From a virus, in the IMG/VR virus record IMGVR_UViG_3300022858_000345, positions 1-64,000 of that record: 64,000 nt of DNA; one strand, given 5' to 3'. The position numbers and the translations under genes are program-made. The notes under the pieces were generated by a model, which saw nothing but the letters and a program-made list of their open reading frames with translations, was not told the origin of the DNA and made no database searches. Shown here piece after piece: positions 1 through 64,000 of this stretch. How positions within the stretch are numbered: position 1 is the stretch's first letter; the number at the start of each line of letters is the position of its first letter.

Positions 1-251
1 TTCATGCTTGGATGGGAGAGATGTGATAAATGCGGGAAGGAGAAATATACTGGAAAGAACATTCAATTCACCGAGATAAAGTTTCCTACAATCATACTTA
101 AATAACTATGCCTGAAGAAGAACCAACATTAAGCGAAGAGAAACTACTGTCTATTGAAAAACAGGTGGAGGATATAGCTTTAAAACATAAAGAAATGTTT
201 GAGCTAATAGATCAGATCAGAGAATTAATTAAACAACTTAATAAATAATAC

Positions 252-779
252 ATGAAAATTGCATTAGAAGGAGCAATGAGCACAGGTAAAACTACTATAG
301 GAGAACTTGTGGCAAAAAAATTAGGAGTGACTTTTATTGAAGAAGCTGCTCGAAAAGCTTTAAAGGCTGGTTTTGAATTAGATAAAGGAGCCACATTTGA
401 AAGTCAAATATGGATGCTTGCTTACCAGTATGTTGGAGAGTTTAAGTGTTCTGAGGGTTTTATAGCTGATAGAGGAATTATGAGTATTGCAGTATATACA
501 GCTTTAAATGATACTATAAAAAAATCATCTAAAGAGAATATTATAAATTTAATTAAGAATGAGTTAGTAGGAAATAAACAGTATGACAAAATAATTTATT
601 TTCCTCCAAATGTTTTAAAATTAGAAGATGATGGTGTTAGATGCGTAGATGAATCTTTTCAAAAAGCATTGCATGAAACTTATTTAAAACTCTTTTCAGA
701 TTGGGGATTAGATTATTATGTTCTTAAATCTGTAGAGATAGAAGATAGGGTTGAAGAAATTTGTAAGCTTATTATTTAA
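252..779 (+). CDS. P-loop nucleotide/nucleoside kinase-like protein (dNMP kinase / AAA_28-like)
   Basis: N-terminal Walker A GAMSTGKTT, central DR motif (IADRG), DDGVR lid-like motif. Confidence 0.7.
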   Translation: MKIALEGAMSTGKTTIGELVAKKLGVTFIEEAARKALKAGFELDKGATFESQIWMLAYQYVGEFKCSEGFIADRGIMSIAVYTALNDTIKKSSKENIINLIKNELVGNKQYDKIIYFPPNVLKLEDDGVRCVDESFQKALHETYLKLFSDWGLDYYVLKSVEIEDRVEEICKLII

Positions 780-789
780 CTTTAAATAT

Positions 790-1011
790 ATGTTCGACAA
801 AAAATTTGCAGTATTACTAACCACAATACACGCATGGATGATGGCTTTCTTTGCAGGAGCGGGTATCCTGTTTGCTATTTCAGAAGCGAGTAAGTTCTAT
901 GATTTTGCTATAGGACTTGGATTTTTTATTGGTGTTATATTAGTAGGATTCATTTACCTTTCAATTTGGTATTTGATAATCTTTCTAATTAGAAAATCAA
1001 TTCTGAAATAG
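790..1011 (+). CDS. small membrane protein
   Basis: two hydrophobic segments; ATG at 790 preferred to TTG at 751. Confidence 0.6.
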   Translation: MFDKKFAVLLTTIHAWMMAFFAGAGILFAISEASKFYDFAIGLGFFIGVILVGFIYLSIWYLIIFLIRKSILK

Positions 1012-1016
1012 AACTC

Positions 1017-1048
1017 AGAAGCCCTATTCAAAAATGGGTAGGGCTTCT
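1017..1048 (+). terminator. stem-loop (terminator or regulatory hairpin)
   Basis: AGAAGCCCTATTCA-AAAA-TGGGTAGGGCTTCT, 14-bp stem with 2 G-U pairs, directly after a stop codon. Confidence 0.5.
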
Positions 1049-1062
1049 ATAATAATTATACT

Positions 1063-1263
1063 ATGGAACAAATTGTAAGTAAATTAATGGCAAATGTATT
1101 ATCAGGAGAAGGTAATGCTGATAGGTGTTTAGCTATATTGGGATGGAGAGGCCCGTCTTTTGCTTTTGTTCTGAAAGAAGAGATATTATCAATGGGGCCT
1201 GATACTCAGCAAATGTTTGTAAATAAAATACATAGTCAGGAATTAATTGGATTAGAATCTTTT
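1063..1263 (+). pseudogene. 5' part of a phage hypothetical gene interrupted by IS1595
   Basis: frame ...LIGLESF resumes after the element at 4853 (SVYINSTLD...NYS*). Confidence 0.8.
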
Positions 1264-1292
1264 GGGAATTATATACAATGTTACCCATTTAC

Positions 1293-1321
1293 TTGACTTT
1301 TATCTTCAATTTGGGTAAGAT
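1293..1321 (+). promoter_or_regulatory. sigma70-type promoter of the transposase
   Basis: TTGACT-N17-TAAGAT just inside the left inverted repeat. Confidence 0.6.
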
Positions 1322-1346
1322 TGCCCCATAAGTAACCAAACAACAA

Positions 1347-2267
1347 ATGAGCAATTCTAAGCAAAGGCAGAAAATCTCTATCCTACAAATCACATCGATG
1401 TTTCCCGATAACAAATCAGCCGAGGAATGGTTTATAAAAACTCGCTGGAATGATGAAATAAAATGTACAAGTTGTAATTCCTCAAGAATCTCAGAGCGTA
1501 AAACTAAAGCAAGATCATGGCGCTGTAAGGATTGTAGAAAGGATTTTAGTACAAAGACCGACACAATCATGCAGGGAAGCAATTTAGGCTTTAGGATTTG
1601 GGCAATCGCCATTTACCTTCTTACGACAAGTTTAAAAGGTGTTGCTAGTACAAAATTGGCAAGTGATTTAAATATAACTCAGAAATCTGCTTGGCATTTA
1701 GCAATGAGGATTCGAGAAACTTACAAGAGCAATGTAGGCAAGCTTTCAGGAACTATTGAAGTGGATGAGGCTTATTTTGGAGGTAAGGAGAGAAACAAAC
1801 ATGCTAATAAGAGGTTGAAAGCAGGTCGTGGGGCTGTTGGAAAGCAGGCAGTTATCGGAGCTAAGCAAAGAGGTGGGGAAATCGTAGCTCAAACACTCGA
1901 TAAGACGACAAAGGCTGAATTACAGGGGTTTATAAACGAAACAGTAGAAACAGGCTCTAATGTAATGACAGACGACCACAGGGGATATTTAAACATGAAC
2001 GGATACAATCACGATTCAGTTAGTCATAGCGTTGGTGAATATGTAAGAGATCAGGCACATACAAACGGTATAGAAAGTTTCTGGGCTTTATTGAAACGTG
2101 GTTACAATGGCACACACCATCATATGAGTAAAAAACATCTTGGTCAGTATGTAAGTGAATTTGCAGGGCGACACAATACTCGTTCTTTAGATACCATGTT
2201 TCAAATGTCCAGTATAATGTATAGTATGGTTGGGAAAAGACTAAAATATAACGACTTAATAGCATGA
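1347..2267 (+). CDS. IS1595-family (ISXO2-like) DDE transposase
   Basis: N-terminal Zn ribbon (CTSC..CKDC), EVDEAYFGG, VMTDD, HTNGIESFWALLKRG, HLGQYVSEF motifs. Confidence 0.95.
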   Translation: MSNSKQRQKISILQITSMFPDNKSAEEWFIKTRWNDEIKCTSCNSSRISERKTKARSWRCKDCRKDFSTKTDTIMQGSNLGFRIWAIAIYLLTTSLKGVASTKLASDLNITQKSAWHLAMRIRETYKSNVGKLSGTIEVDEAYFGGKERNKHANKRLKAGRGAVGKQAVIGAKQRGGEIVAQTLDKTTKAELQGFINETVETGSNVMTDDHRGYLNMNGYNHDSVSHSVGEYVRDQAHTNGIESFWALLKRGYNGTHHHMSKKHLGQYVSEFAGRHNTRSLDTMFQMSSIMYSMVGKRLKYNDLIA

Positions 2268-4666
2268 GTGAAAACACATTAAACGAAAGAAAGACTGAAA
2301 ATCTTGTTCGTGATATGTTGAGGAAGCGTGGGTACTATGATGACAGCTCTATTGTTATTGAGGAGCAAAAATCAGATAATCCAAAGATTGATAAACTCTT
2401 AAAAAGTGCTTCGAAATCAGGTAGTGGTCGTGGATACCCAGAGTTCATAATATCATTCAAAAATGAGCCAAGAAACTTAATCGTGATTGAGTGTAAAGCC
2501 TCCACAAAAGACCATCAAAGTAAAGATAGGAAGCAGTATTCAAGGTGTGCCGTAGATGGTGTGTTGTTATACGCTAATTACTTAAAAGATAGTTTTAATG
2601 TTATAGCCATAGCAGTCAGCGGAGAAACCGAAAGAGAAGTGAAGATATCGCACTTTTTATGGCTTCAAGAAAAGCACACATATAAAGATATAAGCGATAA
2701 GACTATTCTTGACCCAGAATCTATTTTTTCAATTGTTGAAAAACAATCTAAACCACTTAAAGAGGAAGAATTGGTTAAAAAAGCCATTGAGTATAACAAA
2801 AACTTACATAGCTATTCTACACCAGAAGTTGAAAGATGCACTTTGATTAGCTCAATCTTAGTAGCATTACAGGATATTTCATTCACAAACACCTTCCATA
2901 ATTATACTCACGATAAAGACGATGAAGATTACAACCCAAACATAGTACTACTAGATGAGTTGCTAGGAGCCTGTAAAAGAATTTTTAGAAAAAACAAGAT
3001 TAGTGATGATAAAATGGAGATTATTTTAAGAGAATATGAAAAAATCAAATCAAACCATACCTTTAGAAGTAAAGTAATTACCAAGAATAAGAAAAAAGAA
3101 CAAAACACTATTTTAAGAGATTTAATAGATGACATAAATACCAATATCATGCCATATATAAACAAGAATGTTTATGATGTTCTTGGTAAATTCTACACAC
3201 AATTCATTAGATACGCTGGAAGTGATAGTAAAACAGGGTTGGTATTGACACCTACGCACGTAGCCGATTTTTTTTGTGATATAGCAGAGATTAAAGATAA
3301 CGATATAGTTTTTGACCCTTGTTGTGGTACAGGTGGTTTTTTAGTATCTTCTATGAAGTATATGCTAGAAAAATCAGGCAATGACCTCAAAAGACAAAAG
3401 GAAATAAAATCAAATCAACTTATAGGAATTGAAAAAAGAGCAGATATGTTTGCACATGCCTGTTCAAATATGATGATGAGAGGAGACGGGAAAAGTAATA
3501 TCTATTTTGGAGATTGCTTTGATGAAGACTTAAAAGAAGAAATCAAAAAGAAAAAACCAACAAAGGCACTTCTCAATCCTCCTTACGACGTAGGAGAAGC
3601 TGGACAACTTGAGTTTATAGAAAACTCTTTAGAGTGCATAGAAAAGAGTGGTATTTGTGTAGCTATATGCCAAATGTCAACAGTCGTTTCTTCAAAAAAA
3701 GATCCTATAATAGTAAGGGGGCGATTACTTGAAAAGCATACGCTAAAGGCTGTTTTCTCTATGCCTAATGAGCTTTTTCATCCCATTGGTGTTGTCACTT
3801 GTATTTTGGTGTTTGAGGCACACAATCCGCATCCAAAGAATAAAGAGACTTTTTTTGGATACTTCAAGAATGATGGTTTTGTAAAACAAAAGGACAAAGG
3901 GAGGGTGGATTGTGATGAAAAATGGAGTGGCATTAAAAAGGAGTGGTTAAGCGCTTATGTAAATAATAAAGAGATTGCTGGGTTGAGTGCTACTAGAAAG
4001 ATAAAAGCAGAAGATGAGTGGTGTGCAGAAGCATATATGTCAACAGACTATAGTGATTTAACAAATGATAATTTTTCTAATGTTATTAGAGATTTCGTAG
4101 CGTTTAAAATATTAAGCAAGCAATCTACTAGTGGTAAAATTGGTTCTAAAGCTATAAATAAGTCTTATTCTCTTGGGGTAGAGAAGTGGGAATATTTTAA
4201 TATTAACAATATCTTTCCTACTATAGAAGCTACCAAGGGGGGAACAACAGGTGAATTAACTCAGGGAGATGAAATACCATATATTGCTGCTAAGAAAAAT
4301 ATTAACGGGCTAGATATGATGTGTGCAAAAAAGAGTAATGAACAATTTATCTCTGAAGGTAATTGTATTGTTTTTATACAATTAGGTGCGGGAAGTGCAG
4401 GATATACAACATATCAAGAAAAAGATTTTATTGGGATGAGTGGGAAAACATCATGTGGCTATAATGATAAACTTAATAAGTATAATGGACTCTTTCTTGT
4501 TGCAATTCTTGATAAAGAAAGACCGAAGTTTTCTTTTGGAAGAAGTTGGACTGGGCATAGGCTAACTTCAACAAAAATCAAACTCCCTGTTAATCAAAAA
4601 GGAGAGCCTGATTGGAAGTTTATGGAAGAATACATAAAATCATTACCTTATTCTTCAAATCTATAG
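2264..4666 (+). CDS. fused type IIG/IIB-like restriction endonuclease, N6-adenine methyltransferase and specificity domain
   Basis: N-terminal GYPEF...IECK nuclease motif; FDPCCGTGGFL (motif I); NPPY (motif IV); C-terminal HsdS/TRD-like end (IKLPV..GEPDWKFMEEYI). Confidence 0.85.
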   Translation: MSENTLNERKTENLVRDMLRKRGYYDDSSIVIEEQKSDNPKIDKLLKSASKSGSGRGYPEFIISFKNEPRNLIVIECKASTKDHQSKDRKQYSRCAVDGVLLYANYLKDSFNVIAIAVSGETEREVKISHFLWLQEKHTYKDISDKTILDPESIFSIVEKQSKPLKEEELVKKAIEYNKNLHSYSTPEVERCTLISSILVALQDISFTNTFHNYTHDKDDEDYNPNIVLLDELLGACKRIFRKNKISDDKMEIILREYEKIKSNHTFRSKVITKNKKKEQNTILRDLIDDINTNIMPYINKNVYDVLGKFYTQFIRYAGSDSKTGLVLTPTHVADFFCDIAEIKDNDIVFDPCCGTGGFLVSSMKYMLEKSGNDLKRQKEIKSNQLIGIEKRADMFAHACSNMMMRGDGKSNIYFGDCFDEDLKEEIKKKKPTKALLNPPYDVGEAGQLEFIENSLECIEKSGICVAICQMSTVVSSKKDPIIVRGRLLEKHTLKAVFSMPNELFHPIGVVTCILVFEAHNPHPKNKETFFGYFKNDGFVKQKDKGRVDCDEKWSGIKKEWLSAYVNNKEIAGLSATRKIKAEDEWCAEAYMSTDYSDLTNDNFSNVIRDFVAFKILSKQSTSGKIGSKAINKSYSLGVEKWEYFNINNIFPTIEATKGGTTGELTQGDEIPYIAAKKNINGLDMMCAKKSNEQFISEGNCIVFIQLGAGSAGYTTYQEKDFIGMSGKTSCGYNDKLNKYNGLFLVAILDKERPKFSFGRSWTGHRLTSTKIKLPVNQKGEPDWKFMEEYIKSLPYSSNL

Positions 4667-4669
4667 CCT

Positions 4670-4816
4670 ATGAATAAAAATACTCACCAAAAACAAGCAG
4701 GTCGCCCGCCTCAAAACATAGTAGAGCCTATTAAAGATACCCCTGAGAATGTGGCAAGGGCAATTATGGCAGGCTCTAAAAAGCAAAATAAACTTATTCA
4801 GCAATCAAGTAGCTAG
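4670..4816 (+). CDS. 48-aa IS-associated small protein
   Basis: ORF MNKNTHQKQAGRPPQNIVEPIKDTPENVARAIMAG... fills the gap between the RM gene and the right inverted repeat. Confidence 0.5.
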   Translation: MNKNTHQKQAGRPPQNIVEPIKDTPENVARAIMAGSKKQNKLIQQSSS

Positions 4817-4852
4817 GCACTGGGTAACATTGTATATAATTCCCAATCTTTT

Positions 4853-4978
4853 AGTGTTTATATAAATAGTACTTTAGACCCTGAAATAAAGGTATTAGTT
4901 GAACAGCATTTATTGAAATTTTTATTACCCAATTTTTTTAAAACATTAAAAAATGAAACGAAAAGCAATTATAGTTGA
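4853..4978 (+). pseudogene. 3' part of the IS-interrupted gene
   Basis: 41 open codons in frame with 1063..1263 once the IS and one target copy are removed. Confidence 0.75.
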
Positions 4979-5402
4979 TATTGACGGTACTTTAGCAAAT
5001 GTAGACCATAGGCTAAAATATTTAACTGCTCCTAAAGTAAGAGGATTAAAAAAAGCATTTCACGATAGGCTTCATTTAGACACTCCTAATGAATGGTGTA
5101 AAAAGATTATAGAGCTATTTATAGCTGAGGGAACTACAGTAATATTATTAACTTGCCGTCCTATTATATATAAAAGTCAAACTTTTGATTGGCTTAGAAC
5201 TAATAATATTGAGTACGATATTCTGTATATGCGCCCCCTAGACGATAGTAGACCTGATTGTGTTATTAAAAAAGAACTTTATAATAATTGTATAAAGGAG
5301 TACTATGATGTCAGCTTTATTTTAGAGGATAGAAAAGCGGTAGTACAAATGTGGAGGAAATTAGGATTAGTGTGCTTACAATGTGAAAAAGGAGAATTTT
5401 AA
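4953..5402 (+). CDS. HAD-family phosphatase (polynucleotide kinase 3'-phosphatase-like domain)
   Basis: DIDGTLA motif I, LTCRP, LYMRP..D.RPD..IK, EDR..VVQMWR.LGL.CLQ. Confidence 0.85.
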   Translation: MKRKAIIVDIDGTLANVDHRLKYLTAPKVRGLKKAFHDRLHLDTPNEWCKKIIELFIAEGTTVILLTCRPIIYKSQTFDWLRTNNIEYDILYMRPLDDSRPDCVIKKELYNNCIKEYYDVSFILEDRKAVVQMWRKLGLVCLQCEKGEF

Positions 5403-5421
5403 ATAATAAAATATAAAATTT

Positions 5422-5706
5422 ATGTCTACAGAAAATAGCTATTCTACAACAGATTTTGGATTTTCCTGTTATCTATTAACTAACAACATTGATATTGTTG
5501 AAGTTATTTTAAAAGATAGAGATAGAGGTATTTGTGAATTTATTTTTTTAATATCTAAAGAGGATGAATTTTTTCAAGATATGGAAAATAAATGGTATAA
5601 CTCAAATGACACAAAAGCCATTAAAGACATTTTAAGGGCTAGTAGAATTTTAAAAGGCAAATTAAAAATATGTTTGCTTCAAAATAACGCCCCAAGAAAA
5701 ATATAA
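5422..5706 (+). CDS. hypothetical protein
   Basis: ORF with A-rich leader. Confidence 0.6.
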   Translation: MSTENSYSTTDFGFSCYLLTNNIDIVEVILKDRDRGICEFIFLISKEDEFFQDMENKWYNSNDTKAIKDILRASRILKGKLKICLLQNNAPRKI

Positions 5707-5710
5707 ATAC

Positions 5711-5739
5711 TTGATAATTTTTAAAAAATGTTCTATAAT
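5711..5739 (+). promoter_or_regulatory. sigma70-type promoter of the HNH gene
   Basis: TTGATA-N17-TATAAT. Confidence 0.65.
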
Positions 5740-5764
5740 ATCAAGAGTATTATAACTAAGAACT

Positions 5765-6277
5765 ATGCCCGCAAAGGGTTCTAAACTTTCAGAAGAGCAA
5801 AAGGAGCATTTAAGACTAATTAATACTGGTAAAAAACACTCTGAAAAAACTAAGAAAAAAATGAGTAGTGCTCATAAAGGAGTAAACATTTGGTCGAAAG
5901 GTAGAAAATGGACAGACGAGCAAAAGAAAAGTTTAAAAGGAAGAAAAGTTTGGAACACTGGTAAGAAGTGTCCTAGTTTAGCAGCTAAAATATCTGGGGA
6001 TAAATGTCATTTTTGGAAAGGAGGCATAACGCCTGGGAGACTAAAAATTAGAAATAGTGCAGAGTTTAAAGAATGGAGAAGAAAAGTATTTAAAAGAGAT
6101 AATTACACTTGCCAGGAGTGTACTGATAAACGAGGAGGAAATTTAGAAGCCCACCATATAAAACCATTTTCTAAATACCCAAAATTAAGATTTGAAGTAA
6201 CCAATGGACAAACTTTATGTAAAGAATGCCATAAAAAAACAGATAGTTATGGTGGTCTCTCTAATAAAAAAATATAA
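5765..6277 (+). CDS. NUMOD3-HNH homing endonuclease
   Basis: HSEKTKKKMS NUMOD3 repeats; RDNYTCQEC...HHIKPF...NGQTLCKECH. Confidence 0.9.
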   Translation: MPAKGSKLSEEQKEHLRLINTGKKHSEKTKKKMSSAHKGVNIWSKGRKWTDEQKKSLKGRKVWNTGKKCPSLAAKISGDKCHFWKGGITPGRLKIRNSAEFKEWRRKVFKRDNYTCQECTDKRGGNLEAHHIKPFSKYPKLRFEVTNGQTLCKECHKKTDSYGGLSNKKI

Positions 6278-6292
6278 TATAAATATAACAAT

Positions 6293-7060
6293 ATGCAACC
6301 AAAACACATATCACCATCTCAGATTGGCACTTTCTTGACCTGTCCTCTTCAGTACAAATATTCTTATTTAGATGGTTTACCAAAACCACCTCCAAACATC
6401 TATATGATATATGGCTCTGCTTTTCATGCGGCTTTAGAGTTTAACTACCAGCAAAAAATAAAGAGTAGAAAAGATTTACCATCTTCAGAAGTTATATCAA
6501 AATTTGATGAAGTTTTTGAGAGAGAATTAAAAAAGCATAATATTTTTAATAATAAAATTAGGAATGACATGTTTATATCAGCTAGAAACTCTATTGTTTG
6601 GTATATGACTAATGAGTCTTATAAAATTCAACCTAAGTTAGTTGAAGAAGTATTTGAAATAAAATTAACAAATTTTCCTATTACTATAAAAGGTATTATG
6701 GATTTGGTTACTGAAGACGATATTATAGTTGATTATAAAACTGCGGGCTTAAATTGGAGGAGTCAGTATAAAAATTTATCTAATAATGTTCAGCTCATAA
6801 TGTATGCAGTTGCTTTTAGAAAGCTATTTGATAGAAAAGAGAAAGGAATTGAATTTAATATTTTCCCTAGAAATGACGAAGTAATGTATAGAAGGGGAAC
6901 AATGTTTGACGAAGAAACAATTTTAAGATGGTTAAATAATGCTACGAATATAGACAAGATAATAAAATTGGGGGTCTTTATTCCGAACTATAATAGCTGT
7001 AGTCAGTGTTTTTATAAGAATACCTGTCCTAAGCAAGTGATAGTAGACCAAAAAACTTGA
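6293..7060 (+). CDS. PD-(D/E)XK exonuclease, RecB/Cas4-like
   Basis: SPSQI..F..CP, G.AFH, GIMDL...IVDYKT, QL..Y, C-terminal CxxC..C. Confidence 0.85.
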   Translation: MQPKHISPSQIGTFLTCPLQYKYSYLDGLPKPPPNIYMIYGSAFHAALEFNYQQKIKSRKDLPSSEVISKFDEVFERELKKHNIFNNKIRNDMFISARNSIVWYMTNESYKIQPKLVEEVFEIKLTNFPITIKGIMDLVTEDDIIVDYKTAGLNWRSQYKNLSNNVQLIMYAVAFRKLFDRKEKGIEFNIFPRNDEVMYRRGTMFDEETILRWLNNATNIDKIIKLGVFIPNYNSCSQCFYKNTCPKQVIVDQKT

Positions 7061-7085
7061 AAAAGTTAAAAGAGTATGATATATT
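7057..7085 (+). promoter_or_regulatory. phage promoter (conserved-spacer family)
   Basis: TTGAAA-aagttaaaagagtaTGa-TATATT. Confidence 0.6.
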
Positions 7086-7261
7086 GGAGGCAACATGAAA
7101 ATAAAGCTAAAAGAACTGATTAAAAAAATAGGTTGGAAAAAAACCTGTAAAGTAATGGATTTTACAGGCGTTAGAGATAAAGATAACCTAGTGGACTATG
7201 ATGTGATTTTAACTACAGAAGAAGCTGAAAAATATAATTTATTAATTTAACCCAACAAAAC

Positions 7262-7969
7262 ATGGGAAAAGCTTTAGAAGTTACAGAGTTTGAAGCTGAT
7301 GTGGCGGAGTACAAGTCTATGGAGACTAAAGTTACTCAGGATTTTTTAGGTGGAGTGATGAAGTTAGGAGAGATTTTAAAACGTCAACGTGCTAAATACA
7401 AACCACAAAAACAGTGGACAGAGTATTTAGAAAAAGTAGGGAGAACAATGACAGCGGCTAATCAAAATATTCGTATTTATGAATATGCTGAAGATAATTT
7501 GAAAACTCTTATGGAGTCAAATCTTACAGGATGGGAAAAGTTAAACACTTTCTTATCTTTACCAGAACCTTTAAGAGAAAAACTTGCTGAAGAGATTAAA
7601 GGGCAAGAATTAACTGCTGAAGAATTTAGAGAGAAAGTTGTTGATCTTAAAGGAGATGAAGCAGATGTAGTAGTTACTGATGAAATGGTTGATAATTTTC
7701 CTATAGAAGAGGGTTTTGCTGATATGATAGAACAATCAACTTTAGCTGATTTACATTTTATGGCTAAAAAATTAGTAGAAGAATTTAATAAAATTGGAAA
7801 AAGTTTCTCTACTGAGTGTGTAGTTATTGCTGAAGGATTTTTAGGGATGGAAAAAGCTATCAGAGATTTAGACAAAACTAATTTTAAAAAATTAAATGCT
7901 TCTGAAAAGAAGTATTGGAAAAAGGTTATTGAAAATCAATTAGACAGACTTCTTAATGCAGTAAAATAA
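7262..7969 (+). CDS. hypothetical DNA-binding protein (DUF3102-like)
   Basis: LGEILK..R...W.EYLE.VG..MTAANQNIRIYE pattern. Confidence 0.45.
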   Translation: MGKALEVTEFEADVAEYKSMETKVTQDFLGGVMKLGEILKRQRAKYKPQKQWTEYLEKVGRTMTAANQNIRIYEYAEDNLKTLMESNLTGWEKLNTFLSLPEPLREKLAEEIKGQELTAEEFREKVVDLKGDEADVVVTDEMVDNFPIEEGFADMIEQSTLADLHFMAKKLVEEFNKIGKSFSTECVVIAEGFLGMEKAIRDLDKTNFKKLNASEKKYWKKVIENQLDRLLNAVK

Positions 7970-7970
7970 T

Positions 7971-8504
7971 ATGGTTAGTACACAAACATTTAATCGCCAA
8001 CTTAAATTAGGGAAGGCGGGAGAAAAGAAAGTATTTGAATATCTTAATAATTTACCAGAAACGATTGATGTATTAGATTTATCTATGCACAAATTATTTC
8101 AGCATTATGGTGTAGATGGTTTACTTATTGAGGATATAGAAGATTTACAATTAAATAGTACTTTCTTTGACGTAAAAACAGACTTTCAGCACCATATGAC
8201 AGGTAATTTATTTATGGAAACTACTTCAAGTACGGGGAAGGAAGGAGGAATACTATCCACTAAGGCACAGGTATTTTATTACTATGACCCCTTTGAAGGA
8301 ATACTATTTAAAGTACCTATATATAGTGTTAAACAGTGGTATAAAAGAGAAGGTATATCTTATGCCCATAAGAAAGTTAAAACGCTTACAGGGCAAGATG
8401 AGGGCACTATCGGGATAGCAATATCTCCTAAGCAGTTAATGGATGATGGTGTTCCTATAACAATAACGCAAATAGGGCATTTATCTGAAGAGGATTACAC
8501 TTAA
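7971..8504 (+). CDS. putative PD-(D/E)XK endonuclease-fold protein
   Basis: G..GE, GVD...FDVKTD, TGNLFME motifs. Confidence 0.55.
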   Translation: MVSTQTFNRQLKLGKAGEKKVFEYLNNLPETIDVLDLSMHKLFQHYGVDGLLIEDIEDLQLNSTFFDVKTDFQHHMTGNLFMETTSSTGKEGGILSTKAQVFYYYDPFEGILFKVPIYSVKQWYKREGISYAHKKVKTLTGQDEGTIGIAISPKQLMDDGVPITITQIGHLSEEDYT

Positions 8505-8519
8505 AAAATTTTTAGGTTT
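8499..8519. repeat. dispersed palindromic motif, copy 1
   Basis: ACTTAAAAAATTTTTAGGTTT, identical at 26501-26521; variants at 31138 and 49471. Confidence 0.75.
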
Positions 8520-8568
8520 AAATTTTTGCTAAAATAACATATAATATAATTCCATTAAAAATAAAAAT

Positions 8569-9555
8569 ATGGCACAAGAAAAACATCAAGGTACATTTTA
8601 CATTATTCCTGCAATATTAGCAGAAGAAGGAAATTTAACTAAGGCAATGTTATTTGGGCTTATTACTAGTTTAACTAATAGAAAAGGATATTGTTATGCA
8701 AGTAATAAATATTTAGCTGAAAAATTTAATAGAAAAGATAAATCTATTATTAGTAAGTACATTTCAGAGCTGGAATCAGGGGGCTGGATAATTACTGAAA
8801 TAGATAAAGAAGCTGGCAATAAGCGAAAAATTTGGCTAGTAATGGGCTATATGGAAAAAACCAATAAGGTATACGGAAAAAACCTTATAGGTAATGGGAA
8901 TAAACCTAAGAGCTATAAGGAAAAAACCGAGGATATTAATATAAGAGAAAATAATAAAGGAGTAATAAAAGAGAAAAGTTCTCCTAAAGGAGATCAGCGA
9001 AAAGAAAATTCTGATCAGAAAGAGAAAGCTGATATCAGAACTAGCTCCCCCGAAATTTCTATAAAATCTAAAATTAATTTGTCAAGTATTAGTAAAGAGG
9101 CACCTATAGAAAGGAAAGTAAATGCTTTAACTGATCCAGATCATTTAAAAGTCTTTGAAGTTTATCACGAATTGTTTGGCTATGTGAGGTGTAGTATTAA
9201 AACTCCAAGCATCTTAGTAGGTATACCTAGAGCGGTTAAAATTTATAAAGAGTTTTATCGTGAGGAGGCGGCTGATAAACTAGTAGAAGCTTTAAAGAGC
9301 TTTGAAAAATCGGAATTAATGACTTGGATGATGGATAAAGATATTCGTACGATGGCTCCTAAAAGCATTTTCAGCGAATCTTTCGTTTCAGACCATTTAT
9401 TAACTTTTAATATACAAAATAAAGATGGGAACAATAGTAACCAACATCCGCAGACGGATGAAGAACTACGGAAAATCTCGCAAGATAACAAAGAGCGTTA
9501 TCAAAAGTGGATGGAAAGACGTAGTGGAAAACAAGATACAGAAGCCAGGGTGTAA
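8569..9555 (+). CDS. replication initiator with N-terminal HTH
   Basis: GYCYASNKYLAE...ISKYISELE..GWI winged HTH; directly upstream of the DnaC-like ATPase. Confidence 0.75.
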   Translation: MAQEKHQGTFYIIPAILAEEGNLTKAMLFGLITSLTNRKGYCYASNKYLAEKFNRKDKSIISKYISELESGGWIITEIDKEAGNKRKIWLVMGYMEKTNKVYGKNLIGNGNKPKSYKEKTEDINIRENNKGVIKEKSSPKGDQRKENSDQKEKADIRTSSPEISIKSKINLSSISKEAPIERKVNALTDPDHLKVFEVYHELFGYVRCSIKTPSILVGIPRAVKIYKEFYREEAADKLVEALKSFEKSELMTWMMDKDIRTMAPKSIFSESFVSDHLLTFNIQNKDGNNSNQHPQTDEELRKISQDNKERYQKWMERRSGKQDTEARV

Positions 9556-10213
9556 AGAATGCCAAAAAGGTTATATCAAAGTATATAATCCTAATGGCTT
9601 TGGTTTCAAGAATAGAATCTGTAGTTGTTTAGTTGAATATGAAAGTTTTAGACATACTAAAAAATTACTAGAAGAGTCTAATATGCCAGAGCGACCAAAA
9701 AAATTTTTTAGGTTGGAAAATTGGGAACAAAATGATTTAGTTAATTTTGACCTTTTAAAATCTATTGTAGAAAGCAAGGAAGGAGAAGAGAATTGGTTAT
9801 TTTTACACGGCGATGCAGGTACAGGGAAAACTTTTGCTAGTATAATTCTAGCTCAGATAGCTTTATTAAAAGAAATGAGCGTTTATTTTGTAAATGTCAC
9901 AAACTTGTTAGACAGTCTTAGACCTAATACTCAGGATGGAGTAGAACCTCAATCGGTTATGGACAAGTGTGCCTCCTCAGACGTGCTTATACTAGACGAC
10001 ATAGGACATGAAAAAAGTTCCCAATGGGTTAGAGAGAGATTATATAGAATTATTAATGATAGATGGAATGCAGCAAAAATCACAGTATTTACAAGTAACT
10101 TTAATATAGAGCATTTAAGAGATACTATCAGCCCAGCAGTTTATTCAAGAGTAAAAGGTGAGAGTTTAGAAATAGAAATGAAATCTAAAATTGATAAACG
10201 TATAAAATTATGA
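9425..10213 (+). CDS. DnaC/IstB-like helicase-loader ATPase
   Basis: GDAGTGKT, LILDDIG.E, IINDRWN..K.TVFTSN, SRV; start uncertain. Confidence 0.85.
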   Translation: MGTIVTNIRRRMKNYGKSRKITKSVIKSGWKDVVENKIQKPGCKECQKGYIKVYNPNGFGFKNRICSCLVEYESFRHTKKLLEESNMPERPKKFFRLENWEQNDLVNFDLLKSIVESKEGEENWLFLHGDAGTGKTFASIILAQIALLKEMSVYFVNVTNLLDSLRPNTQDGVEPQSVMDKCASSDVLILDDIGHEKSSQWVRERLYRIINDRWNAAKITVFTSNFNIEHLRDTISPAVYSRVKGESLEIEMKSKIDKRIKL

Positions 10214-10452
10214 CTAAGACAATAACAAAACAAGATTTAGAAGATAATTCTCCTGTAACTAAAAAAATATTCAAAGAAGAAATGGAAGATTTGAAGAATA
10301 GTATTATAAAAAGTAATAATATAGATGAAAAAACTATTCAGCTAAAAACTACCTATAATAGAGATACTAGGCTAACTACTGTAGTTGCTTTATCTAATAA
10401 AGGAAATATTTATAATGGCTATATACAAGATCAATATTCTACTATTTGCTAG
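10210..10452 (+). CDS. hypothetical protein
   Basis: ORF overlapping the upstream stop codon. Confidence 0.5.
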   Translation: MTKTITKQDLEDNSPVTKKIFKEEMEDLKNSIIKSNNIDEKTIQLKTTYNRDTRLTTVVALSNKGNIYNGYIQDQYSTIC

Positions 10453-10492
10453 AATGGAATGATACCACCAATAATTTATTAACCATAAAACT

Positions 10493-10798
10493 ATGGAACA
10501 AACAAAGAAACAAAAGATGGTAGCAATGATTGAAAAATTGCGTCTATCTTTAAAAAATCACCCGAAAGAATGGGTATGTACAGAATGTGTTTTAAAGCAT
10601 AAAGGAAGCGGCGTAGAGCTATGGATGTGTAATGGGAGGTTATATTTTAGGATTTATAAGCCAAGTAAAGTAGATTTACCTTTTTTTAAGGCGCGTAAAT
10701 TGTATAAAGATGCTTGCAAATTTTGGACTAAAAACACAATGGATTATAATGAGAAACAATTAGACAAAAGTTTTAAAATTATAAAAAACTTAAAATAA
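10493..10798 (+). CDS. hypothetical protein
   Basis: ORF with AACCATAAAA leader. Confidence 0.6.
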   Translation: MEQTKKQKMVAMIEKLRLSLKNHPKEWVCTECVLKHKGSGVELWMCNGRLYFRIYKPSKVDLPFFKARKLYKDACKFWTKNTMDYNEKQLDKSFKIIKNLK

Positions 10799-10799
10799 T

Positions 10800-12635
10800 A
10801 TGTATAAATACCTCATACAATATTTCAAAGATAAGAGTATAGAATTTAAAACTTCTGGAGAGCAGTTTGTATTAAAAACATGTCCTAGTTGTGGAGATTC
10901 TGCTTTTCACCATTTTTATATGGCTCAAGATACTGGGTTATGGGATTGTAAAAAATGTCTAGCAAAAGGAAATTTTAATCAATACAGAAAGTTCTTTGGG
11001 GATTCAGAAATAGATTTATCTAAGTTTGAAAATACAAAAAAAGTATCTAAAAAAGAATATAGAACTTTGAATTATAGTGTACCTATACAATATGCTTCTA
11101 GGTTATGGGGGATAGATGAAAAGTATAAAGACTATTTGCAAAAAGAAAGGAAGTTATCAGAAAAAGTTTTAAAGGAGTTTCAGATAGGTTGCACAGGCAG
11201 GAGTATTTCGATCCCGATTTTTGAAAATAGTAAATTAGTAAATATCAGATATAGACGAAATCCCTTTATAGATAAGAATAAAGAAGCAGGGCCTAGATAT
11301 TCGCAAGAAAAAGGATGTAAACCAACTTTATTTAATGGAGACATATTAAAAGAACCTTTGAAAAGAGTTTTCTTATGTGAAGGAGAATTTGATGCGCTGC
11401 AATTAGTACAAAAAGGTTTTAGAAATACCGTTTCAGTAACATTAGGAGCGGGTTATTTTCCAGATGACTGGGTTGATAAGTTTAAAGATGTTCAAACTAT
11501 TTACTTAGTTTATGATGCTGATGAAGCAGGTAAGGAAGGGGCTAAGATGACAGCAAATAAACTAGGAATTGATAGATGTAAAATAATATTATTACCAAAG
11601 AAGGACGGTAGAACAAAGACAGATATTACAAATTACTTTGTTGATGATGGTTTAACAAAGGCTGACTTCAATGAATTAATTAAGAATGTAAAACCTATTA
11701 GAAGTGTTCAGAGTGATAGTGTTAAGCATATTTCAGAGTTTAGAGAAGAGATTAGAAAGAGATTAATAGAGGGGGAGTACATAGGTATAAGTACTGGATA
11801 TGACGGTATAGATGAAAAAATGGGAGGTATGAGAAAAGGAAGATTAATAATTCTTTCAGGATTATCTAGTACAGGTAAAACTAGTATGTGTTTAAATATA
11901 GCTTTAAATGTTGCTAAGAATAAAAACCCAATATTTTATTTTAGTTTAGAGATGCCTCCAATAGATATTGTTAGGAAATTCTTAATGCTAGAATCTAAAC
12001 TAACTAATTCACAATTAAAAAAAGTTGATGATCCTTCTAAGGTTTTAGAAAAAGTAGATGAGGCTTTAGTAGCTTTTGATAGCGAAGCGGAAAGACCAAT
12101 ATATTTATATAATGGTTCTGGTATGGTTAAGTTTAATATATTGGCTGAGTGTGCAAGAATAGTTAAAGAGGAATACGGTTGTCAGTGTATTTTTGTAGAT
12201 CATTTACATTATTTTGCACACGGGTCTTATAATTTAACAGCAGAGACATCACAAGTAGTTAGACAAATTAAACAGTTAGCTATAGAGCTTGATTTACCGA
12301 TAGTATTAGTAACGCATTTGAATAGGTCTGGTAGGCAGAAACAAAAGAAAGGACTCTATGTACCTTCTTTGTCAGATTTAAGAGATACAGGGGCATTAGA
12401 ACAAGATGCAGATCAAGTATTATTTGTTTGTAGAGATAGTGAGAATGAAGAGCCAGAAGAGAGAAAAAAATCTTTTATTAAAGGAGCTAAAAATAGAGAT
12501 GGATATGCAGGGTGGAGTGTTAGTTGTGAATTTGATGAAGAGATTACTACATTTATTGAAGAAGCTCCAGGAGTTGACCATGCGGGAGAAGCAAAGAAAG
12601 TAGAAGTAGAAATGAAAGAGGAAGTAGAATTATAG
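10800..12635 (+). CDS. bifunctional primase-helicase (Zn finger, TOPRIM, DnaB-like)
   Basis: CPSC..CKKC; CEGEFDAL and YDADEAG TOPRIM; GLSSTGKT, FSLEM, VDHLH, LRDTGALEQDAD, KNR. Confidence 0.92.
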   Translation: MYKYLIQYFKDKSIEFKTSGEQFVLKTCPSCGDSAFHHFYMAQDTGLWDCKKCLAKGNFNQYRKFFGDSEIDLSKFENTKKVSKKEYRTLNYSVPIQYASRLWGIDEKYKDYLQKERKLSEKVLKEFQIGCTGRSISIPIFENSKLVNIRYRRNPFIDKNKEAGPRYSQEKGCKPTLFNGDILKEPLKRVFLCEGEFDALQLVQKGFRNTVSVTLGAGYFPDDWVDKFKDVQTIYLVYDADEAGKEGAKMTANKLGIDRCKIILLPKKDGRTKTDITNYFVDDGLTKADFNELIKNVKPIRSVQSDSVKHISEFREEIRKRLIEGEYIGISTGYDGIDEKMGGMRKGRLIILSGLSSTGKTSMCLNIALNVAKNKNPIFYFSLEMPPIDIVRKFLMLESKLTNSQLKKVDDPSKVLEKVDEALVAFDSEAERPIYLYNGSGMVKFNILAECARIVKEEYGCQCIFVDHLHYFAHGSYNLTAETSQVVRQIKQLAIELDLPIVLVTHLNRSGRQKQKKGLYVPSLSDLRDTGALEQDADQVLFVCRDSENEEPEERKKSFIKGAKNRDGYAGWSVSCEFDEEITTFIEEAPGVDHAGEAKKVEVEMKEEVEL

Positions 12636-12661
12636 CAAACAGGAATACCTATATAAAAAAC

Positions 12662-12690
12662 TTGCAAAAGTTGAAAAAGTAATATATACT
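12662..12690 (+). promoter_or_regulatory. phage promoter (conserved-spacer family)
   Basis: TTGCAA-aagttgaaaaagtaata-TATACT. Confidence 0.65.
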
Positions 12691-12713
12691 TAATTAGAAT
12701 TTAATTAAAAAAT

Positions 12714-12923
12714 ATGGCAGATAAAACTATTAAAATAAAAATAACAATACAGTATGGAGAAGATGATTTTTGGGTAGAGGAGATTAATTTACAAGACCCT
12801 AATATACCTTATATGAGAGAAGGGGAATTTATAATATCTCATAAGATTCAAAATATGGGAGACAAAATTATTCCGTTAGCTTTAAAAGAAATAACAAAAA
12901 AATTCCCAAATGCCAATACTTAA
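12714..12923 (+). CDS. hypothetical protein
   Basis: ORF downstream of a promoter. Confidence 0.55.
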   Translation: MADKTIKIKITIQYGEDDFWVEEINLQDPNIPYMREGEFIISHKIQNMGDKIIPLALKEITKKFPNANT

Positions 12924-13230
12924 AGAAGTACATACAGTGCAGACAGTAGTATGCGATAGATGTGGACAAAGAAAAGAGTTAGATAAAGTAAAACCTTATA
13001 AACAATTGATTATATTTAAGTTTACAGAAAAAGACGGATTAAGATTATTTGAAAAAAAGACTAAAATTAAACATTATGAAAGTTTTCAAATTCCTAATAG
13101 GAAAGAAGTTATTTTTTGTTCATTAGATTGTGCAAAGAAATGGATACAACATACAACGGATTTATTTTTAGCAGAAATAAAATCAGATCATCATACTATT
13201 TCAGGATTAAAACGTAAGCAACTTAACTAA
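12910..13230 (+). CDS. hypothetical Zn-binding protein
   Basis: CDRC and FCSLDC motifs. Confidence 0.55.
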   Translation: MPILKEVHTVQTVVCDRCGQRKELDKVKPYKQLIIFKFTEKDGLRLFEKKTKIKHYESFQIPNRKEVIFCSLDCAKKWIQHTTDLFLAEIKSDHHTISGLKRKQLN

Positions 13231-13261
13231 ATATATAACTAAATTTTTAACCAAAAAAATT

Positions 13262-14041
13262 ATGAATGACAGTAGTATTGTCCCTATTGAAAAGGGATTA
13301 GATTCTCAGAGTGAGGAGGAGTTATTATCTGAGTGGCAAAAAAGTAATGTATCTCAGAAATCTAGGTTTAATATTATCTCTCTCGATAATACTAAGCTAT
13401 CAAAAGACGGGCAAAGTACAAATGCAAACTTCGGTAGTTTATCTGCTACAAAGTTTGACGGTGATGATGCTGTATCTGAAATATTACCTGCGGGCTTTTC
13501 GTTCTTTGTAGTTAAAAGCAGAGTTCAAATTGTTTGTAATAGTTATCCTACAGATCAGTCAGTAAAACAGTATCCACAATATATTTGTAAAGAGGTAGAC
13601 CCTTTTGAAGATATTGAAGTAATAGATTATTTAACAAAGGAAATTGTAGCTAGAGGACCTTATAAAAGTTTGAAAGAACAGTATAAACTGAAGTATAAGG
13701 TTGCTCTTTATGTTTATTATAAAGAGAGTATGTATAGGTGGCTAATTGGAGGAAAGAGTACGCTAGGAAGTTGGTTTGGTGTTTCTAATGAGATAAACGA
13801 ACTTCAAAGACCTTATCAGCTTAAATTAAAATCTGTTACTGAGAATCAAAATTCTGGTATATTTTGGAATGATTTAGAATTTGAGTTAGGAGATAAAATG
13901 GATGTTAAACTAGCTGTAGGATTGCAGAGAAGTTTAAATAATGTTAAGCCTATAGAAAGTAAAGAAATTTCTAAACCTGCTTCTGAAGTTCCAACGCAGA
14001 TAGAAGAAATGTCAATTGAGGGGGATGAAGTACCAGTTTAA
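13262..14041 (+). CDS. hypothetical protein, possibly ssDNA-binding
   Basis: in the replication module; acidic C-terminal tail (EEMSIEGDEVPV). Confidence 0.45.
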   Translation: MNDSSIVPIEKGLDSQSEEELLSEWQKSNVSQKSRFNIISLDNTKLSKDGQSTNANFGSLSATKFDGDDAVSEILPAGFSFFVVKSRVQIVCNSYPTDQSVKQYPQYICKEVDPFEDIEVIDYLTKEIVARGPYKSLKEQYKLKYKVALYVYYKESMYRWLIGGKSTLGSWFGVSNEINELQRPYQLKLKSVTENQNSGIFWNDLEFELGDKMDVKLAVGLQRSLNNVKPIESKEISKPASEVPTQIEEMSIEGDEVPV

Positions 14042-14209
14042 CCAAAAAGCATTATGCCTTACAGATTTATAGGAGGGAAGAGAGTTAAAACAAGTTTAGA
14101 AACTATTGATAAAGTTTTAGCTACGCCCTCCTATGTAGGGCAAGCCCCTTTAGTATCAGAAAACTTAGCAGGACCAAAAAAACCTAAAAAGAAACCTAAA
14201 AAATAAATT

Positions 14210-14536
14210 ATGATTAGTTTACTAAAAAAATATAACTCTGCATTACAAGATATATACGCTCATGTTGGGTTTAAAGAAGATTGGGTAGTGTGTCCTATAG
14301 ATGATCTATCTGAATGTTATTGGAGATTGTCAGGAAATCCTGCTATAGATGTTATATATGGGGATAAAAAAGATGTTGAGGAAGAAAACGGAGAGCATTA
14401 TAGTGCTGAAATCTATACACAAAGATTTTATAATAAATGGATATATGAAGGAGAGTTATTTACTATGATTTTCATAGATACTCATACAGATGGTATGAAA
14501 TATTTTGCTGTTTTTGATAACTCAAAAAAATTATGA
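14210..14536 (+). CDS. hypothetical phage protein
   Basis: ORF. Confidence 0.6.
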   Translation: MISLLKKYNSALQDIYAHVGFKEDWVVCPIDDLSECYWRLSGNPAIDVIYGDKKDVEEENGEHYSAEIYTQRFYNKWIYEGELFTMIFIDTHTDGMKYFAVFDNSKKL

Positions 14537-14669
14537 CACTTAAATCAGATAAATTAACAGAAATTATATCACAGTTTGTAGATAAAAATTTTCCTAAAGG
14601 GAAAGAGGATAGAGGGTTTGTGATTCTAGTTCTTGCTTCATTTCTAATAGAATTTGAAAATAATAAAAA

Positions 14670-15053
14670 ATGGAAAATAGTAAAGAAGAAGGTGTTACCA
14701 AAGAAGTAGGTGAATTACTTTTTAGACTACAGCCTAGATGTATAAACTGTGGAAGTACTAATATGATTGCGGCTCATCATAGAATATTTAGGAGTGAAGG
14801 GAATGAAGTATTGAAAGAATGGTTAGAAAAAATGGCAGGAGTATTCCTACATAGCCGAGGGAGAGATTTAATTATTTGGGAGTCAATACACAGCATTCAG
14901 AATTTATGTGTTTTATGTCAGAATTGCCACACAGGAAATATTAAAGCAGTGCATGGAGGAAATGAGAAATTGAGGCAAGTATTAAAAAATAGTTACACAG
15001 ATCCAAAAACTGGGTTTAATATAGCTTATTACAAAAAAACATTACCATATTAA
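14670..15053 (+). CDS. HNH-like Zn-binding nuclease
   Basis: CINC...AHHRIFRS...NLCVLCQNCH. Confidence 0.65.
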   Translation: MENSKEEGVTKEVGELLFRLQPRCINCGSTNMIAAHHRIFRSEGNEVLKEWLEKMAGVFLHSRGRDLIIWESIHSIQNLCVLCQNCHTGNIKAVHGGNEKLRQVLKNSYTDPKTGFNIAYYKKTLPY

Positions 15054-15054
15054 A

Positions 15055-15234
15055 ATGATAGATAGATTCCCAATACCTTCTTACAAGATTAAAAGTGTAG
15101 TTGAGTATCCAAATTCGGATAGAGTAGAATTTATTTTAAAAAATGGTTTTAGAATTATAGCTTCTAAAAAACAGTTTCAAGACTATAAGGCTTTTAAAAA
15201 TAGTGTAGAGATGCACAATAAAAAAAGAACATAA
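15055..15234 (+). CDS. 59-aa hypothetical protein
   Basis: ORF MIDRFPIPSY..., stop overlaps the next ATG (TAATG). Confidence 0.5.
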   Translation: MIDRFPIPSYKIKSVVEYPNSDRVEFILKNGFRIIASKKQFQDYKAFKNSVEMHNKKRT

Positions 15235-15325
15235 TGAATAGAGAAAGAATAACAGTTGCTTTTAATACTAGTATTGCTATTTTTGTTTTTATAATATACA
15301 GTGTTAAAGTAATTTAAGAATAGTT

Positions 15326-16024
15326 ATGACAATGAAAGGAAAAAAACATTCAGATAAAAGTAAGAAAAAAATGTCTATTAGTCATTCAGGGCATGGAACA
15401 AGTGAGGATACTAAGAAGAAGTTAAGCCAAGCTTTAATAAAGGCTTATACAGAAGGTAGAAAGAGTAAACATAAATCTTTAGAGCAAAGGAAAAAAATTA
15501 GTAATACATTAAAGGGTAATATACCTTGGAATAAAGGAAAGAAATTATCTGAGGAACATAAGAAAAAAATAGGTATGGCTAGAGAGGGTAAAAAGTTTCC
15601 AAATTTAAGTAGAGCTATGCTAGGTAGAAAGGTTAGTTTAGCAACTAGAGAAAAAATTGGGTTGGGTAATAAGGGTAAAATAGAATCTATAGAAACTAAG
15701 AAGAAAAAAAGTATTGCTAATACTAAGGAAAAAAATCCAGCTTGGAAAGGAGGTATTTCTCAAGAGAATCTAAAATGTAGGCAAGGATATAAGTATAAAA
15801 CTTGGGTTAGACAAGTATTAAAAAGAGATAATAATTCTTGTAAAGTATGTCAGAGAGCTACTGACATAGTGTGCCATCATTTAGAAGGGTTTGATACTAA
15901 TATAAAACTAAGATTTGAGGTAAGTAATGGAGTGTCTTTATGTAGGGATTGTCACGCAAAGTTTCATAAAAAATATGGATATGGTAATAATACTAAACAA
16001 CAAATAAATGAGTTTATTAAATAA
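15326..16024 (+). CDS. NUMOD3-HNH homing endonuclease
   Basis: NUMOD3 repeats, PWNKGKK, RDNNSCKVC...HH...NGVSLCRDCH; promoter TTGCTA-N17-TACAGT at 15274-15302. Confidence 0.9.
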   Translation: MTMKGKKHSDKSKKKMSISHSGHGTSEDTKKKLSQALIKAYTEGRKSKHKSLEQRKKISNTLKGNIPWNKGKKLSEEHKKKIGMAREGKKFPNLSRAMLGRKVSLATREKIGLGNKGKIESIETKKKKSIANTKEKNPAWKGGISQENLKCRQGYKYKTWVRQVLKRDNNSCKVCQRATDIVCHHLEGFDTNIKLRFEVSNGVSLCRDCHAKFHKKYGYGNNTKQQINEFIK

Positions 16025-16538
16025 AGATAGCATAGTTATTGCTTGCGACCCTAGTTTTTGTAGTACAGGAATTGCTATTTTTAAAGGGGAAGATTTAATT
16101 CATAAATGTACTATAAAAACTAGTACTAAAGATGAGTATAGGTTTGAGATTATAGGAATAGAGTTTAAAAAGCTTTTAGCTTATTTTCCAACTGTATTAG
16201 TAATAGAGTCACAGTATATTAGCCCAAAATTTTCTAATATAAATACATTAAGGGTTGTGGAGGTAAAAGGATTTATGGAAGGGCTTTTTATGTATCATTG
16301 CTTAGAATCAGGAATTAAACCTTTAATGGTAGAAGTAGCTCCAAAGGAAGCTAAGAAATTTATAGGAGTTATTGGTAATAATGACACTAAGAAGCAGGTA
16401 CAGGTTTTAGTAGAGCAGAGATTTCCTGAACTAAAAAAAGTTAATCAAGATGAAGCAGATGCAATTGCTATTGGATTAACAGGTATTGAAAAGCTTAATT
16501 CTCAGCAATTATTACAAAAATATAAAGATAAAATATGA
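16008..16538 (+). CDS. ruvC: RuvC-like Holliday junction resolvase
   Basis: IACDPS..STGIA, LVIE, P.EAKK...G...K.QV, DEADAIAIG. Confidence 0.85.
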   Translation: MSLLNKDSIVIACDPSFCSTGIAIFKGEDLIHKCTIKTSTKDEYRFEIIGIEFKKLLAYFPTVLVIESQYISPKFSNINTLRVVEVKGFMEGLFMYHCLESGIKPLMVEVAPKEAKKFIGVIGNNDTKKQVQVLVEQRFPELKKVNQDEADAIAIGLTGIEKLNSQQLLQKYKDKI

Positions 16539-19351
16539 CCAAATTTATACTAAGAGATTATCAGGAACAATGTTTAGATAAGATTATTTCTAACGCCAGA
16601 AAAGGAGCTTTGAAACAGGTAATAGTTCTTGCTACAGGATTAGGTAAGACTGTTATTTTTGGGCATTTACCAACAAAGGTAAAAGAGAAATCAGGAAAGA
16701 AAACTCTTATTTTAGCTCATAGGGAGGAATTGCTTGACCAAGCCGCAGATAAATTAAGGTTAATTGACTCTGATTTAAAAGTAGATATAGAACAAGGAAG
16801 TAGAAAAGTGGAGGGAGATGTAGACGTTGTTGTAGCTAGTGTTCCGACTTTGGGGAGAGAAGGTAGTGAGAGAATAAAGAAATTTAATCCAGAAGAATTT
16901 GGTTGTATAATTGTAGATGAGTGCTTTGTAGCAGGAACTAAGATAGATGGAAGAAATATAGAAGATATTAAAATAGGGGATTATGTAAATAGTTTTAATG
17001 AGAAAACAAGGAAGGTAGAAAAGAAAAAAGTATTAAGGTTGTTTAAGAATAAGGTGAAAGATAAACTAGTTAAAGTATATTTAGATAATGGTAATCATAT
17101 AGTATGCACACCCAATCATCCATTTTTCTGTGGGGGTAGGTATATTTCTGCTATAAATTTAAAAGAGCATTATGTATTGACAAACATCATGCAATTTGCT
17201 AATTATATAAGAGATGCAAAAAAGATATATAAAACCAAAAAAGTGTATAGTTTGCCAAAAGACTTATCAACCGAAGTCTTGGAATTGTTATATGGTCCCG
17301 ATTTGTTCAGAAGATTGCAAAAAGGTGAGGAGGAAAGAGAGAAGAAAAAAAGTAGTTTTACCTTGTTTAAATTGTGGGAAAAAGGTTGTAGCTTGTGGCA
17401 TAAATCAGTTGTCTTTAGCTCGAAGAGGGAGGGCATATTGTTCAGAGTCATGCAAGAAGACATACTTGAGCAAATTGAGTTCGACTACAATGAGCAAAAC
17501 AAACAAAAAATATGCCTCAGAAAGAATGCGAAAAAACAATCCTATGAAAAATCCAGAGTCAGTGGAGAAGATGAGGAAAAAAATGATTGGAAGAACATTT
17601 CTCAGTCGAGGAGGAAATGGGAAAATGACGAAACAACAAATAAAATTATGGCTCTCTTTAGGTTTACCGATAGAGGCATTAGAGTATCCAATAAAGACCT
17701 CAAAAGTAAAACATTTGTTTATTTCCTTACCAAATTACTATTCTCCAGACATAGGAATAAAAGATGTAAAATTAGCTATAGAGGTAGATGGGAAGACCCA
17801 CAAGTTAAAGAAATGGAGGTTTTTGGACAAGAGAAAGACAGAAGTTCTACAAGCGTTAGGGTGGTCAGTACTGAGGTTTTGGAACGAGGAAGTAGATTCC
17901 CGGCTAGAGGAGTGTGTGAAGACGGTTACGTCTACAATTTTGAAGTTGAGGGAAACAACAACTACTTTGCCAACGGAATCTTAGTACATAATTGCCACCA
18001 CTCAATAGCTAGTACTTATGTTAATATATTTAGATATTTTGGGGTATTAAAAGGGGAAGAACATGGAAGCCCTAAATTGCTTGTAGGGTGTACGGCCACT
18101 CCTAGTAGAGCCGATCATGAAGGATTAGATAAAATATTTGATAGAATTACTTTCACTTATACTTTAAGACAAGGAATTGAGTCTAGTTATTTAGCCCCTA
18201 TCAAAGCGTATACAGTTAGTACCTTAGCGGATTTAACTAAAGTTCATACTAGAATGGGGGATTTTGTAGAAAAAGAATTATCAGAAGCTATTAATACAGA
18301 GGAGAGAAATAAAATAGTGGTTAATAGTTACTTAGACATAGTTTCAGGCGGTAAAGCCCTAGTATTTGCTTCTGATGTACAGCATACAAAAGACTTAACG
18401 TCTTATTTTAGAGGAGTAGGGGTAAAAGCTAGTTGTGTGTTAGGGGAAACAGATAGAGGGGTTAGAAAAGGGATAATAGAAGATTTTGCTAGTGGAAAGA
18501 TAAAAGTATTAATTGGATGTGGTGTTTTTACAGAAGGATTTGATGAGCCTTCTATTGAAGCGGTTATGATGGCTAGACCTACTAAAAGTTCTGTTCTTTA
18601 TCAGCAAATGGTAGGTAGAGGAACTAGGCTATGTGAAGGAAAAGCAGAATTAAAATTAATAGACTTTGTAGACAATACAGGTAAAAATTCAATAATGTCT
18701 TTGCCTCAGTTGTTTGGAGTACCTAAAACATTAAAAGCAAAGAAGGGGAAAGATATTATGGAATGGGTTGGGCAAGCAGAACAAATAACTGATTTATATC
18801 CAGAGTATCCTTTAGATACCATAGACGATTGGAGCGAGGAAAATATCGAAAAAATAGTAAAAGAGATAGATATATTTGCCAAAGCTGAATTACCAGAAGA
18901 AGTAAAAACAAATTCTCAATTTACTTGGGAGAAGCAAGGAGAGGATTCTTATAAATTACAATTCCCAGCTTTAGAAGGAATAAAACAAGAAATTACTATT
19001 AAATCAAATATGTTAAATACATATAATATAGAGGTAGTCAGCTTAATAGAAGTTGCTCCTGATTACATAAATGGATATAAAAAATGGAAAAAAACAGATA
19101 CTATAGATGTAGGATCTTATGGTGATTTATCAGAAGCTTTAAAGCAAGGAGATACTTGGATAAAAGAAAATAAACCAGAGTTTGAAAGAATGTTTGACCA
19201 AAAAAGTCAATGGCGTTCAAATTCTGCGACTGAGAAGCAGATTAGTTTATTAAAAAAATTAGGAGTTCCTATACCTAAAATTGGATTTAATTCTGGCCAA
19301 GCGTCAGTTCTCATAGGGCGTGCTTTGTCTGAAAGTAAAAAAAGAAGTTGA
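16535..19351 (+). CDS. SF2 DEAD/DEAH-box helicase containing an intein
   Basis: LRDYQ, ATGLGKT, DE|CH (split by the intein), TAT, EGFDEP, QMVGRGTR. Confidence 0.92.
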   Translation: MTKFILRDYQEQCLDKIISNARKGALKQVIVLATGLGKTVIFGHLPTKVKEKSGKKTLILAHREELLDQAADKLRLIDSDLKVDIEQGSRKVEGDVDVVVASVPTLGREGSERIKKFNPEEFGCIIVDECFVAGTKIDGRNIEDIKIGDYVNSFNEKTRKVEKKKVLRLFKNKVKDKLVKVYLDNGNHIVCTPNHPFFCGGRYISAINLKEHYVLTNIMQFANYIRDAKKIYKTKKVYSLPKDLSTEVLELLYGPDLFRRLQKGEEEREKKKSSFTLFKLWEKGCSLWHKSVVFSSKREGILFRVMQEDILEQIEFDYNEQNKQKICLRKNAKKQSYEKSRVSGEDEEKNDWKNISQSRRKWENDETTNKIMALFRFTDRGIRVSNKDLKSKTFVYFLTKLLFSRHRNKRCKISYRGRWEDPQVKEMEVFGQEKDRSSTSVRVVSTEVLERGSRFPARGVCEDGYVYNFEVEGNNNYFANGILVHNCHHSIASTYVNIFRYFGVLKGEEHGSPKLLVGCTATPSRADHEGLDKIFDRITFTYTLRQGIESSYLAPIKAYTVSTLADLTKVHTRMGDFVEKELSEAINTEERNKIVVNSYLDIVSGGKALVFASDVQHTKDLTSYFRGVGVKASCVLGETDRGVRKGIIEDFASGKIKVLIGCGVFTEGFDEPSIEAVMMARPTKSSVLYQQMVGRGTRLCEGKAELKLIDFVDNTGKNSIMSLPQLFGVPKTLKAKKGKDIMEWVGQAEQITDLYPEYPLDTIDDWSEENIEKIVKEIDIFAKAELPEEVKTNSQFTWEKQGEDSYKLQFPALEGIKQEITIKSNMLNTYNIEVVSLIEVAPDYINGYKKWKKTDTIDVGSYGDLSEALKQGDTWIKENKPEFERMFDQKSQWRSNSATEKQISLLKKLGVPIPKIGFNSGQASVLIGRALSESKKRS
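16922..17992 (+). mobile_element. intein (357 aa) in helicase motif II
   Basis: block A CFVAGTKI, block B CTPNHPF, blocks F/G VYNFEVEGNNNYFANGILVHN, +1 residue Cys. Confidence 0.95.
17214..17984 (+). CDS. nested +1-frame Zn-finger DUF559/Vsr-like endonuclease inside the helicase intein
   Basis: two CxxC..CSxxC fingers; SPDIG..KLAIEVDGKTH...D..K..VL..LGWSVLRFWN. Confidence 0.88.
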   Translation: MQKRYIKPKKCIVCQKTYQPKSWNCYMVPICSEDCKKVRRKERRKKVVLPCLNCGKKVVACGINQLSLARRGRAYCSESCKKTYLSKLSSTTMSKTNKKYASERMRKNNPMKNPESVEKMRKKMIGRTFLSRGGNGKMTKQQIKLWLSLGLPIEALEYPIKTSKVKHLFISLPNYYSPDIGIKDVKLAIEVDGKTHKLKKWRFLDKRKTEVLQALGWSVLRFWNEEVDSRLEECVKTVTSTILKLRETTTTLPTES

Positions 19352-19406
19352 TTTTTAAATTTAAGGCTATATAATACTAGTATAGATAAACAATTAAATA
19401 GGAGCT

Positions 19407-20243
19407 ATGGGAAAGTATATAGTGACCGAAGGGCATAAACAAAAAATAGCAAAAGCTAGAAAAGGGTTTATACCTTCTAAAGAGCATAGGGAAAAGCTGT
19501 CTAAGGCTAGTTTAGGTAAGAAAAAGACTCTGGAACATTGTAAAAATATTAGTAAAGCTCATTTAGGGCAGAAAGCCTGGAATAAAGGAGTTCCTATGAC
19601 AGTGAAAGCTAAAGAGAAATTATCTAAAAGTTTAAGTGGAAAGATTCCTTGGAATAAAGGTAAAAGAATGTCTAAGGAATATAGAAAGAAGTTGAGTGAT
19701 AGTCATAAAGGTTATAAGGTTTCTGAAGAAACTAAGAAAAAAATATCTAAAGCGCATAAAGGAAAAAAAATATCTGAGGAGCAGAAAGAGAAAATAAGTA
19801 AAACTTTGACAGGCAGAAAAAGAACTAAAGAAGAACGAAAAAATATTAGTTTGGGGTTGAAAGGTAGAAAAGCTTGGAATAAAGGAATACCTGTATCGGA
19901 AGAACAGAGGATACAACTATCCCTAGCAAATAAGGGTAAAAAATTATCTACAGAACAAAGATTAAAAAGACTTAAAACTTGCCCTAAAGGGGCAGATGTT
20001 TGGAATTGGAAAGGTGGAGTAACTTCAGAAAATGCTAGAATTAGGGGAAGCTTAAAAATGAGATTATGGAGAGAAGCAGTATTTAAGAGAGACGACTATA
20101 CTTGTCAAGAGTGCGGTAAAAGAGGGGTTTATTTAGAAGCACACCATATTAAAAAGTTTTCTACGCATCAAGAGTTAATGTTTGAAGTTAGTAATGGAGT
20201 TACATTATGTAAGGAGTGTCACAAAATAGAGACATTTAAGTAA
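19407..20243 (+). CDS. NUMOD3-HNH homing endonuclease
   Basis: many NUMOD3/WNKG repeats; RDDYTCQEC..HHI..NGVTLCKECH; promoter TTGATT-N16-TATAAT at 19348-19375. Confidence 0.9.
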   Translation: MGKYIVTEGHKQKIAKARKGFIPSKEHREKLSKASLGKKKTLEHCKNISKAHLGQKAWNKGVPMTVKAKEKLSKSLSGKIPWNKGKRMSKEYRKKLSDSHKGYKVSEETKKKISKAHKGKKISEEQKEKISKTLTGRKRTKEERKNISLGLKGRKAWNKGIPVSEEQRIQLSLANKGKKLSTEQRLKRLKTCPKGADVWNWKGGVTSENARIRGSLKMRLWREAVFKRDDYTCQECGKRGVYLEAHHIKKFSTHQELMFEVSNGVTLCKECHKIETFK

Positions 20244-20264
20244 TAAATTTTAACCAAAAACACT

Positions 20265-20426
20265 ATGATTCGTATGTCATTAAATGAAGAAGACTTTAAT
20301 ACTTTAATCACAGGAGGGGAAGTAGTTAAAGAAGGAGTTACACTAATATTAAAAGATATTGGGTATGCAACTATGTGTGAAAAGCTAAAAAAAGCTATGG
20401 TAAAAGACGGATTTATTAAACAATAA
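20265..20426 (+). CDS. small hypothetical protein
   Basis: MIRMSLNEEDF..., AACCAAAAA leader. Confidence 0.5.
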   Translation: MIRMSLNEEDFNTLITGGEVVKEGVTLILKDIGYATMCEKLKKAMVKDGFIKQ

Positions 20427-20440
20427 AATTATAATAACAC

Positions 20441-20764
20441 AAGTGTAAAAACTTGAAAAAGTTAAAAAAGTATATTATAATGTAAATGTTAAATAATTAA
20501 ATAACTAACAAAAAATGAATTTAGTTTTTTACGCCACAGTAATACAGTTAATCGTAATTATTTGGTATTTATCTACTAGGACTGAATATGATTTAGTTAT
20601 ATTAGTGGGTAATTTTTTTACTACAATATTATTAATATTTGTACTTATTTCACAATCTTAACTATACAATATTTTTATAAAAATGCAAGTTTAAATACTT
20701 GAAAAAGTTGAAAAAGTATATTATAATGTATATGTTAGATAAATAAATAACCCACAAAAAAATG
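20441..20764 (+). repeat. two near-identical ~75-bp promoter-leader cassettes
   Basis: both have TTGAAA-N17-TATAAT (20453-20481, 20699-20727) and similar leaders up to ATG. Confidence 0.8.
20515..20661 (+). CDS. 48-aa membrane peptide
   Basis: two hydrophobic stretches; follows promoter cassette 1. Confidence 0.5.
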   Translation: MNLVFYATVIQLIVIIWYLSTRTEYDLVILVGNFFTTILLIFVLISQS

Positions 20765-20896
20765 CCTAAAGAAGTAAATAAAAATAAATTTAAAGAGTTA
20801 GTAGATGAGACTTTGGAAGCACAAATGGATGCTCTAAGAGATGATGAAGGATTTGTGCAAAGTTTACCAGATGCTATTGTTAGTATTTTAAAATAA
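20762..20896 (+). CDS. 44-aa hypothetical protein
   Basis: follows promoter cassette 2. Confidence 0.5.
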   Translation: MPKEVNKNKFKELVDETLEAQMDALRDDEGFVQSLPDAIVSILK

Positions 20897-20914
20897 TTTA
20901 TAACCAACAAAAAA

Positions 20915-21253
20915 ATGAATCATTTACAAACAAATGAAGTAGGAAAGGAGTTCGGAGAGCTAGTAGATAATACTATTGCTCTACAAAAACAAATTAAAAA
21001 ATTAGAGAATGGAAAACTAGCGGAGTTGAAAAAGGAAATTGGAGGGCATAAAGAAGAATTAAGAAAAGAAATGGATAGAAGAGGTATAAATAAATTAGAT
21101 GGAGGTAAAGGTAATGTTTTATTAATAGATAGAAAAGGGTCTATAGTAGTAGATTTTGATGATATTATGAAAGATTTAGGAGTATCTGATTTGAAAAAAT
21201 ACCAGACTCAAAAAGAAGGATCACAATTCATTAAAGTAACAGCTAATGTCTAA
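20915..21253 (+). CDS. hypothetical coiled-coil protein
   Basis: ORF overlapping the polymerase start. Confidence 0.6.
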   Translation: MNHLQTNEVGKEFGELVDNTIALQKQIKKLENGKLAELKKEIGGHKEELRKEMDRRGINKLDGGKGNVLLIDRKGSIVVDFDDIMKDLGVSDLKKYQTQKEGSQFIKVTANV

Positions 21254-24200
21254 GTTCATTGTAAAAAATAAGGAGGAGTATAAAAAGATTATAGATAAAA
21301 TTTTAGTTTCATCTTCTGAATATGTGGCTTTAGATACAGAGACAGAAGAATTTGATAAGGAGAAGACGCACGCATTTGATTTAGGGTTGTATGGAATAGG
21401 GTTATATGGGAAGGACTTTAAGATTTTTATTCCTGCTAAATTTGTAAAGAAAGACTTTCAGAAGGTTTTAGATAAATTTATTTTTATTTTTCATAACGCA
21501 AAATTTGATTTATTAATTTTAGAAAAGCACGGGTTTAATATAGATAAGTTAAAATATCACGATACTTTAATAATGAGTTGGTTACTAAATGAAAATAGAC
21601 GCTCACATAAATTAAAAGATTTAGCTCATTCGGTTTTAAGAGTTAAAGAAGAAAAGATTATTAAATATGGGGATGTTATTAAAAAGCCTATATTAGAGGA
21701 GTATGGTATGTTTCCTGAGGAATTTAGAATGGATTTGGCTAGGTGGATGATAAAGTTAGGGCTTTATTGTATAGATGATTGTACTTATACATATAAGTTA
21801 TTTTTTAAATTTAAACCTAAACTTGAAGAACAAAGTATATGGAGTATTTATGAAAGATTAGAATTAGAAACAGTAAAAGTTTTAATGTATATGGAATTGA
21901 GAGGAATAAAAGTAAATTGTAAGTATTTGGAAAAATTAGGAAAGAAAATTGAAACTGAGCTAATTCAGATTCAGGCAGATATTTGGAAAGGAGCGGGAAA
22001 AGAGTTTGATATAAATAGCCCAAAACAACTATCTCAGGTTTTATTTACTGAAAAAGGTTTTAAGTTAACAGATGATTATAGAACACCAACGGGGGCTTAT
22101 TCTACTAATGAAGCGGCTTTGAAGTATTTAAAAGAGGCGTACCCTAAAGATGAAGTGTTAGGGGGTATTTTAAAATATCGGGAATTATTTAAGCTACACA
22201 GTGCTTTTATTGTAGGGCTTTTAAGCAAACAAAGAGATGGAGTTATACATACTTCATTTAAACAACATGGAACAGTCACAGGTAGGCTTTCATGTGTAGC
22301 TAAAGATACTCCTATTTTAATATTAGAGGGGCATGTGCCTATTTCAAAAATAGACTTGCATAATAAGAACCACCAATATACAATAGGTAGCGGAGGGGAG
22401 TTAAGAAAGATAAAGAATTTAATATTTAATGGGTATGGAAAATTGTATGATGTTAAAACAGGAGATTCAAAGCTTAGATGTTCAGGAGACCACAGATTGT
22501 GGACAAGTTCTGGGTGGCGGAAAGCTGAAGATTTGCGAGAGGGAGATAAAGTATTCTTTAATAGAAGCTCCTTTAAAGTTCAAGGATTTGGGGTTGGGGA
22601 GAATAATATTAGACGAAAACAGTTTTGTGCTTTTAAGAATAAAGGAGAAGTTGACTCATCAAAAGATACGTCAGCTATCAAACAATGTTATAAAAAGAAG
22701 GTGGATACTTTTATCTCAAAAAGTTTATTTAAAAAAATACGGGAAAGATTTAAAAAAGATTCACAAGATAAATCTAAGTCTTGCGGCGTTGGGAAACAAA
22801 AATGGAAAGGGGAAAGGGAAAGTTTCTTTAGACGCAAAACAACTATTAGAGAAAGTTCAGATGGGAAAAAGTATAGGGAGGATAGCAAAAGAGATGCATT
22901 CTACAGAATTTATAGTGAAGTCAAATCTTATGTTGTTAGGTATGCCATTAAGGTATGCAAAAACCCCAAAGCAAGTAGGCACTTGGAGCAAAGAAGATGT
23001 CAGGTTGGTAGAGAAAATTTTTCCAGAGTTTTTAGAAATAGCAAAGAAATTCAAGAAGAACCCCGCGGAATTTTTAGACTTAGTATATGGAAAAGTGTTA
23101 GATACTTACAAAATTTTATGGTTATTAAAAAAATTGGGGGGTTTGCATGGGCATTATATGGAAACTGGGGCTATAGAGAAATCTCATATATGTTGGGGAA
23201 CGAACAGTTCAGCCAATACTTTATTAGCGAGGGAGTTAAGAATGCAGAGTATAAAGCACATGAGAGAATTCCCTATTGGAAAAAATTATTCTGTAGATTT
23301 TTATTTCCCGATTTCAAATTTAATGGTGGAATTAGATGGAAAACACCACGAAACAGATATAAAAACTTTAGAGAGGGACAAAGAGAAAGAGAAAATTATA
23401 AAAAAGATGGGGATTCGGTTAAAGAGATTTATGTCTACGGAGGGGAAAAACCCAAAATTGCTGTTAAAGAAAATCAAGAAGTTACTATAGATAGCATTGA
23501 ATATATAGGTAGAGGGGAATTATGGGACTTAACAGTAGATGGAGATTCTTCATATATTACAGAAGGGCTAATTAGTCATAATTGTAGTGCTCCTAACTTA
23601 CAACAGTTACCTAGAAGGGATGATGAGTATGATATTAGAAAGGCTTTTATACCTAGAGAAGGGTATACATTTGTTATTTCAGACTTATCTCAAATAGAAT
23701 TAAGGATAGCAGCTTCTATCAGTCAAGACCCTACTATGCTTAAGATATTTAATGAAGGTGGAGATATACATGGGGAGACCGCTAAACTGCTCGATTGTGA
23801 AAGAGTAATAGCTAAACAAATTAATTTTGGAATTTTATACGGCACCGCTGCTTTTGGAATGTCAAAAGGTTTAGAAGCCAAAGGAGTGAAGCTAGATGTT
23901 AAAGAAGCAGAGAAGTTTATTAATAGATATTTCTCTAAGTTTAAAAAATTAGAGATACTTATAGAGCAAGCTAAAAATACTTTGAGAAAAAAATACGCAA
24001 TTACTACTGTTTTTAATAGAAAAAGAAGATTCCCAAAATATGCAGAAGCCAGAAAAAATAGAGATTGGAAGTTAGTAGCTCACTGTGAAAGGCAAGCTAT
24101 AAATTCTATTATTCAGGGAAGTGCTGCTGATATTATTAAAGTTCAAATGAGAAATTTAAGTAGGGAGTTACCTAAATATGGAGCGTATCTTTTAGTTCAG

Positions 24201-24347
24201 GTGCACGATGAAGTAATTTGTGAAGTTCCTAAGGAAAAAGCTGAGGAAGTTTTAAAGATTGTAGTAGATATTATGGAAAATTCTTATCATCTTAAAGGGG
24301 TTCCAATAGTGGCTAATGGATTTATTAGTGAGGTATGGAAGAAGTAG
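21246..24347 (+). CDS. polA: family A DNA polymerase with 3'-5' exonuclease, containing an intein
   Basis: ALDTET, HNAKFD, YCIDD exonuclease; TGRLS|CSAPNLQ; DLSQIELR; R..AK.INFGILYG; QVHDE. Confidence 0.95.
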   Translation: MSKFIVKNKEEYKKIIDKILVSSSEYVALDTETEEFDKEKTHAFDLGLYGIGLYGKDFKIFIPAKFVKKDFQKVLDKFIFIFHNAKFDLLILEKHGFNIDKLKYHDTLIMSWLLNENRRSHKLKDLAHSVLRVKEEKIIKYGDVIKKPILEEYGMFPEEFRMDLARWMIKLGLYCIDDCTYTYKLFFKFKPKLEEQSIWSIYERLELETVKVLMYMELRGIKVNCKYLEKLGKKIETELIQIQADIWKGAGKEFDINSPKQLSQVLFTEKGFKLTDDYRTPTGAYSTNEAALKYLKEAYPKDEVLGGILKYRELFKLHSAFIVGLLSKQRDGVIHTSFKQHGTVTGRLSCVAKDTPILILEGHVPISKIDLHNKNHQYTIGSGGELRKIKNLIFNGYGKLYDVKTGDSKLRCSGDHRLWTSSGWRKAEDLREGDKVFFNRSSFKVQGFGVGENNIRRKQFCAFKNKGEVDSSKDTSAIKQCYKKKVDTFISKSLFKKIRERFKKDSQDKSKSCGVGKQKWKGERESFFRRKTTIRESSDGKKYREDSKRDAFYRIYSEVKSYVVRYAIKVCKNPKASRHLEQRRCQVGRENFSRVFRNSKEIQEEPRGIFRLSIWKSVRYLQNFMVIKKIGGFAWALYGNWGYREISYMLGNEQFSQYFISEGVKNAEYKAHERIPYWKKLFCRFLFPDFKFNGGIRWKTPRNRYKNFREGQRERENYKKDGDSVKEIYVYGGEKPKIAVKENQEVTIDSIEYIGRGELWDLTVDGDSSYITEGLISHNCSAPNLQQLPRRDDEYDIRKAFIPREGYTFVISDLSQIELRIAASISQDPTMLKIFNEGGDIHGETAKLLDCERVIAKQINFGILYGTAAFGMSKGLEAKGVKLDVKEAEKFINRYFSKFKKLEILIEQAKNTLRKKYAITTVFNRKRRFPKYAEARKNRDWKLVAHCERQAINSIIQGSAADIIKVQMRNLSRELPKYGAYLLVQVHDEVICEVPKEKAEEVLKIVVDIMENSYHLKGVPIVANGFISEVWKK
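22356..22384 (+). promoter_or_regulatory. internal promoter for the nested endonuclease
   Basis: TTGCAT-N17-TACAAT within intein coding DNA, upstream of ATG 22429. Confidence 0.65.
22429..23490 (+). CDS. nested +1-frame DUF559/Vsr-like endonuclease inside the polymerase intein
   Basis: HTH-like middle; C-terminal REFPIGKNYSVDFYFP..NLMVELDGKHH...RD.EKE..IKKMGIRLKRF; exact start uncertain. Confidence 0.85.
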   Translation: MGMENCMMLKQEIQSLDVQETTDCGQVLGGGKLKICEREIKYSLIEAPLKFKDLGLGRIILDENSFVLLRIKEKLTHQKIRQLSNNVIKRRWILLSQKVYLKKYGKDLKKIHKINLSLAALGNKNGKGKGKVSLDAKQLLEKVQMGKSIGRIAKEMHSTEFIVKSNLMLLGMPLRYAKTPKQVGTWSKEDVRLVEKIFPEFLEIAKKFKKNPAEFLDLVYGKVLDTYKILWLLKKLGGLHGHYMETGAIEKSHICWGTNSSANTLLARELRMQSIKHMREFPIGKNYSVDFYFPISNLMVELDGKHHETDIKTLERDKEKEKIIKKMGIRLKRFMSTEGKNPKLLLKKIKKLL

Positions 24348-24399
24348 CTTGTTTTTGAGAGAAGTTTAATTTATAATAAGGTTATAGTAAAAAAATAGT

Positions 24400-25002
24400 A
24401 TGTCTAGAAAGTTATCAGAGCAACATAAGAAAAATATATCTAAAGGATTAAAAAAAGCTTATTCAAAGGATAGGGTTGGTTATTGGAAAGGTAAAAGTAG
24501 AAAAGGAATTATTACAGAAGAAGGTAAGAAAAGTATTAGTGATGCTAGAAAAGGTAAAAAACTTTCAAAGGAGCACAAAAAGAAATTAAGTGATAGCCAT
24601 AAAGGTAACGCTGGCTACTGGACAGGTAAGAAAGGGCCTAAAAGAACATCAGATACTAGAAGAAAGATGAGCGAGGCTCATAAGAAACACCCAGAAAGAC
24701 ATTGGGCATGGAAAGGCGGAGTTACAGAGGGTAATAATAAAATTAGACATTCTTTAGATAACAGGTTATGGAGAGAAGCAGTATTTAAAAGGGATGATTA
24801 TACTTGTCAGAAGTGTTGTAAGAGAGGAGAAAAAATAGTATCTCACCACATATTAAATTTTGCAGAGCACCCTGAACTAAGATTTGAGATAAGCAACGGA
24901 GTAACTCTATGTAAGGAATGCCATATTTTATTTCATGCTGTTTATAGAAAGAAAGGGAATTGTGAAAAGCAATTAAAAGAATTCAGATACACGATGAAGT
25001 AA
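24400..25002 (+). CDS. NUMOD3-HNH homing endonuclease
   Basis: NUMOD3 repeats; RDDYTCQKC..HHI..NGVTLCKECH; promoter TTGTTT-N17-TATAAT at 24349-24377. Confidence 0.9.
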   Translation: MSRKLSEQHKKNISKGLKKAYSKDRVGYWKGKSRKGIITEEGKKSISDARKGKKLSKEHKKKLSDSHKGNAGYWTGKKGPKRTSDTRRKMSEAHKKHPERHWAWKGGVTEGNNKIRHSLDNRLWREAVFKRDDYTCQKCCKRGEKIVSHHILNFAEHPELRFEISNGVTLCKECHILFHAVYRKKGNCEKQLKEFRYTMK

Positions 25003-25133
25003 TAGTTGAAGTACCTAAGAAAAAAGCAGAAGAAGTTATGAAGGTTGTAAAAGATATTATGGAAAATGCTTACCATTTAAAAGGAGTACCTATAATAGCT
25101 GATCCTTTTATTTCAAATTGCTGGAAAAAATAA
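24981..25133 (+). pseudogene. second, displaced copy of the polymerase 3' end
   Basis: translates IQIHDEVIVEVPKKKAEEVMKVVKDIMENAYHLKGVPIIADPFISNCWKK*, colinear with polA 24195-24347. Confidence 0.9.
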
Positions 25134-25148
25134 TATAACAATAAAAAT

Positions 25149-26006
25149 ATGAAAAAGATTAATGAGGAAGGAGCTAAAAAATTAATACAGTATGGCTCTA
25201 AAGATGTAAAACATTTAGCTATTAAACAAATTAAGGATAAGAAAGGTGTATATAGAAAGCAGAAAGATACTTACTCTGATAAAATTATAGACTATCCAGA
25301 TAGCCCTACAGGAAAAGCCTACATTGGTATTAATAAGTTGCCATTAATGCCTAATGATAATGGTATTGGGTTTAAAGGAGTAGTTCTACAGGATGATGAT
25401 AGACGATTTATTCAGTGTTGTGGTTGTGGTAAATGGGCTAAAAAAATTGTCTCTAGTCATATACAAACGTGTTTAGGTATAAGTACTTTTGAATATAAAG
25501 AGAGATTTGAATTAAATAGAACACAAGGATTAGTTAGTGACGAGACTTCTTTAAATTGTACTCAAGCAGCATTAAAAAACAAAAAGTCTGGTGAAAGAAT
25601 GAAAAAATATAATAAGGAGTATAGAGAGAAACATGGTCATCATCCGCATTATGTTAAAAATGGTATTAAGTATAGGATACAGAGATTCAATGAGACTAAT
25701 AATGGTAATTGTCCTGAGCAATTAAAAACCAGGTTATATGAATTTATCAGGTGTAATAGAGAGCTACCTAATTCTCATAATAGAGTGTCTTCTATTTATA
25801 AAGCTTTATATAAGAGATTTGGTAGTTTAGGCAAAGCTTTTAAACATATGGGATTACCCGAGTTTATAAGAGTTGGAACTAATTATCATTTAATTTTTGA
25901 AGACGGTACTAATTATAAATTTAATATTAATAAATTTGGAGAAAGAGAAGAAATGTATAAGGTGTTGATGAGTAGATGCTCTGTTTTAAAAAATTCCCAA
26001 ACCTAA
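25149..26006 (+). CDS. Zn-finger (Ros/MucR-like) DNA-binding protein
   Basis: IQCCGCGKW...HI..C.GIS..EYKERFEL; C-terminal YKRFGSLGKAFKHMGL resembling an endonuclease-associated repeat. Confidence 0.5.
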   Translation: MKKINEEGAKKLIQYGSKDVKHLAIKQIKDKKGVYRKQKDTYSDKIIDYPDSPTGKAYIGINKLPLMPNDNGIGFKGVVLQDDDRRFIQCCGCGKWAKKIVSSHIQTCLGISTFEYKERFELNRTQGLVSDETSLNCTQAALKNKKSGERMKKYNKEYREKHGHHPHYVKNGIKYRIQRFNETNNGNCPEQLKTRLYEFIRCNRELPNSHNRVSSIYKALYKRFGSLGKAFKHMGLPEFIRVGTNYHLIFEDGTNYKFNINKFGEREEMYKVLMSRCSVLKNSQT

Positions 26007-26011
26007 TAATT

Positions 26012-26506
26012 ATGAAAAAAATTAAACTTACAAAAGGAAAGTATGCAGTAGTAGATGATGAAGATTATCTTTATTTGAATAGATTTAAGTGGTACGCACA
26101 TAAAGTTAATACGCTTTTTTTTGCTTATAGAGCTTTTACGGGATTAAAGGGGAAAAAGGCGTTTTTAAAGATGGAAAATTTTATTGTTTATTGTCCAGTG
26201 CAAAAAGGTATAGCACATTGTAATAGAGACAATTTAGATTGCAGAAAAAGTAATTTAAAAATAGTTTCTTGGTCTGATACTAGGCATAAAAAAACTAGGG
26301 TATCTTGTAAAAATAGGACTTCAAAATACCAAGGAGTTAGTTTTAATAATAGAATGAAAAATAATAAATGGAGAGTACAAATTCAAAAGAATTATAAACA
26401 GTATAATTTAGGGTATTATAAAACAGAAAATAAAGCTGCTTTAGCATATAATGAAAAGGCTAAAGAGTTGTACGGAAATTTTGCTTGTTTAAATAAAGTG
26501 ACTTAA
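26012..26506 (+). CDS. HNH-AP2 homing endonuclease
   Basis: IKLTKGKYAVVDDED N-terminus; H.NRDNLDCRKSNL; SKYQGV..KWRVQI..LGYY..E..AALAYN AP2 domain. Confidence 0.85.
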   Translation: MKKIKLTKGKYAVVDDEDYLYLNRFKWYAHKVNTLFFAYRAFTGLKGKKAFLKMENFIVYCPVQKGIAHCNRDNLDCRKSNLKIVSWSDTRHKKTRVSCKNRTSKYQGVSFNNRMKNNKWRVQIQKNYKQYNLGYYKTENKAALAYNEKAKELYGNFACLNKVT

Positions 26507-26521
26507 AAAATTTTTAGGTTT
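26501..26521. repeat. dispersed palindromic motif, copy 2
   Basis: identical to 8499-8519. Confidence 0.75.
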
Positions 26522-26603
26522 GATTTTCTTCGAGAGAGGTGTATCTTGTAAATGAGGTTTCTTGGGGTGTTTGCAATTTAAAGCAATACCTAACCATTTT
26601 TAT

Positions 26604-27350
26604 ATGGAAAAAATAAAGAAACCGACACAAATCTGCGAAATATACCCTACATTAAATAGTGGGGGACATTTTTTTGGGCATCCTATTATGCTTATAAGGC
26701 TATTTGGAGTTAATTTTAGCGACAAGAATGACTTATATAAGTATACTTGGCAGTTCGGGCAGCAACGGAAGGATTTAGAGATTAATAGAATGCTGATGTC
26801 TAGTGAAGAAATTATCAGTAAAATAAATAGTTTTAAGAAAGGAGATATTTTTAAATGGTGTATTACAGGAGGAGAGCCTTTAAGACAGCAAGAGCAGTTA
26901 ATAGATTTAATAGAGAAGTTTATAGAGTCTCATGGAAAACCTCCAAAGATTGAAATTAGAACAAGAGGACATATAGCTCCTGTAAAAGAATTGGATAAAT
27001 ATGTAACTAAATATATAGTAAGCGTTCCTCTATCAAATAGCATGGATGGAGTAGCAAGAGAAACTTTTTCGCATAGAATTAAAGAAGATATTTTAAAAGA
27101 ATTTATTGGTAATAAGAAAGCTTTATTTTTATTTGAGATGAAGCATGATAATGATTTAAAAGAAATAAGAGAGCTACAGCAAATGTTTAATATTTCTGAC
27201 AATAGAATTTGGGTATCGCCTTTAGAGACTAAATTAGGAGCGATGAAAGTAAATGAAGTTTGTGCGTGGAAAGCTTGTTTAAATTTTGGATATAAATATT
27301 TTAATAGATTGTCAGTACAAATATTTGGACCTAATAAAAGAAATGTATAA
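26604..27350 (+). CDS. QueE-like protein lacking the radical-SAM CxxxCxxC motif
   Basis: EIY.TL...G...G.P...IRLFG, YTW, ITGGEPL.QQ, RLSVQIFG; no Cys triad. Confidence 0.7.
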   Translation: MEKIKKPTQICEIYPTLNSGGHFFGHPIMLIRLFGVNFSDKNDLYKYTWQFGQQRKDLEINRMLMSSEEIISKINSFKKGDIFKWCITGGEPLRQQEQLIDLIEKFIESHGKPPKIEIRTRGHIAPVKELDKYVTKYIVSVPLSNSMDGVARETFSHRIKEDILKEFIGNKKALFLFEMKHDNDLKEIRELQQMFNISDNRIWVSPLETKLGAMKVNEVCAWKACLNFGYKYFNRLSVQIFGPNKRNV

Positions 27351-27366
27351 TTTAACCCATTAAAAT

Positions 27367-27948
27367 ATGGATTTAAAAGCAGCACCAATTAAAAAAGTAA
27401 TTTTTGCGGAAGGGGCTTCGGCGGGTATTCCTTGTATTTTGCTAGATTGTTTAAGTAAAGAAGCTAAAACTAGGGATGTAAATGAAGTTATTTCAGAACT
27501 TTTAACTATTTCTAAAATTAAAACAGTTTTAGTTAAAGGTAAAATAAGTGAACAAACTGAGATCAAGACAGTTTTAAGTGGTTTATCAGCTAGAGGTAAA
27601 TCTCTTATTTTTATAACACCAGCTTCAGAAGATATTTCTGTTGTAAGAATGGTAAGGAATTTAGCAATTACTTTAGTAGCAAAACCTCCAACAAAAGATG
27701 AAAATAATATAAAACAAAGTAATTTTGGGTATTTAATGGAAACAGACACAGTAAAATTTAATATTAAAAGCTTAGAAGATTATGAGAAAGCTAAAGATTT
27801 TATACTTATAAAGAAGTTGAAAATTCCAAGTATTGATTTTAGTATTAATAACTGTAAAGATTTTGTAGAGGTATTAACTAAATATTTAGAAGATTGTGAG
27901 CAATTTCTTTTTAAGACAAGAATTACTAAAATATTAACTGATGAGTAA
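27367..27948 (+). CDS. hypothetical protein, possibly a highly diverged QueE-like fold
   Basis: IFAEG...GIPCILL N-terminus and VKF.I....DYE.A resemble QueE segments. Confidence 0.4.
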   Translation: MDLKAAPIKKVIFAEGASAGIPCILLDCLSKEAKTRDVNEVISELLTISKIKTVLVKGKISEQTEIKTVLSGLSARGKSLIFITPASEDISVVRMVRNLAITLVAKPPTKDENNIKQSNFGYLMETDTVKFNIKSLEDYEKAKDFILIKKLKIPSIDFSINNCKDFVEVLTKYLEDCEQFLFKTRITKILTDE

Positions 27949-28411
27949 AAAAATTATTTTAACTTGGAAAGATATTGAAAGGGATATTCGTAAATTAGCT
28001 AAAGAATTACGAAAGCATAATAATTTTACTAAGATTGTAGCTGTTGCTAGAGGAGGTCTAATACCTGCTTATTTATTAGCAAGAGCTTTGGGCATTAAAT
28101 ATATAGAAGTTATATGTATGAGCCATTACAATGATACAGAGATGAAGAGTAAAGTTAGTGTGATGCCTATGAGTAGGAAAGTTGATATTAGAAAAAATTG
28201 GTTAATAATAGACGATTTAGTGGATACAGGAGAAACTGCGTTATTGGCGCAAAAGTATTACCCAGAATCAAAATTAGCAGTTTTATATAAAAAACCTACT
28301 TCAAAAGTTACTCCTGATTTTTATCTTAAAGAGGTAGAAGGATGGGTAGTTTTTCCTTGGGAGAATATGATTTTTGATGATTATAAATTAAAGCACTTAA
28401 CTAATGAATAA
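27941..28411 (+). CDS. gpt: purine (xanthine-guanine-type) phosphoribosyltransferase
   Basis: LTW.DI, VAVARGGLIPA, LIIDDLVDTGET PRPP loop, WVVFPWE. Confidence 0.85.
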   Translation: MSKKIILTWKDIERDIRKLAKELRKHNNFTKIVAVARGGLIPAYLLARALGIKYIEVICMSHYNDTEMKSKVSVMPMSRKVDIRKNWLIIDDLVDTGETALLAQKYYPESKLAVLYKKPTSKVTPDFYLKEVEGWVVFPWENMIFDDYKLKHLTNE

Positions 28412-29510
28412 GGTTATAGAAATTATGCCTCCTGAGATAGAGGAAATAGAGGATAGACTTAAAATATCTATTATTTTTAAATTGGATGGGAAGGAAATAC
28501 CTTTATGGTATGAGGCTCCTAAAAAATTTGTAAATATGGAGCAGTTATCAACAGCATTTTTTAATGCTCTTTATATTCCTGCTATAAATATGACAGGAAC
28601 ATTAAAGGTACATGGAGAAGTTTCTCCAAAACTTTTATCTAATATAGAAACAATACAAGATATGATGAAGAATTGGTTTCCTGTAAGATTTCCAGATTCA
28701 GTAGAAGTGAAAGCTAGAGCTTTAATTCCTAAAAATTCTTATTACAAACCTAAAGTAGCTGCTTTTTTTACAGCGGGTGTGGATTCTCTGAACACTTTTT
28801 TAAAGCATAAAGATGAAATTGATTATTTAGTTTATCATCATAAATTTATAGACGAGAAAGGAATGAAAATTAGTAATAAGAAGGAAACTAATAATATTAA
28901 AGAGTTTGCTAAAAAATACGGAAAAGAAGTTATAGAGGTAAAAACTAATATCAGCGGGTTTGTAGTTCCTCATGCGGAATGGACTGCTCAATATCATGGT
29001 TCAGCTTTTGCGAGTGCAGCTATTTTATTATCAAAAGATATAGGTAAATTTTATTTAGGTTCTTCACATTGTTATAGTAGTTTAGTTAAATATGGTTCTC
29101 ACCCAGCTTTAGATTATTTATTTGAGGTAGAAGGTATGCGACTTATTCATGATGGTGCAGAGTCTACTAGAATAGATAAAATTAGAAGAATTAGTCAGCA
29201 TCCAGAAGTTTTTAAATATTTAAATTATGGTTGCGGGAAAGAAATTTGTTCTAAACCCGAAAAATGTATAAGAACAATGATAATGTTAGATTTATTTGGT
29301 ATAAGAGATAAATGCGACCACTGCAATAAACACGATTACACCTTGGAAGAAGTAAGAAATATGTATATATCAGGAGAAAGTAATTTTTCTAAAGCAGTTG
29401 AAAATTATAGAGCACTATCAAAACGTCCAGATAAAGTAGAATTAAGGAAAGCTTTAAAAGTTTGTATGGATAATTATAAAAGAAAACGTGCTTGGAAATT
29501 TACTACTTAA
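28404..29510 (+). CDS. PP-loop (adenine nucleotide alpha hydrolase / QueC-like) protein
   Basis: FFTAGVDS PP-loop-like motif; GSHP.LD; R.DKI; C-terminal C...C...EKCIRT. Confidence 0.55.
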   Translation: MNKVIEIMPPEIEEIEDRLKISIIFKLDGKEIPLWYEAPKKFVNMEQLSTAFFNALYIPAINMTGTLKVHGEVSPKLLSNIETIQDMMKNWFPVRFPDSVEVKARALIPKNSYYKPKVAAFFTAGVDSLNTFLKHKDEIDYLVYHHKFIDEKGMKISNKKETNNIKEFAKKYGKEVIEVKTNISGFVVPHAEWTAQYHGSAFASAAILLSKDIGKFYLGSSHCYSSLVKYGSHPALDYLFEVEGMRLIHDGAESTRIDKIRRISQHPEVFKYLNYGCGKEICSKPEKCIRTMIMLDLFGIRDKCDHCNKHDYTLEEVRNMYISGESNFSKAVENYRALSKRPDKVELRKALKVCMDNYKRKRAWKFTT

Positions 29511-29709
29511 CTTTAAATTATGGACTACACACCAGGATTTTATAAAGATATAGATAAATCTTACAGAATGGAAGCTATTGAAAAGCTTTTAGGTACAATA
29601 CCTAATGAAAATAATATAATAGCTTATTTACAGGCTGCTAAGTTTGTCACAAGATTATGGGAAGCTAGAGGTATAACATTTAATAATTAATTAATTAATC
29701 ATAAATACT

Positions 29710-30468
29710 ATGGAAGTCAAAACAATCGCAGTAGATAGACTGCACCCAAACAGCTATAATCCGAATGTAGTTGATGAGAACATTATGGAGCAGTTAGAAG
29801 TCTCTATTAAAAGAGATGGAGTTCAGCAACCTATTATTGTTAGAAAAAGCAAAACAGAAGAAGGGAAATTTGAAATTATAGATGGTGAGCATAGATGGCT
29901 AACCGCAAAACAATTAGAATTAACTGAGGTTCCATATACCGTACAAGATATATCAGACGCAGAAGCAATGGTTATGACTATTAATATGAATAAGCTTAGA
30001 GGAGAGTTTGATACTATCAAATTAGCTGAATTGCTTAAAAATTTGCAGGAGACTTATACAGCAGAAGAACTACAAGGATTAGTTGGTTACTCAATAGAAG
30101 AAATTGCTAGTTATAATGATCTACTAACTTTTGACCCAAAAGATTTAGCGGATGATGGTGATGATTTAAAAGGAGCTATATCTTTAAGTGAACAGCAAGA
30201 ACAACTGCCTAATATATTTGAGCTTAGTCTTTCGCTAGAACAGTTAGAGATAGTAGAAGCAGCTATAAATTTTCGCGTAAAAGATGATAGAGCTAAAGGA
30301 CTCACAGCAGTATGTAGAGACTATCTATTAACAAGCGCACCAGATAAATATAAAGAGATACAAGAAAGAATGCGAAAATTAAACGCAAAAGTAGTACAAG
30401 AAGAAGTAGAAGTACCTAGTAAAGAGATACCAGTAGAGAGTATTGACAAGAATACTAATAAAGAGTAG
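29710..30468 (+). CDS. ParB/Srx N-terminal domain protein
   Basis: L.PN.YNPN, SIKRDG.QQPIIVR, IIDGEHRW. Confidence 0.85.
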   Translation: MEVKTIAVDRLHPNSYNPNVVDENIMEQLEVSIKRDGVQQPIIVRKSKTEEGKFEIIDGEHRWLTAKQLELTEVPYTVQDISDAEAMVMTINMNKLRGEFDTIKLAELLKNLQETYTAEELQGLVGYSIEEIASYNDLLTFDPKDLADDGDDLKGAISLSEQQEQLPNIFELSLSLEQLEIVEAAINFRVKDDRAKGLTAVCRDYLLTSAPDKYKEIQERMRKLNAKVVQEEVEVPSKEIPVESIDKNTNKE

Positions 30469-30593
30469 GGTACTACTTGAAAAAGTTAAAAAAGTTTTTG
30501 GAATTATTAACTTGGATAAGCCAAGGTGGTCTGAAAATAAATGTCATAAATGTCACATTAGGGGGGGGGTAAATAATTAACAAAATATCAATT

Positions 30594-30842
30594 ATGGATA
30601 TAAAACTCTATGAACAATTAGAAACAATGTATTGCTTGAAGAAATGTATTGGGGAAGAGATGCAATACTACACAACTATCTATAATGAAGCGGCTACTTA
30701 TAAAGACCCAGATCATCATTCAAAAGCTTTAGGATTTGAAAGCCTAATAGATATACAAACTTATTATGGGGTTAAAACATCTATGGCAAAAAGATTAGCT
30801 TTAGATATTAAAAATTTAGAAAGTAGAATATTAGGAGTATAA
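30594..30842 (+). CDS. hypothetical protein
   Basis: ORF. Confidence 0.55.
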   Translation: MDIKLYEQLETMYCLKKCIGEEMQYYTTIYNEAATYKDPDHHSKALGFESLIDIQTYYGVKTSMAKRLALDIKNLESRILGV

Positions 30843-30861
30843 AAATATAACTAATTTAAAA

Positions 30862-31143
30862 ATGGGTAACTGGCCTACAAGAGCTGAAAAGCTAAAACAA
30901 TTTAAAGACAGAATATTAGAAGACTTAGAAGTAGAAACAGATGAAGGATTAATAGTTCATCTAAAAGGAGGAGGTTCAATAAATTTTGAGGTATTGGTAG
31001 ATTGTTTTATCAGGACAAGAAAGTTTACACTTTATAGTTTAACAGATAGAATACATGACGCAGACAAAATAGATAGAAATAGTGTGTTTAAAATGATACG
31101 AGAAGAACTTAATGATATAGATAATGAATCAAGCCCGACCTAA
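30862..31143 (+). CDS. hypothetical protein
   Basis: ORF. Confidence 0.55.
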   Translation: MGNWPTRAEKLKQFKDRILEDLEVETDEGLIVHLKGGGSINFEVLVDCFIRTRKFTLYSLTDRIHDADKIDRNSVFKMIREELNDIDNESSPT

Positions 31144-31172
31144 AAAATTTTTTAGATTCGATCATTAAAATA

Positions 31173-31396
31173 TTGTAGGTATGATTCTCAAGAGAAATCT
31201 TGAGGTCTCGGAAAGCCTCTCAGATTAGCTGGTGGCGGAATAGGTAGACGCGTTACGTAGCGTCATTGCCCAATATTGATGTTATACGTGGTGTTATTGT
31301 AGGGTGACTATACGAGTTACCACCCCGCCTGAAACGGGGAACGGCAAAAGATCTCGTCAAATCCCTACCCAGCTAACTTGAGAGTCATGTCTACAA
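31173..31396 (+). ncRNA. structured RNA with a tRNA-like core (31226-31376)
   Basis: acceptor TAGCTGG/CCAGCTA; Leu-type D arm TGGCGGAATAGGTAGACGC; T stem GTAGGG/CCCTAC with an inserted hairpin; enclosing 20-bp helix 31173-31192/31377-31396. Confidence 0.7.
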
Positions 31397-31402
31397 ATTA
31401 TG

Positions 31403-31464
31403 TGGGGGTGTAGCCATTGGGGGCTAATAGCACTGCTATCGGTTCAAATCCGCACCCTCGACCA
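31403..31464 (+). ncRNA. miniature or degenerate tRNA (Pro-like) ending in CCA
   Basis: TGGGGGTG/CACCCTCG stem, GGTTCAAATCC T loop, ACCA end; D and anticodon arms shortened. Confidence 0.6.
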
Positions 31465-31592
31465 AATTATTGGTATAGTTCTTAATAGGAACGGTGGTAA
31501 TCTTGATTATGGCTCACCAACTAAACTTCCTATTAAGAATCGTGCTTATAATCAATCAACTATGAAGAAACTAAGTAAATTAACAAAAATAT

Positions 31593-31784
31593 ATGCAAAC
31601 ATTAGAAGACAAATTAGATAGACCCCAGCAAGTGTGGTGCTCAAAATGTAAAGATTGGAAACATTTTGATAGAGTATTACCTAAATTAGTATGCGAGTGT
31701 GGAGAAGTATTTACTAAGAAGTCACACCCTTTAACAGTACCAAATGAAAAAAAATATAGTAAAAATAAAGTGTGGGTGTTGTAA
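31593..31784 (+). CDS. small Zn-ribbon protein
   Basis: CSKC and CEC motifs. Confidence 0.5.
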   Translation: MQTLEDKLDRPQQVWCSKCKDWKHFDRVLPKLVCECGEVFTKKSHPLTVPNEKKYSKNKVWVL

Positions 31785-32025
31785 AGACACTTTAGAAATA
31801 TATTGTGGGCAAGGGCAAACAATATTCAGTATAGAGTTAGATAAATGGAGATTACTAGGTAGAATAAAATATGCCTTTGGAATAATATTTAGACCAAGTG
31901 TGTATAAATATGGAGGAACATTATGGATAGAGCCAAAGAGATTCAAAAAATATTTAAAAAGATTAGAGAAATTAAACGATGAAGCTATAAAAAAAGGGGA
32001 GGAGTGGGATAAGGAAAATCTTTAA
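31744..32025 (+). CDS. hypothetical protein
   Basis: ORF. Confidence 0.5.
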   Translation: MKKNIVKIKCGCCKDTLEIYCGQGQTIFSIELDKWRLLGRIKYAFGIIFRPSVYKYGGTLWIEPKRFKKYLKRLEKLNDEAIKKGEEWDKENL

Positions 32026-32044
32026 TAATTTAACCAATATAATT

Positions 32045-32314
32045 ATGCTAGATGAAAAAGCTAAAAAAATTCAGGAGCAGGAAAGGCTATCTAAAATAAA
32101 AGATATTAAAATTCTGCGAAATAGTATGCAGGAAGTAATAGAATTATTACAAAGTATATGGCGTACAAGAGAGATGAGTATTGCTATAACTAAATTTCAG
32201 GAAGGAAAGATGTGGTTAGGAATGGAGCTATCAAATTTAGGAGCAAAAGACTTAAATGCTGAAAGAGATAAAAAAGAAGTATCTAAAGACATAGAAAATT
32301 CTAATAATCAATAA
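32045..32314 (+). CDS. hypothetical protein (Acb2/Tad1-like hairpin motif possible)
   Basis: REMSIAITKFQEGKMWLG motif. Confidence 0.5.
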   Translation: MLDEKAKKIQEQERLSKIKDIKILRNSMQEVIELLQSIWRTREMSIAITKFQEGKMWLGMELSNLGAKDLNAERDKKEVSKDIENSNNQ

Positions 32315-32319
32315 ATTAT

Positions 32320-32502
32320 ATGAAGCAAGTAATTAAAAAAGGTGTGCCAGTTATAGCAGAGTTTAACTGTCCTTTATGCAAAGAGTGTTGGTTAACAGAT
32401 GAATATACTTTGTTTGGATTAGCAGAAGGAGGACATGAATTACATGATACTTGTGCAACTTGCAAAACTATGTCACAGGGTGTTAAACAATCTAATAAAT
32501 AA
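32320..32502 (+). CDS. small Zn-ribbon protein
   Basis: CPLC and CATC. Confidence 0.5.
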   Translation: MKQVIKKGVPVIAEFNCPLCKECWLTDEYTLFGLAEGGHELHDTCATCKTMSQGVKQSNK

Positions 32503-32504
32503 TT

Positions 32505-32837
32505 ATGAAAATAGCCTTTGATATTGACGACACAATTTGGAAGGTGCGTACAGAGAAGCCTTTTGGGCAAGTACCTGATTATAATTTAATATTAGTACTT
32601 AAATGGTTTTATGATAATGGAGATACTGTTTATGTTTGGTCAGCAGGAGGAGTGAACTACGCACAACAAATAGTAGAGAAGCTAGGATTAGAAGGAATGG
32701 TTACAGTTATACCTAAAGGAGAGTTAAACACTCCACACCCAGATAATCCAAAGATTGACATTGCATTCGATGATTGTGAAACAAACCTAGCTACAGTAGA
32801 CGTTAAAGTAAGACGAAAACATATTAACAATAAATAA
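32505..32837 (+). CDS. HAD-superfamily protein
   Basis: FDIDDTI, VWSAGG, FDD. Confidence 0.7.
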   Translation: MKIAFDIDDTIWKVRTEKPFGQVPDYNLILVLKWFYDNGDTVYVWSAGGVNYAQQIVEKLGLEGMVTVIPKGELNTPHPDNPKIDIAFDDCETNLATVDVKVRRKHINNK

Positions 32838-33062
32838 TTATGAAAATTCAATTAGACACAAAAGCTAAGACAATTAAAGTAGAGGATAATGTTCAACTAT
32901 CTGAACTTCTAACCAATAAATAATGATTAAGATAAACACAAAACAGATAGAAGAGTGTGACAAATGTTATTGTATGACTAATATATTAATGGATGAGGAT
33001 GGAAATAGATTTTGCGGGAAATGTAAGAAGCCTAAAAGTAAAATTAATATAACCAAATAAAT

Positions 33063-33404
33063 ATGTTAAAAGATGTAGAAAAAAAGCCACCAGTAGTTCC
33101 TGTGGAAATTACAGTACCTAAAGTAGATAGTATCCAGTATACAAAAGTTACTATGAAGATGTCAGATAATACAGAGCAGGATGGATATAGGCTTGTATGC
33201 CCTTGTGGTAATTATGATAGACAGAAATATGGAGATTATATAAAAACAATAATAGAGGAAGACGATAGAGGTAGGAAGTATTTTATAAAGGTTATGGCTT
33301 TGTTATGTAATAAATGTCGTAGCCAAGATATTCTTCTTTCAGAATTTAAGAAGGAATATGGAAGGATAGTAAAACCAGCTAGTAAAGAAAAGGTTAAAAC
33401 TTAA
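33063..33404 (+). CDS. hypothetical Zn-binding protein
   Basis: CPC and CNKC. Confidence 0.5.
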   Translation: MLKDVEKKPPVVPVEITVPKVDSIQYTKVTMKMSDNTEQDGYRLVCPCGNYDRQKYGDYIKTIIEEDDRGRKYFIKVMALLCNKCRSQDILLSEFKKEYGRIVKPASKEKVKT

Positions 33405-33422
33405 TTATTAAAGTACAAATTT

Positions 33423-33851
33423 ATGAAAGTAACTAAAAAATTTAAATTTGAAATGGCTCATAGACTCCAACACCACGAAGGGCTATGTTTCAATATTCAC
33501 GGGCATTCTTATGTAGTGGACGTAACAATAGAGAAAGAGGAAGTTAATACAGAGGGACCAGAAACAGGAATGGTAATGGACTTCGGTAATGTTAAAGAAA
33601 TAGGTAATAACTTATTTGACCAGTTAGATCATGCTTTTATGGTTAACACAGATGACAAAGCTGTAGCAGGATTCTTTAGAAAGCAGGAGTTTAAAACTTA
33701 TGAGGTAAACTTTGAGCCTACAGCAGAGAACATGGCTAAATATATTTATAATCAATTAAAACCAGCTTTTAGAGATGTTGGGATTAATATATATAATGTT
33801 AGAGTATGGGAAACATCAACAGCTTATGCAGACTATAATCCAATAAAATAA
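33423..33851 (+). CDS. queD: 6-carboxytetrahydropterin synthase
   Basis: FEMAHRL, C..IHGHSY, GMVMDF, LDH, PTAENMA, VWET. Confidence 0.92.
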   Translation: MKVTKKFKFEMAHRLQHHEGLCFNIHGHSYVVDVTIEKEEVNTEGPETGMVMDFGNVKEIGNNLFDQLDHAFMVNTDDKAVAGFFRKQEFKTYEVNFEPTAENMAKYIYNQLKPAFRDVGINIYNVRVWETSTAYADYNPIK

Positions 33852-34627
33852 TGGGAATAAAATTAATTAATGGTGATTGTATAAAAGAGTTAAAAAAACT
33901 TGAAGATAATTTTGTTGATTTAATAGTTATTGACCCACCATATAATTTACATAGATTTGATTATGGAAATAAAAGTGATTTTCAAGAAGATATAAAATAT
34001 AGAACTTGGAGTAAACAATGGATAGCAGAATTAGTAAGAGTATTAAAAGCTACTGGAAGTTTATATTGTTGGATAGACCATAATTATTTAGGATTTTTTC
34101 AGGAAGAATTTAATAAGGTATTACAGTATAAAAATACAATTATATGGTCTAAATCTCAAGGAGTATCCTATAAGCAGAAAAATTACATAGATAGATATGA
34201 GTGTTGTTTATTTTATACAAAATCAGAAAATTATATATTTCATAGTGACAAGTATTTTATTCCTTTAGGAATTGAACAATTATTGAAAAATATAAAAAAT
34301 TTAAAATACATGAACTGGTATAAAAATAATCCTAAAAAGGCTAAAGAAACATATGAAAGATTAAAAAAGAAAGGTAAGTTTATGGTAAATGTTTGGGATG
34401 ATGTAGGGAGTAAGGTTAAAAAACATACTAAACACTTGAATGAAAAGCCTTTAGAATTGATTAAAAGATGTGTCTTGATGAGCAGTAATAAAGAAGATTT
34501 AGTATTAGATTGCTTTATGGGAAGCGGGACTACTGGAGTTGTATGTAATGCATTAAAAAGAAATTTTATTGGGATAGAATTAGAAAAAGAGTATTATGAT
34601 ATTTCAGTCAAGAGAATTAGTATATAA
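33851..34627 (+). CDS. beta-class N4-C/N6-A DNA methyltransferase
   Basis: DPPY precedes H..EKP and LDCFMGSGTT. Confidence 0.9.
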   Translation: MGIKLINGDCIKELKKLEDNFVDLIVIDPPYNLHRFDYGNKSDFQEDIKYRTWSKQWIAELVRVLKATGSLYCWIDHNYLGFFQEEFNKVLQYKNTIIWSKSQGVSYKQKNYIDRYECCLFYTKSENYIFHSDKYFIPLGIEQLLKNIKNLKYMNWYKNNPKKAKETYERLKKKGKFMVNVWDDVGSKVKKHTKHLNEKPLELIKRCVLMSSNKEDLVLDCFMGSGTTGVVCNALKRNFIGIELEKEYYDISVKRISI

Positions 34628-34651
34628 ATTATTTATTAAAAGACTTAAATT

Positions 34652-35431
34652 ATGTTAATATCAAAAATGCCAGATGGATCGCCAGAAGTATATAAAGCCT
34701 TTCAGGGAGAAGGTACTACTATGGGTGAATTATGTGTATTTGTTAGGACAGCAGGATGCTCATTAAGATGCACTTTCTGTGATACTTCTTATACTTGGTT
34801 GTTTGATGGAGATAAACTAAAGCATAAATACTCTGAGCCAGTTAATAGAGAGAAGCATGTAGGAAGAGTTACTCCTGAAGAGTTAGGCTTAGAAATAAGA
34901 AAAGCGGCAGGCCCTATCAGAAGAGTAATATTTACAGGAGGGGAACCTTTACTACAACAAGATGAAATATTAAAAGTAATTGATTTCCTAGAAGAGGACG
35001 GAGAATTTTGGGTTATTGAAATAGAAACGAATGGTACTATAAAATTTAATGAAGATTTAATACCTTTTGTTGAGTATATTAATTGTTCCCCAAAGATGGA
35101 GAATAGCGGTAATCCTAAATCACAAAGAAATAAACCAGAAGTAATAGAACAGTTTTTCGACTTAGCTAAAGATGTTCAAGGACCAGAAATGGTAATATTT
35201 AAGTTTGTAGTTGGTATTGATACTTTTAAAGGAGATTTAAAAGAGATAAGAGCTTGGCAAAAGGAGCATGATATACCTAATAATATGGTTTATTTAATGC
35301 CTGAAGGTATAGAGCCTGAACAAATAATAGAAGGAACTAAATATTTATTTGAAAACGCTTGTAGTAAGTATGGCTATCAGCTAAGTACAAGATTACAGGT
35401 ATTACTATATGGTTCTCAAAGAGCTACTTGA
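34652..35431 (+). CDS. queE: 7-carboxy-7-deazaguanine synthase (radical SAM)
   Basis: FQGEG, FVRTAGCSLRCTFCDT, TGGEPLLQ, IETNGT, CSPK, RLQVLLYG. Confidence 0.92.
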   Translation: MLISKMPDGSPEVYKAFQGEGTTMGELCVFVRTAGCSLRCTFCDTSYTWLFDGDKLKHKYSEPVNREKHVGRVTPEELGLEIRKAAGPIRRVIFTGGEPLLQQDEILKVIDFLEEDGEFWVIEIETNGTIKFNEDLIPFVEYINCSPKMENSGNPKSQRNKPEVIEQFFDLAKDVQGPEMVIFKFVVGIDTFKGDLKEIRAWQKEHDIPNNMVYLMPEGIEPEQIIEGTKYLFENACSKYGYQLSTRLQVLLYGSQRAT

Positions 35432-35479
35432 TTTACACATTAATATCTTATATTATATATTTATACTTAACTATATAAT

Positions 35480-36055
35480 ATGGATTCAAAAGAAGTTTCT
35501 AAAAGGTACAGGTCAATCAGAAAAAGTAAAGGAGTTTGTATGACATGTGGTAAACCTAAGGAAGATAATCGAAAAAATAGAGTTACCTGTCAAAAATGTG
35601 CTGATAAGTGTGTAGCGTATAATAAAAAAATTAGAGACCAGAGATTGAAGAATAAGCAATGTGTAGAGTGCGGAGATAAAGAGGTTGTAAATGAGTTTAA
35701 TTATTTAGATTCCAAGAGAGCTAATAAAGAAATTAAGTGTTTAAGATGTTATTTAAAACACTTATCTAGGAATTATCTAGGAACAAATACTAGGTGGGGA
35801 GAGCTAAAAAGGTTATATGATAACCAAGGAGGTAGATGCTACTATTCTAATTTACCTATTATAGTAGGGGAGGGAGCCACATTAGACCATACTATACCAT
35901 CTAAAGGAGGCACTAAAATAACTGAAATTAAAAATTTAAAGTGGGTAGATAAAAATGTTAACTATATGAAAAGAGATTTATCAGAGAAAAAGTTTTTACA
36001 ATTAATTAACTTAATACATAAGCAGTATGAACCAACAAAATATAGGGCTTCCTAA
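35480..36055 (+). CDS. Zn-finger HNH-type endonuclease
   Basis: several CxxC; GRCYYS..LDH.IP.KGG..NLKWV...VNYMK; promoter TTGATT-N17-TATTAT at 35428-35456. Confidence 0.7.
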   Translation: MDSKEVSKRYRSIRKSKGVCMTCGKPKEDNRKNRVTCQKCADKCVAYNKKIRDQRLKNKQCVECGDKEVVNEFNYLDSKRANKEIKCLRCYLKHLSRNYLGTNTRWGELKRLYDNQGGRCYYSNLPIIVGEGATLDHTIPSKGGTKITEIKNLKWVDKNVNYMKRDLSEKKFLQLINLIHKQYEPTKYRAS

Positions 36056-36168
36056 AATTCAGGATAAAAGAAAAACTAAAACTACTTTGCCAAAGATAAA
36101 ACAGCAAAGGCATAAAGTTAGGAAAGATTACAATTCATTTAAAAAATAATTTATTAACACCAAATATT

Positions 36169-36489
36169 ATGGGGAAAAACAAGAAAAACAGAAACACATC
36201 TAATATGAAAGATCAGCTACCTATTAAAGCATTAACTCCTCCTACTATTAAAAGGAAGACTATGGAGGTACCTGCTCAAGTACATGATAGATATCTTTTA
36301 GATATTAATGCTAATGGTGAAGGGCTTAAGTCAATGTTGTATCATACATTTTTTCATATTCTTATGTTTTTATTAGTACCTTTGGCTATTATAGTCAGCA
36401 GGGTACTTGGTAGAAGAATAAAATGGTTTAATGTAGGGCCAGTACCAAAAGAAAGATTTATGGCAAACAGAACGGATCAAGTTAGATAA
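36169..36489 (+). CDS. membrane protein
   Basis: one hydrophobic segment. Confidence 0.55.
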   Translation: MGKNKKNRNTSNMKDQLPIKALTPPTIKRKTMEVPAQVHDRYLLDINANGEGLKSMLYHTFFHILMFLLVPLAIIVSRVLGRRIKWFNVGPVPKERFMANRTDQVR

Positions 36490-36512
36490 TTATTTTAATA
36501 ATCAATTTTATT

Positions 36513-37406
36513 ATGTTTGAACGAAAGTCAAAAGATACTTTACCTTTAGGAGCTTTAAAGGGTGAAGAAGATTCTAGGGATTATATAGCGGGTCATATTT
36601 TAGGAGATATTGATCCTAAGTTTGTAATGCCAGAAGAAGTTAGATTAGATATAGAGGAAGGCAATCAAGGTGCTTTAGAGGAGACTAGAGTGGCTTGTAC
36701 TTGTTTTGCGGCTTATCATGTAGCTCAAGCAATTAATGAGTTAGAGCACCAACAAGAGCTATCTGTTGATTTTGTAAAAGGTTGGAGATTGCAAAAACAT
36801 TTAGGTACTGCTTCAGAAAAAGGAGATTATGTAGTAACAGCTTTAAAAAGTCTTGTAAAAAATGGATTAATTACTGAAGAAGGAACATACCCTATTAAAG
36901 CTTTTGCTCGTATTAGTTTAGGAAAGAGCACACCAGAAGAAATTAAATACTGGTTAGCTAAAGGGTATCCAATAGTTACTTCAGCTAGAACTACATCTAC
37001 TAATTTTAAAAGAGCCAAGACAACAGGTTATTGGACAGGATTAGATGGTACCATAAGAGGTGGACATGCTTTCGCTTTAATGGGTTATACAGGTAGTAAT
37101 AAAGATATTGTAGCCTCTCAGAGTTATGGAAGTAATTATGGATTTTATGGAGATGGTACATTTAGAATTGAAGATAAATTTGTTAAGAATTTAGATAGTT
37201 GTTATTTAGTATATGATATGAGAGAAGTAAAGAATATTTTTACAGATGTAACAGAGGATAGCTGGGTAGCTGAGGCTCTTAAATGGGCTAAAGATAAGAA
37301 AGTAATAAAAGGATATGAGGATGGTTCTTTTAGACCCGATCAGCCTATGACAAGAGCTGAAGTAGTTCAAGTAATGTATAATTATCATAAAAAATTTAAA
37401 AAATAA
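36513..37406 (+). CDS. papain-like (C1) cysteine peptidase with a C-terminal SLH domain
   Basis: D.RDY, NQG...ACTCFA, GGHAFALMGY, QSYG..YG..G.F; SLH FTDV...W...GYEDGSFRPDQPMTRAE. Confidence 0.75.
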   Translation: MFERKSKDTLPLGALKGEEDSRDYIAGHILGDIDPKFVMPEEVRLDIEEGNQGALEETRVACTCFAAYHVAQAINELEHQQELSVDFVKGWRLQKHLGTASEKGDYVVTALKSLVKNGLITEEGTYPIKAFARISLGKSTPEEIKYWLAKGYPIVTSARTTSTNFKRAKTTGYWTGLDGTIRGGHAFALMGYTGSNKDIVASQSYGSNYGFYGDGTFRIEDKFVKNLDSCYLVYDMREVKNIFTDVTEDSWVAEALKWAKDKKVIKGYEDGSFRPDQPMTRAEVVQVMYNYHKKFKK

Positions 37407-37407
37407 T

Positions 37408-38007
37408 ATGGCAGGAAGAATAGAAATATCGGTAGCGTTAGTAGAAAAAAGAAGGGAGAGAGCCTCCGCATTAAAAATGAAGGGTCTCAGTATTAATAGT
37501 ATTATGAATCTTGTTAATCAAGAAGCTACTATAGAGCAATGGGGAGTGGTTAGTAGGAGGACTATAATGAGAGATATAGCAGCTTATTTTAGTAAGAATA
37601 AATTAACAGGTGTTGAAGCTAATGAGGAGATGTCTATGTTAAGAGATGCTTATATTTCACAGTATGAGGGTCTTATAGAAAAGATGCACATTAAATTATC
37701 TACTAAACAAAATTGGAAACCATTTGAAGAGTTTGCAGCTATGGATATTTTAAGAAGGACTCTAGCGGATTTTGCTGAGATAATGAACTGGAATGAAGGA
37801 AGAAAGAATACAAATATACTTTTCCAGCAAAATAACATTTTAACTCCTTACGAAAACGCAGCAAATATAGTGAACAAGCCTAAAGAATTAAAAGCTATTT
37901 CAGCTCTTTGCGATATGATGCTAGATAAGAGACCTATTGATGAAATTGGAGTTGAGGTGCTAGGTGATAGCTATATAAAAGAAGATACAAATGACAACAA
38001 TACTTAA
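37408..38007 (+). CDS. putative terminase small subunit (HTH)
   Basis: N-terminal HTH (RRERA..L..KGLS...VSRRTIMRDI); overlaps the terL start. Confidence 0.6.
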   Translation: MAGRIEISVALVEKRRERASALKMKGLSINSIMNLVNQEATIEQWGVVSRRTIMRDIAAYFSKNKLTGVEANEEMSMLRDAYISQYEGLIEKMHIKLSTKQNWKPFEEFAAMDILRRTLADFAEIMNWNEGRKNTNILFQQNNILTPYENAANIVNKPKELKAISALCDMMLDKRPIDEIGVEVLGDSYIKEDTNDNNT

Positions 38008-40861
38008 AAATCCAAAGTTAGCGGATAATCTTTCAGAAAGGACTGTTGTCTTTCTGCAAAATCATATTGCTAGTTTATCACATACTCAAAAAGACGCTTT
38101 ATTATTAAAGGATTGGGCTGATAATTCAAATAAGATTTGGAAATACCCAAGAGTGTGTTTTGATACCTTTATTGATAGCCCTCAGTATTTAGGGCTAGTG
38201 AAAGAAGGGGGTGCAAGTTTAGTTTATCCAGAAATTAGAAATATATGTAATGCTGTTATAGATGGAGACTATAGAGAGCTTGTAATGGTTGCTGGTATTG
38301 GGGGAGGTAAAACAACTGTATTAGAGCTATTAGCTTGCTATTACGCCTATGAACTACTTTGCTACTGGGACCCGCATGGGTATTTTAGTTTACTATCAGA
38401 TAAACCCATTACTCTAATTAATATGGGTACTACTGCTACTCAGGCTTTAGATAATGCCTTTTCAGGTATTAAGTCTTTTATTAAAAAAAGCCCATTCTTT
38501 ATGGGTCACACACCAATTATATTACAAGGTAGTATAAGATTCCCAAAACAAAACATACTTTTACTTTCAGGTAATAGTAAAGCTACCACACCTTTGGGAT
38601 ATAATATTTATTATGCAGGATTAGATGAAGCGGCTTTTTATATGGATAATGATAATAAGTGTGTAGCTGAGGATATATATACAGCATTGCAAAGACGTAT
38701 TGTATCCAGGTTTAAAGATAAAGGATTAGCTCTAATGATTAGTTCGCCTCAGTATGATGGAGATTTTGTTATGAGAAAATTACAGGAAGCCCAACAAGTA
38801 CCTAAACAAATTTTCTCTACTCATTCGCCTACTTGGAAACTAAAACCTATAAGTGAGGAAGATAAAAAAGATATATTTTATCTTAACTCTAAGACTAATA
38901 AGATTGTAGATACTATTTCACCAGCACAGACTATTTCTAAAATAGGAGACCCGTTTGAGGTAGGAGCTACTATTTGGGAAATACCTAAGCAGTATAAGAG
39001 AGATTTTATAGTTGATCCTGAAAAAGCTAAAAGAGATTATGCGGCAGTACCAGGGAAAGCTATTGATGCCTTTATGCCTCAAATAGATTTAATAGAGAAA
39101 ATGTTTACTGACAGGGAAAGTCCTTTACAAGCAAACGGAAGTTATACTTTTCCTGATGAAGACCCTTTAAGAGCTAATTATTATATTCATGTGGATTTAG
39201 CTTTAAACAGACATAATAAAGGAGATTTTGCTGGTCTAGCTATGTGCCATTTTGAGGGATTTGAAGAAGACAAAGAGCTAGGGGAACGTAGAAAGAAAGT
39301 AGTAATAGATTTAGCGGAACGAATAGAGGCTGGAGCTGGTGGTGAAATAGATTTTGAAGAAGTTAGAAAAAAGATTTATGTTTTAAAAACAATGGGATTT
39401 GCTATTAAGAAAGTTACTTTAGATGCTTTTCAGTGCTGTCGTCGGAACACTAAAATATTAACTATTGAAAATAGTGTGGCGTCACTATATAATAAAGGTA
39501 GTATCAATAACCAAAAAGATATGCCTTTAAAGAATGAATCAAAAGTACCTTTACTAGCGGGGGAAGAAAAAAACATACAGGATTTAAAAGAAGGTGATTA
39601 TGTATATAGTCTGGACAGAGATAAAAGTATTAAAGCGGGGAGGGTTAAGGCGGTATGGTGTTCAGGGCATAAGGAAATATATAGAGTTCATATAGATAAT
39701 GGAAAGTTTGTAGATTGTTCGGATAATCATCCATTTATGTTACGAGATGGGAGTTATGTTAGGGCGGATAAATTACAAGAGGGTGCTAATTTAATGCCTT
39801 TATATAGACAAAGAGAAAGGGTTGGTTATGAAAAAACATTTAATCCTAAAACTAAATCTTATAGACATACTCATAGATTAGTTATGGGGGCTTCTGGTAG
39901 GAGCAATATAGTCCATCATAAAGATGAAAATAAATCAAATAATATTCCAGATAACTTAGAGATAATGAAGAACTCAATTCATTGTAAGCATCATTGGACA
40001 GAGGAGAGGAAAAGATTAACTAGTAAGCAAAGAAGTATATCGAATAAATTAATAAAGCCTCGTTTAGGGACTAAAACTAGTGGGCAGGGAAGAAAGAATC
40101 TTTCAGAAGCGAGTAAAAAGATATGGCAAGACCCTAAACATAGAGCAAAAATGATGCTTAGAGATACGGCACATCATGGGGAGGACCATCCACAATATGA
40201 TAAAAATTTAACTATAGATATTTTACAGCAATATAAAGATAAAAAATTAGTAGAGGTATGTCGTATATTAAATACAACTCCTCGTAAAGTACGAAATCGT
40301 ATTAATACTTTAGGGTATAAGACTTGGAAAGAGTTTAGTAGTTCTCCTGTAAATCATCGAGTAGTTAAAGTAGAAAAATTAAATATTCAAGACGAAACTT
40401 GGGATATTGAAATAGAGGGAACTCATAATTTTGCTACTTCGGCGGGAGTATTTGTCCATAATTCAGTTGATACTATTCAGATTTTAAAGAAAAAAGGAAT
40501 AAGAGCAGAGTATTTATCAGTAGATAGAGGGATAGAGCCTTATCAGACTCTAAAAGAATGTATTTATGGGGGTAATATACAATGTCATAAAATGGATGTA
40601 CTTTTAGATGAGCTAAGTAGGCTAGAAATAACTAAAGCCCAAAAGGTTGACCATCCGCCTGGTAGTTCTAAAGATGTAGCAGATGCGGTATGCGGAGCGG
40701 TATATATGTGCGTAAAAGAATCTGGAGAAGAGATGGGAATGTCAGCAGGTGCTTATTATCCTAAAAATGAGGGAGAAAGTGCATCTATGGGAGTGCCAGA
40801 GAGTAAAGAGGATTATTATAGACGATTAGAAGAATTAAATAGTAAAGGATTATTGGCATAA
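37991..40861 (+). CDS. terL: terminase large subunit containing an intein
   Basis: GIGGGKT, LDEAAF, ISSP, HVDLA RNase H-like nuclease, DHPPGSSKDVADA. Confidence 0.92.
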   Translation: MTTILKNPKLADNLSERTVVFLQNHIASLSHTQKDALLLKDWADNSNKIWKYPRVCFDTFIDSPQYLGLVKEGGASLVYPEIRNICNAVIDGDYRELVMVAGIGGGKTTVLELLACYYAYELLCYWDPHGYFSLLSDKPITLINMGTTATQALDNAFSGIKSFIKKSPFFMGHTPIILQGSIRFPKQNILLLSGNSKATTPLGYNIYYAGLDEAAFYMDNDNKCVAEDIYTALQRRIVSRFKDKGLALMISSPQYDGDFVMRKLQEAQQVPKQIFSTHSPTWKLKPISEEDKKDIFYLNSKTNKIVDTISPAQTISKIGDPFEVGATIWEIPKQYKRDFIVDPEKAKRDYAAVPGKAIDAFMPQIDLIEKMFTDRESPLQANGSYTFPDEDPLRANYYIHVDLALNRHNKGDFAGLAMCHFEGFEEDKELGERRKKVVIDLAERIEAGAGGEIDFEEVRKKIYVLKTMGFAIKKVTLDAFQCCRRNTKILTIENSVASLYNKGSINNQKDMPLKNESKVPLLAGEEKNIQDLKEGDYVYSLDRDKSIKAGRVKAVWCSGHKEIYRVHIDNGKFVDCSDNHPFMLRDGSYVRADKLQEGANLMPLYRQRERVGYEKTFNPKTKSYRHTHRLVMGASGRSNIVHHKDENKSNNIPDNLEIMKNSIHCKHHWTEERKRLTSKQRSISNKLIKPRLGTKTSGQGRKNLSEASKKIWQDPKHRAKMMLRDTAHHGEDHPQYDKNLTIDILQQYKDKKLVEVCRILNTTPRKVRNRINTLGYKTWKEFSSSPVNHRVVKVEKLNIQDETWDIEIEGTHNFATSAGVFVHNSVDTIQILKKKGIRAEYLSVDRGIEPYQTLKECIYGGNIQCHKMDVLLDELSRLEITKAQKVDHPPGSSKDVADAVCGAVYMCVKESGEEMGMSAGAYYPKNEGESASMGVPESKEDYYRRLEELNSKGLLA
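39434..40462 (+). mobile_element. intein (343 aa) with an in-frame HNH endonuclease
   Basis: CCRRNTKI, CSDNHPF, THRLV...VHHKDENKSNN.PDNL, TWDIEIEGTHNFATSAGVFVHN, +1 residue Ser. Confidence 0.95.
39465..39523 (+). promoter_or_regulatory. internal promoter and start codon within the intein N-terminus
   Basis: TTGAAA-N17-TATAAT (39465-39493), then AACCAAAAAGAT-ATG (39521, in frame). Confidence 0.7.
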
Positions 40862-40897
40862 ATTGCCAAATAGAATATATTATGTTAACTTTTATAT

Positions 40898-41083
40898 ATG
40901 AAATTATACAAATTTAGTGATATTAAAGACCTGAATACAGCTATGAAAACTTTCTCAGAAGATGGAGTTAGAGTCGTATATACCCAAATAAAAATAGTAG
41001 ATAAAGAAGAAAAATATTATGTATTTACTGATGAGTATTCTGTATATAGAGGTACAAAATTCTCTAAAGATAATAATTTTTAG
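40898..41083 (+). CDS. small hypothetical protein
   Basis: ORF between terL and portal. Confidence 0.5.
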   Translation: MKLYKFSDIKDLNTAMKTFSEDGVRVVYTQIKIVDKEEKYYVFTDEYSVYRGTKFSKDNNF

Positions 41084-41106
41084 TATATGTTTAAACCCAA
41101 TTAGAT

Positions 41107-42471
41107 ATGAAAAAACCAAATGTTATCCAAAAAGCTTACAAAAGCTTAACTGAGCTATTCTCTTTTACTAAAGATGGTCAAAAGAAAGCTATTGCTACGT
41201 TAGGAGGAACAGGTGTTTCTTACTTTGGAAGATTACAAGACCCTTCAAAAACAGGGCTAAAAAAACCAACGAAAGTAACTTTTAATCAGTTACGGGAAGC
41301 AGCTAGGTATGATGCTATTATCAGAATTTGTGTAAATGTTATTAAGAAATCAGTTAGTCAAGCAGAGTGGGCTATAATCCCAAAACAGGAGAGAAAAGAA
41401 GTTAATAAGGCTCAAGTAGATCAAGCTACTAATTTATTTGAAACGATTAATAATCGAGGAGAGAATTTAAGACAAGTATTAGATATGGTATTAGAAGATT
41501 TATTAGTATTAGATGCTGGAGTAATTGAGAAAGTTTATAATGCTAAAGGAGAGATAGTAGAATTAAATGCTGTAGACGGAGCTACTATCAGACCTAAAAT
41601 GGATAAGTATGGAGATTTAGACCCGACTAGTGCTTATGTGCAAGTGATAGGAGACAAAGTAGTAGCTGAATTTGCATTAAATGAATTAATTTATATGGTG
41701 CAAAGTCCGCAAAGCGATATACGATTGTATGGGTATGGGATGTCGCCTATTGAGAGTATTTTATTACAAGTACAGGCAGCTTTAAATGCTGATCTGTATA
41801 ATGCTGAAATGTTTTCTAAAGATAATATCCCTCCAGGTATGTTAGATTTAGGGGATATGTCCCAATCAGAAGCACAACAATTTATATCTGTATGGGATGC
41901 CACAGTAGTCGGTAGTACTCAGAAGTTAAAATTCCTTTGGGGTGGAGGAGAAAAAAATAATAAAAAGTATATTCCTTTTAACCAAAATAATAAAGATATG
42001 CAGTTTGTGGAATATACAGATTGGCTATCAAGAATTAAATTAGCTACTTATGGTCTTACAGGAATGGACGCAAATATTACTCAAGATGTTAATAGGGCTA
42101 CAGCAGGTGTTCAAGAATCTGTTACAAGTTCTAGAGGTGTAGGAAGTATTTTTAAGTTAGTTGAGGAGTATATTAATAGAGAGATATTTATGCCAATGGG
42201 ATGGGACGATATACAGTTTAAATTTCAAAAGGCTTTAAATATTTCCGAAAAGAAACAGCAAGCAGAAATAGATAAAATTTATGTAGAGGCAGGAATTCTA
42301 GACCCAGCAGAAGTAGCTATCAGAGAAGGATTTGAAATACCTGAACAAGATGAAGAAGAGATAGATTACTTAGCACCAGCTCCCGAAGAAAAGATTGAAG
42401 GTAAAGAAGATGTGTTAGTGCCAGAAGAAAAGAAGTCTCACTCACATAATTTTAAACCTTTATATGAATAA
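41107..42471 (+). CDS. portal protein
   Basis: follows terL; L.AVDGATIR, YGMSPIE, KDMQF.E, NRATA motifs. Confidence 0.9.
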   Translation: MKKPNVIQKAYKSLTELFSFTKDGQKKAIATLGGTGVSYFGRLQDPSKTGLKKPTKVTFNQLREAARYDAIIRICVNVIKKSVSQAEWAIIPKQERKEVNKAQVDQATNLFETINNRGENLRQVLDMVLEDLLVLDAGVIEKVYNAKGEIVELNAVDGATIRPKMDKYGDLDPTSAYVQVIGDKVVAEFALNELIYMVQSPQSDIRLYGYGMSPIESILLQVQAALNADLYNAEMFSKDNIPPGMLDLGDMSQSEAQQFISVWDATVVGSTQKLKFLWGGGEKNNKKYIPFNQNNKDMQFVEYTDWLSRIKLATYGLTGMDANITQDVNRATAGVQESVTSSRGVGSIFKLVEEYINREIFMPMGWDDIQFKFQKALNISEKKQQAEIDKIYVEAGILDPAEVAIREGFEIPEQDEEEIDYLAPAPEEKIEGKEDVLVPEEKKSHSHNFKPLYE

Positions 42472-44968
42472 ACTTGTACAAAAACAAGTAGAAGAAGATG
42501 CAGAGTTTTTTGATACTTTAGAAAGTACTCCTGAGTTTAAAAGAATGAAGAAGTTAATTGAGAAAGCTTTATTAGACCAATGGAATGATGTTCTTTTTTC
42601 AGGAATAATAAATACTATGTTTAATAAGTATAAGGATTTTATTGTAAAGGGAGGCAAGAAGATACAGATTAAAAAGACAGTTGCTAAAGCTACTAATGAA
42701 GAAGAATTAGATGAAGCCATATTGGATAGCTTACAGCAGGATAAATTTTTAGTAGGGGAAAAGGGTATGAAGATGAAACTTTATTTAGCTTTTCTATTAA
42801 CTTTAGTAAAAACTAATATGAAATCTATTGGTAGTTATTATGATTTTAGAAAGAATATGAATACTTTCTTAAAAACAATGGCAAATAAAGGAGGGCAAGA
42901 CATAGTATCTGATATAAAAACGCCTAAGCCTATTAAATTTAGATTATCTAATGTTGCTCTAAAAGCAAAAATAACAAAAAGAGTAAATGTATTAATAAAA
43001 GATTTAGACAAAGTTACTAGAAAAATTTTAGTGAGACATTTAGCTTTAGGTATTAAGAATGGAGAAACAAAAACACAAATAATTAAAAGGCTACAGAAAA
43101 CAGGAAAGCAATTTTCAAAGACTAGAGCAAAAAGGATAGTAGATACAGAAACAGAAGCGGCAGCAGAATTTATGAGATATGAGACCGCTAGATTAAATGG
43201 AGTTACTACGAGAACTTGGGAAACAGCGGGAGATGATAGAGTTTGTTTTCCAAAAGATACTCAAGTAGTTACTGATAGAGGGGAGAGGGGGATACAAGAA
43301 CTTAAAATAGGAGATAAAGTATTGACTCGAAACGGTTATAGAAAAGTTACTGCAACTAATAAAAGAAAATATAGTAAGAGTATGACTAGTATAACTACAA
43401 CTAAGGGGAAGCTAGTGTGTACTAGCGATCATCCGATTTGGGAAAAAGGTTATGGTTGGTTATGTGCGGGAGATTTCAATGTTGGAGATTTCGTTAAGTC
43501 TAAGGAGAATAAATATTTCAGGGTGGATAAGGTGAGTAATTTCAGTATCAAGTATGCGTACAACTTTCCATCCATTTTTTATAAGAAAATTATTTTTCCT
43601 TTTATCTCTTTGTGCATTAGAATGCCAATATGCTCCATCTGCTTCGAGAGCAATTTTATATTTAGGCAAAAGAAAGTCAACACTATATCTTCCGACTTGT
43701 CCTTCTTGGATAAAGGGAATACCAAGTTTGTACAGACTAAGCCTGAAGAGCTTTTCAAGAGAAGTTTCTCCAGTAAATTTACGGTAGCACGAGAAAGAGC
43801 AAAAACGCCTAATATCTTTTGCATAAGGCATTACTCTAAATTGTTTAGCACATTGCTCACAAGTTTTATAAGTAGGAGGACGATAACATTTTTCAGAGCA
43901 ATATGTTTGTATTCCTATTTTATCTCTAAAAACTTTTTTACATCTTTTACAAATAATGTTTCCCATATTTATCCAACGACAGGCGAGGCTACAAACTGTA
44001 TACCTATGAGAAATACTTTTATTAATTTGAAAAGATTTAGTACATACAGGGCATATTTTAGTAACCTTTTTAGGAGTTCTAGCTTTTTTATAACATTTAG
44101 AAGAGCAGTACTTTTCATTTCTGGCTACTCGACTTTTGTTAAGATAAAAGGATTTATTACACCCCTTACAGAGGAGAATCTTACCTTGTTTAGTGCTTTT
44201 GTGATAACATTTAGGAGAACAATAGGCATTTTTTCCTCTTATTTTCTTTTCTTTTTTAATGGCTTTACCACATTGATAACAGATATATTGGAACATGCCA
44301 CACAATTAAGGATTGATTTACTTATAGTATATAGTAGATTGTTAGGCAAATCAATATTTGTTTATGACATACAGGTAGAAGAATACCCAGAATTTTATGC
44401 AAATGGGATACTTGTACATAATTGTCCTATATGTGCTCCCTTGGATGGAGTTACTAAAAAAATGAGTCGTAATTTTAATTCAGGAGATTTTTCTGGTAAG
44501 TATCCACCAGCTCATGCAGTATGTAGATGCTCAGTTACTTATGATATAGAAGGTAATGAGGCGAGTAATTTTGTATTAAAAAGAGGGGTATTTGAAACTA
44601 TTGATGATTTGTTTACAAAAGCGAAACAATTAATTTTTTATACTCCTATAAAGACTACTGCAATAAGTGTTGTTAATCCTAATGCGGTATGGGCAGGAGG
44701 CAAAACTTTAATAGGTCCCGATAGAGGTATTAGTAAGTTTATTGAAGATATAAAAATATTTAGAGATTATAAGAGAAATTTAAAAAATATATTAATAATG
44801 AAAGAAGGGAAATTGGTAGTGGATATATTAAGAGAACAATCAATTTTAACTTTTGGAGTGGATAAGATTTTAGTAGATGCAAGAGATAAATTAACAGATG
44901 AAGGATTTGTTCAATTAATCAGGAGTTTTGGAGTTACTAAGAAGATACCAAGTAAAAATATAACTTAA
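42464..44968 (+). CDS. MuF / SPP1 gp7-like head morphogenesis protein containing an intein
   Basis: RAKRIV.TE, W.TAGDDRV|CPIC..LDG, PPAHAVCRC. Confidence 0.9.
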   Translation: MNKLVQKQVEEDAEFFDTLESTPEFKRMKKLIEKALLDQWNDVLFSGIINTMFNKYKDFIVKGGKKIQIKKTVAKATNEEELDEAILDSLQQDKFLVGEKGMKMKLYLAFLLTLVKTNMKSIGSYYDFRKNMNTFLKTMANKGGQDIVSDIKTPKPIKFRLSNVALKAKITKRVNVLIKDLDKVTRKILVRHLALGIKNGETKTQIIKRLQKTGKQFSKTRAKRIVDTETEAAAEFMRYETARLNGVTTRTWETAGDDRVCFPKDTQVVTDRGERGIQELKIGDKVLTRNGYRKVTATNKRKYSKSMTSITTTKGKLVCTSDHPIWEKGYGWLCAGDFNVGDFVKSKENKYFRVDKVSNFSIKYAYNFPSIFYKKIIFPFISLCIRMPICSICFESNFIFRQKKVNTISSDLSFLDKGNTKFVQTKPEELFKRSFSSKFTVARERAKTPNIFCIRHYSKLFSTLLTSFISRRTITFFRAICLYSYFISKNFFTSFTNNVSHIYPTTGEATNCIPMRNTFINLKRFSTYRAYFSNLFRSSSFFITFRRAVLFISGYSTFVKIKGFITPLTEENLTLFSAFVITFRRTIGIFSSYFLFFFNGFTTLITDILEHATQLRIDLLIVYSRLLGKSIFVYDIQVEEYPEFYANGILVHNCPICAPLDGVTKKMSRNFNSGDFSGKYPPAHAVCRCSVTYDIEGNEASNFVLKRGVFETIDDLFTKAKQLIFYTPIKTTAISVVNPNAVWAGGKTLIGPDRGISKFIEDIKIFRDYKRNLKNILIMKEGKLVVDILREQSILTFGVDKILVDARDKLTDEGFVQLIRSFGVTKKIPSKNIT
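43460..44296 (-). CDS. nested antisense multi-Zn-finger DUF559/Vsr-like endonuclease inside the MuF intein
   Basis: five CxxC...CSxxC fingers; ETSLE...QE.QVGRYSVDFL...KIALEADG.YWH...RD.RK...L...GWKVVRI; ATG 44296 (TTG 44305 also possible). Confidence 0.9.
   Translation of the reverse strand: MFQYICYQCGKAIKKEKKIRGKNAYCSPKCYHKSTKQGKILLCKGCNKSFYLNKSRVARNEKYCSSKCYKKARTPKKVTKICPVCTKSFQINKSISHRYTVCSLACRWINMGNIICKRCKKVFRDKIGIQTYCSEKCYRPPTYKTCEQCAKQFRVMPYAKDIRRFCSFSCYRKFTGETSLEKLFRLSLYKLGIPFIQEGQVGRYSVDFLLPKYKIALEADGAYWHSNAQRDKRKNNFLIKNGWKVVRILDTEITHLIHPEIFILLRLNEISNIEISRT
44326..44354 (-). promoter_or_regulatory. antisense promoter of the nested endonuclease
   Basis: minus strand TTGATT-N17-TATACT, 30 nt upstream of ATG 44296. 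Confidence 0.7.
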
Positions 44969-44977
44969 CATAACAAT

Positions 44978-45265
44978 ATGGAAGACTACAGGTGTTTAAA
45001 TTGCAAAACCCTACTTTACAAAGCTGCGGGAGATATAGATGTTGAAATTATATGTCCAAAATGTCGGAGGGTTAACTACCCCAACAGAGGAGACCAAGGA
45101 GTTGGGTTGAGAGGAATTGACTTTTTTAATAAAGCCAGACAGCTCTCATGCAATGGTTGTAGTAGACCATTATTAAGTTTTATGGGGGTAGGTTTTGTTG
45201 AAACTAAATGTAGATATTGCAAAACTGTAGTAGAGTATGGTAGTGTGAAGAATGTAAAAAGTTAA
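44978..45265 (+). CDS. tandem Mu Com-like zinc-ribbon regulator
   Basis: RCLNCKTLL....VEIICPKCRRVN pattern present twice. Confidence 0.7.
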   Translation: MEDYRCLNCKTLLYKAAGDIDVEIICPKCRRVNYPNRGDQGVGLRGIDFFNKARQLSCNGCSRPLLSFMGVGFVETKCRYCKTVVEYGSVKNVKS

Positions 45266-45281
45266 GAAAGAGAAAAAAGTA

Positions 45282-45458
45282 TTGCTATTTATTATAAATA
45301 TAAATATACTGAACTCGTAAAGTAGGGCAAAGCCCCGAGGACCTCAAGAAGGCCACAAGCATAAAGTTATATAATACTGTTATAAAGCTATTCTGTACGT
45401 GGCCTTTTCCTTTATATAAGGTAAGGCAAGAATATTTCAATATTTTAAGCCCACCTTT
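45282..45458 (+). promoter_or_regulatory. head-operon promoter and structured leader
   Basis: TTGCTA-N17-TATACT (45282-45310); GGGC/GCCC hairpin; AAGGCCAC/GTGGCCTT stem. Confidence 0.6.
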
Positions 45459-47411
45459 ATGTTTAAATTATCAATACCGATTACAAAGTCATTTCAGAAG
45501 AAGAATGGCAAATTTATTGTAGAAGGAATTGCTTCAGACCCAACAATAGATAGAGATGAAGAAAGATTTGATGAAGAGGCAATAGCAAAAATGGTTAAGG
45601 GAGTAAATGGAGGTAGTTTACCTATTAGAATTGAGCATGAAGATAAAGTTTATACAGATGTAGGTACTTGGACAAAAGCGTCAATGGTTGATGATAAATT
45701 ATATGTTAAAGGGGAAATAGATACTGAGATGTCACTAGGAAAAGATATTTCAGTTCTTTTAAAAAGAGGCACTCCTTTATCATTATCCGTTGGTGGTAAG
45801 GTTCTAGACGCAGTTTATGAATATGTAACTGAGTTAGGAAAGAATATCAAGATATATAAAGATGTAATTCTTGAAGAAATATCAGTAGTTAAAAACCCTT
45901 CTAATTATAATACTTCCCTAGCAATGGCTAAGTCTGTTGATTGGGAGAAAAGTAAAGACGAGGTTGAATACACTACACAAGCACAGCAATTGATTGATAC
46001 ATATAAGAGTATAAGTAAAATTGATGCTGATAAATTTGTTGAAGTATCTAAAGACGAGGAAGAAGTAAAAGCGACAAAAGATAGCTTTAATACTTGGATG
46101 GCTGAAGTAGAGCCTAAAGTGATTAGTCTTTTTAAAGATTATTATGAAGACGAATGTTATTGTGAAGATGAGTATAGAGGATTAACTCCTGAGGATTTAA
46201 AACTTATTGCTCAGTTGACTACTATATTAAGTGAAGTTGATTTACCTGATGATAATACATGGCCTGCAATATTTGATGATGATGCTTATTGGGAGAATTT
46301 AACAGAAGAGATGCAAATTGTTTTATTTAATAGAACAATGACAATGCCTCATCATAATACAGACTTTAGTGTTAATAAAGAGTTATTACTTTATCAATTA
46401 AAGAAAGTCGTTGACGGAGTTGGTTGGTATACACCTAAGGAATATACAGCTATCGTTAATCATTTATATATACATTTAAAAAAGTTACAAATTGTTAAAT
46501 CTAAAACTATGCTTGAAAAACCTAAAGACAATATGAGCGATATTAAAAAACATATCGCAGAACAAGATATCAGTAAGGAGCAATTAAACTTGTTACAAAG
46601 TTGCCATAACTTCTCCGTAGGCAAAACAACAGTAGTACCAAGTAACGAAGGCAAAGAAATGACAAAGGAAGAAATTGCCAAATGTTTTGAAGCTTATAAG
46701 GAACTGTTGAAAAGCCCACATTTTAATCAAATTATTAACCAATCAGAAACTATGGATAAAACAACTAAAAAGGTTGAAGAAAAAACTGAAGTAGAAGAAA
46801 CTCCTGTAAAGAAGGAAGAAACTACTGAAGAAAAAACTGAAACCACTGAGGTAGAAAAAGCTGACTCTGCAACAGAGGAAGAAGAAACTACTGAAGAAAC
46901 TTCTGAAGAAAAAGCTGACTCTGAAACAGAGGAAGAAGAAACTAAAGAAGAAGAAGTTGAGGAAGAAAAGGAAGAGGAAAAAGAAGAAGAAGTTGAGGAA
47001 AAGGAAGAAGAAACTACTGAGGAAGAAGCTCCAGTAGAAGATGCTGAAGTTGAGAAAAAACTTACAAAAAGCATCACAGCGAACGTGGAAAAAAGTATGG
47101 TAGCAAGGTTTGATAAATCTCTCAAGAAATTGACAGAAATTGTAGACGTTCTTGTTACAAAGTCAGAAGATGTTACTGCTACAGAGGACATTAACGGTCT
47201 TAAAAAAGACATAGGAGCTATTAGTGAGACTTTAGAATTAATGTCTAAAGCTTCATTAGGTCGTAAATCTTACGCTACTAACCAAGTGGTTGAAAAATCA
47301 TTTACAGAAGGAGCGTTAAATAAGACTGAGCAAGAACAAATTGATGCTGGCATGAAAAAAGGCGACACTTTTACTGAAGCTTATAAAGCAGTATTGGCTA
47401 AAAGAGTCTAA
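45459..47411 (+). CDS. HK97-type prohead protease fused to an acidic scaffold region
   Basis: VEGIASD..IDRD.E, EH, LSVGG, LEEISVV.NPSN; Glu-rich C-terminal part. Confidence 0.85.
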   Translation: MFKLSIPITKSFQKKNGKFIVEGIASDPTIDRDEERFDEEAIAKMVKGVNGGSLPIRIEHEDKVYTDVGTWTKASMVDDKLYVKGEIDTEMSLGKDISVLLKRGTPLSLSVGGKVLDAVYEYVTELGKNIKIYKDVILEEISVVKNPSNYNTSLAMAKSVDWEKSKDEVEYTTQAQQLIDTYKSISKIDADKFVEVSKDEEEVKATKDSFNTWMAEVEPKVISLFKDYYEDECYCEDEYRGLTPEDLKLIAQLTTILSEVDLPDDNTWPAIFDDDAYWENLTEEMQIVLFNRTMTMPHHNTDFSVNKELLLYQLKKVVDGVGWYTPKEYTAIVNHLYIHLKKLQIVKSKTMLEKPKDNMSDIKKHIAEQDISKEQLNLLQSCHNFSVGKTTVVPSNEGKEMTKEEIAKCFEAYKELLKSPHFNQIINQSETMDKTTKKVEEKTEVEETPVKKEETTEEKTETTEVEKADSATEEEETTEETSEEKADSETEEEETKEEEVEEEKEEEKEEEVEEKEEETTEEEAPVEDAEVEKKLTKSITANVEKSMVARFDKSLKKLTEIVDVLVTKSEDVTATEDINGLKKDIGAISETLELMSKASLGRKSYATNQVVEKSFTEGALNKTEQEQIDAGMKKGDTFTEAYKAVLAKRV

Positions 47412-47466
47412 GCCTAAAAAATATTAATATTATTATTATAGTAAAAATTATATAACAACTTAAATT

Positions 47467-48432
47467 ATGGATCTAGATCAAACATTAGCTAATGTAAAGA
47501 AAACACTATCAACTCCTGTTTATATACAGGGTGCGATTATCACAAGAGAAAACCTTTCAGGATTTGTTAACAGACTTACTGAAAAAGAAACGCCTATTAG
47601 AGACAGATTAATGCGTAAACCTGGTAGCGGACTTGCTGCTTCATGGAATGTTCTTACAAGTATGGGTGTAGGTAACTCTCCTTTTGCGGAAGGTGGTACA
47701 CCGACAGAAGACGCTTCAAACTACGCTAGAAGAAGTGCTATCTATAAAGAATTAGGTAAAACTAAATCTATTACAGATAAAATGCTTGCGGCAGGTAAGA
47801 CTTTCATGGATCAAGAAGCTGAACAAACAGAAGTAGCTATGAGAGAAGTAATTCAAGACGAGGAAAGCTTGATTGTTACGGGAGATAGTGGAGCAGTTGC
47901 TACCCAATTTGATGGGTTAGACACACTGATTACTACTAATCTTACGAATGATAACAACAACGCGCTTGGATTCAGAACTGACTTGCTTGATGCTGAGATC
48001 AGCAACCTTATTAATACTTACGGAGTAAGACCTACAGCAGTTTACTGCTCATACGGTATGAAACGTGCTATTAACCAAAGTTTAGCTGGTGATGTTCGTG
48101 TTAACATCAACCAAGGGCCTCAAACAGAACTAGGAACTGGATTAGACATTACTTATTACCAAAGTATGGTAGGTAAATTACCTATTGTAGCTTCATTTGG
48201 TATTGCAGACGATACTACTACATACGCAGGGTTCACAGTAGGTAGTATTTATATCGTAACAGAGAAATGGGCTGGTTCTGAAGTTTTATACATGGAAGAT
48301 TTATATGGTTTAGGAAAATCAATGCTTGACAGAACAGGAGCAGCGATTAAATTTATGGTAACTGAGGCAACAGTATTAGTGTGCCGAGCAGAAGAATTCC
48401 AAACTGTAATTTCGAATATTAGAATTGCTTAG
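47467..48432 (+). CDS. major capsid protein
   Basis: follows protease; E..LIVTGD....QFDGL pattern; biased codon usage; followed by a terminator-like hairpin. Confidence 0.85.
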   Translation: MDLDQTLANVKKTLSTPVYIQGAIITRENLSGFVNRLTEKETPIRDRLMRKPGSGLAASWNVLTSMGVGNSPFAEGGTPTEDASNYARRSAIYKELGKTKSITDKMLAAGKTFMDQEAEQTEVAMREVIQDEESLIVTGDSGAVATQFDGLDTLITTNLTNDNNNALGFRTDLLDAEISNLINTYGVRPTAVYCSYGMKRAINQSLAGDVRVNINQGPQTELGTGLDITYYQSMVGKLPIVASFGIADDTTTYAGFTVGSIYIVTEKWAGSEVLYMEDLYGLGKSMLDRTGAAIKFMVTEATVLVCRAEEFQTVISNIRIA

Positions 48433-48439
48433 TAGAATT

Positions 48440-48476
48440 TGTCAAGGGGGTGGGTAGTATCTACCCCCATTGGCAC
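48440..48476 (+). terminator. hairpin after the capsid gene
   Basis: GGGGGTGG/CTACCCCC stem with outer pairing. Confidence 0.55.
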
Positions 48477-48502
48477 AAATATTTAATTAAACATTTTAAA
48501 CT

Positions 48503-49120
48503 ATGAATAGAACGCTAAGAAAGCTATCACAAATTTTAGGTGGTATAGGAAAAGATTATATTGTGGATACCGTTCAAGGAGGGTTTCCCGTTATACAGTC
48601 AATGATTGATGTAGAAGCTGCGGAAGCGGCTGATGTGTTAACATCTACTGTATTAGCGGCAGCAGTCACTACAACGGTTGACGGATTAAGCGGAGAGCCA
48701 GATGCCTATAGATGTGTGTCTGTTACAGGTAATCAAGGTACAGTAGCAGGTACAGTAATTGTTCGTGGGTATGATTGGTCTCGACAAGTAGTAGAAGATC
48801 ACATAGTTGCCTCAGGGGTATCTACTGTGGAAGGAGTAGTTCCATTTGATGAAGTATTTGAAGTTGTTCTACCTGCAAGGGTAGCTTTGGCAGATGCAAT
48901 TTCAGTAGGTACTTCAGACAAATTAGGAGCGTATCGACCTGTTAAAGATTTTGCGGATATTAGTTGGATTCAATTAGAGAGAAAAGCGACTGGTGTAGGT
49001 GCGTATTCTGTAGAAGGTGCTCCACCAACAGTTGATTCAGAGTATGGAACTTTCAAACCAAATGGAGGTATAGTAGGAGATGATTCGTTCAAAGCGGCGT
49101 ATTTAACAGAGTTATTCTAG
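48503..49120 (+). CDS. virion structural protein (possible head decoration)
   Basis: position after capsid; V/G/T-rich. Confidence 0.55.
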   Translation: MNRTLRKLSQILGGIGKDYIVDTVQGGFPVIQSMIDVEAAEAADVLTSTVLAAAVTTTVDGLSGEPDAYRCVSVTGNQGTVAGTVIVRGYDWSRQVVEDHIVASGVSTVEGVVPFDEVFEVVLPARVALADAISVGTSDKLGAYRPVKDFADISWIQLERKATGVGAYSVEGAPPTVDSEYGTFKPNGGIVGDDSFKAAYLTELF

Positions 49121-49164
49121 TCCTATAGTATCCGTCTTTTTACATTAAAGGCGGATATTTAGGA
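49121..49164 (+). terminator. hairpin
   Basis: TATCCGTCTTT/AAAGGCGGATA stem. Confidence 0.5.
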
Positions 49165-49194
49165 GAGTATATAACTCATTTAACACTCAAAAAT

Positions 49195-49452
49195 ATGGCT
49201 GAAGGAGTAACAGGCTTTCGATCTATTACAATGACAACAATGATGCAGGACTATAATAGTCCAAAGATAAAAAAGTTTTTTGTCAGTGATGTAGATGGGG
49301 ACGCTACAGATATATATTATATTCAGGCGGCAGGAGTAGATGGAGAAAAATGTCTTCGTCAGAGGTTATCGTATATTACAGCAAGTGGTATTAAGAGCAT
49401 ACAAAAAGAAACTTGGGAATCTAGCGTATGGAGTAGTGCTTGGGATTTATAA
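49195..49452 (+). CDS. hypothetical structural protein
   Basis: ORF in the virion module. Confidence 0.5.
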   Translation: MAEGVTGFRSITMTTMMQDYNSPKIKKFFVSDVDGDATDIYYIQAAGVDGEKCLRQRLSYITASGIKSIQKETWESSVWSSAWDL

Positions 49453-49553
49453 AACAATTAGAGTACCCCGACCTAAAAAAAGTTTTTAGGTTTAGATTTC
49501 TGACTACAAGCTAACGCTTGCATACAAAATAATATTTTGATCACAGAAACTAT

Positions 49554-50102
49554 ATGAGACAAGTGATACACAAGGGACAACACCTTTTAAGACACAAAGC
49601 GGAGGAAGTAGGCTATCTGAATGCTACCTTAGGAGCTAGTATTAAGACTGTTAAAGACGCATTAGATTTGTTTGCGACTCTTAATATTAATTTTAGTTGG
49701 AAAGACCCCGTAGCTACTAAAGCGGCTTTACCTTTAACAGGAAATACTTTAAGTGATGCTAGAATGGTTCAAGATGATGGAGATGGTAATACGTCTTTGT
49801 ATGTTTGTATAGCTACTTCAGGAGATGTTGATGCACAATGGCAGAAAATAGCGGATGTAGATTGGGAAGGAGATATTAGTCAATTACAGAGTGATGTTTC
49901 TACATTGCAAGGTGAAATGGCGGCAGTAGAAATAGATGTTTTCGGGCTACAAAATGCAGTTAGTATATTACAGGGAGAGATGACTGATGTTCAGGAGGAA
50001 GTGATAGATAAGATGACGCTTACAATTAATGATGATTTATCTGGGTTATTATATCTTAGGGTTGGTGTTGGTAGTAAGATAGAAAATAGAACAACAAAAT
50101 AA
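49554..50102 (+). CDS. fibre-like structural protein with a coiled coil (paralog of 50119)
   Basis: N-terminus MRQVIHKGQH.LRHK shared with the next gene; heptad region. Confidence 0.6.
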   Translation: MRQVIHKGQHLLRHKAEEVGYLNATLGASIKTVKDALDLFATLNINFSWKDPVATKAALPLTGNTLSDARMVQDDGDGNTSLYVCIATSGDVDAQWQKIADVDWEGDISQLQSDVSTLQGEMAAVEIDVFGLQNAVSILQGEMTDVQEEVIDKMTLTINDDLSGLLYLRVGVGSKIENRTTK

Positions 50103-50118
50103 TTTAATAACTTAATTT

Positions 50119-51126
50119 ATGAGACAAGTAATACATAAAGGGCAACATCCATTGAGGCATAAATCGCAAGACGTTAATTATACTTATGCAGGACTCCCTT
50201 CATTAAAAACTGTTAAAGATGCTTTAGATACCGCTTTAGGAGTATCTTCTACATCTTGGAAAGCTCCAGTAGCCGATAAACCTTCCTTACCTTTGGCAGG
50301 TAATTCTATTAATGATGTTAGGGCAGAACAGTCAGGGTCAGCCATTTATCTATGTATTGCTACGGCAGGTGTTGTAGACGTACAATGGCTAGAGATTACT
50401 AGTCCAGGAGCGACATTTGATTTAGGAACGCCAGACGGTGCAATTTTAAAGAAGACAGGAGCTAATACAATGGGAGAAGTTACAGCTATACCAGAAAGCT
50501 TAATTGTAGCTAATCATGCTCTTTCAAGTTTTACTAATGATGCAGGGATACAAGAAAAAGGAGTAACATTAAATGCTTTTAATTTAAATTGGGCTTTTAA
50601 TAGAAATTCGGATGACCCTACTTCACAAAATATTACTCCAATTTCAGGAGCTTCTTGGACTAATCCAATTGCAGTGGCTTTGAGAACTATATCAGTAACA
50701 GGCGCGGCTTTAACAGCTCAACAAATTTATACTTTTGCGGGAGTTGGAGATGATACTACAGTATTATCAGGAAGTACGACTGTTTATTTTAGAAGTAAAA
50801 GATATTGGGGACCAAGTGGTACTGTATTAAATGCTTCAAGTACAGGAGCACAAGTTAGAGCGGCTCTTTCAGGAAGTGAATTTGGTACATCTAAAGCAGT
50901 ATCAAAGACTTTTGATGCTAGTGCGGGTAATCAGTATTTATACTTTGCTTATCCGAAATCTTGGGGAGCACCTTCAGGTACTCTTTTTGGAGGATTTGAA
51001 TTCTCAGATTATACTTTATATACAATAACTAACTTTGAGAATGCTAGTGGTCATACTGAAGATTATTATCTTTTGAAAACAAATGGTCAATATAATGGTT
51101 CAAGTTTGAATTGGGAAATTTATTAG
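50119..51126 (+). CDS. structural protein (paralog of 49554)
   Basis: shared N-terminal ~90 aa; beta-rich C-terminus. Confidence 0.6.
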   Translation: MRQVIHKGQHPLRHKSQDVNYTYAGLPSLKTVKDALDTALGVSSTSWKAPVADKPSLPLAGNSINDVRAEQSGSAIYLCIATAGVVDVQWLEITSPGATFDLGTPDGAILKKTGANTMGEVTAIPESLIVANHALSSFTNDAGIQEKGVTLNAFNLNWAFNRNSDDPTSQNITPISGASWTNPIAVALRTISVTGAALTAQQIYTFAGVGDDTTVLSGSTTVYFRSKRYWGPSGTVLNASSTGAQVRAALSGSEFGTSKAVSKTFDASAGNQYLYFAYPKSWGAPSGTLFGGFEFSDYTLYTITNFENASGHTEDYYLLKTNGQYNGSSLNWEIY

Positions 51127-51138
51127 TAACTAAACAGT

Positions 51139-53181
51139 ATGACGTTAATTCAAGGAATAAATGTAGGTGCTCCTGTAGTGCCTTACGACTCAGCAGATAA
51201 CCAGGCTTCCCATAGAGCAACTTATGGTGAGGGAGGTTTGCGAACAGTTACAAATAACACAAATAGAAACGCCATTTATGGTAATAGGTCTGAAACTGGA
51301 ATGATGGTGTATGTATCAGATGACGATAAATACTACAAATTAAAAAGTGGCTATACACCAGGAGGATTAGTAGATGCAGATTGGGAAGAATTAACTTTTG
51401 GAGGTACTTCTTATTGGCAAAGAACTGGTACAAATTTAAGCCCTCTTAATTTAGGTGATGATGTAGGTATTGGAACAGCTACTCCAGGTGAAAAATTACA
51501 AATTTATGGAGATAAAGCAGGTATGCTAGTTTGTGGTATTGAGAATCCAAGTAGTGATGCTGGGGTTGTAGTTGGTTCTTTATATAAATTAACTAATGAC
51601 GATTCTTTTTGGGCTGGAATAATGTTACTTAATAGTGGGTCTACTATAGGATCAGGTGCTTTTGCTAATTCTTTTGCTGTTTATAATCAAGGATATGCGG
51701 ATACTGTTTTTGCTGTAGATGGTAATAAAGATTTTGTATTTTATTCAGACCCTTCAGATAGTCATGATTTTTCTTCTTTAGCAAATGAAATCGCAAGATT
51801 AAAGGCTTCTGGAAAGTTTGGTTTGAGCGTAGCAATACCAAAAGCAGGGTTGCACGTAGCAGACGGGGCTACTTCAAATATAACTGAGGGATTATTAGGG
51901 GAAATGGCGATATCTAGTGCTACAATGCCTAGAATTTGGTTTGAAGATACAGGAGAGGGGGCAGGAGACAAGGTAATGGCTATTAGTTATTTTAATGAGA
52001 GAATAGAAATTTCATCTTTAAATGATGTAGGAGACACTTATGATAAACAAGGTATTTTAGTAATTGATAGAGATAATAAAGTAGGTATTGGGGAAACTTT
52101 CCCTGAGTATCAGTTAAATTTAGCATCCGCAACAGCGGACAATGCTATTATTTCACTTGACCAATATAATGATGACAGTAATCGTCCTCCTTATATTTAT
52201 CTTAGAAAATCGCATGTAGATAATATTGAAGGTTTGGTTTCTACTATAGATGAAGAGATGTTAGGAGGTATTTATGCTATGGGTGTAAATTCTTCAAATG
52301 CAAGAGATTTACAAGGCTCTGCTGGTATTTTATTCAGGCAAGTAGGAGCGGCTGGTACTTATGTAGGAGGAGAAGTTATATTTAAAACTAAAGAGAGTAC
52401 TGACATGGTACTAAGGAATAGAGTAGTAATTTCTGACACAGGTTTAGTGGGTATTAATACATTAACCCCAGATTATGCTTTATCAGTAGTAGGAGATGAT
52501 GCTACTACTAGTTCTATAGAATTACAAAGATATAGTAATAATGTTGGTGGTTCTGCTTTTAGGTTTAGAAAATTTAGAGGTACTATTGGAAGCCCAGCAC
52601 AAGTACAAGATGATGATTTAGCAGGAACTTTAAATTTTGCAGGTTATATAGATGGGGATATGAGAGATTTGGCATATTTTCATGCTCTAGTAGACGGTAC
52701 GCCTTCTGCGACAAGTTACCCTTCAAGATTTGAATGGTGGACGACTACAGAAAATTCTGTTAGTCCCGATAAGAAAATGGTTTTGACTAATGCTGGTCAA
52801 CTAGGGTTAGGTACAGCTACACCAGTAGCAGATAGTGAAGTAAATGGTTCTATTGGTTATAAAGTTACAACTGTCTCTGCAACTACTTATATTATTTTAG
52901 TTACAGATAATACTATTGAGGTTGATAGAACTGCGACTGATTCTGTTATTTTATACTTACCTAGTGCGGCTCTGTGTTATAATGCGACTGACGGCATAGG
53001 AATAAGATTTTTAATTAAAGATACAGGGTGTAATGCGGCATTAAAGAACATTACTATACAAAGAAATGGTAGTGATACTATAATTAATACTGCTCTAGCG
53101 CAAACATCACATCTTGTAAGTACTGATGGAGCGAGTGTTTGGGCACAAGCTATCAGTGCTACTGAATGGATAATATGTTAA
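51139..53181 (+). CDS. fibre / receptor-binding-like protein
   Basis: VGIGT.TP-type repeats; N-terminal ~100 aa shared with 54157. Confidence 0.65.
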   Translation: MTLIQGINVGAPVVPYDSADNQASHRATYGEGGLRTVTNNTNRNAIYGNRSETGMMVYVSDDDKYYKLKSGYTPGGLVDADWEELTFGGTSYWQRTGTNLSPLNLGDDVGIGTATPGEKLQIYGDKAGMLVCGIENPSSDAGVVVGSLYKLTNDDSFWAGIMLLNSGSTIGSGAFANSFAVYNQGYADTVFAVDGNKDFVFYSDPSDSHDFSSLANEIARLKASGKFGLSVAIPKAGLHVADGATSNITEGLLGEMAISSATMPRIWFEDTGEGAGDKVMAISYFNERIEISSLNDVGDTYDKQGILVIDRDNKVGIGETFPEYQLNLASATADNAIISLDQYNDDSNRPPYIYLRKSHVDNIEGLVSTIDEEMLGGIYAMGVNSSNARDLQGSAGILFRQVGAAGTYVGGEVIFKTKESTDMVLRNRVVISDTGLVGINTLTPDYALSVVGDDATTSSIELQRYSNNVGGSAFRFRKFRGTIGSPAQVQDDDLAGTLNFAGYIDGDMRDLAYFHALVDGTPSATSYPSRFEWWTTTENSVSPDKKMVLTNAGQLGLGTATPVADSEVNGSIGYKVTTVSATTYIILVTDNTIEVDRTATDSVILYLPSAALCYNATDGIGIRFLIKDTGCNAALKNITIQRNGSDTIINTALAQTSHLVSTDGASVWAQAISATEWIIC

Positions 53182-53199
53182 TAATTTTAATTTATATAT

Positions 53200-54135
53200 A
53201 TGGGAATGAATGAAAGATTAAATACTAAAGAGGATATGGTTATTACTGAGGGATTATTTTTAAGAGAAAATATCCCTAGTGATTTAGATATGCTTTATGA
53301 AAAAGGGATTGTTAGAAATGGGTTAGATTATTATTTTACATTTTCAAGTGGAAGTGTAACTCTAACTCCTGCTTCAACAGGTTTTGAAAAATTAGCTATT
53401 GTGCAAAAAACTAAAAATTCTAGTGCGCCTCCAGCTATTAAAGATGGGCCAGAAGTAGCGACTTCTACAACAAACATTGCGACAACATCTTCTTCACCTA
53501 CAGTAAGACCTTTATTTGTTAATGGAGCACCAGATATTTATAGGTATCATGGTTGGAGATATGCTAATACTAGCGGGACAAATCTTAAAATAAATTACCT
53601 AGAAACTAATTCAGAATCTAATTCAGGTACTATCGATATTAGTTTATATGCGGTACCCGATGATGGATTTAATAATCCTGATTGGGCTAATAAGGTACTT
53701 ATAGAAACAAAAGTAGGAGTAGGGGCAGGAACATTAACACAAACTTGGGCTGATTTCAGTATTGATCTTGATAATGGAAGTAATGTATGGATTGTTTTTA
53801 TAGGTTCAAATGCTTCCGATACTGATTCAGATTGGAATTTATATTGTGCTCAATCAGCGACTACGACTTTAGCGGCTGGAATAGCTACTATAAGTAAAAT
53901 ATCAGATGATAGCGGAGCTAATTGGAGTGCGGGTTTACCTAATAATGGTTCTTGGAAAACAGCTAAGTCAGGAGGGGTATCTTTAGTTTACCCAGATGCA
54001 GATACAGATAATGTTAATTTGTCTTATATAGGAGATTTGACAACGCCTATTGATGAGAATACTGATGATGTTGTGGTAGATGCGCCTACGGGGACTGAAG
54101 TACAATTTTTACCGATACACAAATATAGACTTTAA
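53200..54135 (+). CDS. putative structural protein
   Basis: S/T/N-rich beta protein within the fibre cluster. Confidence 0.5.
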   Translation: MGMNERLNTKEDMVITEGLFLRENIPSDLDMLYEKGIVRNGLDYYFTFSSGSVTLTPASTGFEKLAIVQKTKNSSAPPAIKDGPEVATSTTNIATTSSSPTVRPLFVNGAPDIYRYHGWRYANTSGTNLKINYLETNSESNSGTIDISLYAVPDDGFNNPDWANKVLIETKVGVGAGTLTQTWADFSIDLDNGSNVWIVFIGSNASDTDSDWNLYCAQSATTTLAAGIATISKISDDSGANWSAGLPNNGSWKTAKSGGVSLVYPDADTDNVNLSYIGDLTTPIDENTDDVVVDAPTGTEVQFLPIHKYRL

Positions 54136-54156
54136 ATTTATCAATAATTAAATAGT

Positions 54157-56649
54157 ATGACTTTAATAAGTGGAATAAATGTAGGAGCACCAGTAGTACC
54201 ATACGATTCTGCGGATAACCAAGCCTCCCATAAAGCAGTTTATGGAGAAGGGGGTTTAAGAACCGTTGTGGATAATACGGCTAGAAACGCTATTTATGCA
54301 AATAGGGCTGAAGTAGGGATGATGGTTTATGTTTCAGATGATGATAAATATTTTAAATTAAAAAGCGGTTACACGCCTGGAAGTATTGTTGATGCCGATT
54401 GGCAAGAATTAGCTTTGGGTGTTGAAACTTATTGGCAAAGAACATCAACTTTTTTACACCCATTAAATGCTGGAGATAGTGTTGCCATACCAAGTGGTAA
54501 GCTTTATGTTGGAGAAGCTGTAGATGCAGCAGCAGATTTTTCTGGAGCGACTGCTGTATTTAATCATACAGATACAGGATACATTAATCCTATAAATGTG
54601 GGTGCAGTTGGAGCAGCTACCTCTGGCGCTGTGGAAGGGGCTGGGCTATTAGGATTTGGAGCTGCTAGTGGTATTGTTGCGGCAATGGGTGTTTATGGGC
54701 AAGCTGGGGTGAGTGATGGTGCTACCGATACAGGAGAGGCGCATGGGGTTCATGGGGTAGCTATTAGTGGTAGGACTAATGGAAATAATATTGGTGTATA
54801 TGGATTTGCTACAGGTTCTTCTGTAGCAGATGATAATTATTCTTTTTATGGTTCTGGAGGAAGATTATTTAATAATGGTAAAGTATTAATTTCGCATGAA
54901 ACAAGTGTTTCAGGTTTTGTGGGAGTAACTTTTGACTTTACGCATTCAGGACTACACAACCAACCAACCGCCTTTACAGTAAATCTAACCAATCAGACTA
55001 ATGCTAATGCTAGTATGCTTGGTCAGAAGATTAATATTGACCCTCAAGTATCTAATGCTGGTTTAAAGGCTGATACTACTGGTTTATTTATAGAAAATAT
55101 ATCGGCGGCAAATACAGGTGAAAGTGCTCTTAAACTTGGAGGCCCTTGGAAATATGGTATATATTACTATACTGATGAATCTGGAGTGACAGATGTTCTT
55201 GCTCCTCAGTCAATTTATGTATATCAAAAAACATATACTGGTGGAGCTAGTGCTAAAGGTTTAAATATTAATGTAGTAGATGGAAGTGCGGCAGGAGCAG
55301 ATTCTTTAACTGGGTTAAATCTTATACTTACAGCGAAAGAAGTAGGCACTACTATTAGAGGTATAGATTTAAACCAAAATGGAGTGACTCCTGACACAGC
55401 GGCTACTGGTATGAGATTGTTAGGAGATTGGATTTATGGAATACAATTTTCAGGTGATTTTAGTACAAATGTTATTACAATGACTACATCCACACCAACC
55501 TACGCTATTAATATGGGAGCGGGTACTGGTGGTGGTATTCATATATTAAATGCAGTTAATACAAATGCGGTAAACGCTTGGGGTATTCGTGTTAAGAGTT
55601 CTGGTCAAACCAATCTTAGTTCACCTTCCAGCAAGTCAGGTAGTATTTGGGGAGAAAATGACCACGAAGATGGTGTTGGTGGGTACTTCAGTAATACTGG
55701 TATAGCGGGAACAGGAGTCGCATTAATGGCTGTTTCTACTAACAATATATTATTCCAAGCAAGAAATAATAGTAATATAGAAGCAGAAATCGGTAATCTA
55801 GGGCAATTAGGTCTTGGTGGTGCTTCTGTTCTTAATATGGGTATTAAAATGCAAGGAGATGTTACAGTAATTGCCAATTATGCGGCAGGTATTCAGATGT
55901 ATTCTAATTTTGAAGATTTAGCGGATAATGATATTTTCTATGGATTAGACATAGCGGCTAATTTCTCTAATAATTCACATTCAGGAATTGCTTTATATGG
56001 AGCTAGAATAATAGCAGGATTGACTCAGCAAGCTTCTTTATTGATTTCAGATGTAGTAACAGATAGTACAGATAAGTATCCAGTTATCAGTTGTTTACAA
56101 AGAGATTCAACCGACACTAAAGTAGGTTTAATATCAGGAGATTTAGATGCTACAACTAATAAAATGTATATTGGTGCGGGTTGGGGAGATGATGTTTACG
56201 ATTCTGTAACAGATATTTATTTTATGGCGGCGGCGGATATAGGGACAAAAGATGGTTCTGCTGTAAATGTTGGTTATATGGACAATACAGCGATAGTAGC
56301 AAAAAAAGCATTATGTCTAGACCCATTGGCTACAACAATTACTATGTTTGTAGGAACTACTTTATCTTCTGACAATTCTTATGCTAGAGTGGTAGGTAGT
56401 GGGGGTGCTATTACTTTGACAAGTACTCCTAATATTTCGGCTGGTAAATACGATGGGCATATACTTGTAGTGCAAGGGACAGACGACTCTAATACAGTTA
56501 CTTTCAGAGATGATAATAATTTAGTAGGGTCTACTCTAAGATTAGATGGAGGTGCGGATGCTACGTTAGGAGATGGAGATACACTTATTTTAATTTGGCA
56601 TTCTTTTTCAGGAGGAAGTTGGTATGAACTATCAAGATCAAATAATTAA
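54157..56649 (+). CDS. fibre / beta-helix-like protein (paralog of 51139)
   Basis: shared N-terminus; GVYG/GVHG glycine-rich repeats. Confidence 0.65.
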   Translation: MTLISGINVGAPVVPYDSADNQASHKAVYGEGGLRTVVDNTARNAIYANRAEVGMMVYVSDDDKYFKLKSGYTPGSIVDADWQELALGVETYWQRTSTFLHPLNAGDSVAIPSGKLYVGEAVDAAADFSGATAVFNHTDTGYINPINVGAVGAATSGAVEGAGLLGFGAASGIVAAMGVYGQAGVSDGATDTGEAHGVHGVAISGRTNGNNIGVYGFATGSSVADDNYSFYGSGGRLFNNGKVLISHETSVSGFVGVTFDFTHSGLHNQPTAFTVNLTNQTNANASMLGQKINIDPQVSNAGLKADTTGLFIENISAANTGESALKLGGPWKYGIYYYTDESGVTDVLAPQSIYVYQKTYTGGASAKGLNINVVDGSAAGADSLTGLNLILTAKEVGTTIRGIDLNQNGVTPDTAATGMRLLGDWIYGIQFSGDFSTNVITMTTSTPTYAINMGAGTGGGIHILNAVNTNAVNAWGIRVKSSGQTNLSSPSSKSGSIWGENDHEDGVGGYFSNTGIAGTGVALMAVSTNNILFQARNNSNIEAEIGNLGQLGLGGASVLNMGIKMQGDVTVIANYAAGIQMYSNFEDLADNDIFYGLDIAANFSNNSHSGIALYGARIIAGLTQQASLLISDVVTDSTDKYPVISCLQRDSTDTKVGLISGDLDATTNKMYIGAGWGDDVYDSVTDIYFMAAADIGTKDGSAVNVGYMDNTAIVAKKALCLDPLATTITMFVGTTLSSDNSYARVVGSGGAITLTSTPNISAGKYDGHILVVQGTDDSNTVTFRDDNNLVGSTLRLDGGADATLGDGDTLILIWHSFSGGSWYELSRSNN

Positions 56650-56659
56650 TTTATAAACT

Positions 56660-56935
56660 ATGGAAATATTTATCAAAGATTGGCTTATACCTTTAGCTAC
56701 TTTAGGAGGAATCCTTACAGCTATTATTCTGTTTGTTACTAAGAAAGATTCCAATCAAGATATAGATATTTCTACGTTAAACGTAACTGTAAAGAATATG
56801 TCAGGGAATGTGGAAAAAATAATGACTAATCATTTACCACATATTCAAGCAAAATTAGAAGATGTATGTGAGAAAGTAATTAGGACTGAAGTTAAATTAG
56901 ATGAACACGTAAAAAATCATTCTAAAAAAAGATAA
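56660..56935 (+). CDS. holin-like membrane protein
   Basis: single N-terminal TM segment followed by a coiled coil (NHLPHIQ). Confidence 0.45.
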   Translation: MEIFIKDWLIPLATLGGILTAIILFVTKKDSNQDIDISTLNVTVKNMSGNVEKIMTNHLPHIQAKLEDVCEKVIRTEVKLDEHVKNHSKKR

Positions 56936-56997
56936 AAAACTTGTAAAAGTTAAATAATAGAGTATGCTGAAGGTATTATTTATTAACTAGAATTAAT

Positions 56998-57354
56998 ATG
57001 TATCTAGTAAAAAACATTACTGATCCCTTAAAAGCTTTTAATGGAGAAAGTATCAAAGACATGAAAGGCAACGAATTACACATTAAAGAAGTTCTTACTA
57101 ACCAATTAGGTTCTTATTCAGGAAAAGGGGTTACAGGGGATAAGCTTATAAAAGCGTATGATTTGGGATTAAAAATTTATGGTTCTAAAACAGAAGTAGA
57201 GTTAGATGATGAGCAAATTAAATTTATTAAATCTGTATTAGAAGCTAATCCTATGTATACTTCTATTGTAGTAGGACAAGTTTTAACTATCTTAGAAAAT
57301 TCAAAAAAATCTGAAAAAAAAGATGATAAAGAAGAAGTACCTGCTAATAAATAG
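56998..57354 (+). CDS. hypothetical protein
   Basis: ORF with promoter TTGTAA-N16-TATGCT at 56941-56968. Confidence 0.55.
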   Translation: MYLVKNITDPLKAFNGESIKDMKGNELHIKEVLTNQLGSYSGKGVTGDKLIKAYDLGLKIYGSKTEVELDDEQIKFIKSVLEANPMYTSIVVGQVLTILENSKKSEKKDDKEEVPANK

Positions 57355-57374
57355 TTTTCTAAAAATTTAGGTTT

Positions 57375-58046
57375 ATGGCAACAATATTAACTTTAGCTGA
57401 ATATAAAATAGCAAAAGATATTACAGTAGCGACTTATGACGCTCAATTGACTCTTATTATTGATATGATAAATGAGTTTATTATTTCATATTGTAATAGA
57501 GAATTTGGAGTAGATACATATACGGAACAGAAAGAAGGAGTAATGAATAACTTAAGCCAATATGTATTTCAAGTAGATCAGCCCCCAATAACGAGTGTTA
57601 CTAGTGTTGAGATTACTTTTAAAGGAGTTCCTAGCACACCTCTTTCAGTAGATATAACAAGATTAGATTTATTTTCTAAAGCAGGTTACGCATATTATTC
57701 ATATGTTTTAAATCCAAGCGTGTCAGTTATTAGACCTGAATATAGATATGATTTTTATTATACTATTGTTTATATAGGAGGGACTGCTGTACCTGGGCCA
57801 GTAAAATTGGCGGCTATTATGATGGTTTCAGATACTTTTGAATATTTCACTAGAACGGATAGCATTAAGACAGGGACTAAGACTGACGATTTGAAATCAA
57901 TTAAGATAGGGGATTATCAAGAAACTTATAAAGAAGGGCATAATACATTATTTGCTAGTATGCACAATACCGAAACAGGAGTAGTAGTTTCACAAACAGT
58001 AAGAGATTTATTAGCTCCTTATTTGAATGAGGGGCAAAGTTGGTAA
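57375..58046 (+). CDS. head-tail adaptor (HK97 gp6 / SPP1 gp15-like)
   Basis: LTLAEYK, FI..YCNREF, VP..VKLA, S.KIGDY, LLAPY. Confidence 0.75.
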   Translation: MATILTLAEYKIAKDITVATYDAQLTLIIDMINEFIISYCNREFGVDTYTEQKEGVMNNLSQYVFQVDQPPITSVTSVEITFKGVPSTPLSVDITRLDLFSKAGYAYYSYVLNPSVSVIRPEYRYDFYYTIVYIGGTAVPGPVKLAAIMMVSDTFEYFTRTDSIKTGTKTDDLKSIKIGDYQETYKEGHNTLFASMHNTETGVVVSQTVRDLLAPYLNEGQSW

Positions 58047-58063
58047 AATAACCTAATAATATT

Positions 58064-58441
58064 ATGTCTTTAACTGAAATTATAGCAAAATATCTTAATA
58101 CTAAAGTAACTGTAAGAAGGCGTTCTTTAGTGTCAGATGATATTGGAGGATTAACTGAGACTTGGAATAATATTACAACTGATTTAGCAGCTACAATTCA
58201 AGCAATGACTACAAGAGAAATAAATGATTTATCTCAGGGTAAAGAATTTTTTGCTACTTTTAAAATGTATTGCCCAAATAATGTAATAGTAATAAAGAAT
58301 GGAGATAGAATTTACGATGAAGAGACTACAAAAGAATTTGAGGTTGTGGGAGTTGAAGATAGAAAAGCGTCAAGATCAGATGTCACTACAGGACATCACT
58401 ATAAATTATATTTAAATATTCCTAAAGAAGATAAAACTTAA
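58064..58441 (+). CDS. head closure / stopper (SPP1 gp16-like)
   Basis: D.IGG..ETW, GDRI, FEV.GV. Confidence 0.7.
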   Translation: MSLTEIIAKYLNTKVTVRRRSLVSDDIGGLTETWNNITTDLAATIQAMTTREINDLSQGKEFFATFKMYCPNNVIVIKNGDRIYDEETTKEFEVVGVEDRKASRSDVTTGHHYKLYLNIPKEDKT

Positions 58442-58443
58442 TT

Positions 58444-58830
58444 ATGCCAAGACAAGCTTTAAGTATCAGAATTGTTGGATTAGAACCAATAATCAAAGGA
58501 TTATCTGTTTTAGGAAAAATTAAAATACCAGCAGCAATAGCTAAAGGTTTAGATCTTAGTAGTAGGTATGTACTTACGAATTTAATACAAAATACACCTG
58601 TAGATACAGGGAATTTAGCTCTTAGTGAAACAATCTTTCCAGAGAGCGATCAAAAAGTTTTAGTAGGGCCTGATTTAAGTGTTGCCCATTATGCCCCTTT
58701 TGTTGAAAGAGGCCACCACACAACTGGTGGAAGTTTTGTTCCTGGTCAATTTTTTATTGAAAAAACAGCGATTGAAACTAGATCAGGAGTTATTGAGATA
58801 TTTAATCAATTAATTAAAAACGTAGTATGA
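58444..58830 (+). CDS. HK97 gp10-like tail completion protein
   Basis: TPVDTGNL..S, YAPFVE.GH, VPGQFF. Confidence 0.8.
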   Translation: MPRQALSIRIVGLEPIIKGLSVLGKIKIPAAIAKGLDLSSRYVLTNLIQNTPVDTGNLALSETIFPESDQKVLVGPDLSVAHYAPFVERGHHTTGGSFVPGQFFIEKTAIETRSGVIEIFNQLIKNVV

Positions 58831-59252
58831 GTAGAGATACAGATGAATTAAATAAGATAGTTTATGACGCATTAAAAAATAATGCGGCCTTACTAATTGC
58901 TTTAGGAGGTGATGCGACAAAAATAAAACATGCAGGACCAATGAATCTTTCAGAGTATCCTTGTGTTACTTATAAAATTTTAGGAGAAGAAGACAATGCT
59001 TACAATTCCGATCAGAAATCTGATATTACTAATACTTATATAATAGTACAATCTTTTTCGACAGACGCTTCACCTAAAGAAGTTTATAACATAAATGATG
59101 CTGTTTTTGGTGCCTTAGATGGAAAAAGCTTGTCTAATGCAAGTCTATTAGTATATACTGCATATAGGCAGTTATCTACTCCAGTTTACGAGCCTAGTGT
59201 AAAAGTGTGGAGGGTGGACGCTACTTTTAGATTAGTAAATGCCGCTTTATGA
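58827..59252 (+). CDS. tail terminator-like protein
   Basis: position; YPCVTY motif. Confidence 0.6.
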   Translation: MSRDTDELNKIVYDALKNNAALLIALGGDATKIKHAGPMNLSEYPCVTYKILGEEDNAYNSDQKSDITNTYIIVQSFSTDASPKEVYNINDAVFGALDGKSLSNASLLVYTAYRQLSTPVYEPSVKVWRVDATFRLVNAAL

Positions 59253-59692
59253 ATTACTCAAATAACAAAGATAATAGAGATAGAAAATTTCCGTTTTCTA
59301 AGTTTATTTTAGGGAGATTTCATAAGTGGACTGGCATAAAAGATGACAATGTAGAAGAAGCTTTAATAGAATTAACAGGGGATACTTATCACGAAATGCG
59401 GCGTTTAGTATCACAAGTTTTAGATAAAATAGAGAAGATGGTTGAAGACGATGTATACCCAGGATATTTAAATGGGAAACCTTTGACTACAGATCAAAGA
59501 AAGTGTATAAGAGAGATAGGTAATGAAGATTTAAAAGCGTATCTCAGGGTTACTATCACTGACGCATGGAATGATATATTGGATAAACAGAAATATGGAA
59601 TTGATAAATTGGGTTTAGCTTTAAAACCATATTTAAAACCTAACGAAGAAGATAATGATGTTGGAACTGAACAGTCTGGCAGTAAATCCTAG
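59249..59692 (+). CDS. hypothetical protein
   Basis: ORF. Confidence 0.55.
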   Translation: MNYSNNKDNRDRKFPFSKFILGRFHKWTGIKDDNVEEALIELTGDTYHEMRRLVSQVLDKIEKMVEDDVYPGYLNGKPLTTDQRKCIREIGNEDLKAYLRVTITDAWNDILDKQKYGIDKLGLALKPYLKPNEEDNDVGTEQSGSKS

Positions 59693-59861
59693 AAAGATAT
59701 TTATATACGGAGAGTATATATTCAGGTACGGAGAAGACCTGAAACCAGTACCCTTAGAGGTACCAAGTTATGTAGCAGACATTTTACTTCAAATGACAGG
59801 GAGGGTCAGTAGTTGTTGCGGACCGAAAGTACCCCCACCACTCTTTAGAGTAGTGAAGTAA
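59655..59861 (+). CDS. small hypothetical protein
   Basis: ORF. Confidence 0.45.
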   Translation: MMLELNSLAVNPRKIFIYGEYIFRYGEDLKPVPLEVPSYVADILLQMTGRVSSCCGPKVPPPLFRVVK

Positions 59862-59902
59862 TGAGGCGGAAGCGTATGAAATAATTTTTAACACACTAAT
59901 TT

Positions 59903-60469
59903 ATGGCTATTGACATTACAAATATCAATACCAAAGGAGCAGTTGTGACAATCGGTGGTGTAATACCTCTAGCAACTAATCCAGACGGGGACGGATACTA
60001 TTGGGGTACAGTTTCAGGAACAGATGTAGGATGTACCGCAGGCGGAGTGACAGTTAGTTATAGTTTTGAAAAGAATGACATTTTCTGTGACCAAACACTT
60101 GCTGCCGTTACTAGTTCGATCATTTCGGAAACAGTTGAAGTGGCTTTTAATATGCTGGAAACAGATGCGGCTAATTTAGCGTTAGCTATTCAACAATGTG
60201 TTACGGCTACAACTCCTGGTACTGAGGCTAAAATAGGAGTAGGTGGAATTACTACTATTACGTATGTTCCATTGAAACTTGAAATACCTGATAATGACAC
60301 AGGAAATTTGACTACTTGGACTTTCTTCAAAGTACTATCTAGTGGAATGGAAATTAACTTTGAAAGAGACAATCCTTCTCAAATTACTGTAACCTTTACT
60401 GCTTATGCTGATACATCTCACGCAGTAGGACATCAGTTATTCTCAATCCACGAGGACTTAACACCTTAA
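59903..60469 (+). CDS. major tail tube protein
   Basis: VG.T.GGV.V, final V.FTAY strand; lies upstream of the chaperones and tape measure. Confidence 0.75.
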   Translation: MAIDITNINTKGAVVTIGGVIPLATNPDGDGYYWGTVSGTDVGCTAGGVTVSYSFEKNDIFCDQTLAAVTSSIISETVEVAFNMLETDAANLALAIQQCVTATTPGTEAKIGVGGITTITYVPLKLEIPDNDTGNLTTWTFFKVLSSGMEINFERDNPSQITVTFTAYADTSHAVGHQLFSIHEDLTP

Positions 60470-60504
60470 TCTAGGTCTATAAATAACCTGTAATATTTAA
60501 TGTT

Positions 60505-61044
60505 ATGAGTGATACAAAAAAAGAAACGGAACAATTAGAAACTAAAACTGGGATAACTGAGGTTGTAAAACCAGTAGTAGCTAAGGAAGAAGATTCTAAT
60601 GTTCCGTTTCTAACAGAGAAAGAAGTTAAATTTCCCTCTTCAGGAGAGACTAGGCTTATTAAAAAGCTGAAAGCAGGAAAGCATTATGAGGCTCAACAAA
60701 TTTATGCAAATTGGATTAATTCATTGCAGAAGATTTTGTTAAAAGCTCGTGTTGATCTTGATACAGGCTTTGATAAAGAAGGTAAAGCTGATATGAAGAA
60801 GCTAACTGATTTAATTGAAAAGAATAAAGAATTAAATGCAGATGCTTTATTGGAAAAAGCTCAAGAAGCGGCAAAAATGCGTATAGCTTTATTATCAGTG
60901 TGCTTAGGAGAAACTGAGAAGGAAATTGAAGAAAATTATTATGCAGAAGATTTAGAAGTTTTATTAGATGCTTCTATAGAGCTAAATAATTTTCTTGGAA
61001 CGCTAAAAAAATCCGTAGCCCCTATTACTGGCGGAGGGGCTTAG
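60505..61044 (+). CDS. tail assembly chaperone (G)
   Basis: between tail tube and tape measure; ends near a slippery site. Confidence 0.75.
   Translation: MSDTKKETEQLETKTGITEVVKPVVAKEEDSNVPFLTEKEVKFPSSGETRLIKKLKAGKHYEAQQIYANWINSLQKILLKARVDLDTGFDKEGKADMKKLTDLIEKNKELNADALLEKAQEAAKMRIALLSVCLGETEKEIEENYYAEDLEVLLDASIELNNFLGTLKKSVAPITGGGA
61005..61041 (+). promoter_or_regulatory. programmed -1 frameshift signal
   Basis: A AAA AAA heptamer, then AGCCCCT/AGGGGCT hairpin; -1 frame is open into 61107..61493. Confidence 0.75.
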
Positions 61045-61493
61045 ATCAAGAAGTAGGAATAATTACTAGTATTCCTAACCCTATTACTGATTTATTTAAG
61101 ATAATAGTGGATACTCTAGCCAGTAGATATGGTTGGTCATTTTCAGAAATATCTGAAAACATGTATTGGGAAGATGTATATGAGATGTATGAGTTATCAG
61201 CGAATACCCAAGTATTAGAGCGAAACGAGAAAATGAAATTTGACTATATGATACATGCCACATCTAAAAAAGCGTTAGACGGTTGGAAGGACTTATCAAT
61301 ACCTTTTCCAAATAGGAGTTGGGTTCCGCCAAAAGAAAATAAGATTGATGATTTACCTCAGTCGTTTAGAAGATTTAAAAATGCTAGTAAAGCATCCCCA
61401 GAGCAAGTGAAACGGGCCAAATATGTTAAGAAGCGAGTAGAAGAAAATTATAAAAGAATGATGGCTATACAGCATGGCACCTTAACAGAATAA
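61011..61493 (+). CDS. tail assembly chaperone extension (T part of the G-T fusion)
   Basis: LASRYGWS..EI motif; reachable by -1 shift. Confidence 0.7.
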   Translation: MRSPYYWRRGLDQEVGIITSIPNPITDLFKIIVDTLASRYGWSFSEISENMYWEDVYEMYELSANTQVLERNEKMKFDYMIHATSKKALDGWKDLSIPFPNRSWVPPKENKIDDLPQSFRRFKNASKASPEQVKRAKYVKKRVEENYKRMMAIQHGTLTE

Positions 61494-61503
61494 CTAAACT
61501 CAA

Positions 61504-64000
61504 ATGGCAGTTTCCGCAGAGACATCAATTATTATAGAAGCGATTAATAGAGCTTCAACAGAAATAAGACAAGTTCAAACGGACTTAATTGGTTTAGGGA
61601 AAACTGTAGGAGCTACTAATACAGGGATGGCGGCTTTCAGTTCTAAGTTAAAAAACATAGGAGGACAATTAAGAGGAATAGGTTTAGGTTTAACAGCTTC
61701 TTTGACGTTACCTTTGGTTTTATTAGGGAGAGCAGCATTAAAAACTTCTGAGGAATTTGAACAAAGTATTACGAATGCTTTCTCAGTAATGCAAGGGGCT
61801 TCTGAAAGTGCTAGAGAGGAGCTAACGCTATTCGCAAGACAATTAGGTAAAGATACTGCTTTTACAGCTAGTGAGGCGGCAGACGGTATATATAAACTAG
61901 CTTCAGCAGGTTTAGACACAAAACAAATAATAAAGACTCTTAATCCAGTATTAGCTTTAGCGGCAGCTACTCAATCAGAATTAGCAGATGTAGCAGAACA
62001 AGCTACTGTTGCTATGAAAGTATTTGGTTTAGAAGCTACTGAGGCTGAAAGGATTATGGATACTTTTGCGGCTGGTATTGCTAACACAAATTTAAATTTT
62101 AGTCGTATCCAAGAGGCTATGAAATTTGCTGCTCCTTCAATGGCGGCATTTGGGAAGACAGTAGAAGAAACAACTGCGGCATTAGGGCTATTTGCCAATG
62201 CAGGTATATTTGGAACTAGGGCGGGTACTGGGTTAAGAAGAATTTTATCAAGACTAGCCGATCCAACAGCAGAAATGGTTAAAGTATTTGGTGAATTAGG
62301 AATAGCAATGGATGAGGTTAATCCAGCTACTAAGGATTTAGGAGAAATATTTGATGTACTTCAAGAAAGCGGTATCAATGCTACACAAACATTTCGAGCG
62401 TTTGGACAAATTGCGGCTACTCCTGTGGTAGCTGTGTTAAAATCTGCGGCAGGACAAGGGCAAGCTGTAAGTGAAGTATTAGACGAGCTTGAAGGAAAAA
62501 TGGGTAAGACAGGATTAGCGGCTAAAATAGCGGCAGAACAGATGGATACAGTTTCAGGAGAAATGAGAAAATTAAAATCATCCTTAGATGAGGTATTTCT
62601 TTCTTTTAAAGAAGATGTATTTGGAGACTCAATTAAAGAATTTATAAAAGATGTTAGAATATTTGTTAATGGCTTAGGGGAAATACCCGCAGCCACTAAA
62701 AGAACTATTGTAGAACTTGGTGGATTATTAGCAATAATAGGGCCATTAACTTTATTAATAGGGGGATTAACGGCGGCTATAGGTACTTTACTAACAACCG
62801 CAGGAGCTTTAGTAGGAGCGGTAGTCGCTATTTCAGCGGCTTTAATATTTTTCAGGGATAGTGCAATAGCACCACTTATAGCAGTATTAGCTACTTTTGG
62901 AGCTAGTTTATTAATAATAAATAAATTAGTAGGGTTTTATAAAGTGATACAAAAATCTGTAGTAGCTATGGCAGTTTATCAAAAAGCTATACAGGCGGGA
63001 ACGGTAGCAAATTTAGCTTTTGGTAAAAGTTTATTAGCTTTAGCAGTAAATCCTATTGTTTTAGCGGCGGCAGTTATTACTAGTTTAGTAGCTCTGTTTA
63101 TTAGAGCTAAAAATAAAGCTACTGAATTAGCAGTAGCCAACGAAAACTTAACAGAGTCTTTTAAACTTTTAAGTTCTGCTGGAGTTAAAGCACAGCAAGT
63201 CGTTACTCCTTTACAGGATGCTATAGATAAGACTAGAGAAGCTAGTGATGAGGTTAGAAGACTAGAAACACAACTTCAAAAGACTGATTTAGCTTTGGAT
63301 ATTAAAACTCAGTCTTTTGATGATTTAAGAAAACAAATTTTAGATTTTTTAATAGCTACAGGTAGTACTAATGTAGAGATTCAAACTATAACGGGAAATA
63401 TGAGGTTATTTGGAAAAGCTGTAAATAAGTCTACAGACGATATTAATAAATTTGGTAGTAATGTTGAGTTAACTACCGAAGATTTAGCTGCTTTAGAAAA
63501 AGTATCTAAAGCTACAGCAATAACTATATCTCAGAATCTTAGTAAGGCTTTTGATTTTAATGTAAGTACTTTATTAAAATCAGGGGATACTTTAAAAGAA
63601 GCTCTGAATAAAACATTAGACGGGGCTAGAAAAGAGCTAGGCAAATTTCCTCAAGATGTTGAGTTAATGTTTGATGCTTTAAATACTCAATTTTTGGCTA
63701 GAATAGCTAACCAAGAAGGCATTGGGGCAGCCTATTCTTTTGCTTTTGGTAGAGGTATGACTTCTCAAGATGCTAAACAAAGTTTAGAGTCTGCTGGAGC
63801 TACTATATCAGATACTACTATAGGAGCTATTTTAGCTAAAAGTAAGGACATTGAAGAGGCGGGAGAAATTGATGGTCTTTTATTTGCTTTAGCATTTGAA
63901 GATGCAGGAGAAAGAGCTGCTATTAGAAGTGCTCCTAACGTATTAGCGGCTACCATAGATGCTTTAGATGCTAAAAGACAAGGTTTAGTGCAAGAAGGTA
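61504..64000 (+). CDS. tape measure protein (TP901-like), truncated by the window end
   Basis: MAVSAETSIIIEAINRAS...; FTASEAADGIYKLASAG, AGTGLR motifs; appears open to the window edge. Confidence 0.88.
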   Translation, partial: MAVSAETSIIIEAINRASTEIRQVQTDLIGLGKTVGATNTGMAAFSSKLKNIGGQLRGIGLGLTASLTLPLVLLGRAALKTSEEFEQSITNAFSVMQGASESAREELTLFARQLGKDTAFTASEAADGIYKLASAGLDTKQIIKTLNPVLALAAATQSELADVAEQATVAMKVFGLEATEAERIMDTFAAGIANTNLNFSRIQEAMKFAAPSMAAFGKTVEETTAALGLFANAGIFGTRAGTGLRRILSRLADPTAEMVKVFGELGIAMDEVNPATKDLGEIFDVLQESGINATQTFRAFGQIAATPVVAVLKSAAGQGQAVSEVLDELEGKMGKTGLAAKIAAEQMDTVSGEMRKLKSSLDEVFLSFKEDVFGDSIKEFIKDVRIFVNGLGEIPAATKRTIVELGGLLAIIGPLTLLIGGLTAAIGTLLTTAGALVGAVVAISAALIFFRDSAIAPLIAVLATFGASLLIINKLVGFYKVIQKSVVAMAVYQKAIQAGTVANLAFGKSLLALAVNPIVLAAAVITSLVALFIRAKNKATELAVANENLTESFKLLSSAGVKAQQVVTPLQDAIDKTREASDEVRRLETQLQKTDLALDIKTQSFDDLRKQILDFLIATGSTNVEIQTITGNMRLFGKAVNKSTDDINKFGSNVELTTEDLAALEKVSKATAITISQNLSKAFDFNVSTLLKSGDTLKEALNKTLDGARKELGKFPQDVELMFDALNTQFLARIANQEGIGAAYSFAFGRGMTSQDAKQSLESAGATISDTTIGAILAKSKDIEEAGEIDGLLFALAFEDAGERAAIRSAPNVLAATIDALDAKRQGLVQEG

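What the first reader, a model, noticed from the sequence alone, without database searches (positions are those of the whole stretch)
43244..44422. MuF intein hides an antisense five-zinc-finger Vsr-like endonuclease with its own promoter
The only convincing minus-strand gene in the window (44296->43460) lies entirely within this intein. It has five CxxC..CSxxC fingers plus a DUF559-like domain, and a minus-strand TTGATT-N17-TATACT promoter (44354-44326). The sense frame over it is F/I/S-rich, as expected for the reverse complement of Lys-rich codons, yet has no stop. Frameshifting cannot explain antisense coding, so this is the cleanest evidence of true dual coding. Its transcript would also be antisense to head-gene mRNA, so a regulatory effect is possible (inference).
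Basis: partly seen in the sequence, partly recalled or inferred. Interest (0 to 1): 0.9.

Follow-up and report, generated by a model that had tools for sequence, protein, structure and literature searches.

The report
Intein carrying a backwards homing-endonuclease gene
A self-splicing protein insert (intein) in a phage head-assembly gene carries, on the opposite DNA strand and codon for codon, an intact gene for the DNA-cutting enzyme that probably spreads it; the layout is real and kept by selection, but a 2025 preprint already described it in other phages.

Summary
The + ORF 42464-44968 is a MuF-like head gene. It is interrupted by a 393-aa class-1 intein (43244-44422). The - ORF 43460-44305 (281 aa) encodes five CxxC..CSxxC zinc modules plus an EDxHD/Vsr-like nuclease. 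Its best PDB match is I-Bth0305I.

The two frames share the same codon triplets, so a sense stop would be an antisense TTA, CTA or TCA. The nuclease gene uses none of these among 38 Leu/Ser codons (17.9 expected, P about 8e-13).

Of 81 related places, 40 show the same layout, with 0 such codons against 210.5 expected. The 40 non-embedded relatives show 283 against 267.

Protein-level selection acts on the nuclease frame. The roughly 244-aa sense "linker" is unconserved and predicted unfolded, so it is a read-through spacer and not a second functional protein. The promoter motif exists but is no commoner than chance. No RNA data were available.

Gosselin et al. (bioRxiv 2025) already reported antisense VSR-like endonucleases in full inteins of actinophage minor-capsid genes. 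This scan has also noted the layout on other genomes. It is therefore a new member of a known kind.

Additional result: intein-less (endonuclease gene beside it), full, split and mini states all occur at this one MuF site.

The parts
42464..43243 (+). N-extein of the MuF-like minor head / head-morphogenesis gene, ending ...AGDDRV
   Evidence: Pfam Phage_Mu_F aa 192-261, profile positions 6-78 of 112, 41.3 bits against cut-off 29.6. PHROG head-morphogenesis and portal families also match.
43244..44422 (+). Class-1 intein, 393 aa, with Cys1 ... His392-Asn393, followed by Cys+1
   Evidence: Sequence; Hint_2 above cut-off. C1, T60, H63, H392 and N393 are invariant in 21 of 21 aligned inteins. The AF2 model matches the gp41-1 intein 6qaz, E 1.4e-8, TMt 0.67.
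43244..43546 (+). Hint N-lobe (intein aa 1-101, blocks A and B)
   Evidence: pLDDT 88-95 for aa 1-100. The sense frame is the more conserved frame for aa 1-78.
43553..44284 (+). Sense-frame read-through linker (intein aa 104-347). It is the mirror image of the endonuclease codons.
   Evidence: pLDDT below 50 for aa 104-197 and 211-347. Sense-frame identity among relatives is 0.12-0.32, against 0.19-0.59 in the antisense frame. F is 16.4% and GRAVY is +0.20.
44351..44422 (+). Hint C-lobe (intein aa 370-393, blocks F/G, ...FYANGILVHN)
   Evidence: pLDDT above 90. The sense frame is dominant here, 0.56 against 0.24.
44423..44968 (+). C-extein of MuF, starting CPICAPLDG
   Evidence: Junction conserved in related loci. 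PHROG head-morphogenesis match to aa 655-700.
43460..44305 (-). Homing-endonuclease gene, 281 codons from TTG 44305. The likely start is ATG 44296. The stop TAA is the mirror of sense Leu codon TTA at 43460-43462.
   Evidence: ORF. DUF559 E 1e-9. 39 homologues found, and those of like length (rows P0002-P0033) are 36-53% identical. AF2 mean pLDDT 89.2. All 38 listed genes of the window start with ATG.
43787..44281 (-). Five CxxC..CSxxC zinc modules (endonuclease aa 9-173), the presumed DNA-binding array
   Evidence: Cysteines of modules 2-5 are invariant or at least 90% conserved in 20 aligned proteins; module 1 is present in 13 of 20. PHROG 1271 E 2.2e-16.
43511..43780 (-). EDxHD / Vsr-like nuclease domain (endonuclease aa 176-265)
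   Evidence: Profile search of PDB: 3r3p_A (I-Bth0305I) E 1.2e-15 over profile positions 176-265. Foldseek 3r3p_B E 1.1e-5, TMt 0.74, then Vsr 1cw0. E221, D223, H228 and D234 are invariant in 20 of 20.
44326..44354 (-). Promoter-like TTGATT-N17-TATACT, lying within the DNA that encodes intein blocks F/G
   Evidence: Found by the scan (9 of 12 matches), but the count of such sites is not above shuffles, 5 against 6.4 +/- 2.7. Function not shown.

Best explanation
The feature is a composite mobile element. A class-1 intein sits at a conserved site of the MuF-like head gene (...DDRV|C..C...). Its interior holds a homing-endonuclease gene of free-standing type, with five zinc modules plus an EDxHD/Vsr-like nuclease. 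That gene runs backwards on the opposite strand, on the same codon triplets.

Shown:
- Both ORFs are intact.
- The endonuclease frame is the one under purifying protein selection across the interior.
- The host frame is kept open only by never using TTA, CTA or TCA in the endonuclease gene.
- The sense product of the interior is an unconserved, probably unfolded loop of about 244 aa between the two Hint lobes.

Inferred:
- The MuF precursor is translated straight through the loop, the Hint lobes associate, and the intein splices out. This restores ...DDRV-CPIC....
- The endonuclease is made separately from an antisense transcript that starts within the DNA encoding intein blocks F/G.
- In mixed infections it cuts intein-less MuF alleles at or near the insertion site, and repair copies intein plus endonuclease gene into them.

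The codon-aligned phase is the one in which stop avoidance costs only synonymous choices (two of six Leu codons and one of six Ser codons). That would explain why all 40 of the 40 embedded copies use that phase.
For: Anatomy and domains.

Codon avoidance in the window: 0 of 38 Leu/Ser codons against 17.9 expected, P 8.2e-13.

Recurrence: of 81 places examined (80 loci fetched through the endonuclease, plus the window), 40 have the whole endonuclease ORF inside a codon-aligned opposite-strand open frame of 420 aa or more. Those 40 have 0 TTA/CTA/TCA against 210.5 expected. Another 40 non-embedded places have 283 against 267.0 expected. One place (L057) was ambiguous and set aside.

Host ORFs: 20 of the 39 embedded loci were scanned. 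All 20 carry Hint or Intein_splicing. In 9 of 20 Phage_Mu_F is recognised and ends at profile position 78 (71 in L032), directly before the intein.

Junctions...DD(R/E)(V/T)|CFPAGT... and ...NGILVHN|CxxC recur across the embedded loci. Of the 39 loci examined, 5 gave no boundary and 4 (L024, L026, L031, L042) were given a wrong N-terminal boundary by the pattern.

Selection: among 496 pairs of 32 non-identical embedded genes, amino-acid identity is 0.405 in the endonuclease frame and 0.224 in the sense frame. It is higher in the endonuclease frame in 495 of 496 pairs. Per-site differences at endonuclease codon positions 1/2/3 are 0.481/0.431/0.660.

Folds: endonuclease mean pLDDT 89.2, best PDB match I-Bth0305I. 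In the sense intein the Hint lobes have pLDDT above 88 and the linker below 50; the Hint fold matches the gp41-1 intein.

A set found through the intein junction and not through the endonuclease (80 loci, of which 33 are MuF-hosted). These 33 include several near-identical loci and some contigs already in the first set:
- 25 of 33 are full inteins of 383-445 aa with both frames open.
- 6 of 33 are mini-inteins of 129-162 aa without the gene.
- 2 of 33 are split.
- 0 of 33 have a full-length linker with a broken endonuclease ORF.
Against: - No transcript, protein, splicing or cleavage data exist for this uncultured phage.
- The promoter motif is not above chance, and there is no Shine-Dalgarno sequence. 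This phage's genes generally lack one, however.
- A hydrophobic loop of about 244 aa (GRAVY +0.20) inside a Hint domain could impair folding or splicing. That it does not is inferred from conservation alone.
- No close relative of this phage's MuF extein was found, so recent homing of this particular copy cannot be shown.
- The first set of 80 loci was found through the endonuclease itself, so it is biased toward places that keep the gene. The second, junction-based set only partly corrects this. Its search pattern required G[IV]LVHNC, and only the best 80 of 435 relatives were kept.
- The extein HMMs were built from 20 of the embedded loci, so their matches to those loci are circular.
Confidence: 0.85

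Rival explanations
1. The antisense endonuclease gene is an inactive relic or very recent passenger. Only the sense frame matters, and the ORF is intact by recency and not by function.
For: No expression data exist. The homing-cycle model predicts that endonucleases decay after fixation. Mini-inteins at the same MuF site exist, 6 of 33. One of them (L097) still holds a remnant matching only positions 222-272 of the endonuclease profile.
Against: The 281-codon ORF is intact in DNA of 32.5% GC. All catalytic-motif residues and zinc ligands of modules 2-5 are conserved. The endonuclease frame is the more conserved in 495 of 496 pairs, with third-position excess. Among 33 junction-ascertained MuF inteins, 0 have a full linker with a broken ORF.
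Confidence: 0.07
2. True two-function dual coding: the sense 'linker' peptide is itself a functional domain, for example a membrane-active or regulatory segment of the excised intein.
For: It is translated in every precursor molecule. It is unusually hydrophobic. AF2 draws some helices (aa 160-210 and 330-367), though at low confidence.
Against: Sense-frame identity among relatives is about half that of the antisense frame throughout aa 94-348. pLDDT is below 50. The few conserved sense residues (MP..I.F, EVN) are the mirror of the endonuclease catalytic motif. When the endonuclease gene is absent the linker is absent too, as in the mini-inteins of 129-162 aa.
Confidence: 0.04
3. The gene is not read through. 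MuF is made as two pieces joined by a split intein (a 'fractured gene'), or it is a pseudogene.
For: Exactly this split form exists in relatives. In L034/L106 and L103 the sense frame stops after about 140 intein residues, a separate ORF begins before the C-lobe, and the endonuclease gene lies antisense between them.
Against: In the window the sense frame has no stop over 393 intein codons, and the three mirror-stop codons are absent at P about 8e-13. The split relative L034 shows no avoidance, with 9 observed against 11.0 expected.
Confidence: 0.02
4. The main role of the antisense unit is regulatory: its transcript represses or times head-gene mRNA.
For: An antisense transcript would necessarily pair with MuF mRNA. 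Free-standing relatives also lie convergent with MuF.
Against: Nothing in the data requires it. Conservation is at the protein level of the endonuclease. Mini-intein and intein-less MuF alleles do without it.
Confidence: 0.02

Closest known systems
Inteins with anti-sense VSR-like homing endonucleases in actinobacteriophages (Gosselin, Arsenault & Gogarten, bioRxiv 10.1101/2025.01.02.630785; I read the outline with abstract, sections 8 and 15, and word-search passages)
   Same: A full (unsplit) intein with a VSR-like/EDxHD endonuclease ORF on the antisense strand between the splicing blocks. Minor capsid (MuF-type) genes are among the hosts. The authors propose origin by invasion of an intein by a free-standing endonuclease gene. 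A cultured example seen here is Gordonia phage Malisha gene 5, which lies between the portal and scaffold genes and has the DUF559 match antisense to it.
   Different: This copy is in an uncultured phage of 32.5% GC, where stop avoidance is far more demanding. The words 'promoter' and 'codon usage' have 0 occurrences in that text. I also did not see there the exact codon register, the three-codon avoidance, or the series of intein-less, full, split and mini states at one MuF site.
I-Bth0305I and the EDxHD family of homing endonucleases (Taylor et al. 2011, PMC3239194, passages read; Dassa et al. 2009, PMC2677866, abstract and passages)
   Same: Vsr-like nuclease core, with 3r3p the best sequence-profile and fold match. 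The order is an N-terminal DNA-binding region followed by a C-terminal nuclease. Family members occur free-standing, in introns and with inteins.
   Different: I-Bth0305I sits in a group I intron and binds DNA through NUMOD/helix-turn-helix motifs. Here the N-terminal region is an array of five CxxC..CSxxC zinc modules. The gene is also antisense inside a contiguous intein.
Fractured genes: split inteins with a free-standing endonuclease gene between the halves (Dassa et al. 2009, PMC2677866)
   Same: A Vsr-like endonuclease gene occupies the position between intein blocks N4 and C2. The sense Hint domain of the window resembles gp41-1, one of those inteins. Relatives L034/L106 and L103 are fractured MuF genes.
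   Different: In the window the host frame is unbroken, so cis-splicing is expected. The word 'antisense' has 0 occurrences in that paper.
Antisense or out-of-frame LAGLIDADG endonucleases in the cyanobacterial dnaX intein. Gorbalenya 1998 was not seen and is cited only within the preprints. Phillips et al., bioRxiv 10.64898/2026.09.14.751524: abstract and section 17 read.
   Same: The endonuclease is encoded in a frame other than the intein's. Purifying selection acts on the endonuclease frame and is relaxed on the overlapping intein frame.
   Different: Different nuclease family, host gene and organisms.
Canonical bifunctional inteins with an in-frame endonuclease domain
   Same: Same site logic and presumed homing cycle. 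One relative (L006) has a second intein in the same MuF gene with an in-frame DUF559 domain that is 35% identical to the window's nuclease domain.
   Different: Here the endonuclease is a separate polypeptide from a separate, opposite-strand transcript.

Membership tests
Class-1 intein (Hint superfamily) | Nucleophile (Cys/Ser/Thr) at intein position 1 and at +1 of the C-extein | tested here: met
   Cys at 43244-43246 and Cys at 44423-44425. C1 is invariant in 21 of 21 aligned inteins.
Class-1 intein (Hint superfamily) | Block B TxxH and a C-terminal His-Asn | tested here: met
   T60, H63, H392 and N393 are invariant in 21 of 21.
Class-1 intein (Hint superfamily) | Hint fold | tested here: met
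   Pfam Hint_2 29.9 bits against cut-off 28.4; Intein_splicing 30.6 bits is below its cut-off of 35.8. AF2 lobes have pLDDT above 88. Foldseek gp41-1 intein 6qaz E 1.4e-8, TMt 0.67.
Class-1 intein (Hint superfamily) | Protein splicing activity | not testable with these tools
   Inferred from conserved catalytic residues and from selection that keeps the frame open.
EDxHD / Vsr-like homing endonucleases | Vsr-like nuclease core related to I-Bth0305I | tested here: met
   Profile against PDB: 3r3p_A E 1.2e-15, Vsr 1cw0 E 0.012. Foldseek 3r3p_B E 1.1e-5, TMt 0.74. Pfam DUF559 above cut-off; Pfam Vsr below cut-off.
EDxHD / Vsr-like homing endonucleases | Conserved catalytic residues forming the composite motif E-D-x-H-D | tested here: met
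   E221, D223, H228 and D234 are invariant in 20 of 20 aligned proteins. Their equivalence to the Vsr catalytic residues is taken from the family description and from the alignment to 3r3p. I did not check it residue by residue on a structure.
EDxHD / Vsr-like homing endonucleases | N-terminal NUMOD / helix-turn-helix DNA-binding region, as in the prototype | tested here: not met
   The N-terminal 173 residues are five zinc modules. No NUMOD/HTH family appeared in Pfam. This is a feature of the prototype and not of the nuclease superfamily.
EDxHD / Vsr-like homing endonucleases | Site-specific cleavage of the element-less allele | not testable with these tools
   Inferred only.
Anti-sense VSR-like HEN inteins (Gosselin et al. 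2025) | Contiguous intein with the endonuclease ORF on the antisense strand between the splicing blocks | tested here: met
Fractured gene / naturally split intein (Dassa et al. 2009) | Host gene broken into two ORFs by a stop within the intein | tested here: not met
   No stop in 393 intein codons. Relatives L034/L106 and L103 do meet it.
Phage Mu F-like head morphogenesis protein (PF04233) | Match above the curated cut-off | tested here: met
   41.3 bits against 29.6, aa 192-261. The gene follows a 454-aa ORF (41107-42471) in the head-gene block. I did not scan that upstream ORF.

The most novel reading that the evidence does not exclude
This endonuclease lineage may be a specialist of one MuF site that shuttles repeatedly between two homes. 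One home is a free-standing position, convergent with and immediately 3' of an intein-less MuF gene. The other is the interior of an intein inserted at the site it presumably cuts.

If so, composite mobile inteins are assembled and taken apart by the same 'collaborative homing' route proposed for group I introns. The backwards orientation would then be inherited from the free-standing state. The three-codon avoidance would be a datable scar of residence inside an intein.

Supporting observations:
- 12 of the 41 non-embedded loci have an intein-less MuF gene directly beside the endonuclease gene on the opposite strand. In 9 both extein halves were recognised, and in 3 only one half (examples).
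- Free-standing and embedded copies interleave on the tree. L012/13 is sister to L014-16 at SH-aLRT 97. Well-supported branches force at least 3 changes of state.
- Free-standing L012/L013 still carry fewer mirror-stop codons than expected (5 against 10.3-12.2), and L013 has a 253-aa antisense open frame.
Probability: 0.4. Interest if true: 0.6.

Novelty: new member of a known kind. Interest (0 to 1): 0.4.

Why it matters
This copy is a clear, quantifiable case of selection keeping one stretch of DNA open to translation on both strands. In a genome where TTA makes up 60% of leucine codons, a 281-codon gene uses none.

The case shows how a selfish endonuclease gene can live inside an essential gene at almost no cost. 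The host only needs the frame to stay open, and the intein removes whatever the mirror-image codons spell.

In practice, the absence of TTA, CTA and TCA in a gene is a simple computational flag for hidden antisense read-through. Gene callers will usually annotate only one of the two ORFs.

One MuF site shows empty, full, split and mini forms. That gives a natural series for studying how inteins acquire endonucleases, lose them, and become split inteins, which are useful protein-engineering tools.

The basic architecture is already in print as a preprint, and this scan has noted it on other genomes, so the added value is breadth and mechanism rather than discovery.

Tried and rejected
Searches that gave nothing:
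- Nucleotide search of the MuF gene against 50,697 phage records: no match.
- Relatives of the N-extein in viral contigs: none. Intein-less alleles of this particular phage's MuF could therefore not be sought that way.
I obtained contexts of homologues with the search for related loci instead.

Sequencing runs:
- 24 runs were listed, all labelled salt lake metagenome and marked 'DNA?'. No RNA holder was listed.
- I laid contigs of four partial holders (X13-X16) on 41500-46000. They gave fragmentary, mostly identical pieces and no joint across the intein. This says nothing about expression or about the absence of intein-less alleles.

Ideas considered and dropped:
- Invertible-segment idea, in which the endonuclease would be in frame after inversion: only short A/T-rich inverted repeats flank the gene, the best being 20 nt at 85% complementarity. 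Dropped.
- Promoter claim: the motif is present but not enriched. Kept only as a candidate.
- Foreign codon usage as the cause of codon avoidance: rejected, because the gene's GC equals the window's and non-embedded relatives use the three codons at the expected rate.

Slips and their corrections:
- In the script the window row was taken on the wrong strand and is meaningless. Only the locus rows were used, and the window was handled correctly.
- In one search the N-terminal boundary pattern failed for 5 of 39 loci and gave wrong boundaries for L024, L026, L031 and L042. None of these was used in alignment A2.
- The first attempt to search with the whole-intein alignment failed for lack of a conserved stretch. 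A 60-residue junction alignment (A3) was used instead.
- Eight rows with matches under 180 aa were left out of the tree.

Literature:
- Five full-text searches were run.
- PMC8966425 and PMC4853749 were opened and proved irrelevant.
- PMC11855218 (out-of-frame HNH in a methylase gene) is related but not antisense.
- Supplements were closed. Supplemental Table 1 of the 2025 preprint may list comparable cases.


Full report
**What is there.** The window is part of a 72.6-kb viral record of 32.5% GC, estimated 74% complete. The + strand ORF 42464-44968 (834 aa) is a MuF-like head-morphogenesis gene: Pfam Phage_Mu_F scores 41.3 bits against a cut-off of 29.6, over aa 192-261. It is interrupted, directly after ...AGDDRV, by an intein that starts with Cys at 43244 and ends ...GILVHN at 44422. 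Cys+1 and the motif CPICAPLDG follow. The - strand ORF 43460-44305 (281 aa from TTG, with an ATG at 44296) lies wholly inside the intein. It encodes five CxxC..CSxxC modules followed by a DUF559 domain (E 1e-9).

**Is it more than chance?** The two frames use the same triplets, so a sense stop can arise only where the antisense gene has TTA, CTA or TCA. The window's other long ORFs use TTA for 60.3% and CTA for 10.6% of Leu codons, and TCA for 22.8% of Ser codons. The antisense gene has 19 Leu and 19 Ser codons and none of the three. That is 17.9 expected, with P(0) = 8.2e-13. Its GC (0.325) equals the window's, so a foreign composition is not the cause.

**The antisense product is a real protein of a known nuclease family.**
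- A word-indexed search of 5.8 billion proteins gave 39 hits. Those of like length (rows P0002-P0033) are 36-53% identical to the query.
- In an alignment of 20, the cysteines of modules 2-5 and the residues E221, D223, H228 and D234 are invariant or at least 90% conserved. The first module is present in 13 of 20.
- A profile of that alignment finds I-Bth0305I (3r3p) as the best solved relative (E 1.2e-15), then 3hrl, with E. coli Vsr far weaker at E 0.012.
- An AlphaFold model has mean pLDDT 89.2. Its best Foldseek match is again 3r3p (E 1.1e-5, TMt 0.74), followed by Vsr.
- I-Bth0305I is the prototype of the EDxHD homing endonucleases (Taylor et al. 2011, passages read). The window's protein differs from it in having zinc modules where the prototype has NUMOD/HTH motifs.

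**The sense product of the same DNA is not a conserved protein.**
- An AlphaFold model of the 393-aa intein, built with 21 aligned relatives, gives pLDDT 88-95 for aa 1-100 and above 90 for aa 370-393. It gives pLDDT below 50 for aa 104-197 and 211-347.
- The confident part matches mini-inteins, the best being gp41-1 (6qaz, E 1.4e-8).
- Along the element, the frame that is conserved among relatives switches. The sense frame dominates at intein aa 1-78 and 364-393. The antisense frame is about twofold more conserved across aa 94-348. The two frames are equal only around aa 79-93.
- Over 496 pairs of 32 non-identical embedded genes, identity is 0.405 in the endonuclease frame and 0.224 in the sense frame, higher in the endonuclease frame in 495 of 496 pairs. 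Differences concentrate at the endonuclease's third codon positions, at 0.660 against 0.481 and 0.431.
- The few conserved sense residues in the loop (for example MP..I.F) are the mirror of the endonuclease's E.DG.YWH motif.
Both frames are translated, but apart from stop avoidance each segment serves one frame.

**Recurrence.** A scan of viral contigs with the endonuclease alignment matched 592 stretches, and 355 encode a relative. The best 80 were kept.
- Counting the window, 40 of 81 places have the complete endonuclease ORF inside a codon-aligned opposite-strand open frame of 420 aa or more. These loci range from 0.34 to 0.73 GC.
- Those 40 contain 0 TTA/CTA/TCA codons against 210.5 expected from each locus's own codon usage.
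- The 40 places without such a frame contain 283 against 267.0 expected. One place (L057) was ambiguous and set aside.
- I scanned the host ORFs of 20 of the 39 embedded loci. All 20 carry Hint or Intein_splicing domains. In 9 of 20 Phage_Mu_F is recognised, and it always ends at profile position 78 (71 in one case), directly before the intein. Three are portal-MuF fusions.
- The junctions ...DD(R/E)(V/T)|CFPAGT and NGILVHN|CxxC recur.

**A set found through the intein junction.** The first set was found through the endonuclease and is biased toward keeping it. I therefore searched again with a 60-residue alignment of the intein C-lobe plus C-extein. This gave 521 stretches and 435 relatives, and 80 were kept. 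Of these, 33 are MuF-hosted. They include several near-identical loci and some contigs already in the first set:
- 25 have full inteins of 383-445 aa with the sense frame open and an aligned antisense open frame of 273-338 aa.
- 6 are mini-inteins of 129-162 aa without the gene. One of them (L097) keeps a remnant that matches only positions 222-272 of the endonuclease profile.
- 2 are split.
- None has a full-length loop with a broken endonuclease ORF.

When the gene goes, the loop goes.

**Other states at the same site.**
- In L013 and L027 the MuF gene is uninterrupted at the site. The endonuclease gene lies immediately downstream on the opposite strand, overlapping MuF's 3' end by about 20 nt.
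- Extein profiles find this convergent arrangement in 12 of the 41 non-embedded loci. In 9 both extein halves were recognised, and in 3 only one half. Two loci have a tandem arrangement, and 23 show no MuF in the flanks. The profiles were built from 20 embedded loci, so their matches to those loci are circular.
- In L034 the MuF gene is fractured. A portal-MuF-IntN ORF stops after about 140 intein residues. A 122-aa ORF begins before the C-lobe and continues into the C-extein. The endonuclease gene lies antisense between them and uses the three codons freely, 9 observed against 11.0 expected.
- On a quick maximum-likelihood tree of 73 endonuclease rows (8 short rows left out), embedded and MuF-adjacent free-standing copies interleave. 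L012/13 is sister to L014-16 at SH-aLRT 97. Well-supported branches force at least 3 changes of state, and parsimony gives 8. The tree is unrooted and many branches are weak, so the direction of change is not established.

**Mechanism (shown and inferred).** Shown: the anatomy, the selection regime, and the recurrence. Inferred:
- The precursor is translated through the loop and spliced in cis.
- The endonuclease is translated from a separate antisense transcript.
- It cuts intein-less MuF alleles near the DDRV|C junction and is copied in by repair.

The TTGATT-N17-TATACT motif at 44354-44326 is well placed, about 20-30 nt upstream of the start codons and within the DNA encoding blocks F/G. 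However, the region has 5 promoter-like sites against 6.4 +/- 2.7 in shuffles. The lack of a Shine-Dalgarno sequence is uninformative, because the window's genes generally have A/T-rich leaders without one. All 38 genes listed start with ATG, which favours ATG 44296 as the start. The codon-aligned phase is the only antisense phase in which every sense stop corresponds to a single antisense codon that has synonyms. That plausibly explains why all 40 embedded copies use it (inference).

**Comparison with what is known.**
- Gosselin, Arsenault and Gogarten (bioRxiv 2025; outline, sections 8 and 15 and passages read) report 'anti-sense VSR-like HEN' in full inteins of actinobacteriophages. Minor capsid proteins are among the hosts, and an HHpred link to 3R3P is given. 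They note that antisense LAGLIDADG endonucleases were described by Gorbalenya in 1998, a paper I did not see.
- A cultured example I could check is Gordonia phage Malisha gene 5.
- Phillips et al. (bioRxiv 2026; abstract and section 17 read) show the same selection asymmetry for an out-of-frame LAGLIDADG endonuclease in the dnaX intein.
- Dassa et al. 2009 described the Vsr-like family with split inteins.
- Earlier notes of this scan describe the same layout on other genomes, some citing the same preprint.

The window is therefore a new member of a known, recently described kind. Three things appear to go beyond the text I could read, and I could not see the preprint's supplements:
- the exact codon register with complete three-codon avoidance, quantified in a low-GC genome;
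- the breadth across uncultured phages;
- the coexistence of intein-less (with adjacent endonuclease gene), full, split and mini states at one MuF site.

**Verdict.** Novelty: new member of a known kind. Interest: 0.4.

Noticed in passing
window 16535-19351 (+), nested ORF 17214-17984 (+): A helicase gene (ResIII plus Helicase_C) carries an intein (Intein_splicing, aa 142-486). A 256-aa ORF on the same strand, offset by +1, encodes a DUF559 nuclease (E 4.8e-12). In the passages I read, the 2025 preprint reports same-strand out-of-frame endonucleases only of the endonuclease VII type. A same-strand out-of-frame DUF559/VSR-like one may therefore be unreported.
   Followed up: partly
window 21246-24347 (+), nested ORF 22429-23490 (+): A family-A DNA polymerase gene has an intein (Intein_splicing, aa 382-779). 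A nested 353-aa ORF on the same strand, offset by +1, has DUF559 (E 5.8e-9). Its nuclease domain also matched the antisense endonuclease weakly. This one phage thus has three inteins with DUF559 endonuclease genes in non-host frames.
   Followed up: partly
window 37991-40861 (+): The large terminase-sized ORF carries a fourth intein (Intein_splicing, aa 521-824, E 7e-18) with a weak in-frame HNH_3 match (E 7e-5, below cut-off).
   Followed up: no
L006:1601-5140 (-): A MuF gene has two inteins. The first holds the antisense endonuclease gene. The second has an in-frame DUF559 domain (aa 735-809) that is 35% identical to the window's nuclease domain. The C-terminus carries an ADP-ribosyltransferase domain.
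   Followed up: partly
L034:3668-7240 (same contig as L106); also L103: A fractured portal-MuF gene. The N part ends after about 140 intein residues. A separate 122-aa ORF supplies the intein C-lobe plus the C-extein. The endonuclease gene lies antisense between them, with no avoidance of the three codons. It may be a natural split intein in a structural gene.
   Followed up: partly
L097:2584-3069: A 162-aa mini-intein at the same MuF site retains only a remnant matching positions 222-272 of the endonuclease profile on the antisense strand. This suggests that mini-inteins arise here by internal deletion.
   Followed up: no
L013:2030-2941 and L027:3908-4732: Free-standing endonuclease genes beside intein-less MuF genes still have long aligned antisense open frames (253 and 255 aa). 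They also have fewer TTA/CTA/TCA codons than expected: 5 against 10.3 in L013 (and 5 against 12.2 in its near-copy L012), and 2 against 4.2 in L027 (5.2 in L028). This may be a residue of earlier residence in an intein.
   Followed up: partly
alignment A1, C-terminal tails; window 43460-43540: Several homologues end with a conserved LQP(S/P)L(F/L) tail. This is the mirror image of the conserved sense 'GW' motif after intein block B. At the 3' end of the endonuclease gene, the intein frame therefore dictates the endonuclease sequence.
   Followed up: partly
window, 38 gene starts: Genes have A/T-rich leaders without a Shine-Dalgarno sequence, and all 38 listed start with ATG. This is a hint about the host's mode of translation initiation.
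   Followed up: no
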